Notes under the pieces: generated by a model
Database searches by the model: none
What the model was told of the DNA's origin: nothing
What the model saw: only the letters and a program-made list of their open reading frames with translations
IMG/VR virus record: IMGVR_UViG_3300029258_001513
Reading direction: 5' to 3' (one strand)
DNA length: 55,051 nt
From: an uncultured virus (IMG/VR IMGVR_UViG_3300029258_001513)
Lineage: Duplodnaviria; Heunggongvirae; Uroviricota; Caudoviricetes
Shown: positions 1 to 55,051 of the stretch, one piece after another
Numbering within the stretch: position 1 is the stretch's first letter
How the letters are laid out: every line of letters starts with the position of its first letter
Translations under genes and position numbers: made by a program

Positions 1-1
1 C

Positions 2-787
2 GACCCGACGATGAACCGGGAAGGATTGCTTGCTGTTCTTGGAATTCTACCGATGCTGCTGCTTACGCACGGTGAGCTTTTTGACGAGGAGCTTGCTCGT
101 GTCGTGCTTCCGCATTTGGAGGGTATCCGGTTCAGCTTGGATGCTTATGATGACGAGTCGGCTGTCAGGTGGCGTGGTATTACGCCCGAGCGGTGGCAGA
201 AGACGCTAGGGAATATCAGGAGGGCGGTTGCCATCAAGAGGGAGCTTGGGTTGACGCTTCCTATTGGTACGGCGTATCTGACCGACCGGGAGCGGAATGC
301 CGGGATTCCGCATTTTGCGGACTTGTCGAAGGCATTGGGTGCTGACTACGCTCAGTATCGACCCATGCTCTGGTCAACGGCGAATCAGCAGCAGCCTGAT
401 TGGGACTATCCTGTTTTCGAGGAGTTGTACGGGAGGGCTGAATCTCACTACCCGGACATGGTTACGTGTTCCCGGCAGAAGTACGACCGTATGGCGAACG
501 GCACCACGGGAAGACCTTACGAAAGGTGTCATGCCGGGCGTTTCACATCCACTATCGGGGCGGACGGGAAGCTGTATTTCTGCTGTCACACGCGGTACAT
601 GCCGAGCTTCAGCTTCGGAGACCTCAAGACCGAAAAGCTGGCGGATATTCTCAGGACGGAACGCATCGAGAACATTCGGGACAGGATGACCATGGAGGTT
701 TGTCCGCTGCTCTGCCGGGGTGATTCCATCAATCGGGTCATCACGGACATGCAGGAGAAAAAGCCCAATCACCTTATGTTCCTCTGA
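2..787 (+). CDS. Radical SAM/SPASM-domain protein (5' part outside window)
   Basis: Frame open from position 2 (DPTM, GGEP-like); LLTHG and RFSLDA core motifs; C-terminal SPASM-like C-x-AGRF..IGADGKLYFCC..FGDL..CPLLC. Confidence 0.8.
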   Translation, partial: DPTMNREGLLAVLGILPMLLLTHGELFDEELARVVLPHLEGIRFSLDAYDDESAVRWRGITPERWQKTLGNIRRAVAIKRELGLTLPIGTAYLTDRERNAGIPHFADLSKALGADYAQYRPMLWSTANQQQPDWDYPVFEELYGRAESHYPDMVTCSRQKYDRMANGTTGRPYERCHAGRFTSTIGADGKLYFCCHTRYMPSFSFGDLKTEKLADILRTERIENIRDRMTMEVCPLLCRGDSINRVITDMQEKKPNHLMFL

Positions 788-792
788 TTTTC

Positions 793-820
793 TCAGAATT
801 GTGGGTTCCTCGTGCAATGA
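793..820 (+). promoter_or_regulatory. Phage promoter motif A (TCAGAAT-N13-TGCAATGA)
   Basis: One of 9 identically spaced copies; 6 nt upstream of ATG 827. Confidence 0.75.
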
Positions 821-826
821 GGGGGC

Positions 827-1615
827 ATGAGTACGACGATTTTAGCGAAATGCCGAAAGACCCTTGACACTCTGCATCGCTTGGATGAGATGGGTGGCTC
901 CGGCACGATGTTCGGTCGCGAGCACATCTTCGGCGAGCTTCTTTATGAGGCTCACGAGCGGGCTGGAGAGACGGATAAGGGGTGTTTCTGTTTCAAGAAG
1001 CTCGGATGGTACGGGAATATCGTTTCATGGGAGCCCACGATTGACGCGGTCAAGGAGTTCCTGACTCGGGGATTTACGGGTGCTGACATCGAGGAACTTA
1101 TCGGGTGGTATTCGGGTATCAATGCTTCACCTGACCAGTTGTTACTCTCTGTTTACCTGAAGCACATTCTCAAGCGTGATGATGTCCGGGGATTGGTTGC
1201 CGAATCTGACCGGAAGAAAGCCGAGACGGACGCTGCCGAGGCTGCCCGTCTTGCTGCGATTCCCCATACCGAACCTCCGGCTGATGCTCCGTTGTATCGG
1301 CACGAGGAGTGTCTTGAAGACTTTGCCGGGAACCACTCGCAGCCGGGTGTGTGGGCTGACGTGTATGTGGCTGATGATGGGAGCGAAGTGGTTACATTTG
1401 GTGGCTGCTGGGGGTACTTCATTGAAGGCGATGACGTGCTTGCACAGTTCATGGACGGCGAACGGGGATGTCCCGTGGAGGCTCGACGCTCCAAGGTCCG
1501 TGAGTTGAAGAAAATCGCCGATACGGATAACCCGTTCGGCGGGTTCTTGCGATTCTTGGAAGCCAATCACAAGAGTCTTCGTTTCGGAGAAGAGTTCCGA
1601 TGGGGTGACAGATGA
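827..1615 (+). CDS. Hypothetical protein
   Basis: 262-aa ORF directly behind motif A. Confidence 0.75.
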   Translation: MSTTILAKCRKTLDTLHRLDEMGGSGTMFGREHIFGELLYEAHERAGETDKGCFCFKKLGWYGNIVSWEPTIDAVKEFLTRGFTGADIEELIGWYSGINASPDQLLLSVYLKHILKRDDVRGLVAESDRKKAETDAAEAARLAAIPHTEPPADAPLYRHEECLEDFAGNHSQPGVWADVYVADDGSEVVTFGGCWGYFIEGDDVLAQFMDGERGCPVEARRSKVRELKKIADTDNPFGGFLRFLEANHKSLRFGEEFRWGDR

Positions 1616-1878
1616 TACGATGGCTCAACAAGGTGTTTGTTCGCGGGAACGATGAGTCCCGTGACTTCAATCGCTTTCGTGGTGGGAGCACGACGCGGCG
1701 ATTGTGTTTTAGGGGGTGTGATGTTTACGGATGGATTCGATATTCGGTTGGAGTGCCGGGCACACGTCAAGGAATCGCGGTCGTGGTTCTGGATTCCCGG
1801 CTGCTGTGATACGTGGCCGAAGTGCCCGGTGTGTAAGAAAGACTTGGTGAGGGTACGGGGCAGACCCCCGAAACGAAA

Positions 1879-1954
1879 GGGTGCGTAGGTCAATGGCAGA
1901 CCGAGGGGCTCTAACCCCCTGCGTTGCCGGTTCGAGTCCGGTCGCACCCCCCCA
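1879..1954 (+). tRNA. Amber suppressor tRNA, anticodon CUA
   Basis: GGGTGCG/CGCACCC acceptor, GGTC/GACC D arm, AGGGG-CTCTAAC-CCCCT anticodon arm, GCCGG-TTCGAGT-CCGGT T arm; one extra C before CCA. Confidence 0.9.
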
Positions 1955-2128
1955 ATGAAGACGATACGAAAGGCGAACCTGCTAAGTGCGTTGCACGAGG
2001 CAATCATGGCGGTCGAACGCCGTGACAAGCGGAAGCTCGGGCCGGATTTCGAGTCTGGACTTGTGGGAGGCTGGAAGGAAATCCGGGACGCCCTCAAGCG
2101 CGGCGAAGAAGTCCGAATCGGCGACTAG
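1955..2128 (+). CDS. Small hypothetical protein (57 aa)
   Basis: MKTIRKANLLSALHEAIMAVERRD...GD*, read manually; below the ORF-track cutoff. Confidence 0.5.
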   Translation: MKTIRKANLLSALHEAIMAVERRDKRKLGPDFESGLVGGWKEIRDALKRGEEVRIGD

Positions 2129-2172
2129 GTTGGCGACTAGGTTGGCGTCAATGACCTTGGGAGGGCTTTGAA

Positions 2173-2463
2173 ATGAAGTGCCTTCGGTGTGGATATTGTT
2201 GTCAGAACCTCTTTGTGGTCATAGCGATAGACCCTGACAGGGGGCTTGAAGAAGACAACCTCAAAGCCATTGGTACGAGGGGTTCCGAGCGGTGTCCTCA
2301 CCTTGTTGGGGACACCCCCGGAGAGTTTTCTTGTGCTGTTCATGACCGTCCTTGGTATCCCGAAACGCCGTGTGCTTCTCACTCGCAGATTGAGCATGGT
2401 GACACTCCTTGTCGCATGGGCGAGTACATCATCGCCGAGTGGCGAAGAACCGGTAGCGTGTAG
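2173..2463 (+). CDS. YkgJ-like cysteine-cluster (Fe-S/Zn) protein
   Basis: CxxCGxCC...CPHL...CAVH..P..C pattern. Confidence 0.7.
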   Translation: MKCLRCGYCCQNLFVVIAIDPDRGLEEDNLKAIGTRGSERCPHLVGDTPGEFSCAVHDRPWYPETPCASHSQIEHGDTPCRMGEYIIAEWRRTGSV

Positions 2464-2530
2464 CACCCGCTACCTTTTCCGCCAGCTTTACTAACGCCAG
2501 TCTCACATTCCCGAGACGCCGTCTACCGTA

Positions 2531-2546
2531 ATAATTCTTTGATATT
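2531..2546 (+). promoter_or_regulatory. Phage promoter motif B (ATAATTCTTTGATATT)
   Basis: TTTGATAYT core repeated 7 times ahead of transcription units. Confidence 0.6.
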
Positions 2547-2693
2547 GCGACTAAGGTATAGTGGCGGATGCCGTACTGGAGGTTGGCGATTTCCGCCGTC
2601 CGCGTGCGTTGCGTGGAGGTCGTATGTTATAGAACGGGGACGACATCACGCTTGTAGCCGTCATGCCATCCCTGTAACGAATAGGAGATACAA

Positions 2694-3209
2694 ATGAAAC
2701 AAAGTCTCACGGGGTGGTTGAGGGAGAATGCAGACGGGCTGAAGGACAGGGAGGCAGTGGTGGCGGAAGCTGCCAAGGTGTTTCCCGAAAAGGGTCGCGA
2801 TTCCGTTATCCGGCGAATGACTGAGTTGGTCAACGCGGGTGAAATCAAGCCGAAGCCTCCCACTGAAAAACCCAAGAAGTCTGTTGCGGAGCGTCCGCGA
2901 AGTGGAGCACCAATCAAAAAGGTGCCCCGGAGGTTCAGGATGGCGGTGGATGTGACGAAGGTACAGGGTGAATACGACGACGAAGCCAAGATTGATGAAG
3001 GTATTGACAATCTTGGCACAAGCATCATCAAGGACAATGATTTCCGGGTGGAACTGGGCATCGCTATGGATAGGTGGAAGCTCGTTTCCAGTCTGGAGAA
3101 ATACAGCAGGAACAAGATTGACTTACGTGGCAAGCAGTTCAAGGGGACGTACTGGGGGCAGGAAGAAGTGCTTGTGAGTCTTCGTAAAAAGATAGACATG
3201 ACGGACTAA
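2694..3209 (+). CDS. Hypothetical protein
   Basis: 171-aa ORF with AGGAGA RBS. Confidence 0.75.
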   Translation: MKQSLTGWLRENADGLKDREAVVAEAAKVFPEKGRDSVIRRMTELVNAGEIKPKPPTEKPKKSVAERPRSGAPIKKVPRRFRMAVDVTKVQGEYDDEAKIDEGIDNLGTSIIKDNDFRVELGIAMDRWKLVSSLEKYSRNKIDLRGKQFKGTYWGQEEVLVSLRKKIDMTD

Positions 3210-3222
3210 AGCGAGGTGTATC

Positions 3223-4383
3223 ATGGCGAAGAATGGAAAGCCTGTTTCTCCTGACAAGGTGATTGACGCACAGGATGTGGTAGATGATGTCAACCCGTCT
3301 CCCGCGTTGACGAAGTTACGCAAGGACAACGCGAAGCTCCGAACCCGTGTTGACGAACTGAAGCTGGCTCTTGGCGAGGACGAGGAGTATTTCGATGTCA
3401 TTCGCAAGAGTATAGACGCAATCGAGCCGCTCCCCCTGATTCCGTATGAGCCGCCGGAGGACAAGAAGACCATCGGTTCCGCACTTTCGGCGGTGTTGGT
3501 TTTGAGTGACTGGCACATAGGGGAGTACGTGGAGCCCGACGAGATTGAGGATTTCAACACGTTCAACTGGCTTATTGCACAGAGGCGTGTTCACTACCTC
3601 TGCGAGAAGTTGATTGCGTGGGCGAATATCCAGCGTATCGCCGCGAAGATTGAGGAACTGGTTATCATCGTGGCGGGCGACCTTATCTCGGGTGACATCC
3701 ATCAGGAGCTTCAGGTTACGAACGAATGGCCGGTCCCGGTACAGAATGTCAAGGCAGCGTACTTGCTGTCTAAGGCGGTATCTCAACTCGCTCCTCATTT
3801 CAAGAAGGTCCGGGTGGAGTTCGTGACGGCAGACAATCATGCCCGTCGGACAAAGAAGCCGCAGTACAAGCAGACCGGTTTCAACTCCGAGGGATACGTC
3901 ATTGCGTTTCTGGCAAAAGAGCGTCTGCGTGCTCACAAGAACGTCGAGTTCAACGTCCACTCGAAAATCAAAACCAACGTGCCCATTTGCGGGTTCCCGT
4001 ATCTGTGCCAGCACGGTAATACGATTCGTGGTTGGGCGGGGTATCCGTGGTACGGCGTGGACCGTCAGGTTTCCCGCGAGGCAAAGGCTCGCCGGATGAT
4101 GCCGACGAAGACGTTCTACAAGTGCATCATCGGGCACTTCCATACGCCCCTCAAGACGATGGATTACATCGTGAACGGCAGCCTGACGGGAACGACCGAG
4201 CTTGACCACGGGCAGGGCAGGCACGCTCCGCCGTGTCAGGTCGCGTTCTTGGTCCACCCGAAGTATGGCGATTTCAACTTCAACGAGTTCTACCTGCACT
4301 TCGGGGATGAGATTGATTTCGGAGGAGCGGAACTCGTTCACGACCCGGAGGACGAAGATGCCATCACCGAAGCAATACATTGA
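3223..4383 (+). CDS. Calcineurin-like metallophosphoesterase / nuclease
   Basis: SDWHIG, GDLISG, DNH, QHG, GHFH motifs. Confidence 0.8.
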   Translation: MAKNGKPVSPDKVIDAQDVVDDVNPSPALTKLRKDNAKLRTRVDELKLALGEDEEYFDVIRKSIDAIEPLPLIPYEPPEDKKTIGSALSAVLVLSDWHIGEYVEPDEIEDFNTFNWLIAQRRVHYLCEKLIAWANIQRIAAKIEELVIIVAGDLISGDIHQELQVTNEWPVPVQNVKAAYLLSKAVSQLAPHFKKVRVEFVTADNHARRTKKPQYKQTGFNSEGYVIAFLAKERLRAHKNVEFNVHSKIKTNVPICGFPYLCQHGNTIRGWAGYPWYGVDRQVSREAKARRMMPTKTFYKCIIGHFHTPLKTMDYIVNGSLTGTTELDHGQGRHAPPCQVAFLVHPKYGDFNFNEFYLHFGDEIDFGGAELVHDPEDEDAITEAIH

Positions 4384-5014
4384 CCTTCAGATGCCGAGCA
4401 TTATGGGTATGGGGGCGGTGGGTCCGACACTCGCCGTGCTTACCGCAACACTGTATTCCGCTCTGTGTTCGATGATGGAGGTTCCCCCTCATTGGGCCTA
4501 TGCAGCCATCATGCTTGTCCTGAGCGGGCTTTTGGCGACCTTCCCGACGGCGAAGATGACGTATCCCCTGTGGCAGAAGGTCGCACTGTGGCCGATTGCC
4601 ACGGCTATCGTTTTCTCGATGGCATGGGGTACGAATAATGGGATGTCGGTCGGAGAAGATGCGTTGAATGGTGACAGTCCGGTAGTGGAGGAAGTCTCTT
4701 CGTGGTCATTTTCCCTTGTGCCGTCTGCGTATGCGGGAAATGGCGATACGAAGTTGACGTTGCCCGAGAAGCCCATCTTGAACAAGGTGGATTTCTCCCA
4801 TGTGATGTTCGACTCGAAGAAGGCTGTCTCACAGGAGCCCTTCAAGAAGATACCCAAGGACACGTGGGGGTTGAGTTGGAAGGGCGTCTTGACTGTCTAT
4901 CTCAAGGACGACAAGGGGGTATGGTGGCAATACCAGTTGCGTCCGCCGGAGCCCAAGCCCGAGCCGATTCAGTCTCAACGCCCTCTCAAGGGCGGCTTCT
5001 TCAAGCGATACTAG
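4358..5014 (+). CDS. Hypothetical membrane protein
   Basis: Probable start MPSPKQ; three hydrophobic segments in N-terminal half. Confidence 0.6.
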   Translation: MPSPKQYIDLQMPSIMGMGAVGPTLAVLTATLYSALCSMMEVPPHWAYAAIMLVLSGLLATFPTAKMTYPLWQKVALWPIATAIVFSMAWGTNNGMSVGEDALNGDSPVVEEVSSWSFSLVPSAYAGNGDTKLTLPEKPILNKVDFSHVMFDSKKAVSQEPFKKIPKDTWGLSWKGVLTVYLKDDKGVWWQYQLRPPEPKPEPIQSQRPLKGGFFKRY

Positions 5015-5082
5015 GTTTCTGAAGAAAAGACGTGCGTCTGGTGGTCTCCCGTGTGTATAGTAGGGATGCTTGTGAGAAAGAT

Positions 5083-5110
5083 TCAGAATCTTGTGTTCCT
5101 CTTGCAATGA
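5083..5110 (+). promoter_or_regulatory. Phage promoter motif A
   Basis: TCAGAAT-N13-TGCAATGA. Confidence 0.75.
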
Positions 5111-5116
5111 GGGTAC

Positions 5117-5229
5117 AGGAGAAAATGATGTACTAGGGATTTACATAGCTGGCACGTGGTCCTCCGAGGGGACCGTTACACTGATTGGTGTCACACTGAT
5201 TAGCATAACGGTCATCAACCAAAGGAGGA
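5117..5229 (+). promoter_or_regulatory. Putative amber-sensing leader ORF / translational attenuator
   Basis: AGGAG RBS, ATG 5125, in-frame TAG at 5134 and 5146, TGA 5182; TCCTCC (5160-5165) complementary to downstream SD GGAGGA (5224-5229). Confidence 0.45.
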
Positions 5230-5233
5230 AATC

Positions 5234-5578
5234 ATGACCACGGCTACTATCGAACTGACCAAGACGCAGGTCGCACATCGCGAAGCCTGTGCATATCTCA
5301 AGGGCATTCTGTGCGGTTACGCTGACCGCAAGGGTCGTCCCTATCACTCCAAGCGGGAACCGTTCGAGTGGAGCCCGGCTTTTACGGCTGGCTTCAATGA
5401 GGGCAGGGACTCGTGGGCGAGTGCGGACGCCATTACCGGCACCCATATCATCCACAACAGGTTGCGTAACCGTCCCCCGCACGCGGGCGGTCACGGCTAC
5501 ACGGCTTGGGCTCGTGGCAACCTGAACATGTATCTCGGTGATTTGGCCGGGGAGTTGGAGGGCTTTCTCGATGAATAA
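5234..5578 (+). CDS. Hypothetical protein
   Basis: 114-aa ORF with GGAGGA RBS. Confidence 0.7.
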   Translation: MTTATIELTKTQVAHREACAYLKGILCGYADRKGRPYHSKREPFEWSPAFTAGFNEGRDSWASADAITGTHIIHNRLRNRPPHAGGHGYTAWARGNLNMYLGDLAGELEGFLDE

Positions 5579-5906
5579 GGCACTCTACATTCTCATCCGT
5601 CCCGAGTTGACGAAGAGCCAGAGGATTCCGCAGGCGTGTCATGCGATGGCGGAGTTCATGGGTGAATACGGTTAGGACGCCGATATTCAGGACTGGCTTA
5701 GGAATCACCGGACGATAATCTGCCTTCAGGCGACCGAGGAGCAGATGGGTGACATCGGTGACGCCCTGTGGAAACGGGGCGAAAACCGCTCGGCGGCGTT
5801 CATCGACAGCGACTTTCCCGAGGACTTTGGCTGGACGGCGATTGCCTTCCCGCCGATGGATAAGGAGGAGGGTCGCAAACTGTTCGGGCACCTTCGGCTT
5901 GCCTGA
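5571..5906 (+). CDS. Pth2-like peptidyl-tRNA hydrolase interrupted by in-frame TAG (5673-5675)
   Basis: LYILIRPEL..QACHAMAEF..*..W...IICL...F.D.D...GWTAIAFPP...LFGHLRL resembles the PTH2 family across the TAG; missed by the ORF track. Confidence 0.75.
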
Positions 5907-5954
5907 CAACGTGTGCCCGGCCTGCCTTCGGGTGGGTCGGGCATTCATTTTCAT

Positions 5955-6179
5955 GGTCACGGGATGCGTCGGGGCTCATACCCCCGTTCCACCGGCTTGA
6001 TACTTCGACGGAGTAGCTGAAGACGCCTCGTGAATCCCGTTATGGCGAAACGGGATGAGGCGGGATAGGTGAAAAGAGACGAGAGGAAGGCAGGGGTGAG
6101 CATCGTTTCCGAGTCTGTTTTCGCTTCGCCAAGCGTATTCAGACGGAGTTATCAGGTTCGAGTCCTGCCGTGACTACCA
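5955..6179 (+). ncRNA. tRNA-fMet-like RNA lacking a D arm, with ~165-nt insert
   Basis: GGTCACG/CGTGACT-ACCA ends, CGGGG-CTCATAC-CCCCG arm, CAGG-TTCGAGT-CCTG T arm. Confidence 0.6.
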
Positions 6180-6186
6180 CTTTCTT

Positions 6187-6214
6187 TCAGAATCCCGGAC
6201 GGCTCGTGCAATGA
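6187..6214 (+). promoter_or_regulatory. Phage promoter motif A
   Basis: TCAGAAT-N13-TGCAATGA before ATG 6221. Confidence 0.75.
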
Positions 6215-6220
6215 GGAAGC

Positions 6221-6559
6221 ATGAAAGAACTTGATGCGATACGTCAGTCGGAGGACATGAAGCGGCTTGTCTCCCTGACTTCCGAGGTGGAAGCTCTGAA
6301 GTGGAAGGTGACGGCTCAGGTTGAGGATGCTTGTGCGGTTTACGGGAAGCCGGGGGAGTTGCTGACGGATTGGGAGAAACGGCTGGATGCCGTGGAGCGG
6401 CTCGTTGAGCATGAGGACGTACAGGCTGTCTGGGATGACGGTAAGACGCAGACGGCGACGAACCCCTTGGGGTTCCTTCAGTTTGAGGTTCGGAGGGTAC
6501 GGAGGGCCATTGAGCAGCATCGGGAGATGGGGCTCAGTCGGTGTCCTCGAAAAAGTTGA
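6221..6559 (+). CDS. Hypothetical protein
   Basis: 112-aa ORF behind motif A. Confidence 0.7.
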   Translation: MKELDAIRQSEDMKRLVSLTSEVEALKWKVTAQVEDACAVYGKPGELLTDWEKRLDAVERLVEHEDVQAVWDDGKTQTATNPLGFLQFEVRRVRRAIEQHREMGLSRCPRKS

Positions 6560-6568
6560 AAAAAGTTG

Positions 6569-6597
6569 TTGCGTGCCCCAAGGCTGGGGAGTATAGT
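6569..6597 (+). promoter_or_regulatory. Sigma70-type promoter of the tRNA operon
   Basis: TTGCGT-N17-TATAGT with upstream A tracts. Confidence 0.7.
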
Positions 6598-6670
6598 GCG
6601 GTTGTGATTGGGGAGGAATCCCCCGCACGGTGGCTTTAGGAGTCACTGTGCCGACAGGAGAAAAGGAACA

Positions 6671-6748
6671 ATGAAGGCGTTATTGTCGAGTTCATTCTTT
6701 AGCCTGTGTGGCTATTCCAATAGCCTCACCGGAAGGGGTGTGCTCTGA
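6671..6748 (+). CDS. Attenuator leader peptide MKALLSSSFFSLCGYSNSLTGRGVL
   Basis: AGGA RBS; last codons contain the antiterminator strand GGAAGGGGTGT. Confidence 0.8.
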   Translation: MKALLSSSFFSLCGYSNSLTGRGVL

Positions 6749-6776
6749 CCTGACACCGTAGAACAGAGCGATTGAC

Positions 6777-6816
6777 ACCCCTTCCTCGGCGAAAGCCGGA
6801 GAAGGGGTTTTTGTTT
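6777..6816 (+). terminator. Intrinsic terminator of the tRNA-operon attenuator
   Basis: ACCCCTTC-CTCGGC-GAAA-GCCGGA-GAAGGGGT hairpin followed by TTTTGTTT, immediately before the first tRNA. Confidence 0.85.
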
Positions 6817-6893
6817 GGACTGATAGCTCAGATTACATGGTAGAGCGGCGGGTGAAATTCCGCAGGTCGTGAGTTCGATTCTCACTTAGTCCA
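6817..6893 (+). tRNA. tRNA-Phe(GAA)-like with atypical anticodon loop
   Basis: Full cloverleaf, but anticodon arm GCGGG-TGAAAT-TCCGC is 1 nt short; enlarged D loop. Confidence 0.6.
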
Positions 6894-6970
6894 CAAGCTG
6901 GTAACAGCATTGTTCATTGACAATTGAATGAGATTGCGGGGCAGACCACGCCAAAGGTCTGTCCCGATAC

Positions 6971-7046
6971 GGAGTGTGTGCAGGTCTGGTGATTGCGCTG
7001 GTCTGAAAAACCAGAGAATCCGGTTCGATTCCGGGACACTCCACCA
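6971..7046 (+). tRNA. tRNA-Phe(GAA)
   Basis: CTGGT-CTGAAAA-ACCAG; encoded CCA. Confidence 0.9.
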
Positions 7047-7179
7047 TCGTCGAAGCACGCTTCAGCAGAGCGATACATCACTGGTTCGATTCCAGTATTC
7101 CCCGCCAGAGGGTATAATCTGGGGAATACGCCCACTGTTGGTTGGGCATACCGTTCAGCGGCTATCGGTGCGGAGACGA
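7047..7179 (+). ncRNA. Y RNA (YrlA)-like permuted tRNA mimic, copy 1
   Basis: GTCGAA..CGCTTCAGCA..GATAC 5' strand, GCGGCTATCGGTGCGGAGACGA 3' strand; inside: T arm, acceptor 3' strand+GCCA, loop, acceptor 5' strand, D arm. Confidence 0.7.
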
Positions 7180-7183
7180 ATTT

Positions 7184-7268
7184 GGATGAGTGGCGGAATT
7201 GGCATACGCGCAAGACTCAGAATCTTGTGTCTTCGGGCATACGAGTTCAAATCTCGTCTCATCCACCA
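7184..7268 (+). tRNA. tRNA-Leu(CAG)
   Basis: CAAGA-CTCAGAA-TCTTG, long variable arm, CCA. Confidence 0.92.
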
Positions 7269-7494
7269 GCAAGGGAAAAGAAAGGTCAGCGAATCTATTG
7301 GCTCGTGCAGTCACGTGAGCGGGTACGAGGGAGACCGATATCGGGATGAAATAAGACCTCCCTTGCACGAATTTGATGTTCAGGAGGGAACGCCAGAACA
7401 GAAAGCTGGGGCAATGTCCGTGCGAGTTGTCCCGTACAAAGCCGAGAAGGCAGCTACGGCAGAGGGGTAAAAGTCCTCCATTCGCACGGTCTAC

Positions 7495-7580
7495 GGGCGA
7501 GTGGCGTAATCAGGCAGCCGCGACAGGCTTAGAACCTGTTGACTTCGGTCGTGCGAGTTCGACTCTCGCCTCGCCCACCA
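7495..7580 (+). tRNA. tRNA-Leu(TAG)
   Basis: ACAGG-CTTAGAA-CCTGT, long variable arm, CCA. Confidence 0.92.
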
Positions 7581-7590
7581 GAGGTGTATA

Positions 7591-7758
7591 ATGAAAAATA
7601 TGAAGACGATGAAGTGTTGTGTTTGTGACAAGGACGTGAGGCTGGACGGGGAGCCCCCCCCGAAATGGTTCGGGAAGTATAACGTGGACAAGTTAATTCG
7701 TGTTATATGTCGTGAATGTGTTATGCTTCCTGAGAACAAGGATTGGTGGAAAGACTGA
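7591..7758 (+). CDS. Small Zn-finger-like protein (55 aa)
   Basis: GAGGT RBS; CCVC...CREC. Confidence 0.55.
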   Translation: MKNMKTMKCCVCDKDVRLDGEPPPKWFGKYNVDKLIRVICRECVMLPENKDWWKD

Positions 7759-7760
7759 AT

Positions 7761-7845
7761 GCCGATGTGATGGAACTGGCAGACATGCGACTCTCAAAAA
7801 GTCGTGCCTTCGGGCGTGTGAGTTCGATTCTCACCATCGGCACCA
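7761..7845 (+). tRNA. tRNA-Leu(CAA)
   Basis: CGACT-CTCAAAA-AGTCG, CCA. Confidence 0.92.
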
Positions 7846-7949
7846 TTTTGACGGGACAACCGTAGAAGCAAACTGAGTCATTCCTTTAGCGGGGAACAAG
7901 ACAGGGGAAGCGAAGGTTGTAACAGAGGGTAGCCCTTCTCCCGTCTTAT

Positions 7950-8040
<91 letters not shown>

Positions 8041-8265
8041 ATGTTGAAACGATGTGGAATATGTGCGAAGCCGATACTCGGAGTGGGGCTTGAGGATGTT
8101 GCTTGTCCGGGACATAGGGATGTCCCGTTTGACGAGTGGGAATTACTGGTGATGAAATGCCCCAACGGTTCAGTGGCGATAGGAAGTGAAATTGAAATAC
8201 AAGGATGGCAGGAAGAAACAGAAGACCAGAACAAGCTGGTGCAAGTTCTGGAAGTGGCACCGTGA
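8041..8265 (+). CDS. Small hypothetical protein
   Basis: ATG directly after the tRNA CCA; CxxC. Confidence 0.45.
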   Translation: MLKRCGICAKPILGVGLEDVACPGHRDVPFDEWELLVMKCPNGSVAIGSEIEIQGWQEETEDQNKLVQVLEVAP

Positions 8266-8322
8266 GAAACGAACGTGCCGGAAGGAGGACACCATGAGCG
8301 AGGATGGCTATACAAGAGAAGG

Positions 8323-8379
8323 GAGATGCAAGTAAGGCAGACTGGCAATCTGCGCGTGGCCGTAACCTGCGTCTCACCA
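8323..8379 (+). ncRNA. Armless tRNA-like hairpin (GGC anticodon loop, ACCA end)
   Basis: GAGATGCA/TGCGTCTC-ACCA; GCAGA-CTGGCAA-TCTGC. Confidence 0.45.
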
Positions 8380-8383
8380 ATAT

Positions 8384-8474
8384 GGGCGGTTGTAGCTGAG
8401 CGGCGAAAGCACCAGACTGTAAATCTGGCACCTAATGGTAAACATCGGAGGTTCGAGTCCTTCACCGCCCACCA
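8384..8474 (+). tRNA. tRNA-Tyr(GTA)
   Basis: CCAGA-CTGTAAA-TCTGG, long variable arm, CCA. Confidence 0.88.
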
Positions 8475-8647
8475 AGTATTACTGAATCGGTGAGTATTCC
8501 CGATAAGTAATAAAGGCAATTTGAGTAATAGAAGGGAAACAATAGTTCCCGAATAGGAACTTGAGCAACAAAAGGGAGCAGGAACGACTCTTTTTGTTAC
8601 ACGAAATACAACATAAATGTTGTGAAAGGCGACACGGAATACAACAT

Positions 8648-8721
8648 GGCGGGTTGGCCGAGTGGCTAGGTGCGTGGCTGCAAACCACGATACATCAGTT
8701 CGATTCTGATACCCGCCTCCA
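8648..8721 (+). tRNA. tRNA-Cys(GCA)
   Basis: CGTGG-CTGCAAA-CCACG, U73, CCA. Confidence 0.92.
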
Positions 8722-8806
8722 ATGATTCCACGGATATGTTCAATTTCACTGCCGAGTGAAATGAACGGTTTCAGTAAAACGAAATGAGTCGTTGTCCGAG
8801 TGGCGA

Positions 8807-8881
8807 GGTGCGATGGCCGAGGGGTAAGGCGGGAATCTGCAAAATTCCATTTCATCAGTTCGATTCTGATTCGCACTTCCA
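8807..8881 (+). tRNA. tRNA-Cys(GCA), second copy
   Basis: GGAAT-CTGCAAA-ATTCC, U73, CCA. Confidence 0.9.
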
Positions 8882-8883
8882 AA

Positions 8884-9108
8884 ATGAAGACGAAGTTGAT
8901 ATCGAGGGTACTTGAGAGAAGAATTGAAGCCAGAGAGAACGCTGCTGCCCTATTTGGAAGGGTATGTCGGGATTACGACGGGTGGGCCTGCTGGTCGGGC
9001 TCAGAGGATTGCATGATGGTTCACAAGAAGGTCGGGAAAAGAGGAGGCCCCGAGACAAGGTTTGTCAGGGGCTCCGTGGCAGTCGTTGCGGATGAGAGGC
9101 CAGCGTAA
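8884..9108 (+). CDS. Small hypothetical cargo protein
   Basis: ORF between tRNA-Cys and an orphan tRNA 3' half. Confidence 0.5.
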   Translation: MKTKLISRVLERRIEARENAAALFGRVCRDYDGWACWSGSEDCMMVHKKVGKRGGPETRFVRGSVAVVADERPA

Positions 9109-9166
9109 ACTCGCTACATCAGTTTAATTCTGATACGGCTCTTCGGGTGAAGAAAGGAGACGTAAG

Positions 9167-9406
9167 GTGAGATTAGACGACGTGATTGTTGGCTTGAGGA
9201 AGATTGGCCTGTGTGCCTGTCATGTCGAGTGTTTTGGGACTGAAGAAGGAATCGGACATTACAGCCATCCGTATCCCGGAGACCAGTATGGCTGGTTCAA
9301 GACCAAGAACGGCATGTTGATAATGGTGGTCTTTTACAAGCCGATAACGGAGGATAAGAAGAGGATTGCCGAGGATTGGATTGAGAAGTGGGAAATTCAC
9401 GTGTAG
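9167..9406 (+). CDS. Small hypothetical cargo protein
   Basis: AGGAG RBS; flanked by duplicated tRNA 3' fragments. Confidence 0.6.
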   Translation: MRLDDVIVGLRKIGLCACHVECFGTEEGIGHYSHPYPGDQYGWFKTKNGMLIMVVFYKPITEDKKRIAEDWIEKWEIHV

Positions 9407-9474
9407 TTCAATTCTGATACGGCTCTCTAAGTGTTTGCACAAAGAGACATAATACGCTACATTGTGCAAATGGT

Positions 9475-9502
9475 TCAGAATTATCGTTGTCTTGTGCAAT
9501 GA
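9475..9502 (+). promoter_or_regulatory. Phage promoter motif A
   Basis: TCAGAAT-N13-TGCAATGA ahead of an ncRNA. Confidence 0.75.
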
Positions 9503-9512
9503 GGGAAGCGAA

Positions 9513-9666
9513 GGGCAGTGCCAAGGTCGGCACCGTACTGGCGAAAGCCGATACCCCGGCGATAACCGAAAAGGGTCGCAACCTTACGGGTCGGGGATTG
9601 CCGGGGAACGGCATTCAGGCATACCGTGGTGCGGCATGATGAGTTCGACTCTCATACTGTCCATCA
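9513..9666 (+). ncRNA. tRNA-like RNA with G3:U70/A73 and anticodon loop replaced by a structured insert
   Basis: GGGCAGT/ACTGTCC-A, ATGAG-TTCGACT-CTCAT T arm, CCGTACT/GGTGCGG closing stem. Confidence 0.65.
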
Positions 9667-9674
9667 GATTTGAT

Positions 9675-9703
9675 TCCAGTGTGGCTCAATTGGTAGAGCG
9701 GGG
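9675..9703 (+). pseudogene. Orphan tRNA 5' half (Asn-like)
   Basis: TCCAGTG-TG-GCTC-AATTGGTA-GAGC truncated just before the HNH gene promoter. Confidence 0.6.
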
Positions 9704-9716
9704 ATAACACGTCTTG

Positions 9717-9732
9717 ATAATTCTTTGATATT
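9717..9732 (+). promoter_or_regulatory. Phage promoter motif B
   Basis: ATAATTCTTTGATATT upstream of AGGAGG RBS. Confidence 0.6.
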
Positions 9733-9759
9733 GGTTTCTCTCTGTAGAAGGAGGTTACC

Positions 9760-10308
9760 ATGTCAAAGAGTTCAGAGAAGGTTAAGAGGTGGCGGCGAAG
9801 GACAAAAGAGCGTTTGGTAAGGGCAATGGGTGGGGAGTGTGTATGTTGTGGGTACTCAAAGTGCTTGGATGCTCTTGAATTCCATCATCGAGACCCGAAT
9901 GAGAAGGATGTGGGTATAGGGGGAATCCGTGGAAATGTGGTTGCATGGAAAAGGATTATTGAAGAGGTAAAGAAATGCGTCCTTGTGTGTAGTAATTGTC
10001 ATAAGGAAATTCATCGTGGAATATCTTTTATTCCTGTCGATGCGAAAGGGTTTGACGAATCTTATGAGGATTATCGAAAAAGTAAGGTGATTGAGATGGA
10101 GCCGTGTCCTGTTTGTGGCGGACCTAAAGCAACTCACCTGAAAACCTGCTCACATGTTTGTGCGGCAAAGAGGAAAAGTCCCGTTGATTGGGATTCTGTG
10201 AATCTTGAAGGGATGATGAAGGAGATGTCATTTGCGGAAATAGGTGACGAACTTGATGTTTCTGATATGGCAGTTCGTAAAAGGGCTAAAAAGTTAGGTC
10301 TAGTGTGA
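9760..10308 (+). CDS. HNH homing endonuclease
   Basis: GGECVCCGY..LEFHHRDP..LVCSNCHKEIH; C-terminal HTH-like segment; AT-rich. Confidence 0.85.
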   Translation: MSKSSEKVKRWRRRTKERLVRAMGGECVCCGYSKCLDALEFHHRDPNEKDVGIGGIRGNVVAWKRIIEEVKKCVLVCSNCHKEIHRGISFIPVDAKGFDESYEDYRKSKVIEMEPCPVCGGPKATHLKTCSHVCAAKRKSPVDWDSVNLEGMMKEMSFAEIGDELDVSDMAVRKRAKKLGLV

Positions 10309-10309
10309 T

Positions 10310-10400
10310 TCATCGGTACGCTAATTGGTAAGCGACGAAGCTGTTAACTTCGCGTATGGGAGCAATCCCTATGGAGGTTCGAGTCCTCCCCGATGAGCCA
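10310..10400 (+). tRNA. tRNA-Asn(GTT) with long variable arm
   Basis: CGAAG-CTGTTAA-CTTCG, U1-A72, G73, CCA; 20-nt variable region. Confidence 0.85.
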
Positions 10401-10673
10401 GTTCCAAGGGTAGTTGGCTTAATGGCAGCCAGCTTTAATGAGTGGGTCGCTGAGAATCGTTCCGTGATCGCCGGAGGAATCCCGGCTATTCGGAATGGGG
10501 CAGCAGAGATGAGATACAGGCCGGACGCAACCGGATGTCAGACTGCTCTGTTGTCAGGCAAAGGGGGGTTGCGGCTCCCGGCGGGGAAAGCATTTCGTGT
10601 GATTCTTTAGCATCCCGCAGGCCATACTCAATCGCACGGTGGACTCTTTGGCGTAACAGCACGCCTTTGGAAC
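10401..10673 (+). ncRNA. Unidentified structured RNA
   Basis: Ends pair (GTTCCAAGGG/CCTTTGGAAC); fills the gap between tRNAs; several internal hairpins. Confidence 0.5.
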
Positions 10674-10677
10674 GTTT

Positions 10678-10752
10678 TGCGAGATGCGGCCAATTGGTCT
10701 AGGCCGGGGATAGCGCGTCCCGATGCAAGTTCGAGTCTTGCTCTCGCAGCCA
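10678..10752 (+). tRNA. tRNA-like gene with non-canonical anticodon loop (TAGCGCG)
   Basis: TGCGAGA/TCTCGCA-GCCA, intact D and T arms, no U33. Confidence 0.6.
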
Positions 10753-10753
10753 A

Positions 10754-10918
10754 TCGTCGAAACACGCTTCAGCAGTGAGATACTTCGCTTGCAAAGCCCG
10801 GTGCTCGTAAGAGCGTGCAGGTTCAAGCCCTGCTCCGGTGACTGAAAGGTTGCCGGATGGCGGAACTGGCAGACGCGCCGGATAACGTGACTCGTTGCGG
10901 CTATTGGTGTGGAGACGA
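10754..10918 (+). ncRNA. Y RNA (YrlA)-like permuted tRNA mimic, copy 2 (Leu-like)
   Basis: Same flanking strands as copy 1; encloses Leu-type variable arm, T arm, closed acceptor stem and GCGGAACTGGCAGACGC D arm. Confidence 0.7.
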
Positions 10919-11015
10919 AATGGAGGGTTGCCAGAGCATGGTAATGGGCGGAAAGCTGTTGCGTTGCTAGTTTGCTTATGATAGTCTGTCTGTGAATTAC
11001 CACGGGAGGACTGTC

Positions 11016-11534
11016 ATGGGAAGAAAAGCGAATGCAATTTGTGATAGGTGTGGGAAACCCTATTATCGAAGGCCATACCAAGAGGCTTACGAACACGGGT
11101 ATTGTTCTCGGAAGTGTTTTGCAGTTGGGAAAACCATTCCTGAGAGGGAGTGTCAGCACTGCAAGGCAATGTTCAAACCTGTGAAAAGGACGCAGCGGTA
11201 CTGTTCGAGAAGGTGTGCGGGGGTTGGCAGCAGGAGACCGTGGAGTACGAAGAAAAATGGAATGCCTCGTAATGCTAACGCGAAAAGGCTTGCGTTCCTG
11301 AAAGAGAAGTCTGGAGCGGATTGCTGTATGGTCCAAGGTTGTGATTATGGGAGGACGCTTGATGTTCATCGGTTAGTTGAAGGAAAGGATGGCGGGAAGT
11401 ATTCTTTGGGCAATATGTTTATGATATGTCCAAACCATCATGCGGAAATTCATCGTGGTGTCGTAAGAGTGGAGAAGGGGGGAGATTTCGTTCTTCGGGC
11501 GATAGACGCTGGAGACATGGCAGAGTCAGGCTAA
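11016..11534 (+). CDS. HNH endonuclease with N-terminal CxxC..YCS..C repeats
   Basis: LDVHRL..GGKYSLGNMFMICPNHHAEIH; GGAGGA RBS. Confidence 0.85.
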   Translation: MGRKANAICDRCGKPYYRRPYQEAYEHGYCSRKCFAVGKTIPERECQHCKAMFKPVKRTQRYCSRRCAGVGSRRPWSTKKNGMPRNANAKRLAFLKEKSGADCCMVQGCDYGRTLDVHRLVEGKDGGKYSLGNMFMICPNHHAEIHRGVVRVEKGGDFVLRAIDAGDMAESG

Positions 11535-11603
11535 TGCACTCGACTGCTAATCGAGAGGCGTCAGAGATGGCGTCCGTGGGTTCAAATCCCACTGTCTCCG
11601 CCA
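11511..11603 (+). tRNA. tRNA-Ser(GCT)
   Basis: CTCGA-CTGCTAA-TCGAG, long variable arm, GCCA; overlaps the HNH 3' end. Confidence 0.92.
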
Positions 11604-11617
11604 GAGAGGAGGATGAG

Positions 11618-11728
11618 ATGAATGCTTATGTACAACTGTTTCTTGGCATTCTTGTGGTATGTGCCATGTGGAAGATGGCAGATAGGATGTGTATTGTATT
11701 TCGCACAAGGAAGCGGGGGAGGCGTTGA
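11618..11728 (+). CDS. Small membrane peptide (36 aa)
   Basis: GGAGGA RBS; MNAYVQLFLGILVVCAMW...RKRGRR. Confidence 0.5.
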   Translation: MNAYVQLFLGILVVCAMWKMADRMCIVFRTRKRGRR

Positions 11729-11785
11729 TTGCTAAACCGAGACGCGGTAACACGTACAGGGGTTCAAATCCCTTACCCTCCGCCA

Positions 11786-11965
11786 GTTGCGAAGTACGCT
11801 TCAGCACGAGGGATACTTCTTCTAACTGTTGATTAGAACGACAAGGTTCGAGTCCTTGGCCCGGAGCCAATACGAGTAGTTGACGGATATGTCAACTGCG
11901 TGTATTCATTCCGGGTGCATGGTGCTAGTAATCGTGCCCCTTGGCGACTATCGGTACGGAGCAAC
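11786..11965 (+). ncRNA. Y RNA (YrlA)-like permuted tRNA mimic, copy 3 (Asn-like)
   Basis: Covarying flanks GTTGC..GTAC/GTAC..GCAAC; anticodon arm TCTAA-CTGTTGA-TTAGA, T arm, GCCCGGA-GCCA, TCCGGGT, D-like arm. Confidence 0.7.
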
Positions 11966-11968
11966 ATT

Positions 11969-12058
11969 GGAGAGTTGCCAGAGTCAGGTCAATCGGGCTC
12001 GCTTGGAAAGCGATGCGTGGTAAAACACACGGGGGTTCAAATCCCTCACTCTCCGCCA
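11969..12058 (+). tRNA. tRNA-Ser(GGA)
   Basis: TCGC-TTGGAAA-GCGA, GCCA. Confidence 0.9.
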
Positions 12059-12282
12059 GACCCGAACCGTGAAGTCCGGCGACTCATAATCAAAGGGCGT
12101 ACAGGAACGGGATAGGTGCCGCCCGACGGGGATGGGGCATTATACAGGGAGATGAAATGGCTACCACTTCTCAGATGGCTAGTTGAAAGACCCGTCAAGC
12201 TATAGGTCGAGGAGACAGGCCGGGAAGTTCTCCTGTGGGCCGTGGGTAGGTTGCAAGTATCCCACGGATACGTCTCCATCAA

Positions 12283-12373
12283 GGAAGGTTGCCAGAGTGG
12301 TAATGGGACGGTCTCGAAAACCGATGCCACGGTGATGAGCCGTGCGGGAGTTCAATCCTCTCACCTTCCGCCA
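12283..12373 (+). tRNA. tRNA-Ser(CGA)
   Basis: CGGT-CTCGAAA-ACCG, GCCA. Confidence 0.92.
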
Positions 12374-12534
12374 GAGTCGCTTCTTGTGTAGCGTGAATTG
12401 AAACGACGTGGGGAATCGTGAAGATGATGACACCAACATTTCGGTTGAGACAGCCCGGTGAAATGTCCATCACGGACAGGAAGAACATGCTGGCTCATCC
12501 GGGATGCGTGGTGACGTGGGATGAAACAGAGGAT

Positions 12535-12625
12535 GGAGGGTTGGCAGAGCGGGAATGCGACGGTCTTGAAAACCGATGCCACGGTGATGAGCCGTGCGGG
12601 AGTTCGATTCTCTCACCCTCCGCCA
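12535..12625 (+). tRNA. tRNA-Ser(TGA)
   Basis: CGGT-CTTGAAA-ACCG, GCCA. Confidence 0.92.
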
Positions 12626-12757
12626 GAGGAACACTTGGCTTGCGAGCCGGGTAACACGTGAAATGCCAAGTCTGAGAAATCCATCAGCGGCAGGCAGTTG
12701 CGACGGCACATAGTGGGCAAGACTGTTCGTTCCAGAGTACCCGTGTTCCTTGTTTTG

Positions 12758-12842
12758 GCCGGAGTGATGGAATTGGCAGACAACCTACACTTAAAATGTG
12801 GGGCTTTCGGGCGTGGGAGTTCGAGTCTCCCCTCCGGCACCA
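12758..12842 (+). tRNA. tRNA-Leu(TAA)
   Basis: CTACA-CTTAAAA-TGTGG, CCA. Confidence 0.9.
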
Positions 12843-12847
12843 TGTAC

Positions 12848-13120
12848 GGGCGTGTGGCAGAAGTGGACGAATGCACCAGTAATCCGGTAGTGAACTGGCT
12901 CCCGTAATAGGGGCACTGGCTGAGCACTCGGGGTAAATATAGCAGCGTTGTTGCGTTCCCTCAGAGACTCAAATTGGCAGGGTTGTAAAGAGCTTCCGTG
13001 GCGGTGTGCCCAAAGCGAAGAGTGGATGGTACGCGGGTTGGAGTAACAGCGCGGTGATGCCCGGTTCCCAAACGCCAATTGGTCAGTGTTTTACGGGTTC
13101 AAATCCCGTCACGTCCATCA
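12848..13120 (+). ncRNA. tRNA-like RNA with G3:U70/A73 and ~197-nt insert in place of the anticodon loop
   Basis: GGGCGTG/CACGTCC-A, D arm, CCAGT/ATTGG stem, ACGGG-TTCAAAT-CCCGT T arm. Confidence 0.7.
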
Positions 13121-13148
13121 ATCTCATTCAGTTGTCAGTGACTTCCTT

Positions 13149-13176
13149 TCAGAATCCTGCCTCTTTCGTGCAATGA
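13149..13176 (+). promoter_or_regulatory. Phage promoter motif A
   Basis: TCAGAAT-N13-TGCAATGA before ATG 13183. Confidence 0.75.
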
Positions 13177-13182
13177 AGGGGT

Positions 13183-13569
13183 ATGAAGACGAAAGAAGAA
13201 GCGACCCGACCCCGGATACCGCAGGTCGTGAAGACCAATCATCCGAAGCCCCATGACGATGTGTGGCGGCTTCCGGACGGCTGGTCCTACGAACTGGATT
13301 TCCAGATTTTCAGCCGGTCGCATTGTGTGACCATCCTCTATGAAACGCCCGCCTATACGGGAACTGTCTACTGGCATTTCAACTGTTGCTGGGGTGAGTT
13401 CGCCGGGGCTTTCGAGTGGGAGGGGGAAACCCTGCACGCTTCGTCCGGGGCTGACCTTGGTGAAAAGCTCGGCATCCCGAAGGACTACTATGTTCGTTCC
13501 GGTAAGGACGGCTGGCAGAAGCTCCTGACCCGCGAAATGTTCGAGATGTGGCTTCGGGAGCAGGCGTGA
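13183..13569 (+). CDS. Hypothetical protein
   Basis: ORF behind motif A. Confidence 0.7.
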   Translation: MKTKEEATRPRIPQVVKTNHPKPHDDVWRLPDGWSYELDFQIFSRSHCVTILYETPAYTGTVYWHFNCCWGEFAGAFEWEGETLHASSGADLGEKLGIPKDYYVRSGKDGWQKLLTREMFEMWLREQA

Positions 13570-14057
13570 ACGGCAAGCCCTACAGACCGACTTCCAAAGA
13601 CCCGGAGGTCGAGGCGGAGCTTCTGTATAACATGGGCTACCGGCAGGTTTCTCGTCGCTACGGGATGATTGCTCGGGTCGAAGTTCCCGACCTTGTGACG
13701 GCGATGAAGGCGAAGATGCCTCATTCCAAGATTGAGAACTGGAAGCCGCACGTCCGGGAATACCACTGGCTCAGGTATTTTTCAAAGGATGTCGTTCGCG
13801 GAGTTCCCGAGCCTGTTATGGCTGCTCTTCGGAGGATGTGTGGAGGCATGTGGGGCAAGGCTGTTGCGGTCGAGAGCGATACCGTTCCCATAGCTGTGTG
13901 TCGGGACAATACCGGGATGGAGGACTCTTTCGACCGGGGTGTCGATTACGTCGTAAGTCCCTGTGTTGAAAAGGGTTTCATTCGAGTGTACGACAAGCGA
14001 GGGATACCCCGGAAGTGCTTTCGGGGCAGGTTCTCGCCGGTTGTCGTGGGGAAATAG
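13566..14057 (+). CDS. Hypothetical protein
   Basis: GTGA-coupled to previous ORF. Confidence 0.65.
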   Translation: MNGKPYRPTSKDPEVEAELLYNMGYRQVSRRYGMIARVEVPDLVTAMKAKMPHSKIENWKPHVREYHWLRYFSKDVVRGVPEPVMAALRRMCGGMWGKAVAVESDTVPIAVCRDNTGMEDSFDRGVDYVVSPCVEKGFIRVYDKRGIPRKCFRGRFSPVVVGK

Positions 14058-14059
14058 GT

Positions 14060-14087
14060 TCAGAATCCTGCCTGTTTCGTGCAATGA
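14060..14087 (+). promoter_or_regulatory. Phage promoter motif A
   Basis: TCAGAAT-N13-TGCAATGA. Confidence 0.75.
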
Positions 14088-14114
14088 AGGTGTAGAATGA
14101 AGATGGAGGAGAGC

Positions 14115-14291
14115 ATGAAGAAAGCGGCTAAGAATGAGAAGGGATTCGGTTGTCACGATATCCCGTAGCAGCCTCAACGGCAGGATGCCTTGGACGACCA
14201 GTTGCGAGAGCTTACGATTGCTGGCAACAGGCTGGGGCTCTATGACGCCGTTGACGTGGTTCAGAGGCTCATAAAGAGTGGCAAGCGATGA
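14115..14291 (+). CDS. Small phage protein interrupted by in-frame TAG (14166-14168)
   Basis: GGAGGAG RBS; MKKAAKNEKGFGCHDIP*QPQRQDALDDQLRELTIAGNRLGLYDAVD...; TGA overlaps next ATG (ATGA). Confidence 0.6.
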
Positions 14292-14611
14292 GGGCATCTG
14301 AGAAATTCGGTGGTCTGGCGAGCCGTACTGACGGTCCTGACGAGTTTGCCCGTGAGGGATGCGATGCCGGAATGTTCGTTTCCATGTCTGAGGGTCGTCG
14401 AATCTGGCACGGCGTTGTGGAATGTCCCAAGTGCAAAGCTGCCATGAAAGAAACCCGTCAGATGCACCTGCACCATGTGGATGTCTTCATGGAGTGCCCG
14501 GACTGCAAGACGAGGGTTCCGCCACGGTGTACGTGTCACGGGATGGCGGAGGCTCTTCGCTCAAAGCCGTCGGCTCTCAAGCAGGCGGGATGGGGAGGGC
14601 TTGCACAATGA
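14288..14611 (+). CDS. Hypothetical Zn-ribbon protein
   Basis: CPKC..CPDC; ATGA-coupled. Confidence 0.6.
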   Translation: MRASEKFGGLASRTDGPDEFAREGCDAGMFVSMSEGRRIWHGVVECPKCKAAMKETRQMHLHHVDVFMECPDCKTRVPPRCTCHGMAEALRSKPSALKQAGWGGLAQ

Positions 14612-15066
14612 CCGCTGTTCGTGTCAGGCGAGAGACAGACCATACTCCGAGGTGGCAGCACGAGAGGAATCTCGCGGAGCATCTTGGATGGGAGTGTGTC
14701 CCGGATGCGAAGCGGGGAAACGGCTGGTGTAGTTTTCGGAAGGGCGATGTCCATGTGTGGCAGGGTCGCTATTGGGTCCGGGCACGTTTGATTGGTGACA
14801 CTTACCGTTTCCATCAACTGCACCAGAGACTCAGTGAGGCGTTGAGGGACGAGAATGGGATTGCGTTCGGTCCTGACTCCAATCCTCGCCGATACGTCCT
14901 GAGTGTGAGTTTCAAGATTGACCAGAATCGCAGCAGGGAGCGTTTGAGGTTCCTGCGTGATACTTGCGAGCGGGACGAGTTCGTGCTTATTGGATGTGCC
15001 GAGGGTGCTTTTGGCACCCGCCGTGGAGCGAATGAGTGGTGGGACAACTTGAGGCACACGCTATGA
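14608..15066 (+). CDS. Hypothetical protein
   Basis: ATGA-coupled ORF chain. Confidence 0.6.
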   Translation: MTAVRVRRETDHTPRWQHERNLAEHLGWECVPDAKRGNGWCSFRKGDVHVWQGRYWVRARLIGDTYRFHQLHQRLSEALRDENGIAFGPDSNPRRYVLSVSFKIDQNRSRERLRFLRDTCERDEFVLIGCAEGAFGTRRGANEWWDNLRHTL

Positions 15067-15386
15067 GAGGCTTGCAGGAACACACAGCCGTCAACTTGCC
15101 GAAGCTGCTGACCGCAGAGGAGCGGAAGTGGTACGACAAGCTGGAGAGGCGATTCCCTCACAAGAAACCGAGGGTGTTGCGTTCCAATGCCCGGCGGTTG
15201 GCGAAGGGGCTTCCGTCTCCCTTGCTCTCGGCAGTTCCGGCACGACCGGCGGTCCCGGCAGGAACGAACACGGACGGGTTGCCGGATGGAGCAGCATACT
15301 GGTGGGGAGCGAGAGGGCATGAGCACGTCGTGGAAGCCAAGCCCGCTCGTCCCGGACGCCCGGAAATCAAGCCGGAGGACTTGTGA
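15063..15386 (+). CDS. Hypothetical protein
   Basis: ATGA-coupled ORF chain. Confidence 0.55.
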   Translation: MRGLQEHTAVNLPKLLTAEERKWYDKLERRFPHKKPRVLRSNARRLAKGLPSPLLSAVPARPAVPAGTNTDGLPDGAAYWWGARGHEHVVEAKPARPGRPEIKPEDL

Positions 15387-15703
15387 TGATACCGACACGG
15401 GAACGAGCATTCTTTATTCTTGATATGATGAGGGTGGCTCTTGCTGTCAAGAAGGATTGGAAACCGGACGAGACTTTTGAAAGTGTTGTCTGTGATTATG
15501 GGGCTCGTTCCGGGATAAGGCATTCGGAATTGGAGTCTTTCAAGGAATTGACTGTAGGTGAGATTTTGAGGCTTCCGACTGAGGCGGATGTGGACGATGA
15601 CGATTTTCAGTATCGTAACTGTGGTGGTCCGGGTTTGTTGGAGCGTAAAGAAGCAGCTTTTGAGGACGAAAGGGTTCAGAAGTGTAGCAGGCTTGTGCAA
15701 TGA
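15383..15703 (+). CDS. Hypothetical protein
   Basis: GTGA-coupled, GGAGG RBS. Confidence 0.6.
   Translation: MMIPTRERAFFILDMMRVALAVKKDWKPDETFESVVCDYGARSGIRHSELESFKELTVGEILRLPTEADVDDDDFQYRNCGGPGLLERKEAAFEDERVQKCSRLVQ
15676..15703 (+). promoter_or_regulatory. Phage promoter motif A (variant TCAGAAG)
   Basis: Same spacing to TGCAATGA. Confidence 0.65.
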
Positions 15704-15723
15704 GGGGGCGTGAGAGGTAAAGT

Positions 15724-15948
15724 ATGAAAGCGGCACCCAAGAAAATCTCGGTGTACTGTGTAGAAGTCCAAGGCACGCCGGAAGGTGATTGTGTCGTGTT
15801 GAATACGGACAGGGGATTCTTGCAGGCTGCCTTGATTTCCCGTGACCACACGAAGTTCTATCGGTGGTTGGGCAGGGAGTGTCGGCACGACACGGCTCCC
15901 CGGCGTCACGCCATGAATTACGCCTATGACCGGGCGGGAGGTTGGTGA
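15724..15948 (+). CDS. Hypothetical protein
   Basis: GAGG RBS, behind motif A. Confidence 0.6.
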   Translation: MKAAPKKISVYCVEVQGTPEGDCVVLNTDRGFLQAALISRDHTKFYRWLGRECRHDTAPRRHAMNYAYDRAGGW

Positions 15949-16163
15949 TGGGCATTTATTCTACAATGGAAATCAGCAGGAAGGATGCTTTCAGGGTTCT
16001 TCGAGAAGCGGTGACATCACACCACGGGGAAAGTCTCATTACCGATGATGAGTTGTCGGATATGCTATTTGTCTTATTTGGAGATCGTATTGGGCACAAT
16101 TTTTCGATAACCGATAATCCATCAGGGGTTTTTGTTTATAGGGATGGGATGTTGAGATTGTGA
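15948..16163 (+). CDS. Hypothetical protein
   Basis: Coupled ORF, GGAGG RBS. Confidence 0.55.
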   Translation: MGIYSTMEISRKDAFRVLREAVTSHHGESLITDDELSDMLFVLFGDRIGHNFSITDNPSGVFVYRDGMLRL

Positions 16164-16444
16164 AGAACCAAGCCTTGCTGACAACAATGATGCAGACGGC
16201 GGTGCCTCTTCACGTCATGCGGCTCAAGGAAAAGGGTGGTCCGACGAAGGAAGATATGGCAAGAGCCCAAGAGACCTCGGATATTCTCGGTGAACGGGGA
16301 GATATTCTTTTGCATGGCGGCGGGAAAAAGGGTGAAGCGGCAGACCAGTTCAACCGGACGGCACATGCGATTGCGGTGTTGGCGTTCGTACCCGGTGGTG
16401 TAACATTATTTGGTACGACTTTCGATGCGGAGAAGATGCTATGA
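16160..16444 (+). CDS. Hypothetical protein
   Basis: GTGA-coupled; ends LAFVPGGVTLFG. Confidence 0.65.
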   Translation: MKNQALLTTMMQTAVPLHVMRLKEKGGPTKEDMARAQETSDILGERGDILLHGGGKKGEAADQFNRTAHAIAVLAFVPGGVTLFGTTFDAEKML

Positions 16445-16662
16445 ACGAAGTCCTCGAAGACGTGTGGGTGGCGTTTTCCATCGAACACAAGTGCGGTGGC
16501 GACGTGAATCTCCATTACCTCGACCACGGAACGGACTACGCCAAGCTCCGGGAGCGTATTCGGTACCGGGAGTTCACTACATCGCCGACTCAGGTGGTCA
16601 TTCACAAGCTCGGTGAGATGGTGCATTCGAGTTGCCACGACCATATCGGGCGGGAACTATGA
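16441..16662 (+). CDS. Hypothetical protein
   Basis: ATGA-coupled. Confidence 0.55.
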   Translation: MNEVLEDVWVAFSIEHKCGGDVNLHYLDHGTDYAKLRERIRYREFTTSPTQVVIHKLGEMVHSSCHDHIGREL

Positions 16663-16841
16663 ACACCAAACTCAAGCCGCCGTGCCAAGTCATGTTCGAG
16701 GGTCGCAGGTGGTCCTTTCGGGCATTGTCCCATGCCAACCCCATGATGAAACGACGGGGCTGGAAGGGGCTTGTTGCCCATATACAAGGGTATGGGGGAA
16801 CGATTCTGGTCGAATACCGGAAGTTGGAGGCGATGACATGA
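16659..16841 (+). CDS. Hypothetical protein
   Basis: ATGA-coupled. Confidence 0.5.
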   Translation: MNTKLKPPCQVMFEGRRWSFRALSHANPMMKRRGWKGLVAHIQGYGGTILVEYRKLEAMT

Positions 16842-17134
16842 ATGATGCAGATAGAAAGCTGTTGGAAGCGGACGGATGGGAGATAGATTGTGAGTCCCCG
16901 TTCGAGTTGAGTCACCCGGATGGGAGTCGGGCGACGGGTCAGGCGGCGTACACCGTCTTGGAGTATCTTCGGCAGTCAGACAAGCACTGGTACGTGGTGA
17001 CTCTCAAGAATGGCAACGTGCAATCACGCAATGTGAGGGTGTTGGCAGAAAGTTTCAATGATGCCGTTGCCGAAGCTGAGGGACAAGCTATGCCGGGGTT
17101 CAAGGCAACGATGGTAGAACTGGATGAAACCTGA
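16838..17134 (+). CDS. Hypothetical protein
   Basis: ATGA-coupled, GGAGG RBS. Confidence 0.6.
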   Translation: MNDADRKLLEADGWEIDCESPFELSHPDGSRATGQAAYTVLEYLRQSDKHWYVVTLKNGNVQSRNVRVLAESFNDAVAEAEGQAMPGFKATMVELDET

Positions 17135-17585
17135 AGAAATTAAGAGGGTCCGCAAGAACCTCGGTATGACACAGACCCAGTTTGCGGACGCAATCGGAGT
17201 CTCTTTCGCAACCATGAACAGGTGGGAGCGTGGTCATTGCGAGCCGTTGCCCGATAGAGAGACACGCATAAGGGAGTTGTTCAACAGGATGAGGGAGCGG
17301 GAATCTCGGGATTGGGTAGTGTACCTGTTGAAATGTGGGGATGGTACGCTCTACTGCGGCATCACGAACGACATCAAGAAGAGGCTTTGGGCACACAGGC
17401 AGGGACAGGGAGCCAAGTACACGAGGGGTCGCACTCCGATTGTGTTGCACGCTTACCGGGGCGGTCTTACCAAGCGTCAGGCTTTGAAATTGGAAGCTCG
17501 GGTCAAGAAGACACCAAAGGTACGTAAGAAGGCAGTCTTGTTGACATGGACGTGTTGTCCTCACTGCGGCAAGGAAATCCAGTGA
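17124..17585 (+). CDS. XRE-type HTH fused to GIY-YIG nuclease
   Basis: IKRVRKNLGMTQTQFADAIGVSFATMNRWERG plus VYLLKCGDGTLYCGITND..R..H..GAKYTR. Confidence 0.85.
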   Translation: MKPEEIKRVRKNLGMTQTQFADAIGVSFATMNRWERGHCEPLPDRETRIRELFNRMRERESRDWVVYLLKCGDGTLYCGITNDIKKRLWAHRQGQGAKYTRGRTPIVLHAYRGGLTKRQALKLEARVKKTPKVRKKAVLLTWTCCPHCGKEIQ

Positions 17586-17803
17586 GGATATTACAAACCA
17601 CAAATGCTCATCTCGATTCTCTGTTCACGGGAAAACCCGACAAGGCTTGGAATAAGGTCCACAGGGCAGATGTCATCATCGCTGATGGGGTCGTCATTAA
17701 GAACCGCGAGGGGCATACGGGAGCCCGTGTTGGTGGTAGCATCTTTGCGTGGGACGAGGAAGTTGTTTCAGAATCGGGCGTTCCTTGTGCAATGAGTGGT
17801 TGA
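17582..17803 (+). CDS. Hypothetical protein
   Basis: GTGA-coupled. Confidence 0.5.
   Translation: MRILQTTNAHLDSLFTGKPDKAWNKVHRADVIIADGVVIKNREGHTGARVGGSIFAWDEEVVSESGVPCAMSG
17768..17795 (+). promoter_or_regulatory. Phage promoter motif A
   Basis: TCAGAAT-N13-TGCAATGA. Confidence 0.75.
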
Positions 17804-17880
17804 GGGAAAAGCCGGGACGAGGACGGTGCTGGAATAGCCCGATATCCGTTGACTCCCGGACCCTCATTTTTGAGGTAGAG

Positions 17881-18099
17881 ATGGATAAGTCGTTCACAGT
17901 CAGGCAGAAGGAAAACCTTTTTGGCGAGAAGAAGTGGTGCTTCTGTTTTGGGAGCGACCAGACGGTGACCGGGGTCGGCAAGGATAACCGGCGGTGGTGG
18001 GACAGCCTGAAAGAACTGACCGACGAGTTGAAGGCTCTGGGGATAGAGAAGAACGTATACGTGGTGTTCGATGACCAAGGCACGCAAAGCAATCGTTGA
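17881..18099 (+). CDS. Hypothetical protein
   Basis: GAGG RBS. Confidence 0.55.
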   Translation: MDKSFTVRQKENLFGEKKWCFCFGSDQTVTGVGKDNRRWWDSLKELTDELKALGIEKNVYVVFDDQGTQSNR

Positions 18100-18694
18100 G
18101 CAGTACGACCGGATTGTGGATGTCTACGAAGCAATCCCGATGGACGGCTCTATCTCCGTGCTGACCGGGCGTAACGGTTCCGGCAAGTCCCTTATCCGTC
18201 AGCAGTTGACTTTCCGGGCTCGGAAGAAGGACAGTCAGGCTCGTATCTATGACGCTTCCATGGAGCGTCGAACGGCGGCTCATGGCGGTGGTCTGGGTGC
18301 CTTCATGCGGGATACGTCTTGGAATCCGACATCCGTGAATACTCTGGACTTCATCCGGCAAACCATGAACCGGGAACACGGTTTCGTTGTGCTGGATGAA
18401 ATAGAGGTTGGGTGTGGGGAAGAGACCGTAAGGGGTCTTGTGAGTTGGCTGAACGCTAATCTCCGGGATGGCATCAAGAACACCATGGGTGCCTTGGTAA
18501 TCACGCACAGCCGGTACGTGGTGGAGAACCTGACGTTCGACCACTGGTTCAATCTGGACGGTTTCGAGACACCACAGGATTGGTGCCAGCGGGCACGGAA
18601 GACGGCTGACTTGGAACAGCTTCGCAGGGACAGTATCGACCTGTTCCGGTACGTGACATCCATGATCAAAGAAGCCAAAGCAAAGCGTAAATGA
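18071..18694 (+). CDS. ABC/AAA-type P-loop ATPase
   Basis: Walker A GRNGSGKS, Walker B VVLDE, H-loop ITHS. Confidence 0.8.
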   Translation: MTKARKAIVEQYDRIVDVYEAIPMDGSISVLTGRNGSGKSLIRQQLTFRARKKDSQARIYDASMERRTAAHGGGLGAFMRDTSWNPTSVNTLDFIRQTMNREHGFVVLDEIEVGCGEETVRGLVSWLNANLRDGIKNTMGALVITHSRYVVENLTFDHWFNLDGFETPQDWCQRARKTADLEQLRRDSIDLFRYVTSMIKEAKAKRK

Positions 18695-18999
18695 CTCCTC
18701 GTGTCTATCGTGACGGCGAACCGTGCAGGCATCGTGGGTGTGCCGGGCATCTCAGGAGCCCCTGTGAGGGCTGTGGTCGCATGGGAGCCCGAGGGGAAGC
18801 CACGATGAGGGGAGCTATCTTCGTGAGAAAGGAGGAGCCTGTTGACGGGTCTGACGAACAATCCGACGGATGTGAGGATGTTCCCCCAGCCGTGGTGAAG
18901 TGTGTGCTCACTGTTTTGGAGAACAGGCTCTCGTCAACAGCTTCTTTCAGGGTTCGTTCCCGTATTGCGAGCGTTGTGGAAGACAATGGAAGCCGTTGA
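18691..18999 (+). CDS. Hypothetical Cys-rich protein
   Basis: GEPCRHRGC..H...PCEGCGR. Confidence 0.55.
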   Translation: MTPRVYRDGEPCRHRGCAGHLRSPCEGCGRMGARGEATMRGAIFVRKEEPVDGSDEQSDGCEDVPPAVVKCVLTVLENRLSSTASFRVRSRIASVVEDNGSR

Positions 19000-19038
19000 G
19001 GAAAAAGAACAGACCGAACGGGGTGGTTTGTGTGTGGG

Positions 19039-19269
19039 ATGAAGAACCCGAACCGGATAATCGTGTGGGAGTGCTTGAAGTGTCAGGCTGTACTTGAGCG
19101 GCACATCCATGCGGACGGAACGTATTCCCAGCCGCCGTGTCCCGAGTGTGGCTCCAAGATGGAGGTGGTGAGGGTCAGGACGACAGGGACGGCTTTCGTC
19201 GAGAAGGAAGAGATTGTGTCAGAATCTTCCGATGTTCGTGCAATGAGGGAACAGGAGGTGAAATCGTGA
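19039..19269 (+). CDS. Small Zn-ribbon protein
   Basis: CLKC..CPECGS. Confidence 0.55.
   Translation: MKNPNRIIVWECLKCQAVLERHIHADGTYSQPPCPECGSKMEVVRVRTTGTAFVEKEEIVSESSDVRAMREQEVKS
19219..19246 (+). promoter_or_regulatory. Phage promoter motif A
   Basis: TCAGAAT-N13-TGCAATGA then AGGAGG RBS. Confidence 0.75.
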
Positions 19270-19709
19270 AAATAGAAAAGAATCGTGATGGGATTGTTGG
19301 TGCTGTCGAGACCATCTTGGACAGGGCTCGAAAGTCCCTTGATGAGCAGAGGGACAAGCTGGCGGAGGCGATGGACAAGGACACCATTCGTCATTGGCTG
19401 GAGTGGAATGCTCTTTCGCTCGCTCGGGCGAAGATGCGTGCCGGGGAGTGGGAAGGAATCTACAACGGTGTCCGTCGTATGTTCGATGACGAGGGGAAGA
19501 CGCCGGACGAAGTTCTCGGGGAGCTTCGGAAGTACCGGGACAGCATCGTTGAGCGTGTCCTCGGGGCTGACCAGTCCAACAAAAGCACGAGCGTTATGGG
19601 CAATGCCTTGAAGGACGAGGATATGCAGGTACTTCGGTCTGTGGCGGGAGTGAATATCCTGAGTTGCAACTCTCTGGCATCCATTCTTGCTGCTTGTGAT
19701 GCGATGTGA
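19266..19709 (+). CDS. Hypothetical protein
   Basis: GTG start with AGGAGG RBS. Confidence 0.7.
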   Translation: MKIEKNRDGIVGAVETILDRARKSLDEQRDKLAEAMDKDTIRHWLEWNALSLARAKMRAGEWEGIYNGVRRMFDDEGKTPDEVLGELRKYRDSIVERVLGADQSNKSTSVMGNALKDEDMQVLRSVAGVNILSCNSLASILAACDAM

Positions 19710-19912
19710 GAAACTAGGAAGAATTGATATGGCTAAACGTGTTGAGATTGTTCGAGCCAAGGACATTATCCGCAATCCCCGTCGTTTGACACGGGATGAG
19801 GCGGACAAACGCAAGGCTGCTGCCGACTCTCTGCATGGGATATGGTCCGATTTACCCTCTCACGTTGTGAAGACACTCATGGAGAAGACGTATCCGTGAT
19901 TAAGAACGAAGG

Positions 19913-20383
19913 GTGACGAGAACGACGATGAAAGCGAAAGTGCTGATTGATTTGCTGGAGCAGGGCAAGAAGCCCGTTGTAAAACTGACGGACAACCTGT
20001 GGGACGACTCTTTCGGGGGTCCGGGTATGATTGCTCGCGTGGTCAGCGTGAGCAACGCATCGGATGGTATGGTTGAGTTGGAATTCGATTACAACGAGAA
20101 CCGTGAGCACAACGTTGCACTGGATAAGCTGGACTGGCATCTGGCCAAAGGCGGTACTGGGACGGCTATCGAGGCCGGAATCATCGCAGACCCGAGCAAC
20201 ATTCACGAGGGCGTCTACTTCGAGTTGGAGCAGGAAGTCCCGGCTGAGTTCGTAGACGGGGAGACACCTCTGGCGGAATATCTTGAATCGGGTTCCGATG
20301 TGCCTTACGTTGAATGGCTGGAAGCCAAGTTGGAGGAACTTGTGCCGAATGCCATGAAGACGTGGAAGAAAGGACTCGATTGA
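19913..20383 (+). CDS. Hypothetical protein
   Basis: 156-aa ORF. Confidence 0.7.
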   Translation: MTRTTMKAKVLIDLLEQGKKPVVKLTDNLWDDSFGGPGMIARVVSVSNASDGMVELEFDYNENREHNVALDKLDWHLAKGGTGTAIEAGIIADPSNIHEGVYFELEQEVPAEFVDGETPLAEYLESGSDVPYVEWLEAKLEELVPNAMKTWKKGLD

Positions 20384-20637
20384 TGGACTTGGACACCTGT
20401 TCGGGGTGTAGCATGACTGGTCCTGCCGAGGATATGGAAGTGTGTCACGAGTGCGGGGTTCCTCTTTGCGACTCGTGCGGCAGCCTCAAGAACAACAAGC
20501 TCCTGTGTAAGAACTGCTTGGAAGAGGAGCAAGCGGCTGAATTCGAGGCAGAACTCGATGCAGAGATGCAGGAACTCATCCCCGAAGGTGTTGCTGTTAC
20601 ATGGAGCGAGGACGAGGATGGGAAGAAAGACAAGTAG
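20383..20637 (+). CDS. Hypothetical Zn-finger acidic protein
   Basis: Four CxxC pairs. Confidence 0.6.
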   Translation: MDLDTCSGCSMTGPAEDMEVCHECGVPLCDSCGSLKNNKLLCKNCLEEEQAAEFEAELDAEMQELIPEGVAVTWSEDEDGKKDK

Positions 20638-21256
20638 CCGGGAGCTTGACGAGACGCTGGTCACGTCCGACCTGCACCTCCTTCACGCCAACATCCTGCC
20701 TTATTGCAACCGTCCTTGGTTACAGGAAGGCGACTTCATCTGGAATCCGCCGGAGCCCGGCAAGCATCGCCGGGGGAAGTGGGTCTCCAAGGAAATCAAG
20801 GAACAGCGGGCTCGGGAGATGACCGATGCCCTGACTGAGAACTGGAACATGGAAGTCCGTCCCGGCGATACAACCTATCATATCGGCGACTTCTGCCTGT
20901 GCCGGTGGATGAAGCTCACGCCATTCGACCTTGAGCAGAATCTCAATGGTAAGGTGGTTCACATCGTGGGGAATCACGACCGGAGCAATGGCGTCAGGGG
21001 ATTGAAGTATGCCATGCTGGAGGTTATGGGTCATTCCATCTTGCTTATCCATCGTCCCATTCACCGGGTAGAGGAACTGCCTGACGATTGTGACATCGTG
21101 TTCTGTGGTCATGTTCACGAGAAGTGGGCGTACCGGTGGGTCGAGGACCGGCTCTTGCTGAACGTGGGCGTTGATGTGCGTGGGTTCTATCCGTGGCGTC
21201 TCCGGGATGCGATTGCCGAAGCTGAAAGGTTGCAAGATGAAGCTGGTATTGCCTGA
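20618..21256 (+). CDS. Calcineurin-like metallophosphoesterase
   Basis: SDLHLLH, IGDF, GNHD, GHVH, NVGVD. Confidence 0.85.
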   Translation: MGRKTSSRELDETLVTSDLHLLHANILPYCNRPWLQEGDFIWNPPEPGKHRRGKWVSKEIKEQRAREMTDALTENWNMEVRPGDTTYHIGDFCLCRWMKLTPFDLEQNLNGKVVHIVGNHDRSNGVRGLKYAMLEVMGHSILLIHRPIHRVEELPDDCDIVFCGHVHEKWAYRWVEDRLLLNVGVDVRGFYPWRLRDAIAEAERLQDEAGIA

Positions 21257-21449
21257 AGTTCCGCTGGATGAAGCGGTTGAGGGGCAGGATTATCTACTCC
21301 ATCATCAGGGTGATGACTCGGAGGAGTGGGTTTTTGGCATCCTGAAGGCCGGTCGTGCGGGTTGGGCTACGCAGGATGGTCCTGACCGTCCTTATGGCTG
21401 GCCGCTCAGAGTGTTCGAGTCACCGCGTTTGGGATACATTTCCGAGTAA
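21237..21449 (+). CDS. Hypothetical protein
   Basis: Overlapping ORF in the same operon. Confidence 0.5.
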   Translation: MKLVLPEVPLDEAVEGQDYLLHHQGDDSEEWVFGILKAGRAGWATQDGPDRPYGWPLRVFESPRLGYISE

Positions 21450-21577
21450 TCTGCGAAGAAATCGTTCACGGATACGCACGCAGGGTTTCGGGCTTTTGGT
21501 TAGGAACCTTGCGTTTTTTTTGATACTGATGTCATAGGTGGAGGCTTGTTGTGTTGGAACATGGAAGGTATTCGTAG

Positions 21578-21967
21578 ATGAGGCGTGTCGTATCGTTACT
21601 TTTGGGGCTGCTTGCGGGTTTGTGTCTTACATCTTGGGCGGCTCTTGATTTCTCGCGGGGGCTTACGGGGAGAGATGGCGGGCAACTGTTTTCTTCGGGG
21701 GTTCGGAGTAATCAGGTCATGCTTTTTGAGTTCTCGGACTATCCATCTTTGAATTTCACGTATCATTATGAAACGGAACCCGGAGTGACGAGCTTTCTCG
21801 ATGTCCCGACGGGTCTTTATCGCATGAGAATGACGGTTATCAGTGGTGACGTGGCAGGTGAGCCTGTCTATAGGGTAGTGTGTGTGCTTCCCGAAGAACC
21901 TGTCATTGTGTGTGGCAGGAACGGGACTGTTGATATTCATGGTATTGATTTACAATACAAGGAATAA
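21578..21967 (+). CDS. Hypothetical protein with signal peptide
   Basis: MRRVVSLLLGLLAGLCLTSWA; preceded by a motif B variant at 21519-21527. Confidence 0.65.
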   Translation: MRRVVSLLLGLLAGLCLTSWAALDFSRGLTGRDGGQLFSSGVRSNQVMLFEFSDYPSLNFTYHYETEPGVTSFLDVPTGLYRMRMTVISGDVAGEPVYRVVCVLPEEPVIVCGRNGTVDIHGIDLQYKE

Positions 21968-21969
21968 GT

Positions 21970-22728
21970 ATGTCACCAATCACTAGAGAAGTTTGGATAC
22001 TGATAGGAACAGGGGCGGGGCTCCTTGCTACTGGGTTGATTGTCGGCTTGGTCAAAGGTGTTCGCAGTTGGTTGCTTCAGTGGGGTAAGAAGTCATTCCA
22101 CCACGAATTTCCAAGTAAGAAGGAAGCTGACCAGCATAGGGGTATTTACACGGCTCTTATTGAGCTTCGTGCCTTGACTGATGCCGACCGTTCTTACGTT
22201 ATTCGATTCCACAACGGCAAGGAGTTCTTGCTGAGTGACCCGGTGTGGAAGGCTACCTGTACCCACGAGGTTGTTCGTCCGGGCGTTACCTATGAAGCGA
22301 TGAACATTCAGGACATTCTCGTGTCTCGGATTTCTGATTTGCTGGAGCCAGTCATTACCGGGGAGTGTGACACGCAAGGTATGTCGATGGGTCCATCTTG
22401 CAAGTCCTGTCCCTATTCTCCTGAATGTGACCGGATAGCCAAGCATCTTGTGGTGGTACAGGTGGATGACCTTCCGACCGGGTATACCAAGTTCTTTCTT
22501 CAGGAACAGAACATCAAGACCATTATCCAATGCACTTTGACCAGTAGGCATGGTCCGTTTGCCGTAATAGGAATCGACATTACGAGTGCTCCCGTTACCG
22601 ACCCTGCAACTCTGGAGTCCTTGTCCGTTCAGGTGTGTCAGGCTGCCGAGCGTATCCAATTCCTGTTCTTGGGCAAGGATTTGCGGAAAGCGAACTCTTC
22701 CCAGAAACATTCCCCTCCCAAATCGTAG
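21970..22728 (+). CDS. Membrane-anchored GAF-like protein
   Basis: N-terminal TM helix; ADRSYVIRFHNG..THEVV..GV pattern. Confidence 0.6.
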   Translation: MSPITREVWILIGTGAGLLATGLIVGLVKGVRSWLLQWGKKSFHHEFPSKKEADQHRGIYTALIELRALTDADRSYVIRFHNGKEFLLSDPVWKATCTHEVVRPGVTYEAMNIQDILVSRISDLLEPVITGECDTQGMSMGPSCKSCPYSPECDRIAKHLVVVQVDDLPTGYTKFFLQEQNIKTIIQCTLTSRHGPFAVIGIDITSAPVTDPATLESLSVQVCQAAERIQFLFLGKDLRKANSSQKHSPPKS

Positions 22729-22769
22729 TTTTTCCATCCCTCATTGCTGTTTGCGGTGTATAATCAAGC

Positions 22770-23081
22770 ATGGCAGGAATCCAATGGCGTGAGGTAAGGG
22801 GCTACGAGTTTACCCCCGAAGAGGCTCAAGCGGCTTCCGATTTCTCGGAAATCGTGAATTTGCATGGTCTCGACCTTGAAGCGGCGTATAATCTGTTCAA
22901 AGCCAAGGGGACAACTCTGGGGGTTGGACAGCGGCTCCTCTTTGCCGAGAAGATACCTATTGACCGGGCGACCGTGCTTTTGCTTTGTGACCCTGACGAG
23001 CGTATCAGGGGTGTCGTGGAGAAGCGGGTCGCCGAACACAGGGAGCAGGAAAGTGGCGGAATCATCACAGCCCGAGTATGA
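22770..23081 (+). CDS. Hypothetical protein
   Basis: 103-aa ORF. Confidence 0.6.
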   Translation: MAGIQWREVRGYEFTPEEAQAASDFSEIVNLHGLDLEAAYNLFKAKGTTLGVGQRLLFAEKIPIDRATVLLLCDPDERIRGVVEKRVAEHREQESGGIITARV

Positions 23082-26000
23082 CAAGGCCAAGCTGAGGAAA
23101 GAACTCATCAAGGGCATTGTCCATCTTGCCCGGCACAAGGAGTTCTACGGGCACATTGTCCAGCAGTTCGAGAAGGTCTGGGTGTGTGGCAAGCATCGGA
23201 TAGAGACAGCCGCAGTCGGGCGTTTTCGCGGCGAGCGTTTCATCAAGATGTGGATGAACATGGATTTCTTTGCCGGTATCTTTGCCGAGAACACCCGTGA
23301 GCAGGCGTGGACATACATGCTGAACGTGCAGGAGCACGAAATCATCCATTGTTTTCCGAAGGGGACAATGGTTGGTGGCTCGTTTGTACCGATAGAAAAG
23401 ATGACTGAGGGAATGGCTATTGTGGGTTCTGATGGGGAAAGGCATGAGGCAGAGCGGGTTGAGTCTCGTCGGTACACAGGGGGTTTGGTGTCTATTAAGC
23501 CGATGGGGGTAATGCCTTTTAATGTGACGGACCATCATCGCATTCTTGTGGCTGACATTGGCTGGAAAACCATCAACACCGATAAGCCAAGACGGAATGT
23601 GCGCTTAATACGGAACGTTGGCTGGAAGGAATCCCAAGATGTAAAGAAGGGGGATTGGCTTGCTGTTCCTCGGATGAAGGGACACAGGGAAGATGTCGAG
23701 ATAGACGTGTCTCAATATATGAAGGGGAACAAATGGAGTCTCCCTTGGGGGGTGCGAGTGGGCCGGATTCCTCTGAATGAGGATGTTGCGTGGTTGCTTG
23801 GGTATTATTGTGCCGAAGGTAGTGCAAGTTGCTCTACGGGGCAAGTGATATTCTCAATGCACGAGAAAGAGCGAGTTTCTAATGGCTCTGAAGTGGCCCG
23901 AATTGTTGAGGGATGGGGTCTTGGGGGTAAGCCTTTCTATCAGCGAGGAGAAGGTCATTCGTTGAGGATTGTTTTCAATTCCGTTGTAATGGCTCGGATG
24001 CTTCGGGATATGGCGGGGTACCACGCTAACACCAAGGCGGTTCCTCCAGAAGTGTTTTGGCATCGTGATGATGGTATTGTAAAGGCTTTTCTTCGTGGAT
24101 ATTTCGATGGAGATGGCGCAACGGAGAGCGAGGTGTTCTCGTCAGCGAGTGTGTCCAGCACATTAGCCTGTCAGCTTCAAATGATGTCTGCCCGTATCGG
24201 AGCATGGATGAACATGCACTTTGATGAGCTTTCTAGGCAGCCTCCAAGGGTCATTGTCAGTGGGAAGCCGAGAAAACTGAAGGACCAATACCGTTTGCAT
24301 TCTGGTGGCGATGATATCCGTGTGTTGCTCGGATATAGTCCCGTGAGAAAGAAGGGCAGGGTAACACGGCATCATGTCATCAGTGAAGACTTCATCTTTG
24401 TTCCTGTAAAAGAAGTGTCCCGGCAAGAGAAGTGGTCGGGGACGGTCTATAACCTTCGGAGTCCGACAAAGGATTATCTTGTTCACAATGTCGTAGTTCA
24501 TAATTGTGTGTTCGGGCACCTCTTCCTGACGTTCGAGGACAAGACTCGTGGTGGCGTGGCGGTGGATTGTGTGGTCAACGGGATTATGAATCCGCAGGAC
24601 GATAAGAAATTGATGCCGGGGAATTACGTCCATCCTGCCCATTATGGATTTCCGCTGGACAAATCCGCCATGTGGTACTATACACATCTTCGGGAAAACC
24701 CGCGTTTCCAGCAGCAGTGCAAGTCCGGGGCTTTCGGGGCTGGTGGTGCCCTGTCTCACATCATGTCCGGGCACAGTGCGTGGGATGACGTGAAGGACGA
24801 CCCTGTTGCTCAGGAGTTTGCCAAGGATATTGTTCGCAAGGCTAAAGACCTTTGCAACAAGCAGTACGGGAACATTCCCGGTGCGGTTCAGCAGCAGATA
24901 GAGGAACTGCTCAAGCGTAAGAAGGCGATTGTTCCGTGGGGACGGGTTCTCCGAATGTTCTGTGCCTCGGCACAGGAGTCTATACTGGACTACACGGTCA
25001 AGAGGGTGAGTAGACGGTACGGGACTCGTCCGGGGACACGGAAGGGCGATGTGCTCAAGCTGGCTGTGGCTATTGACACGTCGGGATGTTTTGTTGGAGA
25101 AACGTTGGTCCCAATGGCAAATGGAGGAATCAAACGAATTGACGATGTGGTGGAGGGAGATATGGTCGTGTCGTCGGCGTTTGGCGGTTGCCAAGTGCCC
25201 AGAAAATGTACCAATGTATTTGAAAAAGAAGCAACGGAGCTTGTCTCTGTGACAGCGGACAAGGGATTTTCATTTACCTGTACCCCAAATCACCGAATCT
25301 TCGTTTTGCGGCCAGAAGTCGGGCCGAAGCGTATTCGTAAATATGATAAACTTAGACGGGGAAAGATGATGAATGAGCTTCGAGAAAGCTCTGTTGTTGA
25401 AATTCCGGCAGAAGAGCTTCAGCCGGGAGACTGGCTGATAACAACACATGGTTCTGCACCTTGGATGACTCCGTTAGAGGGCTCTCTTCTACCAATGACG
25501 GATGCTCAGTCTGGAATGTATGTTACAGAGTCGGATATTTCGGAAGCTGATAGGCTAAAGAGGCAAAAGGGGGTATCCTATCGGAAACAGCACAGGGACG
25601 GAATGATGCGTTTTCATTATGCGTCAATCTTGGAAGCGAAGCGGCGAGGTGTCAGCAAAACGCTTCCGGTAATACCGAAGCAACCGACGGATGATTTTTG
25701 TCAGATTGTTGGATATGCGATTGGTGATGGGCATTTGTCCGATGCAACTTTTGTGGTAACGGACGAGTCTCGTAGTCGTCTTGATCTATACAATGACTTG
25801 ATGGTAGGCGTTTTCGGTTTGACGGGAGATATCAAGGAGTGGGATCGTAGAAGGCTTGTTGTAAACTCGAAGCCGCTAGTGGAATGGTGGAAGGACAGTT
25901 TACCAGAGACCGTTGTCCGTTCTCCGGACAGGACAATTCCGCAGTCTTTGACTCGTTTGCCGGATAGCAAGATTGCTGCACTCCTTCGGGGATTGTTTGA

Positions 26001-26805
26001 CGCAGAGGGTTCTGTTGGTCCGCATTATGTTAACTTTGCCAATTCGTCCAGAAGTCTACATGAACAGATTCATTTGCTTCTCCTCCGGCTTGGAATAGAA
26101 TCAACCATTTGTGATTCAAATGTGGATGACAGGGAGATTAGCGGGCACGTGATAAAAGGGGGAGGGCACTGGCGATTAAGCATTTACGGATTGGAGAATC
26201 TTGAAAGATTTGAAGAGATTGTTGGATTCGGGTGTCAGGAAAAGGCTATGAAGCTGGCGCGAGTCGTAGAGTCAATTGGCTTGTATCACAACAATGGTTC
26301 ATTCCCCTACACTGAACATCAAAGGCTGGTACAAGTGAGGGCTGTTGAGAAGACCAAATTGTCGCAACCAGTTTTGGTTTATGACCTTGAAATTGAGGGA
26401 GAGCACAATTACATGGCGAATGGTGTTGTGGTTCATAATTCTATCAGTGATGAGCAACTCGTATTGTTCTGGAACGAGATAAACTGGGTGCGGCGTAATG
26501 GTGCCGAGGTATGGATTTACGAATGTGATACGCAAATCTCTCCCCGGTCGCCATTCAAGTATCGTGGCAAGTGGGATGGTACGGTTCACGGTCGCGGGGG
26601 CACGGACCTTGAGCCGCCTCTCAAGGAATGCGAGGGCAAGTATGATGCTCTCATCTACTTTACGGATTTCTATGCTCCGCAGATTGAAACCCAGTATCGG
26701 ATTCCGATTCTGTGGGTTCTGACGACGGAGTTGGAAAAGGATGCTTACCCCTATCGGTGGGGAAAGCACATCAAGATAGACGACGGCAAAGCCGTGGCAG
26801 CATGA
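23053..26805 (+). CDS. DUF2201-like metallopeptidase + vWA protein with two inteins
   Basis: HEIIH|CVFGH zincin motif, AIDTSG|S MIDAS, GRGGTD, IYFTD; probable GTG start 23053. Confidence 0.85.
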   Translation: MAESSQPEYDKAKLRKELIKGIVHLARHKEFYGHIVQQFEKVWVCGKHRIETAAVGRFRGERFIKMWMNMDFFAGIFAENTREQAWTYMLNVQEHEIIHCFPKGTMVGGSFVPIEKMTEGMAIVGSDGERHEAERVESRRYTGGLVSIKPMGVMPFNVTDHHRILVADIGWKTINTDKPRRNVRLIRNVGWKESQDVKKGDWLAVPRMKGHREDVEIDVSQYMKGNKWSLPWGVRVGRIPLNEDVAWLLGYYCAEGSASCSTGQVIFSMHEKERVSNGSEVARIVEGWGLGGKPFYQRGEGHSLRIVFNSVVMARMLRDMAGYHANTKAVPPEVFWHRDDGIVKAFLRGYFDGDGATESEVFSSASVSSTLACQLQMMSARIGAWMNMHFDELSRQPPRVIVSGKPRKLKDQYRLHSGGDDIRVLLGYSPVRKKGRVTRHHVISEDFIFVPVKEVSRQEKWSGTVYNLRSPTKDYLVHNVVVHNCVFGHLFLTFEDKTRGGVAVDCVVNGIMNPQDDKKLMPGNYVHPAHYGFPLDKSAMWYYTHLRENPRFQQQCKSGAFGAGGALSHIMSGHSAWDDVKDDPVAQEFAKDIVRKAKDLCNKQYGNIPGAVQQQIEELLKRKKAIVPWGRVLRMFCASAQESILDYTVKRVSRRYGTRPGTRKGDVLKLAVAIDTSGCFVGETLVPMANGGIKRIDDVVEGDMVVSSAFGGCQVPRKCTNVFEKEATELVSVTADKGFSFTCTPNHRIFVLRPEVGPKRIRKYDKLRRGKMMNELRESSVVEIPAEELQPGDWLITTHGSAPWMTPLEGSLLPMTDAQSGMYVTESDISEADRLKRQKGVSYRKQHRDGMMRFHYASILEAKRRGVSKTLPVIPKQPTDDFCQIVGYAIGDGHLSDATFVVTDESRSRLDLYNDLMVGVFGLTGDIKEWDRRRLVVNSKPLVEWWKDSLPETVVRSPDRTIPQSLTRLPDSKIAALLRGLFDAEGSVGPHYVNFANSSRSLHEQIHLLLLRLGIESTICDSNVDDREISGHVIKGGGHWRLSIYGLENLERFEEIVGFGCQEKAMKLARVVESIGLYHNNGSFPYTEHQRLVQVRAVEKTKLSQPVLVYDLEIEGEHNYMANGVVVHNSISDEQLVLFWNEINWVRRNGAEVWIYECDTQISPRSPFKYRGKWDGTVHGRGGTDLEPPLKECEGKYDALIYFTDFYAPQIETQYRIPILWVLTTELEKDAYPYRWGKHIKIDDGKAVAA
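23350..24504 (+). mobile_element. Intein with LAGLIDADG endonuclease
   Basis: CFPKGT...LLGYYCAEG...FLRGYFDGDG...VVHN|C. Confidence 0.9.
25087..26439 (+). mobile_element. Intein with LAGLIDADG endonuclease
   Basis: CFVGET...TPNH...IVGYAIGDG...LLRGLFDAEG...VVHN|S. Confidence 0.9.
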
Positions 26806-26816
26806 AGGGAGATTAG

Positions 26817-27221
26817 ATGAAGACGCTGTTTATCGTGGGACAGAACCGTGTCGATAGCCATGCGGGGGAGACTTACGACTACATCCTTGAAGTCGAGGAT
26901 GCTCCCCTGACGACGGAAATCCAAGAAATCGCCGACCGGGTTCGCACTCGGCTCCGTTCTCTGTGGATGGAGCAGGTGAAACCGCAAGAGGGCGAGCCCG
27001 ACCCGAATCCGAGGTTGGTCTGCACCTTGGACGCTCACCCGGTTTTCCGGGCGATGCTTGTTGACCTGCAACTCATCTTGAGGGAGGAAGAGAATATCGA
27101 AATCGAGTTGCCGGGAATAGAGACCAAGCCGGAGCCTACGGACCCGGAAGCCCGCAGGGCACTTGGGCTCCCGGTTGACGAGTCGGATGGTGATGAGGAT
27201 AACCCACAGGAAGGAGAGTAG
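26817..27221 (+). CDS. Hypothetical protein
   Basis: GGAG RBS, 134 aa. Confidence 0.7.
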   Translation: MKTLFIVGQNRVDSHAGETYDYILEVEDAPLTTEIQEIADRVRTRLRSLWMEQVKPQEGEPDPNPRLVCTLDAHPVFRAMLVDLQLILREEENIEIELPGIETKPEPTDPEARRALGLPVDESDGDEDNPQEGE

Positions 27222-27223
27222 GC

Positions 27224-27820
27224 ATGGCTAAGTTTGGAGATTGGTCGGCGGCACAGGATGTCAAGGACATCATGGAGAGGTTCGTGGAGCATTTCCCCGA
27301 CGTGTTCGATGGATTTGACACGGACGGCATCTTCTTCATTCTCACACAGAAGAAGAAGTCGAAGGTGCCTATCAAGGTCAGGGCACTCGGTTATCCCGGA
27401 TATGTCGTAGCCGGGAAGCCGTATGTCGTGGAGTGCTTCGAGTCTTGGTGGAAAGAGATGGACCAGCGGCAGAAGAACATTGCCTGTTGGGATGCCATGA
27501 GTTATATCCCCGAGGGGGCGTTCGACGAGCAGTCCAAGCGGTATGGTAAGCTCGTGCAGCCGGAAATCAAGATGCACATGCGTACATTCGCGGCGTGCGG
27601 TGGTGTGCCGAATTGGTTTGAAAACCCGGCGGCGAAAGACCCGATGGAGCGGACGGCTGACGAAATTGCGGATGACGTTCCCTCTGTGGAGCCCATACCG
27701 GAAGAAGCCGTAAGTGGCGGCGATATGAAGCGTACCCCGGTAACACCGTCGGATATCGCGAACGTCGGGGGGAAATCCAAGGGGAAGTCTGCCAAGGCTG
27801 CTGAGCCCGTTGCGGCTTAA
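27224..27820 (+). CDS. Phage metallopeptidase-like protein lacking HExxH
   Basis: YVVECFESWWKEMDQRQK..WDAMSYIP layout resembles putative phage metallopeptidases without the His ligands. Confidence 0.45.
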   Translation: MAKFGDWSAAQDVKDIMERFVEHFPDVFDGFDTDGIFFILTQKKKSKVPIKVRALGYPGYVVAGKPYVVECFESWWKEMDQRQKNIACWDAMSYIPEGAFDEQSKRYGKLVQPEIKMHMRTFAACGGVPNWFENPAAKDPMERTADEIADDVPSVEPIPEEAVSGGDMKRTPVTPSDIANVGGKSKGKSAKAAEPVAA

Positions 27821-28449
27821 TGGCTCGTCGGAACCCATCTGAACCAATAGAAAATCTCTCCCGCGAAGAGAGACGACGCTTGCGTGTCGGTCGCTATCGT
27901 GTGGGAGGGTGGAAACGGGAGAAACGCCGGAGATTGTCCAGAGATGAATTGCTGGACTATCTCCGGCGTAATGGTTTCAAGTCTAGGCGTCAACTTGTAC
28001 AGGGGCGGAAGCCGGGCGACCCGCACGTATGGGATTACGTCTGCGAGTTTGGCAGGTGGTCGGATGCCACGTTGGAGGCGTTTGGCAAAGAGCCATTTGC
28101 CGCCGACTTTACAGCGAAGTATATCGTTCGGGTGGTTGCAGAGAACAATCTCTGGACGGCTGCCTTGTACCGGGAAGAACGGCGGGTTAGACCGGATATT
28201 GTCCCGTCTTTCTATCAGGTTGAAAAGGAGTACAAGCGATGGGAAAACCTCAAGTACGCGGCAAGACAATATGATGCACGTCGCACGCTGCACGAGTACC
28301 TGAGACTTATGAGAAGGTATGGTCGCAGGCCGACTGCTCAGGAGTGTAAGGAAAAAGGAATAGATGTTCGGAGGCTCGTGGATTTGTTCGGTGGTCGTAA
28401 GCGTTTCAATGAAAATGTCTTGTCTCTGAGGAGACATTATGAGAAGTGA
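27820..28449 (+). CDS. Hypothetical basic protein
   Basis: Repeated P...Y..FG.W units typical of small DNA-binding repeats. Confidence 0.6.
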   Translation: MARRNPSEPIENLSREERRRLRVGRYRVGGWKREKRRRLSRDELLDYLRRNGFKSRRQLVQGRKPGDPHVWDYVCEFGRWSDATLEAFGKEPFAADFTAKYIVRVVAENNLWTAALYREERRVRPDIVPSFYQVEKEYKRWENLKYAARQYDARRTLHEYLRLMRRYGRRPTAQECKEKGIDVRRLVDLFGGRKRFNENVLSLRRHYEK

Positions 28450-28885
28450 ACAAGAAATACGTCGAAAACTCAACGAGTTGTTGAAGCGAAGATTGAAGGG
28501 GATGAAGGACGAGTATCTCTCCCAGATTCCGCATAACTGTGCCTTCAACACAAGGCTTCGGGTCAAGGGTCAGGGCAGAATCGGATTCTGTCAGAATGCG
28601 GTTGTTCTGAAAGCCTTGGGGGTAAAAGTGTATGTGTGTAATGAGCCGGAGACTGCGAAGCAGTGCAAGGTATTCCACTGCCGTAACACACCGGAATCGG
28701 TGGAGGAGGAATTCCAGAGTATCCTTCAATCACCATCGCGTTGCGGGGAGAAATTCCCACAGTTGGCCGTTCTGATATGGGCGATTCAGGATTGGGGAAG
28801 GCGGTCAAGGGCAACGAGATTCAGGAGGTCGGCTAGTGCCATGCTTCGGGAATTTTTGAGCTTGATTACTTTCAGATGGTGGTGA
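28439..28885 (+). CDS. Hypothetical Cys-containing protein
   Basis: 148-aa ORF in operon. Confidence 0.65.
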   Translation: MRSEQEIRRKLNELLKRRLKGMKDEYLSQIPHNCAFNTRLRVKGQGRIGFCQNAVVLKALGVKVYVCNEPETAKQCKVFHCRNTPESVEEEFQSILQSPSRCGEKFPQLAVLIWAIQDWGRRSRATRFRRSASAMLREFLSLITFRWW

Positions 28886-28886
28886 C

Positions 28887-29564
28887 GTGTACGGTCAATG
28901 GGTTTGTCTTTCGATAAACACCTCTTTCCATCATGGCGACAAGGAAGCCGTGGCTCTGGAAATGGAGCGTGTTTTTGCCGGGGACGTTATTGAGACACGT
29001 GTTGTCTCCGATGATGTTCTTGAGGGGTCGGGCGAATACTTCGCTCTCGTAAAATGCTCAGACTACTTTTCCCACGTTGACAGCCTGAAGGAGAGCGTTG
29101 CAGTTCTCCGGGTTGTCCCTTCCTATGCCGAGCCCGCTTTTCTTTCTGAAGCCGAAGTCGATAGTTTTTCAAAATCGGTCAGTGAGGAAGAGAAGCCACA
29201 GCTTGTCGAGCTTTTCTATGGGGACATCGTTCGTGTCAGGAAGGATGTGTCTTCCAATCTCCAGCACTTGTCTGGTCTCTATGGAATCGTTGTTGGCTTT
29301 GGCAAACGTGAAAACTGGTATCGTGTTTTCTTTCGCTTCGAGACCAAATCATTCGAGAGAGTTATTTGCTCGACATCACTCACTTACACGGGTAATGTTC
29401 TGGAGAATCTTATTGTCCGTCCGTTCACTCAAAGAGTGAAACGTAAAAATCTCTTCAAGAAATACCGGGTCAAAGCACGAAAGGCGATGCAGAACCTTGT
29501 CAACCGCGATAAGATACGTCGGCGACAGCGTAGAAAACATGAGAAACCGTACCGTCGTCGTTGA
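28887..29564 (+). CDS. NusG-like (NGN+KOW) transcription factor
   Basis: WVCL..GEYFALV..VLRVV..LSEAEV then GDIVRV..GLYGIV KOW-like motif. Confidence 0.55.
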   Translation: MYGQWVCLSINTSFHHGDKEAVALEMERVFAGDVIETRVVSDDVLEGSGEYFALVKCSDYFSHVDSLKESVAVLRVVPSYAEPAFLSEAEVDSFSKSVSEEEKPQLVELFYGDIVRVRKDVSSNLQHLSGLYGIVVGFGKRENWYRVFFRFETKSFERVICSTSLTYTGNVLENLIVRPFTQRVKRKNLFKKYRVKARKAMQNLVNRDKIRRRQRRKHEKPYRRR

Positions 29565-30081
29565 GACGGGGCGGCCCCTGCCGTATTTCACTCCTGACCA
29601 GATTCGCACCTTCAAGCCTATTTTCGTATTTCTCAATGACAAGGATGTTGACATCCTTTATCTGATTTTCGTTTCTCGAAAACGTCAGATGGATGTCACC
29701 CGCATTCTGAACCGCACACAGTCCTCTCTTGCTTACGACATCAAGCGTATCCGTCGCCGTCTGCGGTTTATACGCTATCTGCACAGGGAGTTTGACGTTT
29801 TCCTCGACTTCATTCGTCGCGAGCGTGAGGGGGACTGCTTCACCCCGGAGGAGATTGAGGTGCTGACCCTGATGTTTTACACGTCCTCCTTCACTCTTAC
29901 GGCGAAGGTGCTCGGGACTTCGCCTGTCCGGGTGAGGCATTCTTACACGAAGTGTATCCGCCGGATGAAGGAGCGTTCCATGTGGGACGCCTACGAGATA
30001 TTCACGGTCATTCGGGAGAATCTCAATATCGTGAAGCGGGTCTATCCACTGTCTCGCCGTTCTTCGTGCGGGTTTGAGTGA
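29539..30081 (+). CDS. Sigma70 region-4-like double HTH protein
   Basis: LNDKDVDILYL..RQMDVTRIL..TQSSL..IKRIRRRL and FTPEEIEVL..TAKVLGTS..V....RRMK. Confidence 0.6.
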   Translation: MRNRTVVVETGRPLPYFTPDQIRTFKPIFVFLNDKDVDILYLIFVSRKRQMDVTRILNRTQSSLAYDIKRIRRRLRFIRYLHREFDVFLDFIRREREGDCFTPEEIEVLTLMFYTSSFTLTAKVLGTSPVRVRHSYTKCIRRMKERSMWDAYEIFTVIRENLNIVKRVYPLSRRSSCGFE

Positions 30082-30096
30082 TAATTCTTTGATATT
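30081..30096 (+). promoter_or_regulatory. Phage promoter motif B
   Basis: ATAATTCTTTGATATT before AGGAGG RBS of the late operon. Confidence 0.65.
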
Positions 30097-30120
30097 CGTT
30101 CCGTTGGTAGGAGGACTGTT

Positions 30121-30381
30121 ATGTCTGATGTTCTGGAGCATTTCACGTGGCACAGTGCCGTCGGGATTGACTGTGCGATGGACGGTAAGCGGATGGTTGC
30201 GAGGCTTCCCAAGACGAAACGTGCCTTGAGCATGTTCGAGGCTGCCGGGAATGACTTGTTGATACACAAGACGACCCGTTGCCTTTGGCGGTTGAGTGAA
30301 GATAGCAAGCACATCGAGCCCGTATTCGGGAATGACGTGCTGACAGAGGAACAGGTCGCCGAGGCGATGAAGGAGAGTTGA
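30121..30381 (+). CDS. Hypothetical protein
   Basis: Strong RBS. Confidence 0.7.
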   Translation: MSDVLEHFTWHSAVGIDCAMDGKRMVARLPKTKRALSMFEAAGNDLLIHKTTRCLWRLSEDSKHIEPVFGNDVLTEEQVAEAMKES

Positions 30382-30382
30382 T

Positions 30383-31534
30383 ATGGACCTCACAGATATG
30401 ATGAAAGAGGCTTCAATTGTGGACCACTCGTGGGCTGAGTCGCCCGGCGGGATGGTATCGGACGAGCCATTGATTGACGTTGAAGAACTGAAAAACCCTA
30501 ACAATATCAAGCCCGAGTTGGAAGTTCAGTGGGGCGGTGGCGGTCCTGAAATCGACATCGACGAGCCTGCTGGGGTGGTGGAGCGTAATCTAGGGGACGA
30601 ATCGCCGGATGTCGATTCGGTCATCATGTTCGCTCGTGACCAGATGAATCGGGGCTTGATGGGGCGTGACCTGAATCGTGCCCTCCAGTCGAAATTCGAT
30701 GCGGAAACCCTGAAAGCCGCTTCCGAGGGACTTGCGGAACAACTCAAGCTCGAAGGAATTGTGGGCTGTGTGGCTATTGACGGAAGGGGCTACATGGACT
30801 GCAAGGAAGCCTTGAAAGCGTCTCGCCAGTCGCCATACAAGGGGCTTATTAGGTATGTCATAGGGTGCGAGTGCGGAACGCCGCATACGATGCCCAAGGC
30901 TCCCCGTGGCAGGCTTCTTGGGGATGCTGCTGATTCTACCGGGAGTGCTGTGGATGACTTCTTGGCCGATTCTGGAACCCACAAGGCCGAGATGGTTCCC
31001 ATTTGCAGGTCTACAGCACTCCCGATTCTTGGTCGGGACGAGCTTGATGCTTCCGAAGTGAATGCCGGTCTTATCGACATGATGACCGTAACAGGACTGC
31101 CGGAAGACGTTGCGGGGGAAGCGAAGAAGAAGGGCGGACTCAAGGCTTTTCAGGCAGCTTTCCGATGGCTTCAGGAGACCCGAGAAGCACGTGAGAAGGG
31201 TAAGTACGCGGAATCCGTGGACGCTTCCGAGCACGTTATTGAGCCGACGGATATGCCGGTGGATGTCGCTCCTGAAGTCAAGCGTGAGGCTATTTCCGTG
31301 AACGCACAGCCGAATCGTGGTTTTGAGATTGACGTGGCCGGGGCCGGGCCAAGCGTTGACGGGGTTGTTCCTGTCAATGGTGCAGCCGACCAGTTGCCTG
31401 TCGAATTCGACAAGGAGTTCGTCGCTCAGGAAGTCGAGCCGGGCGTATTCTTGGAGGAGGAATTCGAGGGCACCGACGAGGTCGAGCTTGACGAAGAAAA
31501 GACACCTCCGGGAGAGCTTGGTGTCGAGTTCTAA
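30383..31534 (+). CDS. Hypothetical acidic protein
   Basis: 383-aa ORF. Confidence 0.75.
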   Translation: MDLTDMMKEASIVDHSWAESPGGMVSDEPLIDVEELKNPNNIKPELEVQWGGGGPEIDIDEPAGVVERNLGDESPDVDSVIMFARDQMNRGLMGRDLNRALQSKFDAETLKAASEGLAEQLKLEGIVGCVAIDGRGYMDCKEALKASRQSPYKGLIRYVIGCECGTPHTMPKAPRGRLLGDAADSTGSAVDDFLADSGTHKAEMVPICRSTALPILGRDELDASEVNAGLIDMMTVTGLPEDVAGEAKKKGGLKAFQAAFRWLQETREAREKGKYAESVDASEHVIEPTDMPVDVAPEVKREAISVNAQPNRGFEIDVAGAGPSVDGVVPVNGAADQLPVEFDKEFVAQEVEPGVFLEEEFEGTDEVELDEEKTPPGELGVEF

Positions 31535-31535
31535 T

Positions 31536-32117
31536 ATGGCGACAGAAACGGAATTTGATAAGGCTGACAAGGAGGCTGGTGTTCTCGAACCCGAGCCGGT
31601 TTCTCCCGATGTCTCCGTTATGCCCAAGGGAACAGGCGGTATACCTGCCAACGTGGTCCATTTCCGGGAGCAACTTGTTGAGCAATACCACAAGGGAGCC
31701 CCAAGTCTTATCAGACGCTTGCGTGAGGCGGGCAAGCAGAGCATCGAAGACTTGCTTGTCGCCCTCATTGATGAGGTTGTCGCGGAAACGGACAACCTGC
31801 TGGGAAATGAGCTTGTCGCCACACACAACGGAGATTTAAGGGATGCGTCTATCATCTCCTTCAAGCGGACGGAAGCCCTTGAGAAAGCCATCAAGGCTGT
31901 TCAGGCGAAGCAGGAGTTTGAGAGGACGGGCGGCATTGATGTCGATTCTCCGGCGATGGTGACGGTTTTCAAGTTCTTTATGATGAAGACGAAGGAAGCC
32001 TTGGAACTCATGGGGGTCGATGCCGAAATGAATGATTTGTTCTTCCGTACCTTCGGAGACGTAACAGAGGGGTGGAAGAAGGAACTTCGTAGTGAGTTTG
32101 AGAGATTGAAGGCTTAG
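31536..32117 (+). CDS. Hypothetical protein (possible terminase small subunit by position)
   Basis: Helical protein directly upstream of TerL. Confidence 0.5.
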   Translation: MATETEFDKADKEAGVLEPEPVSPDVSVMPKGTGGIPANVVHFREQLVEQYHKGAPSLIRRLREAGKQSIEDLLVALIDEVVAETDNLLGNELVATHNGDLRDASIISFKRTEALEKAIKAVQAKQEFERTGGIDVDSPAMVTVFKFFMMKTKEALELMGVDAEMNDLFFRTFGDVTEGWKKELRSEFERLKA

Positions 32118-32127
32118 GGGCAATGGA

Positions 32128-33972
32128 ATGGCCCGAGACAACATCATTGCAGAGCTTGCCAAGGGATTCATCTCGGGCAGCAATGGCGATATTGCGGACA
32201 TCGTCACGTTTGTTGAGGCTCCGTGGGGTCTCAATATGCGTCTCCTGCCCGTCCAGAAATTCATCCTGAAGACCTTTTACGGTCTTCCTCTGGACAACAA
32301 AGACGCCTATATCCCCGTTTACAACCTCACCAACGAGCATATTCTCTACACTTTCACCGAGAGTGGCTTCCTCAATTGGCTTTACAGCGAAGGTCGCTGC
32401 AATACCAACGAAACTGAGGGAAAGAACTTTCACGAACTCGTTCTTTCCGTGGGACGCCGTGGGTCGAAGTCGAGTATGGCGGCTTTTATCGCCAACTACG
32501 AGATATACAAGCTCGTGCGTCGAGGCGACCCGGTAAAGCACTACGGCTTCAACCCCGGTGCTCAGTTCTACATCCTTAACGTGGCTCCTACCGACGAACA
32601 GGCGGCTATTGTTTATGACATGATGCAAAATCAGTCCGGTGAATGTCCCTACATGCGGGACCGTTCCATTCACAACACGATGACCTACTTCGACATCCAG
32701 ACAGATGCGGATTTGTCGAGGAGGGAACGTAAATCCAAAGCGAGCATTGTAGTCCTGTCGGGAGGCTGTTCGTCGAACGCTTTGCGTGGTCGAAATGCCA
32801 TTGTCGTCATCATGGACGAGATGGCTTTCTTCTTGGACAATGCCGGACGCTTCTCGGGAACAGAGGTTTACAGGGCTTTGACACCCTCCGTGGCGTCCTT
32901 TATGGACGACGGCAAGGTAATCTGTATCAGTAGCCCCTATGCCAAGTATGGTGCTTTCTATGACAGGTTCTTGCAGTCGTTCCATGAAACGGACATCACG
33001 CTGTCGTTCAAGATGTACAGTGCGATGGTCAACCCGGAAAACGTGTCACCGTCCATTCTGAAAGCTGCCAAGCGACGTGACCGGGCTTCGTTCATGTGTG
33101 AGTACGGTGCCGAGTTCAGTGATGCGGTTGTGGCGTGGGTTGATGACGAGGAGGAATTTAAGCGGTGTATCACGTTGCCCGCTGCATCGGCTAAAGGTGT
33201 TCCCGACACCAAGTATTTCATGGGTATCGACCTTGGATTCAAGAACGACGGTTCCGCGATTGCCATTGTTCATCGAGACCGCAAGACAGGGAAAATCATT
33301 CTTGACCATGCCGACGTGTGGTTCTCGGGAGCCTCGGACGTATGGGACTTCGAGGATAGTATCTACAGTTCATGTCGGAAGTACGCCAATCAAGACCTGT
33401 TGAGAATGGCTGATATTGTGAGGGAGATTGCGGAGTTGGTCAGGTGGTTCCCCTTAAAGGCGGGCGTTTTCGACCAGAGCAACGGCTACGCTTTGGCTGA
33501 ACTGGTGAAGGCGAAGGGATTCAAGCAGATTGAGATGGAGAACTTCACCGATAAGAAGAATCACGAGGTTTACGAGTTGACCAAACGGCTTTATGCGGAG
33601 CGGCTCGTGGAGTTGTACGACCATCCTGTTCTTGTCCCGGAGGTTCTGACTTTGGAGGGTGAGAGGCGCAGTAAGAACATCATCATTGTCAGGGCTCCGA
33701 ATCGCAGGGGTGCCCACGATGATATTTCTGATGCGTTCGCACGGGCAGTGTGGCTTTGCTACAAGACATTCAAGAAGCAGGCTCCTCATATTTCCACGGG
33801 TGCTGGAGGGGCGATGGCGGGAATGGGGGCAATAGGGCTGTACAAGGGTCCGCCCGAACTTCGAGTAAAGCAGCAGACGTTGCGTTCGTTCCAGTTGGAC
33901 AGGTTCAAGAAGCATGGGGAACATCCGAGGTTGGGGGCTCCTCGTCGGCGGGCTCCCGGAGCGGTGAAGTAG
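32128..33972 (+). CDS. terL: Terminase large subunit
   Basis: GRRGSKS Walker A, IMDEMA Walker B, ISSP, EYGAEF, GIDLG and HDDISDA nuclease motifs. Confidence 0.9.
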   Translation: MARDNIIAELAKGFISGSNGDIADIVTFVEAPWGLNMRLLPVQKFILKTFYGLPLDNKDAYIPVYNLTNEHILYTFTESGFLNWLYSEGRCNTNETEGKNFHELVLSVGRRGSKSSMAAFIANYEIYKLVRRGDPVKHYGFNPGAQFYILNVAPTDEQAAIVYDMMQNQSGECPYMRDRSIHNTMTYFDIQTDADLSRRERKSKASIVVLSGGCSSNALRGRNAIVVIMDEMAFFLDNAGRFSGTEVYRALTPSVASFMDDGKVICISSPYAKYGAFYDRFLQSFHETDITLSFKMYSAMVNPENVSPSILKAAKRRDRASFMCEYGAEFSDAVVAWVDDEEEFKRCITLPAASAKGVPDTKYFMGIDLGFKNDGSAIAIVHRDRKTGKIILDHADVWFSGASDVWDFEDSIYSSCRKYANQDLLRMADIVREIAELVRWFPLKAGVFDQSNGYALAELVKAKGFKQIEMENFTDKKNHEVYELTKRLYAERLVELYDHPVLVPEVLTLEGERRSKNIIIVRAPNRRGAHDDISDAFARAVWLCYKTFKKQAPHISTGAGGAMAGMGAIGLYKGPPELRVKQQTLRSFQLDRFKKHGEHPRLGAPRRRAPGAVK

Positions 33973-33975
33973 AAC

Positions 33976-34629
33976 ATGGACGAGCAACTCATAGCACGGG
34001 AGATTTTGACCGTGGCGAAGAGCCTGTTGGCGGTTCGTGGTCCGTATGTGGATTCTGTCATTGACGGCATCAGGGTTACTCAGGTCCAAACTGAAAACTC
34101 TCGGTCCCGTGCTACCATTCGGGGTAACAAGCTCCTTATCAAGTGGGGCACTGATGCCCCGGAGGGGAGCTATATGCGGAAGCGGTACTTGCCTAAATGG
34201 GTGAGTTGGGCAAAGCGGAAGATTGTTCGGAAGAGTGAACGGGTTGAGCAGAAGAAGGAGTGGGCTCGGACGGTCGAGGACGGCTATTCGGTCTACGACC
34301 TTGAGGGTAAGGACGAGGTGGCAGCCATTCTTTCAAAGGTGGAGCGTGATATTCGTCCGGTCCTCCGAGAGTTCGACTTGAAATATACGACGCTGAAGGA
34401 GTCGGTGGCCGAGGGTTCACTGGGTTTCAATCGTGGCAGACGAGTCATTGCTCTGAATATCAGGCAGAAGCGGTTTCCGATGAAGTTGCGTAAGTACAGT
34501 GCCGTTATGCGAACGATGCTTCACGAGTTGGCTCACCTTCGGCACATGAATCACGGGCCGGATTTCAAGATGTTCGAGATGGAGTTGGTCGAGTGGGCAA
34601 GGGGCAAGGGAATCTATCGTCCGGGTTGA
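33976..34629 (+). CDS. WLM/YgjP-like zinc metallopeptidase
   Basis: LGFN..IALNIR..TMLHELAHLRHMNHGPDF. Confidence 0.8.
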   Translation: MDEQLIAREILTVAKSLLAVRGPYVDSVIDGIRVTQVQTENSRSRATIRGNKLLIKWGTDAPEGSYMRKRYLPKWVSWAKRKIVRKSERVEQKKEWARTVEDGYSVYDLEGKDEVAAILSKVERDIRPVLREFDLKYTTLKESVAEGSLGFNRGRRVIALNIRQKRFPMKLRKYSAVMRTMLHELAHLRHMNHGPDFKMFEMELVEWARGKGIYRPG

Positions 34630-34630
34630 T

Positions 34631-35764
34631 ATGAGCACACAAAGAATATGCAGAATAGCCTTGGGGCTTGTGGCAAGCACTCGGACTGCGAAAGCCATGA
34701 CACCGGAGGAGCAGACCCGGCGGAAGAAGAAGACCGAATCTGTCCGTAAACTTGCCCAGCAGATACACAAGCTGCGTCGGAAAGTCACGCAGGACATGAA
34801 GTCCGATGACGAGAAGACCCGATTGACGGCTCTGGCGGTTGCCTTGATAGACAGGACAGCGGAACGTGTTGGGAACGAGGAATCTGCGAAGGATGGACAT
34901 GTGGGTGTCACGGGTTTCAAGCGTGGTCAACTCACGGTAGAAGGCAACACTGTTACGTTGAAGTACACGGGCAAGAGTGGAGTGAAGCAGGAGAAGACGT
35001 TCACGGACAAGCTGGTTGCCAAGCTGCTCAAGGAGTGCCGTAACAACTGCAAGGGGGATGAAAGTCCGATTCTGGTCACGTCCGATGGTTTCAAGGTCAA
35101 GGCGGACAAGGTGAACAGGTATCTCCGGGACTTCGATATCACGGCTAAGGACATCCGGGGGTATGCGGCGAACACCCTTGTCTATGATATGCTGAAACGG
35201 AGCAAGACTCCTTCCGACCCGGACGAACGCAAGAAGCAGTTCTGCGAGGTGCTGAAAGCGGTGGCTGAAAAGGTGGGGCATCAGCAGGCGACTCTCAAGA
35301 AACACTATCTGCTTCCGGGGGTCGAGGAGTCTTACGTCAAGAGCGGCAGGGTCAAGAAGGTAAAGAATGCTTCATCTGGGCTGATGGCGGTAAGGCTTGC
35401 CGTGGAGAATGATGGATACTGCCGTATGGTTGTTGAGTACGCCAAGGAAGCCATTCCCGTGTTGGAGGCTGCCTATGAGGAACATATTGGACCGCTTCCG
35501 GCTGTAGTCCGGTTCCGGGTACAGGTCAACGATTGGGATTTGCCGGAGGGGAAGGTGGGTTCGTTTTTGCATCCTGACCCTGAAAATGGCAGGGAAAAGG
35601 GAGTGCTCACGCTGAGTCCTGAGAATTTCCGTTCAGACAAGTGGAAGCAGGTGGTCAAGCACGAGTTGATTCATGCGTTGCTTGGAAAGGATGCACCCGA
35701 ACATGGAGAATTCTTTGATATTCTTGCCAATAGTATGAAGATACCTGTGGAGTACCGAGACTGA
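34631..35764 (+). CDS. DNA topoisomerase IB with C-terminal HExxH domain
   Basis: RVGN, GKSGV, AKDIR, GH..TLKKHY catalytic residues; HELIHALL..H at the C-terminus. Confidence 0.85.
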   Translation: MSTQRICRIALGLVASTRTAKAMTPEEQTRRKKKTESVRKLAQQIHKLRRKVTQDMKSDDEKTRLTALAVALIDRTAERVGNEESAKDGHVGVTGFKRGQLTVEGNTVTLKYTGKSGVKQEKTFTDKLVAKLLKECRNNCKGDESPILVTSDGFKVKADKVNRYLRDFDITAKDIRGYAANTLVYDMLKRSKTPSDPDERKKQFCEVLKAVAEKVGHQQATLKKHYLLPGVEESYVKSGRVKKVKNASSGLMAVRLAVENDGYCRMVVEYAKEAIPVLEAAYEEHIGPLPAVVRFRVQVNDWDLPEGKVGSFLHPDPENGREKGVLTLSPENFRSDKWKQVVKHELIHALLGKDAPEHGEFFDILANSMKIPVEYRD

Positions 35765-36027
35765 TGTTGTGGGCTGTTGGACAACCGAGATACGAGAGCC
35801 CGGAGGGAAGTGGTCTCTGGGTTTGGGATTTTCAGGGTGTCTTCAGTACAGAGGAAAAGGCGATTTGGGCATGTAAGGGTGATGACTGGTATGTTTTCCC
35901 GGTAGAGGTGGACGAGGAGTTGCCGGAAGACCCCGTGTCGGCTCCGGGAGCGTACTATCCGAATCTCGAACGCGAAGAAGGAATTGCGGCTAGGGTGGCA
36001 TCATGGGCGACCTCTATTACAGGCTGA
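35764..36027 (+). CDS. Hypothetical protein
   Basis: WDFQGVFSTEEKA; motif B at 35714-35722 upstream. Confidence 0.65.
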   Translation: MLWAVGQPRYESPEGSGLWVWDFQGVFSTEEKAIWACKGDDWYVFPVEVDEELPEDPVSAPGAYYPNLEREEGIAARVASWATSITG

Positions 36028-36617
36028 AAGATGGAGAGACCTTTCCGGTCGAGCCGGTGGGCACTTTGGCTTCGGAAGGCTGGCTTCCGGGTGCATGGGT
36101 CACGTATGCGGGGACGGCTGTGACGTTTTCCGGGGCTCTTGCTACGGTTGACAGGTCGAATGGTGTTGGTATCCTGACGGGGTTCCTACAGACCGGTCCT
36201 CAGCATAACGTGCCTGTCGAACAACTCAGTGATATGTGGACGACGGATACCCGTCAACGGGACGGGGGCTCCACCAAGGCGGACTGGTCCGGTTTCGATG
36301 CGTCTGCCCGTTTCCAGTTCGATACAAACAGCCAGCTTCAACGTCTTGGAACTCGCATTGTCACGGTGAATGCCCCTCCGACGGGTATTCACAAGTTCTA
36401 TGTTTTCGAGACGGAAGACTTGGCAGAGCGGACAACGCCCGGAACGGGTTCGGCTTTGACCTATTCACCGGGAGATATTCTGTACGTTAGTAATCGGGGT
36501 CGTTTGACAAACGAGCAGGAAACGGTAAATCACAAGTGGACAGGTTATGCTGTTGCGAAGTACGGCAATGATGATGAGGGCAACTACCTTATTGTGGCAG
36601 CCGCAATGGGAGTGTAA
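36003..36617 (+). CDS. Hypothetical (possibly structural) protein
   Basis: 204-aa ORF in the head module. Confidence 0.6.
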   Translation: MGDLYYRLKDGETFPVEPVGTLASEGWLPGAWVTYAGTAVTFSGALATVDRSNGVGILTGFLQTGPQHNVPVEQLSDMWTTDTRQRDGGSTKADWSGFDASARFQFDTNSQLQRLGTRIVTVNAPPTGIHKFYVFETEDLAERTTPGTGSALTYSPGDILYVSNRGRLTNEQETVNHKWTGYAVAKYGNDDEGNYLIVAAAMGV

Positions 36618-36687
36618 CCGTGGAAGACGCAAAGAGTGAGAGTTGAAGACTGACCAGAATTCTGGTCATCCTCTAAAGGAGGGCATT

Positions 36688-37227
36688 ATGAAAGTAGGAG
36701 CGGACATACTTTCGAGCGCAAGAGCCGCCGAAAGCACATTGAGAAGGGAAGAAGTTCGGAATCTTCTCGGTGGGTTGCCAGAGGGTCATCCACTTGAGGA
36801 AGAAGTCGAACGGGTTAAGGCAGAGGTCGGTGGAGACCTTACGGGACTGCCCGAGGACCATCCCCTGATACGGGAACTCAGGGCTGCAAAAGAGAGATAT
36901 GAGCAGGACATAGCCGACGAAACAGAGGAGGCTCAAGAAGAGGCTCGTAAGGTTAGACAGGCTAAGAAAATAGACCGTGCGGAGAAAAGACGACGGGAGA
37001 TTGCCGAGGAAGAGCGGAAGGGTATCGAGCTACGGGACGCCGCAACAGAAGTGAACAAGGGTCTTGATGCCGCGCTGAGTGTCGTGAAGGGGCTGTACGA
37101 GACACTCTCACGTCATGAGGATACTTTGGGAAGAAATCGAATGAATGCGGCGAGAACAGCGAGGTTGAAGCGGCTTTTGTATGCGTTTGAGCGTGGAGCC
37201 TCCGAGAGCAAGATGGGCAGGGTATAA
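36688..37227 (+). CDS. Hypothetical coiled-coil protein
   Basis: AGGAGG RBS; GLPExHPL repeat. Confidence 0.7.
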   Translation: MKVGADILSSARAAESTLRREEVRNLLGGLPEGHPLEEEVERVKAEVGGDLTGLPEDHPLIRELRAAKERYEQDIADETEEAQEEARKVRQAKKIDRAEKRRREIAEEERKGIELRDAATEVNKGLDAALSVVKGLYETLSRHEDTLGRNRMNAARTARLKRLLYAFERGASESKMGRV

Positions 37228-37229
37228 TC

Positions 37230-40200
37230 ATGGCTGATGAAATCAAAAGAACGCCAGTACCGAGCCCTACCAAGGGAGGGGTAAAGAGGCCGGGAGTCAA
37301 GGTTGGCAAGGCTGACCCCGTAAAGGGTCGTATCGCCAAGAAGGCTGTTGGAGCCGGTGGATTCGGGATGCAGAGACAAGCGGGCATGATGCTTGACCTG
37401 TCACAAGACGCCTCGTATTACCAGACTGGCTACGCTCTTGAGAGCTATCGTACTTCGTATGCCTATGGACTGGGCAACCGGACGGGCACGTATGACGTGC
37501 CACGGTATTTCGTCCAGATGAACCAGCAGAACGGCGGTATCCTCTACTGGCCGGTCACTCTCAAAGAACGGTATTCATGGTACCGATACTGGGCACGGTG
37601 CTTTACCAATCCCAATGTGATGATTACCCGTCGAGACGGGACGGAAGCACCTTTGTATTCCTTCAAGCCCGGCGATGAAGTTGTCAATGCCGAGGGTGGA
37701 TTTACGGAGGTTGACGAGGTCACAACTCAGAAATATGAGGGCGAAGTTGTACGTCTCGACGTGGAGGCAAATCGTTGGAACGACTTGGAGGTCACCCCTG
37801 AACATCCGTTCAAGGTGCTTCGTTCGTCTCATATCGTAAGACACCATCATCGGGTCAAGGACGAACAGGGCGTTGAGCATCGGGAAACGAGGGTGGAAAT
37901 TGACTATTCGCCGGAATGGGTGGAAGCCAAGGATATCTGTGTTGGGGACTGCCTTATTGTACCGGGTACAACTATTTGTCCTGACGGACGGTTGTCTGTC
38001 GAGCGTGCAAGACTTGTCGGGTACTACCTTGCAGAAGGGAATGTCAATTTTGACGAGGGAAGACCGAGGGCTGTTACTTGGAGCCTTGGCTCGCATGAGT
38101 CGGACTTGATTGCTGAAATAAAGGCTCTTTGTGTGGCCGAGGTTGGCAAAGAGCCTTCTGAATACAACTACCCGGATAGAGAGTCTTTGACCACTTTGAG
38201 GCTTCACGATTCTGAGTTCGCATCGTGGATGCTTGAGAAGTGCGGCACGGGTTCTCGTTCTAAGAAGTTGTCCTATGACATTTTTCACGCCACTGATGAA
38301 ACCACCAAACATATTGTTGGTTGTTGGCTCAATGGGGATGGGAGCCGAGATAGTGCCGAGGCAGAAGGACAGGTGGACGGCACCACTTGTTCTCAAGATT
38401 TGGCCCATCAGTTGTATTTGATGATGGTTCGTATCGGACTGGCTCCTGCGAAGAGGCACAAGATTTCCTGTCGTTACGGTTCGTCTGAAGAGATTGGCCC
38501 CGCATGGAGAATCTATCTCCCGCCCATGTATGCGAATCAAGTATCGGCGTACACGAAATGGGATGGGGTTCAGAAATCTCATCGTCATAGGAAGTACAAT
38601 CACGTCCATGATGGCACTGGCAATATGCTTTTGCCGGTGAGGGGGGTGTCTAAGAGGTATTTCGATGGTTTGATTTGGAACCTCTCGACTCGTGGGGAAT
38701 CCTACGACGAGAGAACATTCCTCGTCTATGGGATGGCCACGCACAACACCGATGCCTACATCGGTCGGGCGTTGGAACTCCTTTCCGATTTGCCCATGTC
38801 GAAGCTCACTCTGACGATGCCAAAAGTCACGAAGAAGCTCGACAAGAAGAAGCGGGAAAGCATTCTGCGGTTCTTCAAATACCAGATGGAGGTTATTGGC
38901 GGGTTCGAGACCTGTCAGAGCATCCTCTGGGAGTGGAACATGATAGGGAACTGCTTCAAGGGTGACACACAAATCCTTACTCCAGAGGGGATTGTACCAA
39001 TCTCAGATATAAGAGAAGGTGATAAGGTTCTTGACGCATCTGGAGAGTTTTCACAAGTGGTAAAAATCGCGAGGAGGACGGTATCAGAACGTCTAGTCTC
39101 CATCGGCGTTGCAGGTATGAATGGTGTGGATTTCTCTCCGACGAATGAACATCCAGTATTCATTCTCAGAGGAGAAGACGAGTGTATGGTGAAGTCGGAG
39201 GAAGTAAGAAGGGGTGATTGGATAGGTGTTGCATCCAAAATCGAGACAAGAGATGTTGATATTGTAAATTGGCGCGATGATGTATCTAGTAGACTATCTG
39301 CGTTCTATAAGTCTGTTAATTCAGATAGTAATAGCACTGTTTGCTCTTACGAGATTCCTACGGGAACAAATGTGGGAACGAATGAGGTTAGAAGTGCACT
39401 TTTGTCTTGGTTGTCAGGATTGGACGAACCTGTTGTGATGGACTGTGCAGAGGTAGCACTTGAGATTGGTATTTCTGATTCGGTTCGAGTAAGGTCCGTT
39501 GCTTATGCTCTTCGTAAGAGGGGAGATATTAGAGCAGATAGAACAAGTAAGGGTCGCATAGGTGGAAGCTCCATAAGATGGTTTCCTCTGGAGTCTGAAC
39601 CTGAATATGGACATACGAGGGATAAAACAATAAGTTTCTCTCAAACTTCAAATACTTCATTTGATGTAGATGAAGACTTTATGTATTTGCTTGGTTATTG
39701 GCTAGGAGACGGTTGTCTTTGGAGGTCAAAGAACAAGTTTTCAAAGGAGTTTGAAGGTCTCGATATCTGCATATCGGAGAAAGAGTCTGAATTATTTAAG
39801 CGTGTTGATTCAGTAGCTCGTAGCGTGTTCGGGTGTGACGCTGTAACGAATGAACCCTTTATTGATGACTCAATGAATCATATTGTGGTGGCTGACCCTT
39901 TGATGTCATCTTGGTGGTCAACACAATTCGGTTGTGGATGTAAGACTAAAAAGATACCGGGATGGGTAATGCAGCTTCCAGAAGAGAAGCTGCTTTGGCT
40001 ACTTCGTGGAATGATTGACAGTGATGGGTATGTATCTGTTCGCGAGTCGGGTGGCATTGCTGCTATGGTTGGTACAAACAAAGAGCTTATGTTGCAATTG
40101 TTCCATATCATGCTTTCTTGCGATATTCCTGCTTTATTTAGTAAGCAGAAGGGAAGAAGGCAGGGGAAGACGAGCATCGTCAGGACGGAATCTTCCGATA

Positions 40201-41825
40201 TGTACGTGGTAAGTATTGGAGTTCGGGGGTATTTTGAAAAACTGGTCAAGGGGTGTCATAAGGAGACTATTGTTGAATGGTCAGAAATGGAATCCGTCAA
40301 TCCTACATTCAGAAAAAAGGATGGCTTTTATTACTACCGTGTGGACTCTGTGGATAGGCCATTCTATTCGGGGTATGTCTATAACTTTGAGGTAAAGGGT
40401 AGTCATACCTATTGCGCTAACGGGATTCGCACTCATAACTGTTATATGTTCCACGAGTGGGACGATGAGAAGAAAATGTGGAGTCGGGCGGTCATGCTTC
40501 CTCCCGAGGAAGTTGGTGTTTTTGATTACCCGTTCCAGCAGAACAAGCGTGTCGAGTATCGTCCCGAGCGGCTTATCAAGCTGATTAAGGACAGTGTCGT
40601 ACATGGTACTGGAACGGGGGAGGCTTCGCAGGTTCCGGGAGCGAGTACGGAGTGCGACCGGGCTGACATGCCCTCAAAGATTCTTGAGGGTATCCCGGAC
40701 GAACTCGTGGATATGGTGAGGAATGAGGGTTGTATCGTCATGGATTCCGACCCCATGACCGGCTCTTTTGTTCACCACATTGCACGTCGCAAGTCGCCCT
40801 ACATGGATTTGGGAGCATCGGTTCTTGAGCGTGTGCTTGTTCCCATGCTTCAGAAGGAGCACTTCCGCTATACGCAACTCTCGCTGGCTTCCCGGAACAT
40901 GACGCCGAAGAATATCGTGACGGCTCCGGGACTTCTTCGGGATGAACTGGATGACCTGCGGACACAGGTTGACCTGAGCTATCTTGACCCCGAGTACACC
41001 ATTGTTACCAACTACGAGGTGACATGGGAACAGATTGGGGCTCAGGACAGGCTGCTTGACCTTGACAGGGAGTATGAACGTATCGAGCGTGAGGTTTTCG
41101 CGGCAATGGGGGTCACTCGCGAGTTGTTGACTGGTGAGAGCACGTACAGTGGCAGCAAAATCACGGTCGATATCCTGAACACAATGTTCTTGCTCACCCG
41201 CGAAGTGCTCCAGAACTACATCGAGCGTAGTTTGTTCCTTCCGATTTGCGAGGCACACGGCTGGTATGACGAGGACGAGAACGGTATCAAGGAATACTGG
41301 TATCCGAAGGTTGGCTTCAACCGTCTGACCATTCGTGATAACGCGGAAGTCTTCGATTCGCTGTTCCAGCTTTACCAGAAGGGCAGCATCCCCGTGGACA
41401 TCATCTACGAGTTGTTCAATCTCAACTCTGACGAGATTGATTCTAAGCTCATGGAAGACCTGTTCAGCGTCAAGGATGCCAACTTCAACCGCATCATCGA
41501 GGAAGCCAGTGGCGAGATTGGACGGGTCATTGTGGAAAACAGTGACCTTGCGGAAAAGGTTGCCAGATATCTTGGTCTGCAATACCAGAAGCCTGCCGAG
41601 GAAGGGGAAGAGGGTGATGGCGGCTTCGGTGGCGGCTTCGGTGGCGGCTTCGGTGAAGAGGAACAAGGCGGGGAAGAAGATGAGGGTGGCTTCGGAGAGC
41701 AGTCTGGTGGTTTGTCCGAGGACGATGCCGAATCCATGGCTCAGACCATCATGGAGAATCTCCCCGGAGACGCGACCATGGAAGACGCTGAGCGTATTGT
41801 GGAGGAAGTGGGAGCAAGTGTGTAA
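37230..41825 (+). CDS. Portal protein with two inteins
   Basis: Extein has ALELLSDLPMS, EWNMIGN|CY, HIARRKSPY..GAS, AAMGV..LL.GE.TYS; acidic Gly-rich tail; near TerL. Confidence 0.75.
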   Translation: MADEIKRTPVPSPTKGGVKRPGVKVGKADPVKGRIAKKAVGAGGFGMQRQAGMMLDLSQDASYYQTGYALESYRTSYAYGLGNRTGTYDVPRYFVQMNQQNGGILYWPVTLKERYSWYRYWARCFTNPNVMITRRDGTEAPLYSFKPGDEVVNAEGGFTEVDEVTTQKYEGEVVRLDVEANRWNDLEVTPEHPFKVLRSSHIVRHHHRVKDEQGVEHRETRVEIDYSPEWVEAKDICVGDCLIVPGTTICPDGRLSVERARLVGYYLAEGNVNFDEGRPRAVTWSLGSHESDLIAEIKALCVAEVGKEPSEYNYPDRESLTTLRLHDSEFASWMLEKCGTGSRSKKLSYDIFHATDETTKHIVGCWLNGDGSRDSAEAEGQVDGTTCSQDLAHQLYLMMVRIGLAPAKRHKISCRYGSSEEIGPAWRIYLPPMYANQVSAYTKWDGVQKSHRHRKYNHVHDGTGNMLLPVRGVSKRYFDGLIWNLSTRGESYDERTFLVYGMATHNTDAYIGRALELLSDLPMSKLTLTMPKVTKKLDKKKRESILRFFKYQMEVIGGFETCQSILWEWNMIGNCFKGDTQILTPEGIVPISDIREGDKVLDASGEFSQVVKIARRTVSERLVSIGVAGMNGVDFSPTNEHPVFILRGEDECMVKSEEVRRGDWIGVASKIETRDVDIVNWRDDVSSRLSAFYKSVNSDSNSTVCSYEIPTGTNVGTNEVRSALLSWLSGLDEPVVMDCAEVALEIGISDSVRVRSVAYALRKRGDIRADRTSKGRIGGSSIRWFPLESEPEYGHTRDKTISFSQTSNTSFDVDEDFMYLLGYWLGDGCLWRSKNKFSKEFEGLDICISEKESELFKRVDSVARSVFGCDAVTNEPFIDDSMNHIVVADPLMSSWWSTQFGCGCKTKKIPGWVMQLPEEKLLWLLRGMIDSDGYVSVRESGGIAAMVGTNKELMLQLFHIMLSCDIPALFSKQKGRRQGKTSIVRTESSDMYVVSIGVRGYFEKLVKGCHKETIVEWSEMESVNPTFRKKDGFYYYRVDSVDRPFYSGYVYNFEVKGSHTYCANGIRTHNCYMFHEWDDEKKMWSRAVMLPPEEVGVFDYPFQQNKRVEYRPERLIKLIKDSVVHGTGTGEASQVPGASTECDRADMPSKILEGIPDELVDMVRNEGCIVMDSDPMTGSFVHHIARRKSPYMDLGASVLERVLVPMLQKEHFRYTQLSLASRNMTPKNIVTAPGLLRDELDDLRTQVDLSYLDPEYTIVTNYEVTWEQIGAQDRLLDLDREYERIEREVFAAMGVTRELLTGESTYSGSKITVDILNTMFLLTREVLQNYIERSLFLPICEAHGWYDEDENGIKEYWYPKVGFNRLTIRDNAEVFDSLFQLYQKGSIPVDIIYELFNLNSDEIDSKLMEDLFSVKDANFNRIIEEASGEIGRVIVENSDLAEKVARYLGLQYQKPAEEGEEGDGGFGGGFGGGFGEEEQGGEEDEGGFGEQSGGLSEDDAESMAQTIMENLPGDATMEDAERIVEEVGASV
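37599..38747 (+). mobile_element. Intein with LAGLIDADG endonuclease
   Basis: CFTNP...TPEHP...LVGYYLAEG...WLNGDG...ATHN|T. Confidence 0.9.
38952..40439 (+). mobile_element. Intein with LAGLIDADG endonuclease
   Basis: CFKGDT...TNEHP...LLGYWLGDG...LLRGMIDSDG...RTHN|C; AT-rich. Confidence 0.9.
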
Positions 41826-44323
41826 TGCCGCTTAGTGACGAACAGGTAAAAGAAATCGCCCAGAAGGTAATCCAAGGATTGCCCAAGAAGGACGAGTCTG
41901 CCCCTGAATCGCCGGAGTCGGAGGGGTCACAGACCGAGGCACCCGAGGGTGAGATTGCCTTGTTCGACGAGCCTGACCGGGAAGGGTCTATTTCTTCCCG
42001 GTTGGTGGCTAGTTACTTGCGTCAAGCTATTCTCTTTGACACGGAAGAGGAACTGAAGACCTATCTCAAGCAGCATCCCGATGCGGACAAGTCAAGGCAT
42101 CATGTCAAGCCGCAGGTGAAAAAGGGTCCGGGGGTGGAAACGGAATCCAAGGGAGGAAAGCCCGGAGAGTCAGAGCCCGGAGAGAAGAAGCCTGTAAAAC
42201 AACCCGAGCCCGGAGAGAAGAAGCCGGAAGACGGTGTGTCGGGCGACAGGAAGCCGATAACTGGTCCCCAGCATGAGATTTCGTTGGAGGATGTCGTCAA
42301 AGACCCCGAAAATTGGGCAACTCACTCTATCCATAAGAGCCAGTTGACGCCCGGAGTGGTTGTGCATTTCCCCGGCGGGGAGTCCAAGAAGTATGGCGAC
42401 CTGTCGGACGATGAGAAGGAACGGGTCGATAAAGCCATCGCGGACGGCAAAGCTGCCAGCAAGGGTCTCAATGACTATTCCGACCGCAGCATGAAAACCG
42501 TGAAGGCTAATATGCAGCGGAATCTGGCTCGTTATGAGAACCCGGACGTGGAAGAAACAAAGAACACCAGCCGGGAGCCCTTGACAAAGGACAATGCAGA
42601 GGAGTTCTCGCGTTCACTTCTGGATAATGCCCACAGCGTCTTGGATAAGTATGCTTCTTCGATGTCCAGTGTTTCGCGTCCGATGATGGATAAGTACGTT
42701 GAGAACGTCGTGGGCTCGGTCTATGAGGCTGCCAGCGATGGTTCTTTGGGCGAGGTAAGTCAGGCTGACCTTGATGAGTTTGTCCGGGAGGATTTGAAGC
42801 GGATGATTCATCAGGAGATTGAGACGAGACGGCGTTCGCTTGGGGACCACGGGATACGTCATGCCGCAACGAATGCAGAGAACAGTGTCGCCATGTTGGA
42901 CCAGCTTCAAGGGGCGGGTCTTCCCATTTCCGGCAGAGACAAGTTGATGGCTCTGAGCATTCAGGCGAATCATGACTTGGGATACACGTCGGGTGACATC
43001 GCCACGGATGTCAAGTCGAGCAAGCAGCATCGTGGTCATTCAGAAGTCCTGATGCGTGAGGAGCCGGAACGGTACAAGGCTATCTTTGGTGACGTGGGTG
43101 CGGAAAGCATGGCTCACATAACCGGAACGCATGATGAGAATGACATTGATTGGGAGGAACAGCCTGTTGCTTCTGCGGTGCGGTTGGCTGATTCCACGGC
43201 TTTGTTTGGTAAGGAGAAGGTGCAAGACCTGTTCATTCGTTCGCCGAAGGCTATGAACCTTGCTTGCAAGATGAGACTGGCGGCTGAGGCTGATCCCGGC
43301 AACGATGATTTGCAGAAAGGTATCAAGAAGCAGATGCACGATACCATTGACGAGGGCGATTTTGACGACGAGGACAAGGAACTGCTTCATCGTCAGGTTG
43401 ACGAAATGACCGAGAAGGGATTCAGCACAACAACGGACATCCTGAGCCGATTCAGTGGTCGCATCAAGGGGTTCAACTACGATGCCGACAGCAAGGTGAT
43501 GTCCGTGAATATGGCGTATTCTCCCGAGGGGCAGACGGTTGACATGCTTTTCGGTGACAAGGTGGCAGGCAAGCAGTTCAAGAAGTTCGTTGAGGATATG
43601 GGTGGCGAGCCTGTGGATGGGAAAAGAGGGAATGTCGAGTTTGAGAGCAATGGTAAGCCTGCTTTTCGTCTCAACATGGAAGGGGCGGACGAAGACCCGA
43701 TTGACAGTGCCACAACGGACCAGATGAAGGAGTTCACGGAAAAAACGGCTCGCATGGAAATCATGAAGGCTCGTTCCGGGATTCTTCCCCCTCCCGAGAT
43801 GGTCAGGGAAAGTGTGGATGAGTCGTTCGAGTTCCTGAAAAAGTCCAAGTCCAAGTTCACGGACGAGGAATGGAAGAAGATGGAGGAACTGTTCAAGAAG
43901 TACGCCAACGAGCCAGAACGCATTATCGAAGAATTAGCACACTGGCCTTTGCTTGAATTTGAGAGGGCGTATCTTGAGGGCAAGGTCGCTCGCATTGTGG
44001 ATAGCATCGTTGCCGCCTTCCGGGTTGAGGATTTAGCAGCGGAGTTTTCACGGAAGGGCATCGTATTTCATCGTCGTTTTCAGGTCGGCGGGGAATCATT
44101 CCCGGAGGTGTTGGATGTTTCCAAGGAAGTCGGGACAGACTTTCGCCGGGATGTCGTGAGACTGCTCAGAATGTCAGGGATAAGAGGGCGACTGGGTGTT
44201 TGGCAGCACAGGACTGATTCGCGGGGTCATTATGTAGCTGTGTTGTTTGTCCCGCAAGAGGGTGTGAGTGACGAGTTAGCCGATGTCTTGAAGGACATGG
44301 GCGTTGAAGTGGAAGGAGCGTAG
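41825..44323 (+). CDS. Large protein with HD-like phosphohydrolase domain
   Basis: DHGIRH..NHDLGY..H..THD..LAD. Confidence 0.6.
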   Translation: MPLSDEQVKEIAQKVIQGLPKKDESAPESPESEGSQTEAPEGEIALFDEPDREGSISSRLVASYLRQAILFDTEEELKTYLKQHPDADKSRHHVKPQVKKGPGVETESKGGKPGESEPGEKKPVKQPEPGEKKPEDGVSGDRKPITGPQHEISLEDVVKDPENWATHSIHKSQLTPGVVVHFPGGESKKYGDLSDDEKERVDKAIADGKAASKGLNDYSDRSMKTVKANMQRNLARYENPDVEETKNTSREPLTKDNAEEFSRSLLDNAHSVLDKYASSMSSVSRPMMDKYVENVVGSVYEAASDGSLGEVSQADLDEFVREDLKRMIHQEIETRRRSLGDHGIRHAATNAENSVAMLDQLQGAGLPISGRDKLMALSIQANHDLGYTSGDIATDVKSSKQHRGHSEVLMREEPERYKAIFGDVGAESMAHITGTHDENDIDWEEQPVASAVRLADSTALFGKEKVQDLFIRSPKAMNLACKMRLAAEADPGNDDLQKGIKKQMHDTIDEGDFDDEDKELLHRQVDEMTEKGFSTTTDILSRFSGRIKGFNYDADSKVMSVNMAYSPEGQTVDMLFGDKVAGKQFKKFVEDMGGEPVDGKRGNVEFESNGKPAFRLNMEGADEDPIDSATTDQMKEFTEKTARMEIMKARSGILPPPEMVRESVDESFEFLKKSKSKFTDEEWKKMEELFKKYANEPERIIEELAHWPLLEFERAYLEGKVARIVDSIVAAFRVEDLAAEFSRKGIVFHRRFQVGGESFPEVLDVSKEVGTDFRRDVVRLLRMSGIRGRLGVWQHRTDSRGHYVAVLFVPQEGVSDELADVLKDMGVEVEGA

Positions 44324-44325
44324 CT

Positions 44326-45312
44326 ATGTCAAAAGACGTGATAGAGAGAATAATAACGGCATCGGTTCAGTCGAATCCGGTTTTTCTGCGTTTCGCTCAG
44401 TTGTCTGACGAGGACAAGCAGCGGGTTATGGACTTGGTGAAGCAGAAGGTCGAGAACAAGGGAACAGGCGAAGAGGAATCAACCGAGCAGGAAACCGAGG
44501 AATCGACCGAACAGGAAACCGAGGAACCTGCGAAGACTGAGGAATCGGAGGAACAGGAAGTCGGCGAAAAGCCCATGGAGGATGCTACTTCTCAGGACGA
44601 GGAAGAAGCTGAGGGGACTGATACGTCTGATAGTGATGCAGAGGTAGATTCGCAGTCTCCGGCGGCTGATGAACCGGAAGAACAGGAATCCGTTGAAGCC
44701 CCATCTGGTGATGATGAGGAGGGGTCTCCGGCTCTGACCGACATTGTGAATGGAATCGCCGAGGAAATCGAGACCATCAAGAAGGACAACAAGGTTACGC
44801 CGACCGAGGTGATGGGTCTCATGGACAACATGGTACGGATGGTTACGGAGCTTCTTAGAGCCAAGCCGGGTCGTGTTCGTCGCAGTTCAATGCTCACACG
44901 TCGTGAAGCCATTATTGCCGAGCGGTTGATTCGGGAAGACAAAATCATAAGGGAAATCAATGCCGGGCACAGCTATGCCTTGGAGCGGCTTACCTTGGAC
45001 GTGGAAGGATGGCAGCCTCTCAACATTGATGTGTTGCGGGCTATTGACCGGACGTGGTTTGACGCCAAGGACGACGAAGGTGAGGACATTGAAGGTCGCA
45101 TGAACTCTGTGCGGTATGAGCGTGTGGACCCGAGGGGTCCGTTGACGTACCAGCAAGAGAAAGAGATGAAGCGGCAACGCAAGTCTCCCATCCAGCGGCT
45201 TACCGGCACCATCCCGCAAGGTTCTATGCGTGAGGCTGTCAAGGCGATTGGCAAGATGCTCCGGCAGAAGTTTGACCTCAAGATTGTGGATTACGGGATA
45301 AAGAGGCTGTAG
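44326..45312 (+). CDS. Hypothetical acidic protein
   Basis: EESTEQET tandem repeat; 328 aa. Confidence 0.7.
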   Translation: MSKDVIERIITASVQSNPVFLRFAQLSDEDKQRVMDLVKQKVENKGTGEEESTEQETEESTEQETEEPAKTEESEEQEVGEKPMEDATSQDEEEAEGTDTSDSDAEVDSQSPAADEPEEQESVEAPSGDDEEGSPALTDIVNGIAEEIETIKKDNKVTPTEVMGLMDNMVRMVTELLRAKPGRVRRSSMLTRREAIIAERLIREDKIIREINAGHSYALERLTLDVEGWQPLNIDVLRAIDRTWFDAKDDEGEDIEGRMNSVRYERVDPRGPLTYQQEKEMKRQRKSPIQRLTGTIPQGSMREAVKAIGKMLRQKFDLKIVDYGIKRL

Positions 45313-45340
45313 GGCGGTAATCCGGGTTGATTGGGTGGCG

Positions 45341-48199
45341 ATGAGCGAACGAAGCATAGTCGAGAGATTGCTTGTATCGGCGGACGAGAAGTTCGTCCCG
45401 CCGGAGTCTGCCCAGAACGCTGCCAAGAAAGCCCTTCGCTGGAAAGAGGAGCATGGCGATGAAGTCAAAGCCATGACTCGGACAGGGTGGACTCGTGCTC
45501 GCCAGTTGGCGAACGGTGACGCTCTTTCATACGATGTCGTCAAAAGGATGGCTCAATTCAAGAGGCACCAGAAAAATAGTCGGGTCGCTCCCAAATACCG
45601 CAAGGAGCCGTGGAAGGATAACGGCTACGTGGCTTGGTGTGTGACGGGCGATACCCTCATTGCCTTGGCGGATGGCTCTGAAATGGAGATATGCGATATT
45701 GTTGACGGCAAGATGGATGTTGACGTTTTGTCGTATAACGAGGACACGGGGAGAGTAGAACCTCGTCGTGTCCTCGACTGGATGGTTGGGGAGTCGTCAG
45801 TGGGAGACTTCCTGTGTGTGGGTAAGGGGAAACAGAATCGTCTTCACATTTCGTCTAAGACGTTCATCAAGGTTACGCCAGAGCATGAGGTTTTTTCGGA
45901 GGGGGAATGGGTTCCCGCATCAGACATGGGTGGAGAACGTGGTGCCTATTTGCACAGATGGTTTGATGATATCGGTGAGCAGGTCTTAATCGGGACTTTG
46001 CTCGGCGATGCTAGTATCGAGGCTGGAAGATTGTCATTCTCTCATGGCAGCAGTCAACGCGGTTATGCGGAAGAGAAGGCAAGAATACTTGGGTGCAAAT
46101 ATGTGGGAAGTTATGTTGGAAACTATGGAGATTCCAGATGTCAAGTGTTTCGCTCTAAGGTTATGAATGGCCTGAAAGAAATGAGGAACGAGTGGTATGC
46201 ACCAAGCAAGACAGTGGGTGGCGACATTCTCGAAAAAGTTGGAGACATAGCTCTGGCTTTTTGGTTTATGGATGATGGAAGTCTGCATCGTGGGAAGACT
46301 GTTCGTCCAACATACTATTACAGGCTTCACACAGAGGGATTTGACGATGAGAGCCTGTGTCGAATTATTGCTTGGTTCAACAGACAGGGCTTAGAAGTTA
46401 AAGCCGTGTCAAGGCGTAACACATGCGGGGCTTACTTGAGATTTACCCCCTCTAGCAGTGCCGAAATAAGCAGGAGGATATCTCCATACGTCCATGAGAG
46501 TATGGCGTACAAGGTTATCCATCCATGTGAGTACGGGTTGCGAAGATATAAGCCAGAGATTCGATACTGCATTTGTCATGAGATTGTTTCAAAACATGTC
46601 AAGTGCGAGGATATGAGTCACAGCTTTAAGAAGGCGGGCAGATTTCATAGGAGATACAACATCGCGGTAGAGGGCAATAATAACTACTTTGCAAATGGAC
46701 TTCTGGTTCATAACTGCGGTTGGGGCGGCTCATCCGGTATCGAGTGGGCTATCGGCGTAGTAAACAGGGTCGAGAAAAAGAAGCAGTCGTCCATCGTGGA
46801 CAGGCTGGTGTCTGATTTTGTCGCGGCTGACACTTTGGCAACACCGCTTGAGGAAGAAACAGTAAATGATGTTTTTGACCGAGCCGTTGCTATTGCTTCT
46901 CGGCACGTCAGGGGGTTGCGAGGAAAAATCAAAGTCAAGGCAGTCAGGCGTGGCACATCTGTCCCGGCTGCGTCGTGTGTCCCTTCTAAGGGGATTATTT
47001 TGGCCAATCTGGACAAGTTGCTTGTCGGGGGTCGAGTCCCTCGTGTTGTTGGGGGTGTCTATCCCTTTTTGCACGAGATAGGTCACTTCGTGTTTTCGAG
47101 ATTATTGCCACTGCAAGTGCGAGCTTGGTACGAATCGGAATTCGATGCCGCAGGTGAGTTTGCTTCTTCTTATGGAAGGAAGAGCCCCCATGAGGATTTT
47201 TCAGAGTCGTTTGCTTACTATTTGGCGGGAAAGCCAATTCCGTCTCAAGCCGAAGAAAGGTTGACTTTTGCTTTGAGTGGAAGGATTGCGGCTCGCGGTC
47301 AGCAGGTTGTTCGCAAGGACAAGGACTTGATGCAGGATACGGGTGGTACATCCAAGGGACGTGACCGGGAACCGCACATCAAGCCCCCGCGTGACGACGT
47401 TAAGGAGCGGTATCGTGACAGGCGGTTGGTTCCCGAGAAGATTGACAAGGATACGAATGAGGACAATGACCGTCCCGTCAAGAAGCCGAACCGTCGTCCG
47501 CAGGCGAGACGTATGCGTTGGGCGGCGATACACAAGATGAGGGTGTTTGATTTCGACGACACATTGGTTTCCTCGGAGAGTTCTGTGCGTGTTAAGCACG
47601 AGGATGGGGAAGTGACGGATTTGGACAGTGCGGCATTTGCCTACTTCGTTCCGTCAGGCGGTGACAAGATTGACTTTACCGATTTCAACAACGTAACGAA
47701 GCCACGGGTCATCAAGAAGAACATGGATGCCTTCAAGGAAGCCGTGGCGGACAAGGATGCCAGAGCGGTTGTCCTGACAGCGAGACCCAAGGGGTCGGCT
47801 TCTGCCGTGAAGAAGTTTCTGAGCAGTTTGGGGATAGACAACGTGGATGTCGTGGCGTTGCAGTCCAGTGACCCGATGGACAAGACCCGGTGGATAGAGG
47901 GCAATATGGAGGGAATCGACGACATCGAGTTCACCGATGATAGCTCGAAGAACGTGGAAGCCGTGGACACGTTGAAGGGCAAGGTGAAAAGGTTAGAGAC
48001 GCACAATCCTCCCCATCCTACGGATGCCGATTATGAGGGTGAGCCTGTGGAAGAAACGTTCGAGTCCGATGCTTCGACGACGGTTGAGATTGAGAAGAAA
48101 GGACCGTCGGCACCGAGCCGGTGGTGGGATACTCAAACTCCCGAGTTCCAGAAGCAGTATTGTTTGAAGCATCCTGAATCCAAGTATTGCGGGGGTTGA
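45341..48199 (+). CDS. Multidomain protein: phage head-associated domain (with intein), zincin, HAD-like phosphatase
   Basis: ARQLANG..VAW|CGWGG; HEIGH..YG..SPHEDFSESF; VFDFDDTL..LTAR..FTDDS.KN. Confidence 0.7.
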   Translation: MSERSIVERLLVSADEKFVPPESAQNAAKKALRWKEEHGDEVKAMTRTGWTRARQLANGDALSYDVVKRMAQFKRHQKNSRVAPKYRKEPWKDNGYVAWCVTGDTLIALADGSEMEICDIVDGKMDVDVLSYNEDTGRVEPRRVLDWMVGESSVGDFLCVGKGKQNRLHISSKTFIKVTPEHEVFSEGEWVPASDMGGERGAYLHRWFDDIGEQVLIGTLLGDASIEAGRLSFSHGSSQRGYAEEKARILGCKYVGSYVGNYGDSRCQVFRSKVMNGLKEMRNEWYAPSKTVGGDILEKVGDIALAFWFMDDGSLHRGKTVRPTYYYRLHTEGFDDESLCRIIAWFNRQGLEVKAVSRRNTCGAYLRFTPSSSAEISRRISPYVHESMAYKVIHPCEYGLRRYKPEIRYCICHEIVSKHVKCEDMSHSFKKAGRFHRRYNIAVEGNNNYFANGLLVHNCGWGGSSGIEWAIGVVNRVEKKKQSSIVDRLVSDFVAADTLATPLEEETVNDVFDRAVAIASRHVRGLRGKIKVKAVRRGTSVPAASCVPSKGIILANLDKLLVGGRVPRVVGGVYPFLHEIGHFVFSRLLPLQVRAWYESEFDAAGEFASSYGRKSPHEDFSESFAYYLAGKPIPSQAEERLTFALSGRIAARGQQVVRKDKDLMQDTGGTSKGRDREPHIKPPRDDVKERYRDRRLVPEKIDKDTNEDNDRPVKKPNRRPQARRMRWAAIHKMRVFDFDDTLVSSESSVRVKHEDGEVTDLDSAAFAYFVPSGGDKIDFTDFNNVTKPRVIKKNMDAFKEAVADKDARAVVLTARPKGSASAVKKFLSSLGIDNVDVVALQSSDPMDKTRWIEGNMEGIDDIEFTDDSSKNVEAVDTLKGKVKRLETHNPPHPTDADYEGEPVEETFESDASTTVEIEKKGPSAPSRWWDTQTPEFQKQYCLKHPESKYCGG
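45638..46714 (+). mobile_element. Intein with LAGLIDADG endonuclease
   Basis: CVTGDT...TPEH...IGTLLGDA...AFWFMDDG...LVHN|C. Confidence 0.9.
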
Positions 48200-48200
48200 G

Positions 48201-48764
48201 ATGAACAATGAGAAGTTGAAGAAAGACGTAAGCTCCCGTGCTAAGAAAGTCGGGAGAAAGACTCGCCAGTATGTTGAGAAGTTCTTGTTGGGCAAGATAG
48301 ACCAAGCAGGAAATGCTGCCGGGGCATGGGTGGAGAATCTGGAAGCCAAGTTTGACAAGCTGAAGCCCGAGGGAGCCATGAGGGGATTCTCCGAGGGTGA
48401 TTTCGATGACCTGTACTTCGTGCTGACAGGCAAGAAGCGTAAGAAGGGGGCATCGAGAGTAGCACGCTTGGCTTCGCGTGTAGCAACGCATCCCTTGGAC
48501 ATACAGGTTGAGTCTGGTTTCGGATTCCCAATGCCGGAGAACAATTACCATCGCAAGGTTTTCTCCGCATTATGGCAGATTTTTGAGCGGGAAAAAGCCA
48601 TCAGCGAGAAGGATTTTCAGGGGCAGGATTGGATTCGGGACGAGTGTGACCGTGTCGTGCGGACCCCGGAAGCGGAAGAAATCATCCGGCGATTTGAAGC
48701 TGGGAATTATAGACCGGAATACTGTGCGGAGTGTGTTTTTTCAGAAGTAGTGCAAGCGAGGTGA
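48201..48764 (+). CDS. Hypothetical protein
   Basis: 187-aa ORF. Confidence 0.7.
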   Translation: MNNEKLKKDVSSRAKKVGRKTRQYVEKFLLGKIDQAGNAAGAWVENLEAKFDKLKPEGAMRGFSEGDFDDLYFVLTGKKRKKGASRVARLASRVATHPLDIQVESGFGFPMPENNYHRKVFSALWQIFEREKAISEKDFQGQDWIRDECDRVVRTPEAEEIIRRFEAGNYRPEYCAECVFSEVVQAR

Positions 48765-48767
48765 GTT

Positions 48768-49079
48768 ATGGCTACGTTCGACAGTAGATTCAAGAAGGCA
48801 TACAAGGCGGTTCTTGCGGCAGAGCGAAGGCGTGTCGATACGCTTCTCAGTTCTGGATTTCCGACCTACCGGGACTTGATTGCGATTGGTGGGGGTGAGG
48901 ATGTGCCACGAGCGTCTTCTAAGGACATTGAGGCTATGATGGATTCCGCTTCTGCTTGCCGAGCATCGGTGGATGCTTTCGACGCACTTGCGTATCTGGC
49001 GACGGAGATGGGAAAAGCCATGAATCGTCAGGCGGAAGAACTGGAGCGGACGGTCAGAAAAGTCAAGTCGAAGAGATAG
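48768..49079 (+). CDS. Hypothetical protein
   Basis: GAGGTG RBS. Confidence 0.7.
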   Translation: MATFDSRFKKAYKAVLAAERRRVDTLLSSGFPTYRDLIAIGGGEDVPRASSKDIEAMMDSASACRASVDAFDALAYLATEMGKAMNRQAEELERTVRKVKSKR

Positions 49080-49184
49080 ATGAACCCTTCGTTGGAGATA
49101 TTGAAAGTGGCTCGTGAACTCTTGGCAAAGGATGCCGAGAAGGAAGTGGAGCGTCTATACCCGTTGAGGATGATATGGGTATAA
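49080..49184 (+). pseudogene. Orphaned N-terminus of the CCA-adding enzyme gene
   Basis: LEILKVARELLAKDAEKEVERL aligns with RGLLHIARAFISSNSEAEAERL at the start of 50077. Confidence 0.55.
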
Positions 49185-49223
49185 TAAATCTTTGATATTC
49201 GTCTCTATATCAGGAGGACGAAT

Positions 49224-50075
49224 ATGAGAAAGAAGTGGGGTAAGGATGAGATAGAGTTGCTTCGCAGGTTGTATGAGATAGACGGAATGGGGTGGACTGA
49301 AATTGCGGGAATCCTTTGTCGATCAAAATGTAGCGTTCATGCCGCCTGTAAGAAATTTGGTTTTCGTCATACAAAGGAACAGGAAAGGGCATTAAGGTCT
49401 CGGATACATGGTGGAGAAAATAATGGAATGTGGGGCAAGCGGGGTCCGAATCTAGGACTCACGAAGGAAACGAGCGATAGGATAAGAGCGGCGGCAAGTC
49501 GTCAATCCCAAACGAAAAAGTCGATGTATCGGTCGGGGGCGTTACAGAGACCTGTTGGTGATAGAAACGGGATGTGGGGAAAGACATCTTGGAGAAAAGG
49601 ACAGACAAAGGAAAGCAATGATAAGGTTAGGCGTGCTGCCCTTAAGTGTTCTGAAACCAAGAAAAAGTCTTGGAAAAAACTATCTGAGCAAGAAAAGGAA
49701 AGACGGAGAAGGGTATGGGCGGCTCAATCCCGCAGGTGTAGAAAAAAGAGAACAAGCATAGAACTGGTTGTTGATTCTTGGCTACAAGAAATGGGGATTG
49801 ATTTTCAGACACAAGTTCAAATGGGAAGATGGATAGCTGATTTTTACATTCCATCTTTATCTGTTGTTGTGGAGTGCGATGGGGATTATTGGCATTGTAA
49901 CCCTGTAAGATATGATGCCGCTTCAGCCAATTCGGTACAGAAAAAGAACATGGACAGGGACCGAAGAAAAGATGCTTTTTTAGGGGGCAGGGGAATTAGG
50001 GTCGTTCACCTGTGGGAGAGAGACATAGTGAGTGAGACGGCGAAGATTTTTTTGGCAAGGGTATTAGGTAATTAA
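49224..50075 (+). CDS. DUF559/Vsr-like homing endonuclease with NUMOD3-like repeats
   Basis: NNGMWGK repeats; TSIE..ADFY..VECDGDYWH..DRRKD..LWE; AT-rich; own motif B at 49191-49199. Confidence 0.8.
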   Translation: MRKKWGKDEIELLRRLYEIDGMGWTEIAGILCRSKCSVHAACKKFGFRHTKEQERALRSRIHGGENNGMWGKRGPNLGLTKETSDRIRAAASRQSQTKKSMYRSGALQRPVGDRNGMWGKTSWRKGQTKESNDKVRRAALKCSETKKKSWKKLSEQEKERRRRVWAAQSRRCRKKRTSIELVVDSWLQEMGIDFQTQVQMGRWIADFYIPSLSVVVECDGDYWHCNPVRYDAASANSVQKKNMDRDRRKDAFLGGRGIRVVHLWERDIVSETAKIFLARVLGN

Positions 50076-50076
50076 C

Positions 50077-51558
50077 ATGGGCATGGAAGTCGAAATAAGA
50101 GGATTACTGCATATTGCTAGGGCGTTTATATCTTCAAATTCTGAAGCTGAAGCGGAAAGACTTTTGATGGATATTATTCCCATGAGTCGCTTTAGGGGCA
50201 AGGTTTATACCGTGGGCGGATTTACACGGGATCAGCTTTTGGGAATTGAGTCAAAAGATTTAGATGTGGTTGTCGAAGAAGATGGGGGCTCTAAGAAGAT
50301 CACTCGGTATATTCACAATATGTTTCCAAAAGAAACGAGTGCTCCTCGTCAACTTGGTTCGGCGTATCCTATATGGCAAATCAATTTCAAACGAGACATA
50401 GAATTTAATGGCAAGACGTATGGAACTTTGGGTGCCGAAGTCCAGTTTGCGGACACACAGAAAGAATCGTATCCCGATGACAAGAGCAGACAGAGAGTTG
50501 TGGAATATGGAACGTTGGATGAAGACATTAAGCGTAGGGACTTTACTGCGAATATGCTCTTGAGGGATTTGACTACTGGGGAATTGAAAGACCTTACGGG
50601 AAAAAGCATAAACGACATAAAGAGGGGGATTCTGAGGGGTCATCCCGGTGTAGACTTCGATGAAATTATGAGACAAGACCCAATTCGCCTACTTAGACTT
50701 GTCCGATTCCAAGCCAAGTACGGATGGCGTGTGCCATTGGACGTTATCAAGACGGTCAAGAAGAACTCGGCTCGCATCAAGACGGTTTCCGGTGAGCGTA
50801 TCCGTGACGAGCTTGTCAAGGTGATGAAGGTCGGAAAACTGGCTCAGGCTATCCGTTTCATGAAAACGCTGGGGCTTTTGAGGTATGTTATGCCCGAAGT
50901 GGAGGCGATGTCCGGTACGGAGCAGGAGTACAGCCGTGGAAGTCATCAGGAAGGTGACGTTTTCAAGCATACGATGCTTGTACTCAGGAGTGCCAAGCCG
51001 GGTGTTGTGAATCAGTTGGCAGCCTTGTTGCACGATGTGGGTAAGCCGGATACGCAGGAAGTGATGGGCGGTGTCATCAGGTTCCTCGGACACGAGAAAG
51101 TGAGTGGTGAGATTGCCGAGGCTATCATGCGGCGGCTCAAGTTCGAGCGGAAAGACATCAAGGCTGTACGCAAGATGGTGGAAATGCACATGAGACCGCA
51201 TCACTTTGTGCGGCAGGATGCTGGTCCGAGAGCCTTGAGGCGGTTTGTCCGTGAGGTTGGAGAGGAGCTTGTCGATGCCGTGCTTGACTTGGCGGAAGCG
51301 GATTCTCTTGGGAATCTGCCGTCCGAAAACGAGATTCCCCGGCTCCGGCAGATGATACGTGAAGTCCAGAACGTTCCGGTGGAGGAGAAGCCGCCGTTGG
51401 ATGGAAATGAAATTCAGAAGGTATTGGGGATTGGTCCGGGGCCTGAAGTGGGCCGTGCCGTTCAATTCCTGCGTGACCGGATGGATGAACTGGCTGGAGC
51501 GGGAAGGAAAATGACTAAATCAGAGGCAATCCGTCTTCTCCGAGAGGAGTACGAGTGA
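50077..51558 (+). CDS. cca: CCA-adding tRNA nucleotidyltransferase with HD domain
   Basis: VGGFTRD..DLD, EDIKRRDFTAN, DPIRLLR, SGERIRDEL, ALLHDVGK. Confidence 0.9.
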   Translation: MGMEVEIRGLLHIARAFISSNSEAEAERLLMDIIPMSRFRGKVYTVGGFTRDQLLGIESKDLDVVVEEDGGSKKITRYIHNMFPKETSAPRQLGSAYPIWQINFKRDIEFNGKTYGTLGAEVQFADTQKESYPDDKSRQRVVEYGTLDEDIKRRDFTANMLLRDLTTGELKDLTGKSINDIKRGILRGHPGVDFDEIMRQDPIRLLRLVRFQAKYGWRVPLDVIKTVKKNSARIKTVSGERIRDELVKVMKVGKLAQAIRFMKTLGLLRYVMPEVEAMSGTEQEYSRGSHQEGDVFKHTMLVLRSAKPGVVNQLAALLHDVGKPDTQEVMGGVIRFLGHEKVSGEIAEAIMRRLKFERKDIKAVRKMVEMHMRPHHFVRQDAGPRALRRFVREVGEELVDAVLDLAEADSLGNLPSENEIPRLRQMIREVQNVPVEEKPPLDGNEIQKVLGIGPGPEVGRAVQFLRDRMDELAGAGRKMTKSEAIRLLREEYE

Positions 51559-51833
51559 TGGACGAAAGAAGGATAGTTGCTATGGCTAAGCGAGTTGCAC
51601 AGGGAGAAACAGATGGCGTGGAAGACGAGCCCTTCGGCTTGGTTGACCAGTCTATCGACATGATGATACGGTGTGTGCAGCTTATCAATGAGAATCTGCC
51701 CAAAGTGGAAGCTCAGACGGTCCCTCAAAAGGCTGCTTTGGATGAAATCAGAGGGATATTGGACGAGGCTGTCGCTCCGTATCTGGCCGATATGGTCAAG
51801 GCGTGGCAGACTCTTGAAGAAGGAGGTGGATGA
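51555..51833 (+). CDS. Hypothetical protein
   Basis: GTGA-coupled. Confidence 0.65.
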   Translation: MMDERRIVAMAKRVAQGETDGVEDEPFGLVDQSIDMMIRCVQLINENLPKVEAQTVPQKAALDEIRGILDEAVAPYLADMVKAWQTLEEGGG

Positions 51834-52231
51834 TGGCTACGAATGAGAGAGTTGATTATGTCAGCAATGACATCTATCCCGGACAGGAAGCGGCGGCTCA
51901 GGCGAATCGGACGAATTTCACGCCCGGTAAGGCGACAGGGCTGGCGGGCGATATGAACTGGCCGAAAGACCATCGGACTCCGCAGGGAACCCCGGCATTT
52001 GACGGGGAAGCCGCAGGTCCGGTGGAGATGAACAGGTCGCGTGTCGTGAAGCTGGGTCGTGGAACGGTTTGCGACCAAGTTATCGACGCACCGACGGTGG
52101 AATCGACTCGTGTTGAGGCAGTTACGACTGATTTCGTTTCCGGCACGCACACCGTGCAGGAGACGGAGACTGTGACCAACCCGGCCAGCGAGGAGAAGAC
52201 ATCAGGGCAGGACCGGATTGCGGGAGCGTAA
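51830..52231 (+). CDS. Hypothetical protein
   Basis: AGGAGG RBS. Confidence 0.7.
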   Translation: MMATNERVDYVSNDIYPGQEAAAQANRTNFTPGKATGLAGDMNWPKDHRTPQGTPAFDGEAAGPVEMNRSRVVKLGRGTVCDQVIDAPTVESTRVEAVTTDFVSGTHTVQETETVTNPASEEKTSGQDRIAGA

Positions 52232-52369
52232 GTCATTAACGGATACACCATGCAGGAATTCGATTTCACCGTGTCCGGTCGGACGCTTGCCATGGGTGGC
52301 ATAGAACCTGATATTTTTTTTGATATTGGTTCCTGTAGGTAGGGATGTTTTTACGGTGAGGAGCTAGGC

Positions 52370-52825
52370 ATGTACATTTACCAGTGCTCTCGTAGATTTT
52401 TTTGCACGTCGCTAGAGAGGTACATTCCGGTGGGTGCGATTATCGCACGGTATGAAAATGCCGTTAGGATAGTCGTCGATGATGCTCCGCAAAGCGACCA
52501 AGACCCTTTCAATGTTCTGGTTGATGGTATTTCTTACGACGACCCGGCACAAGTCTCTTGGATATACGGGGTAGAGCCCCCGCCCCTTGGGACTTCCACG
52601 GCAGGGTGGTTTGTGACGATTGCTACGAAGGCTGAGGATGCTTACGGTAATGTGTCCGCGAACGGTGGGGGTGGTTTACCATCCAACAGCGAGCTTAAAG
52701 TTGACGAGACGACCGGGAAGGTTTATTTGAAAAGCTCCACCAATGGATTGTTCTACCAGATTCGCATTCATGGGGTGGATGGCAGTGCTGCTGTCGAGGT
52801 GGGGCAAACCGGAGTGTCCATTTAG
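52370..52825 (+). CDS. Hypothetical protein
   Basis: GAGGAG RBS; motif B at 52319-52327. Confidence 0.7.
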   Translation: MYIYQCSRRFFCTSLERYIPVGAIIARYENAVRIVVDDAPQSDQDPFNVLVDGISYDDPAQVSWIYGVEPPPLGTSTAGWFVTIATKAEDAYGNVSANGGGGLPSNSELKVDETTGKVYLKSSTNGLFYQIRIHGVDGSAAVEVGQTGVSI

Positions 52826-52834
52826 GAGACTGAG

Positions 52835-53719
52835 ATGAGGAAAATACTAACCATCGTTTTACTCGCAATCGCACTCGTTGCTCCCGTGGCGGGTCAGACA
52901 TTTCATAAGAGCGTGACGTATAACACGGATACTTACGAGATTACTGACTTTTGGATTCTTGCGGCTTCCAACAATATCGCCATTACCACGAACCTGTGGG
53001 CGGGTGTAGTCTCCTACACGAATGAGCCGGGTTATACGAATGTGTCTGACGCTTTGGATGCTTTGTTTGCTGGTGGAACAGGTGCGGTATCCTCTGTATC
53101 TGGTGACGGCACGTACACGACGAATTCCGGCACGGCGAGCGACCCCGTGATTTCTCTTTTGGCAACCAATCTCAGTGACTACAACAATGATGCTGGCTTC
53201 GTTACGGCCACCATTACGAATGGATTGGCGAGCACGAACTGGGTATCTTCAAACTTCTATCTTGCCAGCAATCCAAGCAATTTCCTTGTCCTTGGAGACC
53301 CCGGAGCTTCCACCAATCTCAGTGACTACAACAATGATGCTGGCTTCGTTACGGGTGTTGCGTGGGGTGACGTTACAGGCACACTCTCGAATCAGGCGGA
53401 CTTGTGGACAGAATTGACGAACAGGTACACCAAGGCTGAGATTGCGGCTCTTGGTTATCTTTCGACCAATGACAGCCCGACGATGGCTGCCGGGACGGAT
53501 TGGACGTTTGCCTTGGCAAGCGTGACGAACAATGCTTCTTCCGGCACGGATATCGTCAATTATCAGACGATGACCGGAATGGGGTATCATTCTTGGGGGA
53601 GTGCCCCTGCAACGACGAATAGTGCCGGGACTCCGGGCCAGATGGCCTACTCTTCAAATTATCTCTATATTTGCGTGACAAATAACACTTGGCGGCGTAC
53701 TATACTGGCCACGTGGTGA
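52835..53719 (+). CDS. Thr/Asn-rich fibre-like protein with signal peptide
   Basis: MRKILTIVLLAIALVAPVAG; duplicated TNLSDYNNDAGFVT; WGDVTGTLSNQADL; GTPGQMAY..YLYICV..NTWRR. Confidence 0.65.
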   Translation: MRKILTIVLLAIALVAPVAGQTFHKSVTYNTDTYEITDFWILAASNNIAITTNLWAGVVSYTNEPGYTNVSDALDALFAGGTGAVSSVSGDGTYTTNSGTASDPVISLLATNLSDYNNDAGFVTATITNGLASTNWVSSNFYLASNPSNFLVLGDPGASTNLSDYNNDAGFVTGVAWGDVTGTLSNQADLWTELTNRYTKAEIAALGYLSTNDSPTMAAGTDWTFALASVTNNASSGTDIVNYQTMTGMGYHSWGSAPATTNSAGTPGQMAYSSNYLYICVTNNTWRRTILATW

Positions 53720-53734
53720 TAGAGGAGAAATATC

Positions 53735-55051
53735 ATGGCTGACAAAGACCTGAAACTCATTCAAGAGCAGGCGGACGGCTCGTTCGCTGAGGTTGACTTG
53801 ACCCCCGTAGCCGGTGAAGTGCTGGATTTTGACGCCAGCAAAGAACCGCAGATGGCAGGAGCGATTCATTCGGGTTCTGGCAATACCAGCAACTCAGGCA
53901 ACTACTGCTCAATCAGCGGTCAGTACAACAGTAGCAACACAGGCGGCTATTGCTTGATTTCTGGCAGTTACAACTACAGCAACTCAGGCTACCTCTGCTT
54001 GATTTCTGGTTATTACAACTACAATAACAGCGGTGACTACTGCCTGATTTCTGGTTATTACAACTACAATAACAGCGGTGACTACTGCTCGATTTCTGGC
54101 GCTAACAATACCAGCAACTCAGGCAGCTACTGCTCGATTTCTGGTTCTTCCAACTACGGTAACTCAGGCAGCTACTGCTCGATTTCTGGTTCCTACAATC
54201 ACAACAACTCTGCCAGTCATTGTATTATAGGCGGCAAGGATAATGACTACATCCATGCCGATGCTGACTACTCTCTTATTTGCGGTGAGTTGAACAGCAA
54301 AACTGGTGCTGATGCTTCTGAAGGTTCTCACTGCATTATTGGCGGCAAGAACAACTACAACAACAGCGGTGACTACTGCCTGATTTCTGGTGGTGGTTCA
54401 TTACGGCAACCACTCCAACTCAGGCAACGGCTGCTCAATCAGCGGTTATTACAACAACGGCAACTCAGGTAACTATTGCAGCATCAGCGGTTATCACAAC
54501 CACTCCAACTCAGGCAACGGCTGCTCAATCAGCGGTTATTACAACAACGGCAACTCAGGTAACTATTGCAACATCAGCGGTTATTTCAACCACTCCAACT
54601 CAGGCGACTATTGCAGTATCAGCGGTTCCTACAATTACAGCAACTCAGGCTGGTATTGCAACATCAGCGGTTATTTCAACCACTCCAACTCAGGCGACTA
54701 CTGCTCCATCAGCGGTTTCGCCAACAACAGCAACGCAGGCGACTATTGCTCGATTTCTGGTCAAGGCAACGACGGTAACTCAGGCAGCAGTTGCCTGATT
54801 TCTGGTGGTGGTTATTTCGGCAACCACTCCAACTCAGGCAACTGCTGCTCAATCAGCGGTTATTACAACGACAGCAACACAGGCGACTATTGCAACATCA
54901 GCGGTTGTGGCAACAACAGCAACTCAGGCAGCTATTGCAACATCAGCGGTTATTTCAACCACTCCAACTCAGGCAGCTATAGTAGTATCAGCGGTTATTA
55001 CAACCACACCAACGGAGGCTGGTATTGCAGTATCAGCGGTTATTACAACCA
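53735..55051 (+). CDS. 13-aa Cys/Asn/Ser/Gly repeat (beta-solenoid-like) protein, +1 frameshift near 54399, runs off the window
   Basis: NxxNSGxYCxISG units continue in another frame after 54400. Confidence 0.7.
53881..55051 (+). repeat. Degenerate 39-bp coding tandem repeat
   Basis: AACTCAGGC..TGC..ATCAGCGGT / ATTTCTGGT units. Confidence 0.9.

Follow-up and report, generated by a model that had tools for sequence, protein, structure and literature searches.

A conserved phage leader with two in-frame ambers, proposed to gate a downstream operon by amber read-through

Through the analysis of a 55,051-nucleotide stretch of phage DNA (referred to here as the window), we identified a short leader that is a real, conserved and apparently as yet unpublished element of probable regulatory function, in which arrest-peptide attenuation would be joined to a new kind of input. 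We consider it very likely that amber read-through gates the operon behind this leader in some form. The full model, in which the leader is a translational attenuator that senses such read-through, is likely to be correct, judging by its conservation and its modeled RNA folds. The input is most likely the phage's own tRNA(CUA), which is encoded 3 kb upstream.

We propose the following course of events. Transcription would start at a repeated promoter-like motif. In the free mRNA, the leader codons for Ala-Arg-Gly-Pro-Pro are predicted to pair, in a conserved manner, with the Shine-Dalgarno sequence (SD) and first codons of the next gene, ORF 5234, which would keep that gene off. Leader ribosomes would normally terminate at UAG 5134 or UAG 5146, short of the anti-SD; when charged tRNA(CUA), probably carrying Gln, is at hand, some ribosomes would read both UAGs and stall on RGP/P. 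The stalled ribosome would then cover the anti-SD and free the SD, allowing translation of ORF 5234 and then of an overlapping Pth2-fold gene, for which one further read-through (at codon 35) would be needed. With the ambers acting in series, the output should be steep: that of ORF 5234 should rise roughly with the square of suppression and that of Pth2 roughly with its cube. The purpose, which is the least certain step, may be the recycling of peptidyl-tRNA when suppression drives ribosomes past genuine TAG stops, with stalls and drop-off as the result.

The window comes from a large tailed phage, with a terminase at 32128, a portal at 37230, a tRNA cluster and, at 50077, a gene of the CCA-adding/poly(A) polymerase type. 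It also holds three intein-bearing genes (22864-26805, the portal gene 37230-41825, and 45335-48199) and a type IB topoisomerase gene (34631-35764). Near-identical DNA is present in sediment and seawater metagenomes (no RNA data set is listed among these sets), and the longest contig encoding the same ORF 5234 protein measures 190 kb. Contigs from three runs (X2, X5 and X6) cover the leader as well as the Pth2 amber and show 0 differences there, which argues that neither is a sequencing error, with the caveat to this agreement that X2 is possibly the source sample of the window. A variable gene cassette was seen nearby: the gene at 6221-6559 is absent from the X2 and X7 contigs, in which 12 letters follow the promoter motif in place of window positions 6214-6552.

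The leader ORF and its conservation

The leader ORF (5125-5184, + strand; MMY*GFT*LARGPPRGPLH) comprises 19 codons with in-frame ambers at 5134-5136 and 5146-5148 and ends in TGA; an AGGAG ribosome-binding site precedes it at 5117-5121. A preliminary description of this DNA had proposed an amber-sensing leader here, and each of the elements it named could be located (AGGAG, ATG ATG TAC TAG...TGA, TCCTCC at 5160-5165, GGAGGA at 5224-5229 and ATG at 5234), as could the pairing strands GACCGTTA (5171-5178) and TAACGGTC (5206-5213). It had also put the leader directly after a promoter motif, and this too holds: the bipartite promoter-like motif TCAGAAT-N-YTCKTGCAATGARG occupies 5083..5113 (+ strand) and is enriched in the window, with 10 matches at one mismatch or less (9 of them on the + strand) against 0.51 expected. 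Nine copies stand at 809, 5099, 6203, 9491, 13165, 14076, 15692, 17784 and 19235. The motif is a putative promoter. All four relatives with the corresponding DNA carry a TGCAAT-containing version upstream of the leader, the variant in these being CGGAT or CAGAAT some 12 to 14 nt 5' of TGCAAT. A second motif, GTGTATAG, was noted at window position 5053.

The operon may end at an intrinsic-terminator-like hairpin of 14 pairs (5913..5954, + strand), weak by itself as a signal, with one such site found against 1.1 in shuffles. Between this terminator and the next promoter lie about 250 nt without a gene (5930-6180), the 3' end of which has tRNA-like T-arm sequence; an Rfam search of this stretch gave no match. 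Elsewhere, directly 3' of another copy of the promoter motif, ARAGORN calls a tmRNA (9513-9663), a call to which Rfam gives no support.

A metagenome scan with an ORF 5234 alignment returned seven loci, two of which (L002 and L003) are the same phage and five of which (L004 to L008) are distinct relatives, independent of one another and all of one lineage, with ORF 5234 identities of 41 to 66%. The leader is retained in all five relatives, and purine-rich sites lie 5' of its ATG in L004, L005, L006 and L008. Conservation of the TAGs, on which the preliminary description had staked its proposal, is complete as far as the contigs reach: amber 1 is present in 4/4 relatives that extend to it and amber 2 in all four complete leaders, while the cut end of L007 begins at the AG of amber 2. 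After amber 2, all five continue directly with a hydrophobic residue and Ala-Arg-Gly-Pro-Pro.

The leader varies in a manner characteristic of coding DNA. Third codon positions account for seven of the eight variable columns in the 10 core codons of the four gap-free leaders, and 22 of the 27 pairwise codon differences among these are synonymous. Leader indels preserve the frame. The spacing from amber to amber is 3, 3, 4, 5 or 24 codons, in frame and stop-free in every case, and the two codons from amber 2 to RGPP are constant in 6/6 leaders; the distance from RGPP to the next stop is variable (0 to 15 codons). Taken as an alignment pattern, this variation is that of a translated peptide. Individual leaders have features of their own: L005 has a 21-codon insertion between the ambers (5848-5907) that keeps the frame, lacks a stop and forms its own hairpin; in L004 a third TAG (336-338) comes directly after RGPP; and in L008 a TGA (888-890) does so, giving Pro-Pro-stop.

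The pattern ATG..TAG..TAG-xx-R[AG]PP occurs once in both strands of the window, and a relaxed form of it in 2 of 400 shuffled strands. Scans of viral contigs with the leader pattern gave 8 + 2 loci, all 10 of which lie within or antisense to the coding sequence of unrelated viruses and were dismissed as chance. No true relative emerged from searches of viral contigs with ORF 5234, Pth2 or their alignments, from a promoter-pattern search of the same contigs, or from searches of genome contigs (L001, from the viral contigs, is a chance match of 17 residues), and a BLAST search of the leader against cultured phages returned just three short chance matches.

RNA folding and the RGPP motif

The region 5105-5245 folds with a z score of -4.05, none of 200 shuffles being as stable, and the anti-SD:SD pairing together with a long hairpin forms its minimum-energy fold. 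Leader folds reach z scores of -2.6 to -5.6 in 6/6 leaders. In each of these, the long inner hairpin (5171..5213, + strand) is enclosed, in the minimum-energy fold, by pairing between the Ala-Arg-Gly-Pro-Pro codons and the SD plus first codons of ORF 5234; the hairpin begins some 11 nt from the proline codon predicted to lie in the P site. The SD (5224-5229) and the first ORF 5234 codons (together 5224..5246, + strand) are predicted to be paired with the leader in this closed state. Paired cells make up 90.6% of 160, against 23 to 53% in slid controls, the structure having been derived from the same sequences; across leaders, the outer helix is 100% and the SD helix 83% paired. Covariation is weak, with double changes in 3 of 27 pairs (23 of 500 shuffles being as high) and an overall score that ranks at 146 of 500. 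The start of ORF 5234 is the second-hardest to open of 50 listed starts, one of which (4382) was wrongly entered, and its pairing with the leader may underlie the invariant Met-Thr-Thr-Ala start of the ORF 5234 protein.

A strong conserved fold is equally what one would expect of a noncoding structured RNA or riboswitch in which the mini-ORF is a coincidence. We find this highly improbable: the leader varies in a codon pattern and keeps its frame through indels, and an Rfam search over it gave no gathering-level match (best E, 3.6).

Modeled ribosomes point to an attenuator that opens when the ribosome reaches RGPP. In free RNA the next start is predicted to be closed in 6/6 leaders; it is predicted to stay closed with a ribosome at either UAG and to open with one on RGPP. 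When only the RNA 3' of the modeled ribosome was folded (six loci by five footprints), placing the ribosome at Pro1 rather than at amber 2 left the SD easier to open in all 30 locus-by-footprint cases, the opening cost at +11 falling from 7.3 to 2.1 kcal/mol in the window and from 8.8 to 1.0 kcal/mol in L006. A separate model of the SD alone gave the same direction in 6/6. A wider model (whole start region, footprint -15..+13, 5' RNA included) failed to separate amber 2 from Pro1 in the window (8.9 versus 8.8) or L008 (5.3 versus 5.3) and separated them little in L005 (5.2 versus 4.3); the cleaner model, with 3' RNA only, was chosen after this poor separation had been seen. The idea that a ribosome must get past both UAGs to free the next SD is thus supported by the modeled-ribosome folding, albeit more weakly under the wider footprint.

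Once freed, the 3' arm of the inner hairpin can, under wide footprints, also re-pair with the start codon region, and read-through might on that account lower expression; alternatively, the leader might act on transcription or RNA stability. We hold such an opposite or different output to be very unlikely, as the free RNA is already closed in 6/6 leaders, the leader contains no terminator-like site, and the Pth2 gene depends on read-through too, in keeping with an on-switch.

The element that would make the ribosome pause is the RGPP arrest-type motif (5155..5166, + strand), which the preliminary description had overlooked. Its codons contain the anti-SD (5160-5165) as well as a portion of the strand that base-pairs to the ORF 5234 start. 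RGPP is invariant in 6/6 leaders (5/5 relatives), and no other R[AG]PP occurs in any of the window's three + frames. According to a study of such motifs (PMC12992588), RGPP is the most robust arrest sequence in several contexts, arrest of the RAPP type resists EF-P, and the ribosome stalls with motif codons 3 and 4 in its P and A sites. The same study describes RGPP as the most avoided tetrapeptide in many bacterial phyla and proteomes, and for this reason its retention in the leader suggests that it is put to use. It also states that RAPP-like motifs need a suitable upstream region, the motif alone not being enough; work cited in another report (PMC10951233) found a minimal RxPP sufficient. 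The published cases were tested as long fusions, and the leader chain is only 13 residues long. By analogy with published RGPP arrest, we infer that ribosomes would arrest at the leader RGP/P.

The gate could also work without arrest. In this reading, which is that of the preliminary description, a passing ribosome melts the long helix and a local hairpin (5158..5174, + strand) kinetically traps the anti-SD. Such a hairpin can form in 6/6 leaders, at -6 to -11.5 kcal/mol, and appears before any other structure in short nascent transcripts; moreover, because the RGPP codons are at the same time a pairing strand, part of their conservation has an explanation at the level of RNA. We nevertheless judge this version unlikely. 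Synonymous third-position changes in the Ala, Gly and Pro codons preserve the peptide, covariation in the local hairpin is no better than in shuffles (256 of 500), and the retention of so avoided a tetrapeptide suggests use, as noted above. Forcing the hairpin in the window gives a structure 8.3 kcal/mol less stable than the main fold. The two alternative pairings that had been proposed as the switch are, then, both formable, but the local hairpin would not be the sole opener: a stalled ribosome is likeliest, given that the anti-SD is encoded by the arrest motif itself, with the hairpin perhaps stabilizing the open state.

The putatively regulated genes and the probable meanings of TAG

The first putatively regulated gene, ORF 5234 (5234..5578, + strand), encodes a 114-residue, all-helical protein (model pLDDT, 85). 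A search with it gave 10 matches including itself, and no family or fold match was found in Pfam, PHROG, PDB sequences, Foldseek or VIA (best Z, 4.4). A score of 0.85 against DUF2623 in the ESM Atlas is a lead only. A likeness to ribosome modulation factor was considered and dropped, the comparison with E. coli Rmf giving a probability of 0.2%.

The second gene (5571..5906, + strand) overlaps the end of ORF 5234 and is split by an amber at 5673-5675 (codon 35); its read-through product has 111 residues. The operon had been described as a Pth2 operon, and the profile and fold bear this out: the read-through protein scores 27.1 bits against Pfam PTH2 (cutoff, 23) and matches Pth2/Bit1 in Foldseek (E, 6.3e-7; TM, 0.78 to 0.83). 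What had been missed is that the gene is itself amber-split. The amber occupies the same codon in 4/4 relatives with the gene, at protein identities of 59 to 68%. In all four relatives that have both genes, ORF 5234 lies between the leader and Pth2, and an arrangement with the leader joined directly to Pth2 was discarded. Among 150 family representatives, judged from protein sequences rather than DNA, 12 are C-terminal pieces that begin with the nearest Met or Val downstream of the amber position, and one member (P0125) ends exactly before it, which suggests that the amber split extends more widely in the family than these relatives. A 110-residue member from an 856-bp contig (P0002) clusters with a 62-residue C-terminal piece from an 80-kb contig. 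The catalytic residues of archaeal Pth2 are Lys, Asp and Thr. Of these, the Asp aligns in the phage protein; Gln stands at the Lys position, next to a Lys and an Arg, and a gap takes the place of the Thr. Gln21, His24, Asp81 and Thr89 hardly vary across the phage family. The Pth2-fold protein is, on this alignment, a possible peptidyl-tRNA hydrolase that has no obvious match to the Lys and Thr.

TAG is still a stop in this phage, since it ends 13 of the 42 listed genes of the window and the terminal stops of orthologs interchange among TAA, TAG and TGA, which internal ambers never do (the codon tally of L004, being out of register, was left out of this comparison). A scan for coding signal on both sides of TAG gave eight candidates, and two, 5673 and 14166, are real internal ambers; the other six proved to be gene junctions, tRNA or intergenic DNA. 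Only four internal ambers in the 55 kb are well supported, two of them those of the leader, and neither the terminase nor the portal has any. The terminase (32128-34629) and the gene at 52370-53719 both terminate in a TAG that shares its frame with the gene that follows (extensions of 218 and 297 codons, respectively), and suppression there would give fusions.

The amber at 14166 lies in a second amber-split small gene (14097..14291, + strand), which follows a copy of the promoter motif and the stop of which overlaps the next ATG. It aligns to a Gln that is invariant in 5/5 homologous proteins; the codon is CAA and CAG in L018 and L019, and the amber was seen in the window only. The evidence for Gln comes from this one gene. 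Gln at Pth2 position 35 of database homologs was dropped as proof, because gene callers may have translated TAG as Gln, as the clustering of P0002 with a C-terminal piece suggests.

A tRNA of the amber suppressor type (anticodon CUA) is encoded at 1879..1952 (+ strand), 3.2 kb upstream of the leader, with a canonical cloverleaf and 59.6 bits on the general tRNA model. A CUA tRNA also lies 2.9 to 4.1 kb upstream of the leader in both relatives with enough DNA (L005 and L006). These tRNAs (window, 1879-1952; L005, 1653-1727; L006, 2934-3011) lie away from the main tRNA cluster, and their bodies differ clearly from one another; that of the window has no encoded CCA in register. The ORF after the window's CUA tRNA ends in a short tandem duplication with two in-frame TAGs (2120-2150). 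Taking together the use of TAG as a true stop, the Gln-aligned amber at 14166 and the linked tRNA(CUA), TAG most likely has two meanings in this phage, stop and Gln.

The name that ARAGORN gives the tRNA, "Pyl," might be taken to mean that the ambers encode pyrrolysine, and one could also imagine TAG to be fully reassigned in phage or host. Both ideas are extremely improbable. The label appears to follow the anticodon alone, the tRNA scores well on the general model and folds canonically, and the amber at 14166 aligns to Gln; as for reassignment, TAG ends many genes and swaps with TAA and TGA.

The operon had been expected to report on either suppression or release-factor status, two inputs that sequence alone cannot separate; of the two, suppression is the better fit to the presence of a cognate tRNA(CUA) and to the alignment of amber 14166 with Gln. 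Were the input instead a shortage of release factor 1 or a general failure of termination, with near-cognate read-through in place of the phage tRNA, the leader could look the same, and with 13 of 42 listed genes ending in TAG the state of RF1 matters to the phage. We nonetheless think this distinctly unlikely. A cognate tRNA(CUA) lies near the leader in the window and in both informative relatives, three serial ambers would yield almost no Pth2 at near-cognate rates, and the scan of window proteins turned up no release-factor gene.

If suppression by the phage tRNA is the input, the locus may be a natural genetic-code sensor, a proposal that falls somewhat short of being our expectation. TAG would be kept as the genome-wide stop and a few conserved ambers would serve as logic gates, so that suppressor tRNA activity drives a steep two-gene switch. 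ORF 5234 might then be a code-switch effector (acting, e.g., on RF1, tRNA charging or the ribosome) that gives feedback, and the amber-split Pth2 might clean up after suppression.

Relation to known systems

Published work on how phages time a change in stop-codon meaning relies on the distribution of in-frame stops among genes. With a 120-nt leader proposed to report amber read-through, both the timing and the monitoring of such a change become testable in a plain reporter; if the model is true, the leader offers a direct readout of how phages time a genetic-code switch. It would further mean that a phage classed as using the standard code can regulate by means of a few ambers, which lie in genes cut short by annotation or discarded as pseudogenes, and it would give the orphan suppressor tRNAs of such phages a role. 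The leader may also be of use as a compact natural part for suppression-dependent expression. The locus adds a Pth2-fold target that is amber-split and, from a third gene, evidence for Gln.

Recoded phages carry a suppressor tRNA(CUA) and read TAG as Gln, and this has been proposed to time gene expression (bioRxiv 10.1101/2021.08.26.457843; PMC9523058). The window phage likewise has a tRNA(CUA) and a TAG aligned to Gln. However, in-frame stops in recoded phages are spread through structural and lysis genes, whereas TAG is a common true stop in the window phage; the genome-wide pattern of code 15, in which TAG is no stop and lies in frame through many structural genes, is not seen in the window. 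Within the text available of the first report (bioRxiv 10.1101/2021.08.26.457843), "uORF" or "leader" occurs 0 times. A full-text literature search, assessed by titles and the starts of abstracts and with subscription papers mostly outside its scope, turned up no natural amber-gated arrest leader.

Phage Pth2 (Pfam PF01981; phrog_1866 and phrog_3668) is a fold of large and jumbo phages for which peptidyl-tRNA recycling in ribosome rescue has been proposed (PMC7824862). Unlike the known examples, the window gene is split by a conserved amber and lies behind a probably amber-gated leader, and its activity is putative.

The closest likeness is to the RAPP/RGPP arrest peptides, which include ApdA, ApdP, ApcA, SecM (RAGP), the RQH family, CruR and uORFs of Streptomyces lividans (PMC12992588, PMC10987492, PMC10951233). 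For SecM and one RQH member, a stalled ribosome was shown to disrupt a stem that hides the next SD (PMC10987492). Like these, the leader is a small upstream ORF with an RxPP core near its end, and its arrest site overlaps a predicted SD-hiding structure (less clearly so in one fold model). It differs in being viral, in having 14 residues to the motif in place of about 100 or more, and in lacking a signal or membrane segment. Compared with the substrates that monitor Sec or YidC (SecM, ApdA/P and ApcA), the 19-codon leader has no N-terminal localization signal and no downstream sec or yidC gene. Its input would lie in whether ribosomes get beyond two ambers to the motif, in contrast to arrest that is released by a pulling force or by metal.

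Stop codons serve as sensors in bacterial genes as well. In prfB, RF2 is sensed through a frameshift inside its own gene, and TnaC stalls at its own stop with tryptophan and acts through Rho. The phage leader resembles both in that a stop codon would act as a sensor of termination; unlike either, it would use read-through to reach an arrest motif.

Follow-up and report, generated by a model that had tools for sequence, protein, structure and literature searches.

In pyrrolysine and selenocysteine recoding a dedicated tRNA reads an in-frame stop codon in a small number of genes while the genome keeps the standard code, and a special residue is inserted by way of a dedicated synthetase or factor. 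An early internal stop serves as a sensor in prfB, the RF2 gene, a translation-quality gene in which the stop is bypassed by a +1 frameshift and no tRNA gene is needed. Start-codon mini-ORFs of the kind found in lambda bar are tied to peptidyl-tRNA hydrolase and are classic sources of peptidyl-tRNA drop-off. The amber-recoded phages (Lak, crAss-like; code 15) resemble the phage described here in that a phage tRNA(CUA) is proposed to read UAG in a standard-code host; in the part of their article at hand, Borges et al. propose control of expression for these phages and treat suppressor tRNAs such as ours as precursors of recoding (10.1101/2021.08.26.457843).

Suppressor tRNAs of standard-code phages have repeatedly been reported without a target. 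In the portions of the articles available to us, the XacN1 authors found no suppressor-tRNA target among 18 amber stops (PMC5852040), the RsoM2USA authors named no target (PMC8504454), and a survey of mycobacterial tRNA arrays read the cluster C phage tRNA as pyrrolysine and noted a PTH2-like gene in the array (PMC5966550). Phage PTH2 was noted by Iyer et al., and the accessible part of that work mentions no in-frame stop (PMC7824862). Our full-text literature search, outside whose scope lay most subscription journals and supplements, found no description of an amber-interrupted phage Pth2.

We propose that the Pth2-like gene described here is gated by programmed amber read-through specific to this gene, in a phage that uses the standard code and with the phage tRNA reading the TAG, and on the evidence of the sequences we regard this as likely. 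Nonsense suppression is known chemistry; as far as our searches reach, a gate dedicated to one module would be the new part, and it would be a natural counterpart of the tRNA-dependent gates of synthetic biology (PMC7969014, consulted in part). In recoded phages TAGs are scattered through many late genes and TAG is depleted as a stop, whereas here one or two genes carry a TAG at a fixed place, TAG remains a common terminator and the targets are genes of a tRNA-processing type. Unlike in pyrrolysine and selenocysteine systems, the residue inserted appears irrelevant, the tRNAs have ordinary bodies, and a search for an RNA hairpin downstream of the gated TAG gave no consistent signal (20 loci, z -3.8 to +0.65; window +0.2). 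An early stop acting as a sensor would be common to prfB and this gate, but here there is no shift of frame and the phage provides a tRNA; with lambda bar the gate would share the start-codon mini-ORF and the tie to peptidyl-tRNA hydrolase.

The interrupted gene and the genetic code of the phage

The window, by which we mean the whole stretch of 55,051 nucleotides that was analysed, is part of a large tailed phage and encodes a terminase, a portal, inteins and a CCA-adding enzyme. The phage genome measures 190 kb or more, of which the window covers 55 kb, and the phage occurs in sediment and seawater metagenome runs. The first-pass annotation had described a 111-codon frame that overlaps the upstream gene and has TAG at codon 35, with an amber suppressor tRNA further upstream. 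Translation confirmed the frame, which shares 8 nt with the upstream ORF, and ARAGORN and Rfam placed the tRNA(CUA) 3.6 kb from the gene (Table 1). Since the stop of the upstream partner gene overlaps the start of the Pth2-like gene, the pair is probably translationally coupled. The partner gene has no match in Pfam or PHROG, and HMM matches to it were obtained in 22 of the 25 loci L003-L027 of the codon-35 clade described below.

Table 1. Positions of the interrupted gene and its surroundings in the window
Feature	Position	Strand	Evidence
Amber suppressor-type tRNA, anticodon CUA, ordinary cloverleaf, C38, C73	1879..1952	+	ARAGORN; Rfam tRNA 59.6 bits
Conserved upstream partner gene, 114 aa, motif H-I-x-Y/H-N-R-x-R-x-R-x-P-H	5234..5578	+	
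Shine-Dalgarno-like GGAGG, 9 nt ahead of Pth2-like ATG	5557..5561	+	Read from sequence
Pth2-like gene, 111 codons, one in-frame TAG, TGA end	5571..5906	+	Translation, Pfam PTH2, predicted structure
Amber codon, codon 35 (GGT TAG GAC)	5673..5675	+	Sequence, contigs, alignment, model
Terminator-like GC-rich hairpin, TTCG loop, T-rich tail, directly 3' of Pth2-like gene	5914..5951	+	Read from sequence
tRNA cluster: Phe, five Leu, Tyr, two Cys, Asn, four Ser, one atypical	6817..12842	+	

Between the tRNA(CUA) and the Pth2-like gene a conserved membrane-like protein with no Pfam family is encoded (4265-5014), which is also present in L007, L008, L009 and L011. The tRNA cluster at 6971-12842 is skewed to Leu, Ser, Phe, Tyr, Cys and Asn, and the same set, plus Val and Gly, occurs in the relatives L004, L005, L008 and L009. 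The atypical tRNA at 6817-6893 was detected by Rfam (45.6 bits) and received no ARAGORN call, and a stretch at about 6145-6179, called by neither program, ends like the 3' half of a tRNA with a T-arm and ACCA. The stretches 6182-6214 and 6552-6572 are joined in contigs of three runs with 12 other letters between them, the contigs then continuing elsewhere, which suggests that they are a repeated promoter-like element of this phage genome. Intein-bearing genes with LAGLIDADG domains, the portal gene included, lie at 22864-26805, 37230-41825 and 45335-48199, and some of the insertions are absent in relatives.

The TAG is not an assembly error, which the first-pass annotation had named as one way in which its reading could fail. 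The contigs of runs X2 and X3 (depth 70-76), which are possible sources of the window, and that of run X7 from another study (depth 3.3, piece 5060-5709) come from three studies and cover the TAG codon with 0 other letters; the check took in four of the nine listed runs, and among the X5 pieces listed none spans the codon. TAG had also been taken for a normal stop of this phage, and it is one: 12 of 63 hand-picked plus-strand ORFs of the window, a set that contains some shadow ORFs, terminate in TAG, and terminal TAGs of window genes align with TAA or TGA ends in relatives, as in the terminase, which ends in TAA in G002 and G004. Once TAG is read, long-ORF coverage of the window goes from 0.78 to 0.83, compared with 0.44 to 0.78 in the recoded Lak-C1 control. 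Comparison with nine related IMG/VR records gave 7 inner stops in 44,486 aligned residues, and when 2,526 stop-spanning queries near the gene were searched only the Pth2-like TAG recurred widely among the matches listed. In these 55 kb no other feature examined requires tRNA(CUA). The phage uses the standard code, and genome-wide recoding is excluded for the window.

To attribute the TAG to genome-wide or block recoding (code 15), to a pseudogene or to a sequencing error one could point to four database homologues that have Q at the TAG column. However, at least one of these Q residues is a gene-calling artefact because L020 codes for residues 1 to 69 of P0002 and has TAG where the Q stands. 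Such explanations are also opposed by the small gain in coverage when TAG is read, by the agreement of independent contigs and by purifying selection on the gene, and we give them hardly any credence. Gln as the inserted residue, which was considered from the Q in database homologues, was dropped since L020 is a TAG gene that had been called under another code.

Conservation of the stop codon in related and distant phages

A metagenome scan returned 28 loci, one of which (L028) is unrelated. At the column of codon 35 the 27 homologous loci have TAG in 22 cases, TAA in one (L021) and a sense codon in four (N, L, S and T); the loci are related, so that these counts are not independent, but a TAG at the same column this often is more than chance. 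Removal of the same phage (L001, L002) and of repeats (L010, L011) leaves 19 distinct TAG sequences, that of the window included. The TAG is kept down to about 41% protein identity with synonymous sites heavily diverged, and homology runs on in the same frame past the stop in all carriers. The pN/pS ratios are 0.05-0.46 before the TAG and 0.20-0.53 after it, with pS up to 0.93 (36 pairs, 9 sequences), and judged by these ratios both halves flanking the TAG are under purifying selection. A TAG unique to this genome followed by a decaying half, the other possibility that had been held against the gene, is therefore not what is seen. In the tree, from which cut or partial genes (L020, L023, L025-L027) and duplicates were left out and which has a midpoint root only, the members of the codon-35 group fall together in a single branch (99/96, 19 rows) with the sense-codon rows in its unresolved base. 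No relative came out of searches of viral contigs, whether these started from the window protein or from alignments of it, and a scan of genome contigs reported 11 relatives and yielded 0 loci.

Outside this clade 27 homologues were hand-chosen from match lists, one or a few per group, leaving out further Erwinia, Klebsiella, Aeromonas, Vibrio, mycobacteriophage and Lak records. In 22 of these 27 the frame begins with a start codon and has TAG at codons 2-4, and in none does TAA or TGA occur there. Cultured phages are among the 22, namely BF, GAP32, ME3, Arash, XacN1, pT24 and the cluster C mycobacteriophages. The 22 are G006, G011, L098, BF, GAP32, fHe-Yen9-04, ME3, RsoM2USA, Arash, pT24, XacN1, Xoo-sp13, RAS14, Myrna, Cane17, ScoobyDoobyDoo and six uncultured huge phages, one of which, LR756501, has an additional second TAG at the codon-35 position. 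In two related phages a ribosome-binding site, ATG, one codon and TAG stand ahead of the Pth2-like frame. RaK2, K64-1, Hallingskeid, L099 and the recoded Lak-C1 are ungated, and more distant third paralogues (L045, L203, L207, L209), which are outside these counts, have open frames. The first-pass reading of a gate at codon 35 is supported, and its scope had been set too narrowly, since the same kind of gate recurs elsewhere in the gene, in further groups of phages and in one more gene.

The preference for TAG is not a general property of such mini-ORFs. In a control, a start mini-ORF preceded 35 of 941 long frames with 10 TAG, 13 TAA and 12 TGA, which is no TAG bias. Across 72 loci totalling 1.43 Mb a blind scan gave 16 matches, eight of them with TAG, and among these eight are six members of the Pth2-like family and one HD-like partner. 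All 33 TAG-gated genes of the tree set themselves terminate in TAA or TGA, and a purine follows the gating TAG in 17/19 and 19/19 cases as against 87/156 terminal TAGs. A further frame of the form ATG-short-TAG-long, unrelated to the Pth2-like and HD-like module, lies at about 16825 of L048 (G006).

It is conceivable that the stop is not read through at all and that a short peptide plus a re-initiated downstream protein are made. An in-frame ATG or GTG follows the TAG by 1-5 codons in six of the 22 start-class genes (XacN1, Xoo-sp13, G006 and three mycobacteriophages), so that a restart without read-through would be possible there, and gene callers record pieces of 34 aa and of 63-76 aa. On the other hand, no conserved start codon is found 3' of the codon-35 TAG in that clade, the first Met after it in the window being residue 59, and re-initiation would leave unexplained why the codon is TAG and why it is linked to a tRNA, while the terminal stops of gated genes avoid TAG. 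We consider re-initiation very unlikely and keep to read-through. The gene is preceded in the three mycobacteriophages by a -35/-10-like pair whose end lies 6-7 nt from the start, which is consistent with a leaderless message that would begin with the start codon and TAG.

XacN1, RsoM2USA and the cluster C mycobacteriophages have the same kind of orphan tRNA, and each now gains a candidate target, in which the TAG closely follows the real start and either precedes the annotated one or belongs to a gene missing from the annotation. In several GenBank records gated genes are absent, truncated or mis-started, and these annotations, like the 'tRNA-Pyl' labels, would have to be corrected. The gate offers a specific, conserved target for tRNAs of this kind, and since it is found in phages growing on ordinary laboratory hosts its purpose is testable.

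Fold of the Pth2-like protein and the HD-like partner

Pth2 proteins (PF01981; MJ0051, 2zv3; Bit1, 1q7s) are known by their AQxxHA and TAxA motifs and an acidic residue at D-x-G, and the Lys of GKxxAQxxHA and the Thr after D-x-G have catalytic roles. The protein described here shares the fold, the AQxxHA and TAxA motifs and the acidic residue. PTH2-like motifs had been read from the frame on both sides of the TAG, and the read-through protein indeed matches Pfam PTH2 with 27.1 bits at a gathering cut-off of 23; the sense-codon homologue L017, at 22.5 bits, lies slightly below it. Profile comparison with solved archaeal Pth2 proteins gave E 1.3e-9, and an AlphaFold2 model (pLDDT 97.7) had 2zv3, 1q7s, 1wn2 and 3erj as its best Foldseek matches, Pth2 structures being matched at TM 0.65-0.84. 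In this model the strand 3-9 and the helix 15-33, both encoded before the TAG, are required by the fold, and the TAG position falls in the loop of three residues that connects helix 15-33 to helix 37-46.

Compared with the family, the gated protein is a divergent paralogue in which the Lys of GKxxAQ is replaced and the G-x-T segment is shortened. The window protein has QRIPQACHA where the canonical motif is GKxxAQxxHA; in the alignment this Lys is missing from the gated rows shown, and 7 of 7 canonical paralogues of phages have it. D79 aligns to the canonical Asp of D-x-G, which is Glu in most start-class genes; the G is replaced by D81, a four-residue alignment gap follows in this region and the canonical Thr is missing. 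An Asp, which may correspond to D79, is important in yeast Pth2 according to the part of that report at hand (10.1101/2024.11.20.624519). Judging from the model, the gated protein is Pth2-like in fold and a putative hydrolase that is without two canonical motif residues. The first-pass view of a conditional switch, as opposed to genome-wide recoding, is supported by the sequences, with read-through the probable route and the word enzyme unproven because of the missing Lys and Thr.

An intact canonical PTH2 paralogue is also present in 9 of 13 jumbo phage records. Canonical phage PTH2 forms a separate branch (100/99) and has an inner stop in none of the nine copies found. Routine recycling would thus be covered in these phages and the gated copy may act conditionally.

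In XacN1, RAS14, Xoo-sp13 and pT24 the Pth2-like domain is fused to an HD-like domain with an H-D-x-G-K motif, which matches Pfam HD weakly (E 0.033). The HD-like gene bears TAG in 10 of 12 distinct copies. Seven are behind a start-proximal TAG (the four fusions, RsoM2USA, LR745206 and L015, the last from the codon-35 clade), three have TAG at codon 47 (BF, GAP32 and fHe-Yen9-04), and two are open and overlap the end of the gated gene (ME3 and Arash). No HD-like gene was found within the 55-kb window. Since the gate is at codons 2-4 elsewhere and also in the adjacent or fused HD-like gene, the gated unit appears to be a small module, and this module is predicted to act on tRNA 3' ends.

The suppressor tRNA and possible roles of the proposed gate

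The tRNA(CUA) and the gate tend to occur together, as the first-pass annotation had led us to expect. Of the 22 TAG loci of the codon-35 clade 12 have a tRNA(CUA) upstream, namely all 10 whose upstream flank exceeds 3 kb and 2 of the 12 whose flank is 1.3 kb or less, and among the 22 start-class carriers a tRNA(CUA) is clear in 18. It is usually 0.3-5 kb from the gene and on the same strand, the distance being 13 kb in RsoM2USA. The ungated RaK2 and Hallingskeid have no match to the tRNA(CUA) pattern genome-wide; a first, loose tRNA pattern had been uninformative. In LR756504, LR745206 and LR756502 the tRNA(CUA) candidates are atypical or ambiguous only, and none was found among the 30 ARAGORN RNA genes of G011, a fragment that is 31% complete. 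The stop is genuine, conserved, in frame and specifically TAG, and it travels with a phage tRNA(CUA). Some observations count against a read-through gate: L021 has at the site a TAA, which a CUA tRNA cannot read; some carriers are without a clear tRNA(CUA); and L099 is ungated with a tRNA(CUA) call at its end. L019 is likewise ungated and stands beside an ambiguous UCU/CUA tRNA.

A tRNA-Pyl has a 6-bp anticodon stem, a 3-nt variable loop and neither the GG of the D-loop nor TpsiC. The tRNA(CUA) of the window is a standard cloverleaf with GG and TTCG and is not of this shape. ARAGORN and GenBank label these tRNAs Pyl and the TAG is strictly conserved, and so the TAG might encode pyrrolysine or another special residue that the protein needs. 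However, the suppressor tRNAs are ordinary cloverleaves with unrelated bodies and acceptor stems and with A, C, G or U as discriminator; the site is a surface loop or an N-terminal tail that shifts among codons 2-4, 35 and 47 and is N, L, S or T in sense homologues; and no pylS, pylB, pylC or pylD gene was found among the 45 window proteins scanned. A special residue is hence highly improbable. When tRNA identity was assigned by the nearest neighbour among 250 tRNAs no consistent isotype emerged. The varied tRNA bodies and the tolerant sites suggest that read-through itself, and not a special residue, is selected. Several suppressor tRNAs show C33, C38 or stem mismatches, which are features that weaken suppressors, and ordinary TAG ends would thereby be spared.

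Under the read-through proposal the phage tRNA(CUA) would be charged by a host synthetase and would compete with host release factor 1 at the gating TAG. Full-length Pth2-like protein would have to wait until the phage tRNA is present in mature, charged form, and even then only a fraction of initiations would yield it, and the identity of the inserted residue would be irrelevant to the gate. Given read-through, the gate may act as a loop that limits itself or the dose, the enzymes stripping or editing the ends of tRNAs being themselves made only with the help of working charged tRNA; this reading, drawn by analogy with prfB, is tentative and in our estimate falls a little short of an even chance.

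If the TAG is read through, a gate of timing or kinship is possible without being probable. Taken by itself, with no feedback, it would serve purely for timing, as an AND gate or to sense kin; the module would be harmful early or outside full infection and would be kept off until the phage tRNA accumulates. All the read-through evidence fits such a gate, as do the two genes under one gate and the intact canonical PTH2 alongside, which leaves the gated copy free to be conditional, and for recoded phages both timing and the sensing of superinfection are put forward in the part consulted of the article by Borges et al. (10.1101/2021.08.26.457843). The closeness of tRNA and gene on one strand, RsoM2USA apart, suggests instead co-expression with little delay, and we hold this version without feedback to be rather unlikely.

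The gate could also sense termination in the host. Read-through would then go up when release factor 1 is scarce or blocked, a state under which peptidyl-tRNA builds up, and the phage tRNA would set the gain or near-cognate host tRNAs would suffice. The TAA of L021 and the gated genes without a clear tRNA(CUA) favour this explanation, as does the place of start-codon mini-ORFs, known from lambda bar, among the sources of peptidyl-tRNA drop-off. It is countered by the codon itself, which is TAG and not TAA or TGA in 22 of 23 stops at codon 35 and in 22 of 22 near the start, and by the tRNA(CUA) in most carriers. A release-factor sensor is unlikely even if read-through is granted, and as an account of the gate overall host sensing is distinctly so.

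Taking these together, we lean slightly towards an undescribed and widespread circuit in phages of Proteobacteria, Bacteroidota and Actinobacteria, in which a suppressor tRNA is kept solely as a sensor that licenses the Pth2-like and HD-like module through a gate at codon 2-4, 35 or 47. If this is true it would explain the orphan 'tRNA-Pyl' genes of standard-code phages, and it would provide a ready stepping stone to genome-wide amber recoding and a reason to hold the suppressor tRNA beforehand.

Other unusual tRNAs were seen in these phages. L004, a related phage, has a selenocysteine-like tRNA with anticodon UCA and a long variable arm (3870-3966). The tRNAs at L018 9384-9469, L019 9375-9447 and L223 1488-1563 have an anticodon loop of irregular form that can be read as UCU, as CUA or as the four-base UCUA, and those of L018 and L019 occupy the usual place of the suppressor and adjoin ungated genes. 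In Lak-C1 (L220 14234-14306) a tRNA called UUA (ochre) lies 0.7 kb upstream of the Pth2-like gene.

Follow-up and report, generated by a model that had tools for sequence, protein, structure and literature searches.

The tRNA genes of a large uncultured tailed phage are preceded by a short leader ORF that probably acts as a ribosome-dependent transcription attenuator, giving feedback on the supply of the tRNAs whose codons it contains. That the attenuator is translation-coupled is very likely. The window (the whole stretch of DNA analysed, 55,051 nucleotides of IMG/VR record IMGVR_UViG_3300029258_001513) is part of this phage and carries genes for a terminase, an intein-bearing portal, topoisomerase IB and a tRNA nucleotidyltransferase. 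Six of the 10 listed runs contain half or more of the window; all are sediment or seawater DNA, and four are possible sources of it.

The switch and the tRNA array that follows it lie on the + strand. Its predicted sigma70-type promoter (6550-6597) has an A/T-rich upstream tract, a -35 element at 6569-6574 and a -10 element at 6592-6597, and 6569-6597 reads TTGCGT, 17 bp, TATAGT. A strict consensus scanner missed this promoter; the site was aligned at the same place in all six relatives aligned. The spacer of the window's promoter contains a short palindrome, which was not evident by eye in these aligned relatives. A Shine-Dalgarno sequence, AGGAG (6656-6660), is found 10 nt 5' of the leader ORF (6671-6748), which contains 25 sense codons and a TGA stop. 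Codons 4-19 (6680-6727) are the control codons. The antiterminator (2:3, 6731-6785) is formed by pairing of 6731-6747 with 6764-6769 and 6775-6785. It is predicted as a 17-bp interrupted helix, and 6726-6794 folds at -33.1 kcal/mol (z -5.7). The predicted intrinsic terminator (3:4) and its U tract (6777-6816) end right at the first tRNA gene, with -23.7 kcal/mol (z -4.9) for 6777-6808 plus the U tract. An alternative 1:2 helix (6685-6749) pairs 6685-6704 with 6731-6749 and encloses an inner hairpin at 6706-6729; single-sequence folds give -29.1 kcal/mol and z -2.8 for the helix and z -3.8 for the hairpin. The 1:2 helix loses to the 2:3 antiterminator at loop length in the nascent-RNA model. 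Helices like it appear in ribosome-free folds of five of the six relatives (L051, L053, L057, L070, and L084), and it is a candidate pause or protector hairpin. A 7-nt motif at the stop codon (6745-6751) is invariant in 7/7 aligned leaders and is kept even in L056, whose leader stops in another frame; we suspect an RNA-level signal.

The first-pass annotation of this DNA had described the promoter, the ribosome-binding site, the ORF, codons 4-19, an 11-nt complement and the terminator, and all of these are in the sequence as it described them. The complement, in which 6731-6741 is the exact reverse complement of 6775-6785, is part of a longer antiterminator than had been noted. The leader sequence is not a one-off assembly error, because a contig of run X6, a run that is not marked as a possible source of the window, equals 6390-6975 without differences. 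Cis-regulators in Rfam, including the T-box, had no match in 6569-6816 at gathering score or at E up to 1.

The array (6817-12842) is interspersed with remnants and small ORFs. Its order is a Phe-like gene (6817), Phe GAA, Leu CAG, TAG, CAA, and GAG, Tyr GTA, two copies of Cys GCA, Asn GTT, Ser GCT, GGA, CGA, and TGA, and Leu TAA. Between 6971 and 12842, ARAGORN reports tRNAs with 13 different anticodons, the same 13 that had been named from the sequence at the outset. The terminator does lie directly before the first tRNA gene, as had been claimed, but that gene (6817-6893) is a Phe-like one with an abnormal anticodon loop of 6 nt (or 8 nt), found by Rfam and not by ARAGORN; the same letters stand in the second assembly (run X6). 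It is read here as a pseudogene or decoy. Candidate internal promoters (9435-9501) are located upstream of Asn, the four Ser genes, and Leu TAA. One is a sigma70-like site (9435-9463), found with a search pattern derived from it and from the leader promoter, and hence not independent of them. The other (9475-9501) is one copy of a motif that is repeated nine times in the phage. These candidate sites may express Asn, Ser, and Leu(TAA) separately, and the switch may therefore not gate the whole operon.

The array is followed by a tRNA-like RNA with a structured insertion of about 190 nt (12848-13117), which ARAGORN in intron mode reads as Gly(GCC) and which matches no Rfam family at gathering score. 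A copy in L057 (about 13042-13311) is 75% identical, with compensatory acceptor pairs and a G3-U70 pair. This RNA may be a further isotype, and Gly, Trp, or a non-tRNA RNA are all possible readings. The initial statement that no other clear isotype is encoded agrees with the ARAGORN set but may fail for this RNA. Both phages that carry it, the window's and L057, have GGC as leader codon 14.

Other elements are scattered in and around the array. Two long RNAs (5957-6179 and 9513-9663) have, by eye, an acceptor stem and a T arm and no normal anticodon arm, and neither has a match among the fetched loci. A tmRNA called by ARAGORN at 9513-9663 is doubtful, as Rfam support is absent. An HNH endonuclease gene (9760-10308, phrog_35854) and an HNH-like ORF that matches no family (10992-11534) each have an apparent tRNA 5' half before them and an intact Asn or Ser gene after them. 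At 10682-10752, 11710-11785, 11794-11873, and 7049-7107 there are tRNA remnants, among them an odd loop, a partial Ser GCT, and a partial Asn GTT, and two short motifs that each occur three times inside the array.

The match between leader and array is far beyond chance but imperfect. Leader codons 2-19 carry a cognate codon for 12 of the 13 array anticodons. The claim that the leader samples the codons decoded by the array therefore holds for these 12 and fails in two places: Leu(TAG) is unmatched, since CTA is absent from the leader, and the array has no canonical tRNA for GGC at codon 14. Codons 4-19 contain 14 different matched codons, spread over four Leu and five Ser codons, and AGC alone occurs twice. 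The array reads 20 of the 61 sense codons, which make up a fraction of 0.252 of the 12,653 codons in the phage's genes. Against this usage, 15/18 of codons 2-19 are read by the array (binomial p 3.8e-7), as are 15/16 of codons 4-19 (p 1.3e-8, for a stretch chosen after the fact). At least 11 anticodons are matched in only six of 66,351 stop-free 18-codon windows in six frames, and all six overlap the leader; the best of 12,045 18-codon windows inside genes matches 10. At least 15 set codons are found in 25 of the 66,351 windows, so amino-acid bias alone is not unique. Modelled pairing in the control region appears to favour pyrimidine-rich Ser, Leu, and Phe codons.

The switch was modelled with the RNA cut at the terminator loop and a ribosome that masks to 12 nt past the P-site start. 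In the window the modelled antiterminator probability is 0.98-1.00 with A-site codons 2-18, 0.57 at codon 19, 0.10 at codon 20, and 0 after that; masking of the ribosome-covered strand switches the fold, which favours the attenuator in a check that the first-pass annotation had proposed. In each of the seven leaders, the model loses the antiterminator no more than about one codon away from the last matched codon. In L053 and L084 its probability has a plateau near 0.7 and a dip at codons 2-5. Nascent RNA free of ribosomes gives 1.00 in the window and 0.70-1.00 in the relatives at the loop cut; four bases beyond the cut, the value for ribosome-free L070 is 0.35. In equilibrium folds of the full-length RNA, the terminator is the favoured state wherever the ribosome is placed in L051, L053, L070, and L084, and for most placements in L057; in ribosome-free full-length RNA a state with the 1:2 helix and the terminator wins in five of six relatives. 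Because the terminator is favoured at full-length equilibrium, the switch must be kinetic, which is approximated here by truncation.

We propose that host RNA polymerase starts at 6569-6597 and that a ribosome translates the leader. When Leu, Ser, Phe, Cys, Tyr, and Asn codons are read fast, the ribosome would reach codon 20 or beyond and cover 6731-6747, the terminator would form, and transcription would end before the first tRNA. If one isoacceptor is scarce, whether cleaved, uncharged, unmodified, or over-demanded, the ribosome would linger at codons 4-18, so that 6731-6747 could pair with the 5' strand of the terminator and the tRNA genes would be transcribed. Fresh tRNAs would then speed up reading of the leader and close the switch, which is negative feedback. 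Theory predicts little sensitivity when a regulatory codon is one of many (PMC1183508); single-codon changes measurably shift his attenuation in the portion of PMC4046918 consulted. We infer that the switch would respond in a threshold-like way when any one isoacceptor is severely depleted, and in a graded way when tRNAs are broadly short.

Relatives were collected with an exonuclease/phosphoesterase-like gene (3223-4383, + strand, phrog_284 in PHROGs), which lies upstream and outside the switch and served as a synteny marker. With this marker 79 metagenome loci were fetched, and the marker protein occurs on contigs of up to 190 kb. L047 and L048 are the same phage as the window, and L047 adds 6.8 kb. 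The promoter, the leader, both helices, and a similar tRNA block are found in six of 14 close relatives (L051, L053, L056, L057, L070, and L084), whose marker proteins are 55-65% identical; L053 and L084 are near twins. The leader was not seen in the other eight close loci inspected. Among these, L049 ends at the promoter and L050 before it, in L052 a tRNA follows the marker gene by 95 nt with no leader between them, and L054, L055, L059, L060, and L061 have no tRNA in the available DNA. A sequence model of the seven leaders gave eight matches in 51 sources, namely the training set and the identical L047. When viral contigs were scanned with DNA patterns of the leader, no usable locus emerged (four loci had no tRNAs and one was unrelated by eye), and a search with the single marker protein matched no viral locus. 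GenBank phages gave tRNA-length matches only, plus a 22-nt match at E 0.3.

The orthologous ORFs of the six relatives have 25-29 codons. The stem letters vary and the pairing is retained, with antiterminator z of -3.8 to -6.3 in the five relatives that were folded. In the terminator, seven of 12 consensus pairs are changed on both sides among six sequences, in an imperfect alignment. RNAalifold on MAFFT alignments recovered only six long-range antiterminator pairs, three of them with changes on both sides; these pairs are few because the helices slide between relatives, and we relied on single-sequence folds. A fixed arrest peptide was considered and is unlikely, since composition is conserved among the leaders and order and C-terminal frame are not.

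These comparisons bear on whether translation matters at all. The locus could be a structured RNA leader or a terminator with a fixed leak, the ORF and its codon bias being products of pairing constraints, and codons 5-19 do lie within predicted helices, while the 7-nt motif is conserved independently of frame. However, even with indels between them, all seven leaders retain a start codon, a ribosome-binding site, and a frame that stays open for 25-29 codons, and only two of 86,082 stop-free shuffles that kept the base composition reached 12 anticodons. We regard control that bypasses translation as very improbable.

The codon match is kept in the relatives as well. By hand count and without a shuffle control, array anticodons with a cognate leader codon number 12/12 in L057, 15/15 in L053, 12/12 in L084, 10/11 in L056, 12/12 in L070, and 2/2 in L051, or 63 of 64 over the six; most of these arrays are cut by locus or contig ends. 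In L053, 17/17 of codons 4-20 are read by its own array. In L056, GTG is absent for Val(CAC), and four control codons have no cognate tRNA in the available DNA. Val tRNAs occur in five relatives, and all five have Val control codons. GTC is found in the leader of L070 only, and no other array has Val(GAC). In the window, codons 2-19 include no Val codon, and there is no Val tRNA or remnant beyond short motif matches. Its GCG and TCA stand where L057, its closest leader relative, has GTG and GTA. The Val difference amounts to a single phylogenetic contrast, and Val tRNAs may be located beyond the 55 kb window and the 6.8 kb of L047. The comparison with relatives that the first-pass annotation had suggested thus bears it out: the ORF, the helices, and the codon match are kept, and Val codons follow Val tRNAs.

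The same data weigh on a classical alternative, in which the leader is a multivalent attenuator for amino-acid starvation of the thr or ilv type, reading uncharged tRNA with little regard to isoacceptor identity. The thr and ilv leaders sense several amino acids. Uncharged tRNA would stall the ribosome at the same place, and the architecture is that of classical attenuators as the available part of PMC1183508 describes them. Yet the regulated genes produce no amino acid, GTC is found only alongside Val(GAC), and the leader has four Leu and five Ser codons where classical leaders repeat the most starvation-sensitive codon (PMC1183508, in part). A starvation attenuator is therefore improbable in our judgement.

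Distant giant phages (G004, G005, and G007) share the marker gene, and their tRNAs are split into blocks, each with its own leader. In G004 and G005, four leaders jointly cover nearly all tRNA blocks and nearly all tRNA types. Counted by hand against their own leaders, Tyr/Leu/Ser blocks match at 9/9 (L036) and 8/8 (L136), the His-to-Trp block at 15/16 (L037), the Ile/Thr/Gln block at 5/5 (L040), and the block of GNN readers plus Cys at 11-12/13 (L039). As a cross-block control, the window's leader matches 8/9 of the L036 block, 3/16 of L037, 3/13 of L039, and 0/5 of L040. The L136 leader retains TTA and TCA, with no Leu(TAA) or Ser(TGA) detected in its block, which indicates that leaders can lag behind arrays. 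A small-ORF filter flagged a leader at one of 16 positions (L037), together with an unrelated ORF in L096, and the leaders of L036, L039, and L040 were read by eye. A sequence model of the window's leader family had no match in five distant phage records. No leader was seen by eye before the tRNAs of G001 (L045). A tRNA search of 10 further virus records showed arrays in G007 only; G009 and G012 have one tRNA each. Small ORFs with a terminator were also seen by eye before tRNA blocks of distant phages, in L042 (about 3894-4100), L043 (about 2975-3150), and L096 (about 14310-14440 and 18530-18670). The L042 ORF is long and mixed and precedes a 38-tRNA array.

A general translation-stress switch, similar to that of whiB7 or bmrB, would open the array upon any slowing or absence of the ribosome and would leave the codon match as a by-product or in decay. 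It draws on the nascent-RNA models, in which the antiterminator forms without a ribosome, and on a cyanobacterial tRNA array that is induced by translation-targeting antibiotics (PMC10272220, in part). A generic sensor needs none of the features found here, namely a match beyond chance that is block-specific and tracks Val isoacceptors, and untranslated transcripts may be terminated via the 1:2 helix. We consider such a switch unlikely, although the leader may respond to ribosome-targeting drugs as well.

The proposal that the leader is a dedicated counter-defence sensor, selected to detect host defences that cleave tRNAs and to switch on replacement tRNAs, is possible but on balance doubtful. 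Phage tRNAs rescue phages from defences that target tRNAs, to a degree that depends on promoter strength, in the sections of PMC11555353 and PMC10264068 consulted. One sample per isoacceptor suits the loss of a tRNA species better than the loss of an amino acid, and the phage also encodes a tRNA nucleotidyltransferase. However, the set of six amino acids fits no single nuclease described in the part of the tRNase literature consulted. Since the leaders of G004 and G005 jointly cover nearly all tRNA types, they indicate no single target, and general supply feedback fits them at least as well. Of the first-pass reading, the translation-coupled attenuator that samples the codons of the downstream tRNAs stands, and the specific tRNA-damage sensor was a step of inference; damage-specific sensing is not supported, because to the leader a cleaved tRNA would look the same as one that is uncharged or over-demanded. 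As a tentative extension, large phages might sort their tRNA genes into operons, each gated by a leader that checks one codon per isoacceptor of its own operon and co-evolves with it; jointly, these leaders would form an inducible surveillance of the destruction of individual host tRNAs by anti-phage defences, in which only the block with the lost tRNA is replaced.

Several side features of the phage were recorded. A two-part motif (TCAGAA, 14 nt, TGCAATG) has nine exact copies on the + strand, at 793, 5083, 6187, 9475, 13149, 14060, 15676, 17768, and 19219, where 0.08 are expected by chance. Most copies lie just upstream of genes, and the motif is a probable phage-specific promoter. A contig of runs X2 and X6 joins the repeated motif to the upstream tract of the leader promoter (6214 to 6552) via other letters. 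This joint is absent from the window and has only 21 letters on its short side; another such promoter may exist at a different place in the phage. A tRNA with a CTA anticodon lies upstream of the marker gene in the window (1879-1952) and in L049 (2484), L050 (4390), and L057 (6011). In L049 and L050 a shared ORF seemingly runs, by eye, through an in-frame TAG. TAG recoding in the window was rejected, as no long gene inspected by eye needed TAG readthrough. Three large genes, including that of the portal, contain an intein and LAGLIDADG domains (22864-26805, 37230-41825, and 45335-48199).

By its modelled structure the switch has the testable architectural traits of leader-peptide attenuators, and it falls outside the amino-acid operon class. 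As in the attenuators of thr and ilvGMEDA (also trp, his, leu, and pheA), the 3' end of the leader overlaps the antiterminator strand, the predicted 2:3 and 3:4 helices, with a candidate 1:2 helix, are mutually exclusive, and the control codons are tied to the operon product (PMC1183508, in the sections available). It differs from them in being phage-borne, in controlling tRNA genes and not enzymes, in covering six amino acids, and in having mostly one codon per isoacceptor and no runs of one codon. The leader has no repeated preferred regulatory codon, and tRNAs and small ORFs are found downstream instead of biosynthetic enzymes or synthetases. The pheST attenuator of Escherichia coli also gives feedback on the supply of a translation component, regulating the synthetase for one amino acid, whereas the output here is the tRNAs themselves. 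The whiB7/wblC and bmrB systems control resistance genes in an antibiotic or stress response and are not known to have an anticodon-matched codon set. They resemble the leader in that ribosome progress on a uORF decides transcription termination (PMC10274678 and PMC4191407).

The trn operon of Anabaena (L-array) is likewise a silent accessory tRNA array that is turned on under translational stress, but it is controlled by the DNA-binding repressor TrcR, according to the part of PMC10272220 consulted. In the tRNA-rich region of T5 (retron-Eco7, PrrC), phage tRNAs replace host tRNAs destroyed by defence; there, the effect is attributed to a strong promoter, and the term attenuation is absent from the main text (PMC11555353). 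The words attenuation, attenuator, leader, and terminator are also absent from the main text of PMC8421152. The same term look-up in PMC8421152, PMC2965389, PMC10264068, and PMC11555353 gave no leader-peptide attenuator of tRNA genes, and none was found in a literature search that covered mostly open-access work.

Why phages carry tRNAs has been a question open for decades, as passages of PMC10264068 put it. If the leader reads the availability of exactly the tRNAs in its array, then the trigger of the switch, be it tRNA cleavage, starvation, or codon demand, would tell what these tRNAs are for. What this locus contributes is a set of orthologues in which Val codons and Val tRNAs occur jointly or are jointly missing, and the leader would be a compact natural reporter for the loss of a single isoacceptor. 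With it, leader-peptide attenuation would reach beyond amino-acid operons to tRNA genes, where it would act as a direct negative feedback loop.
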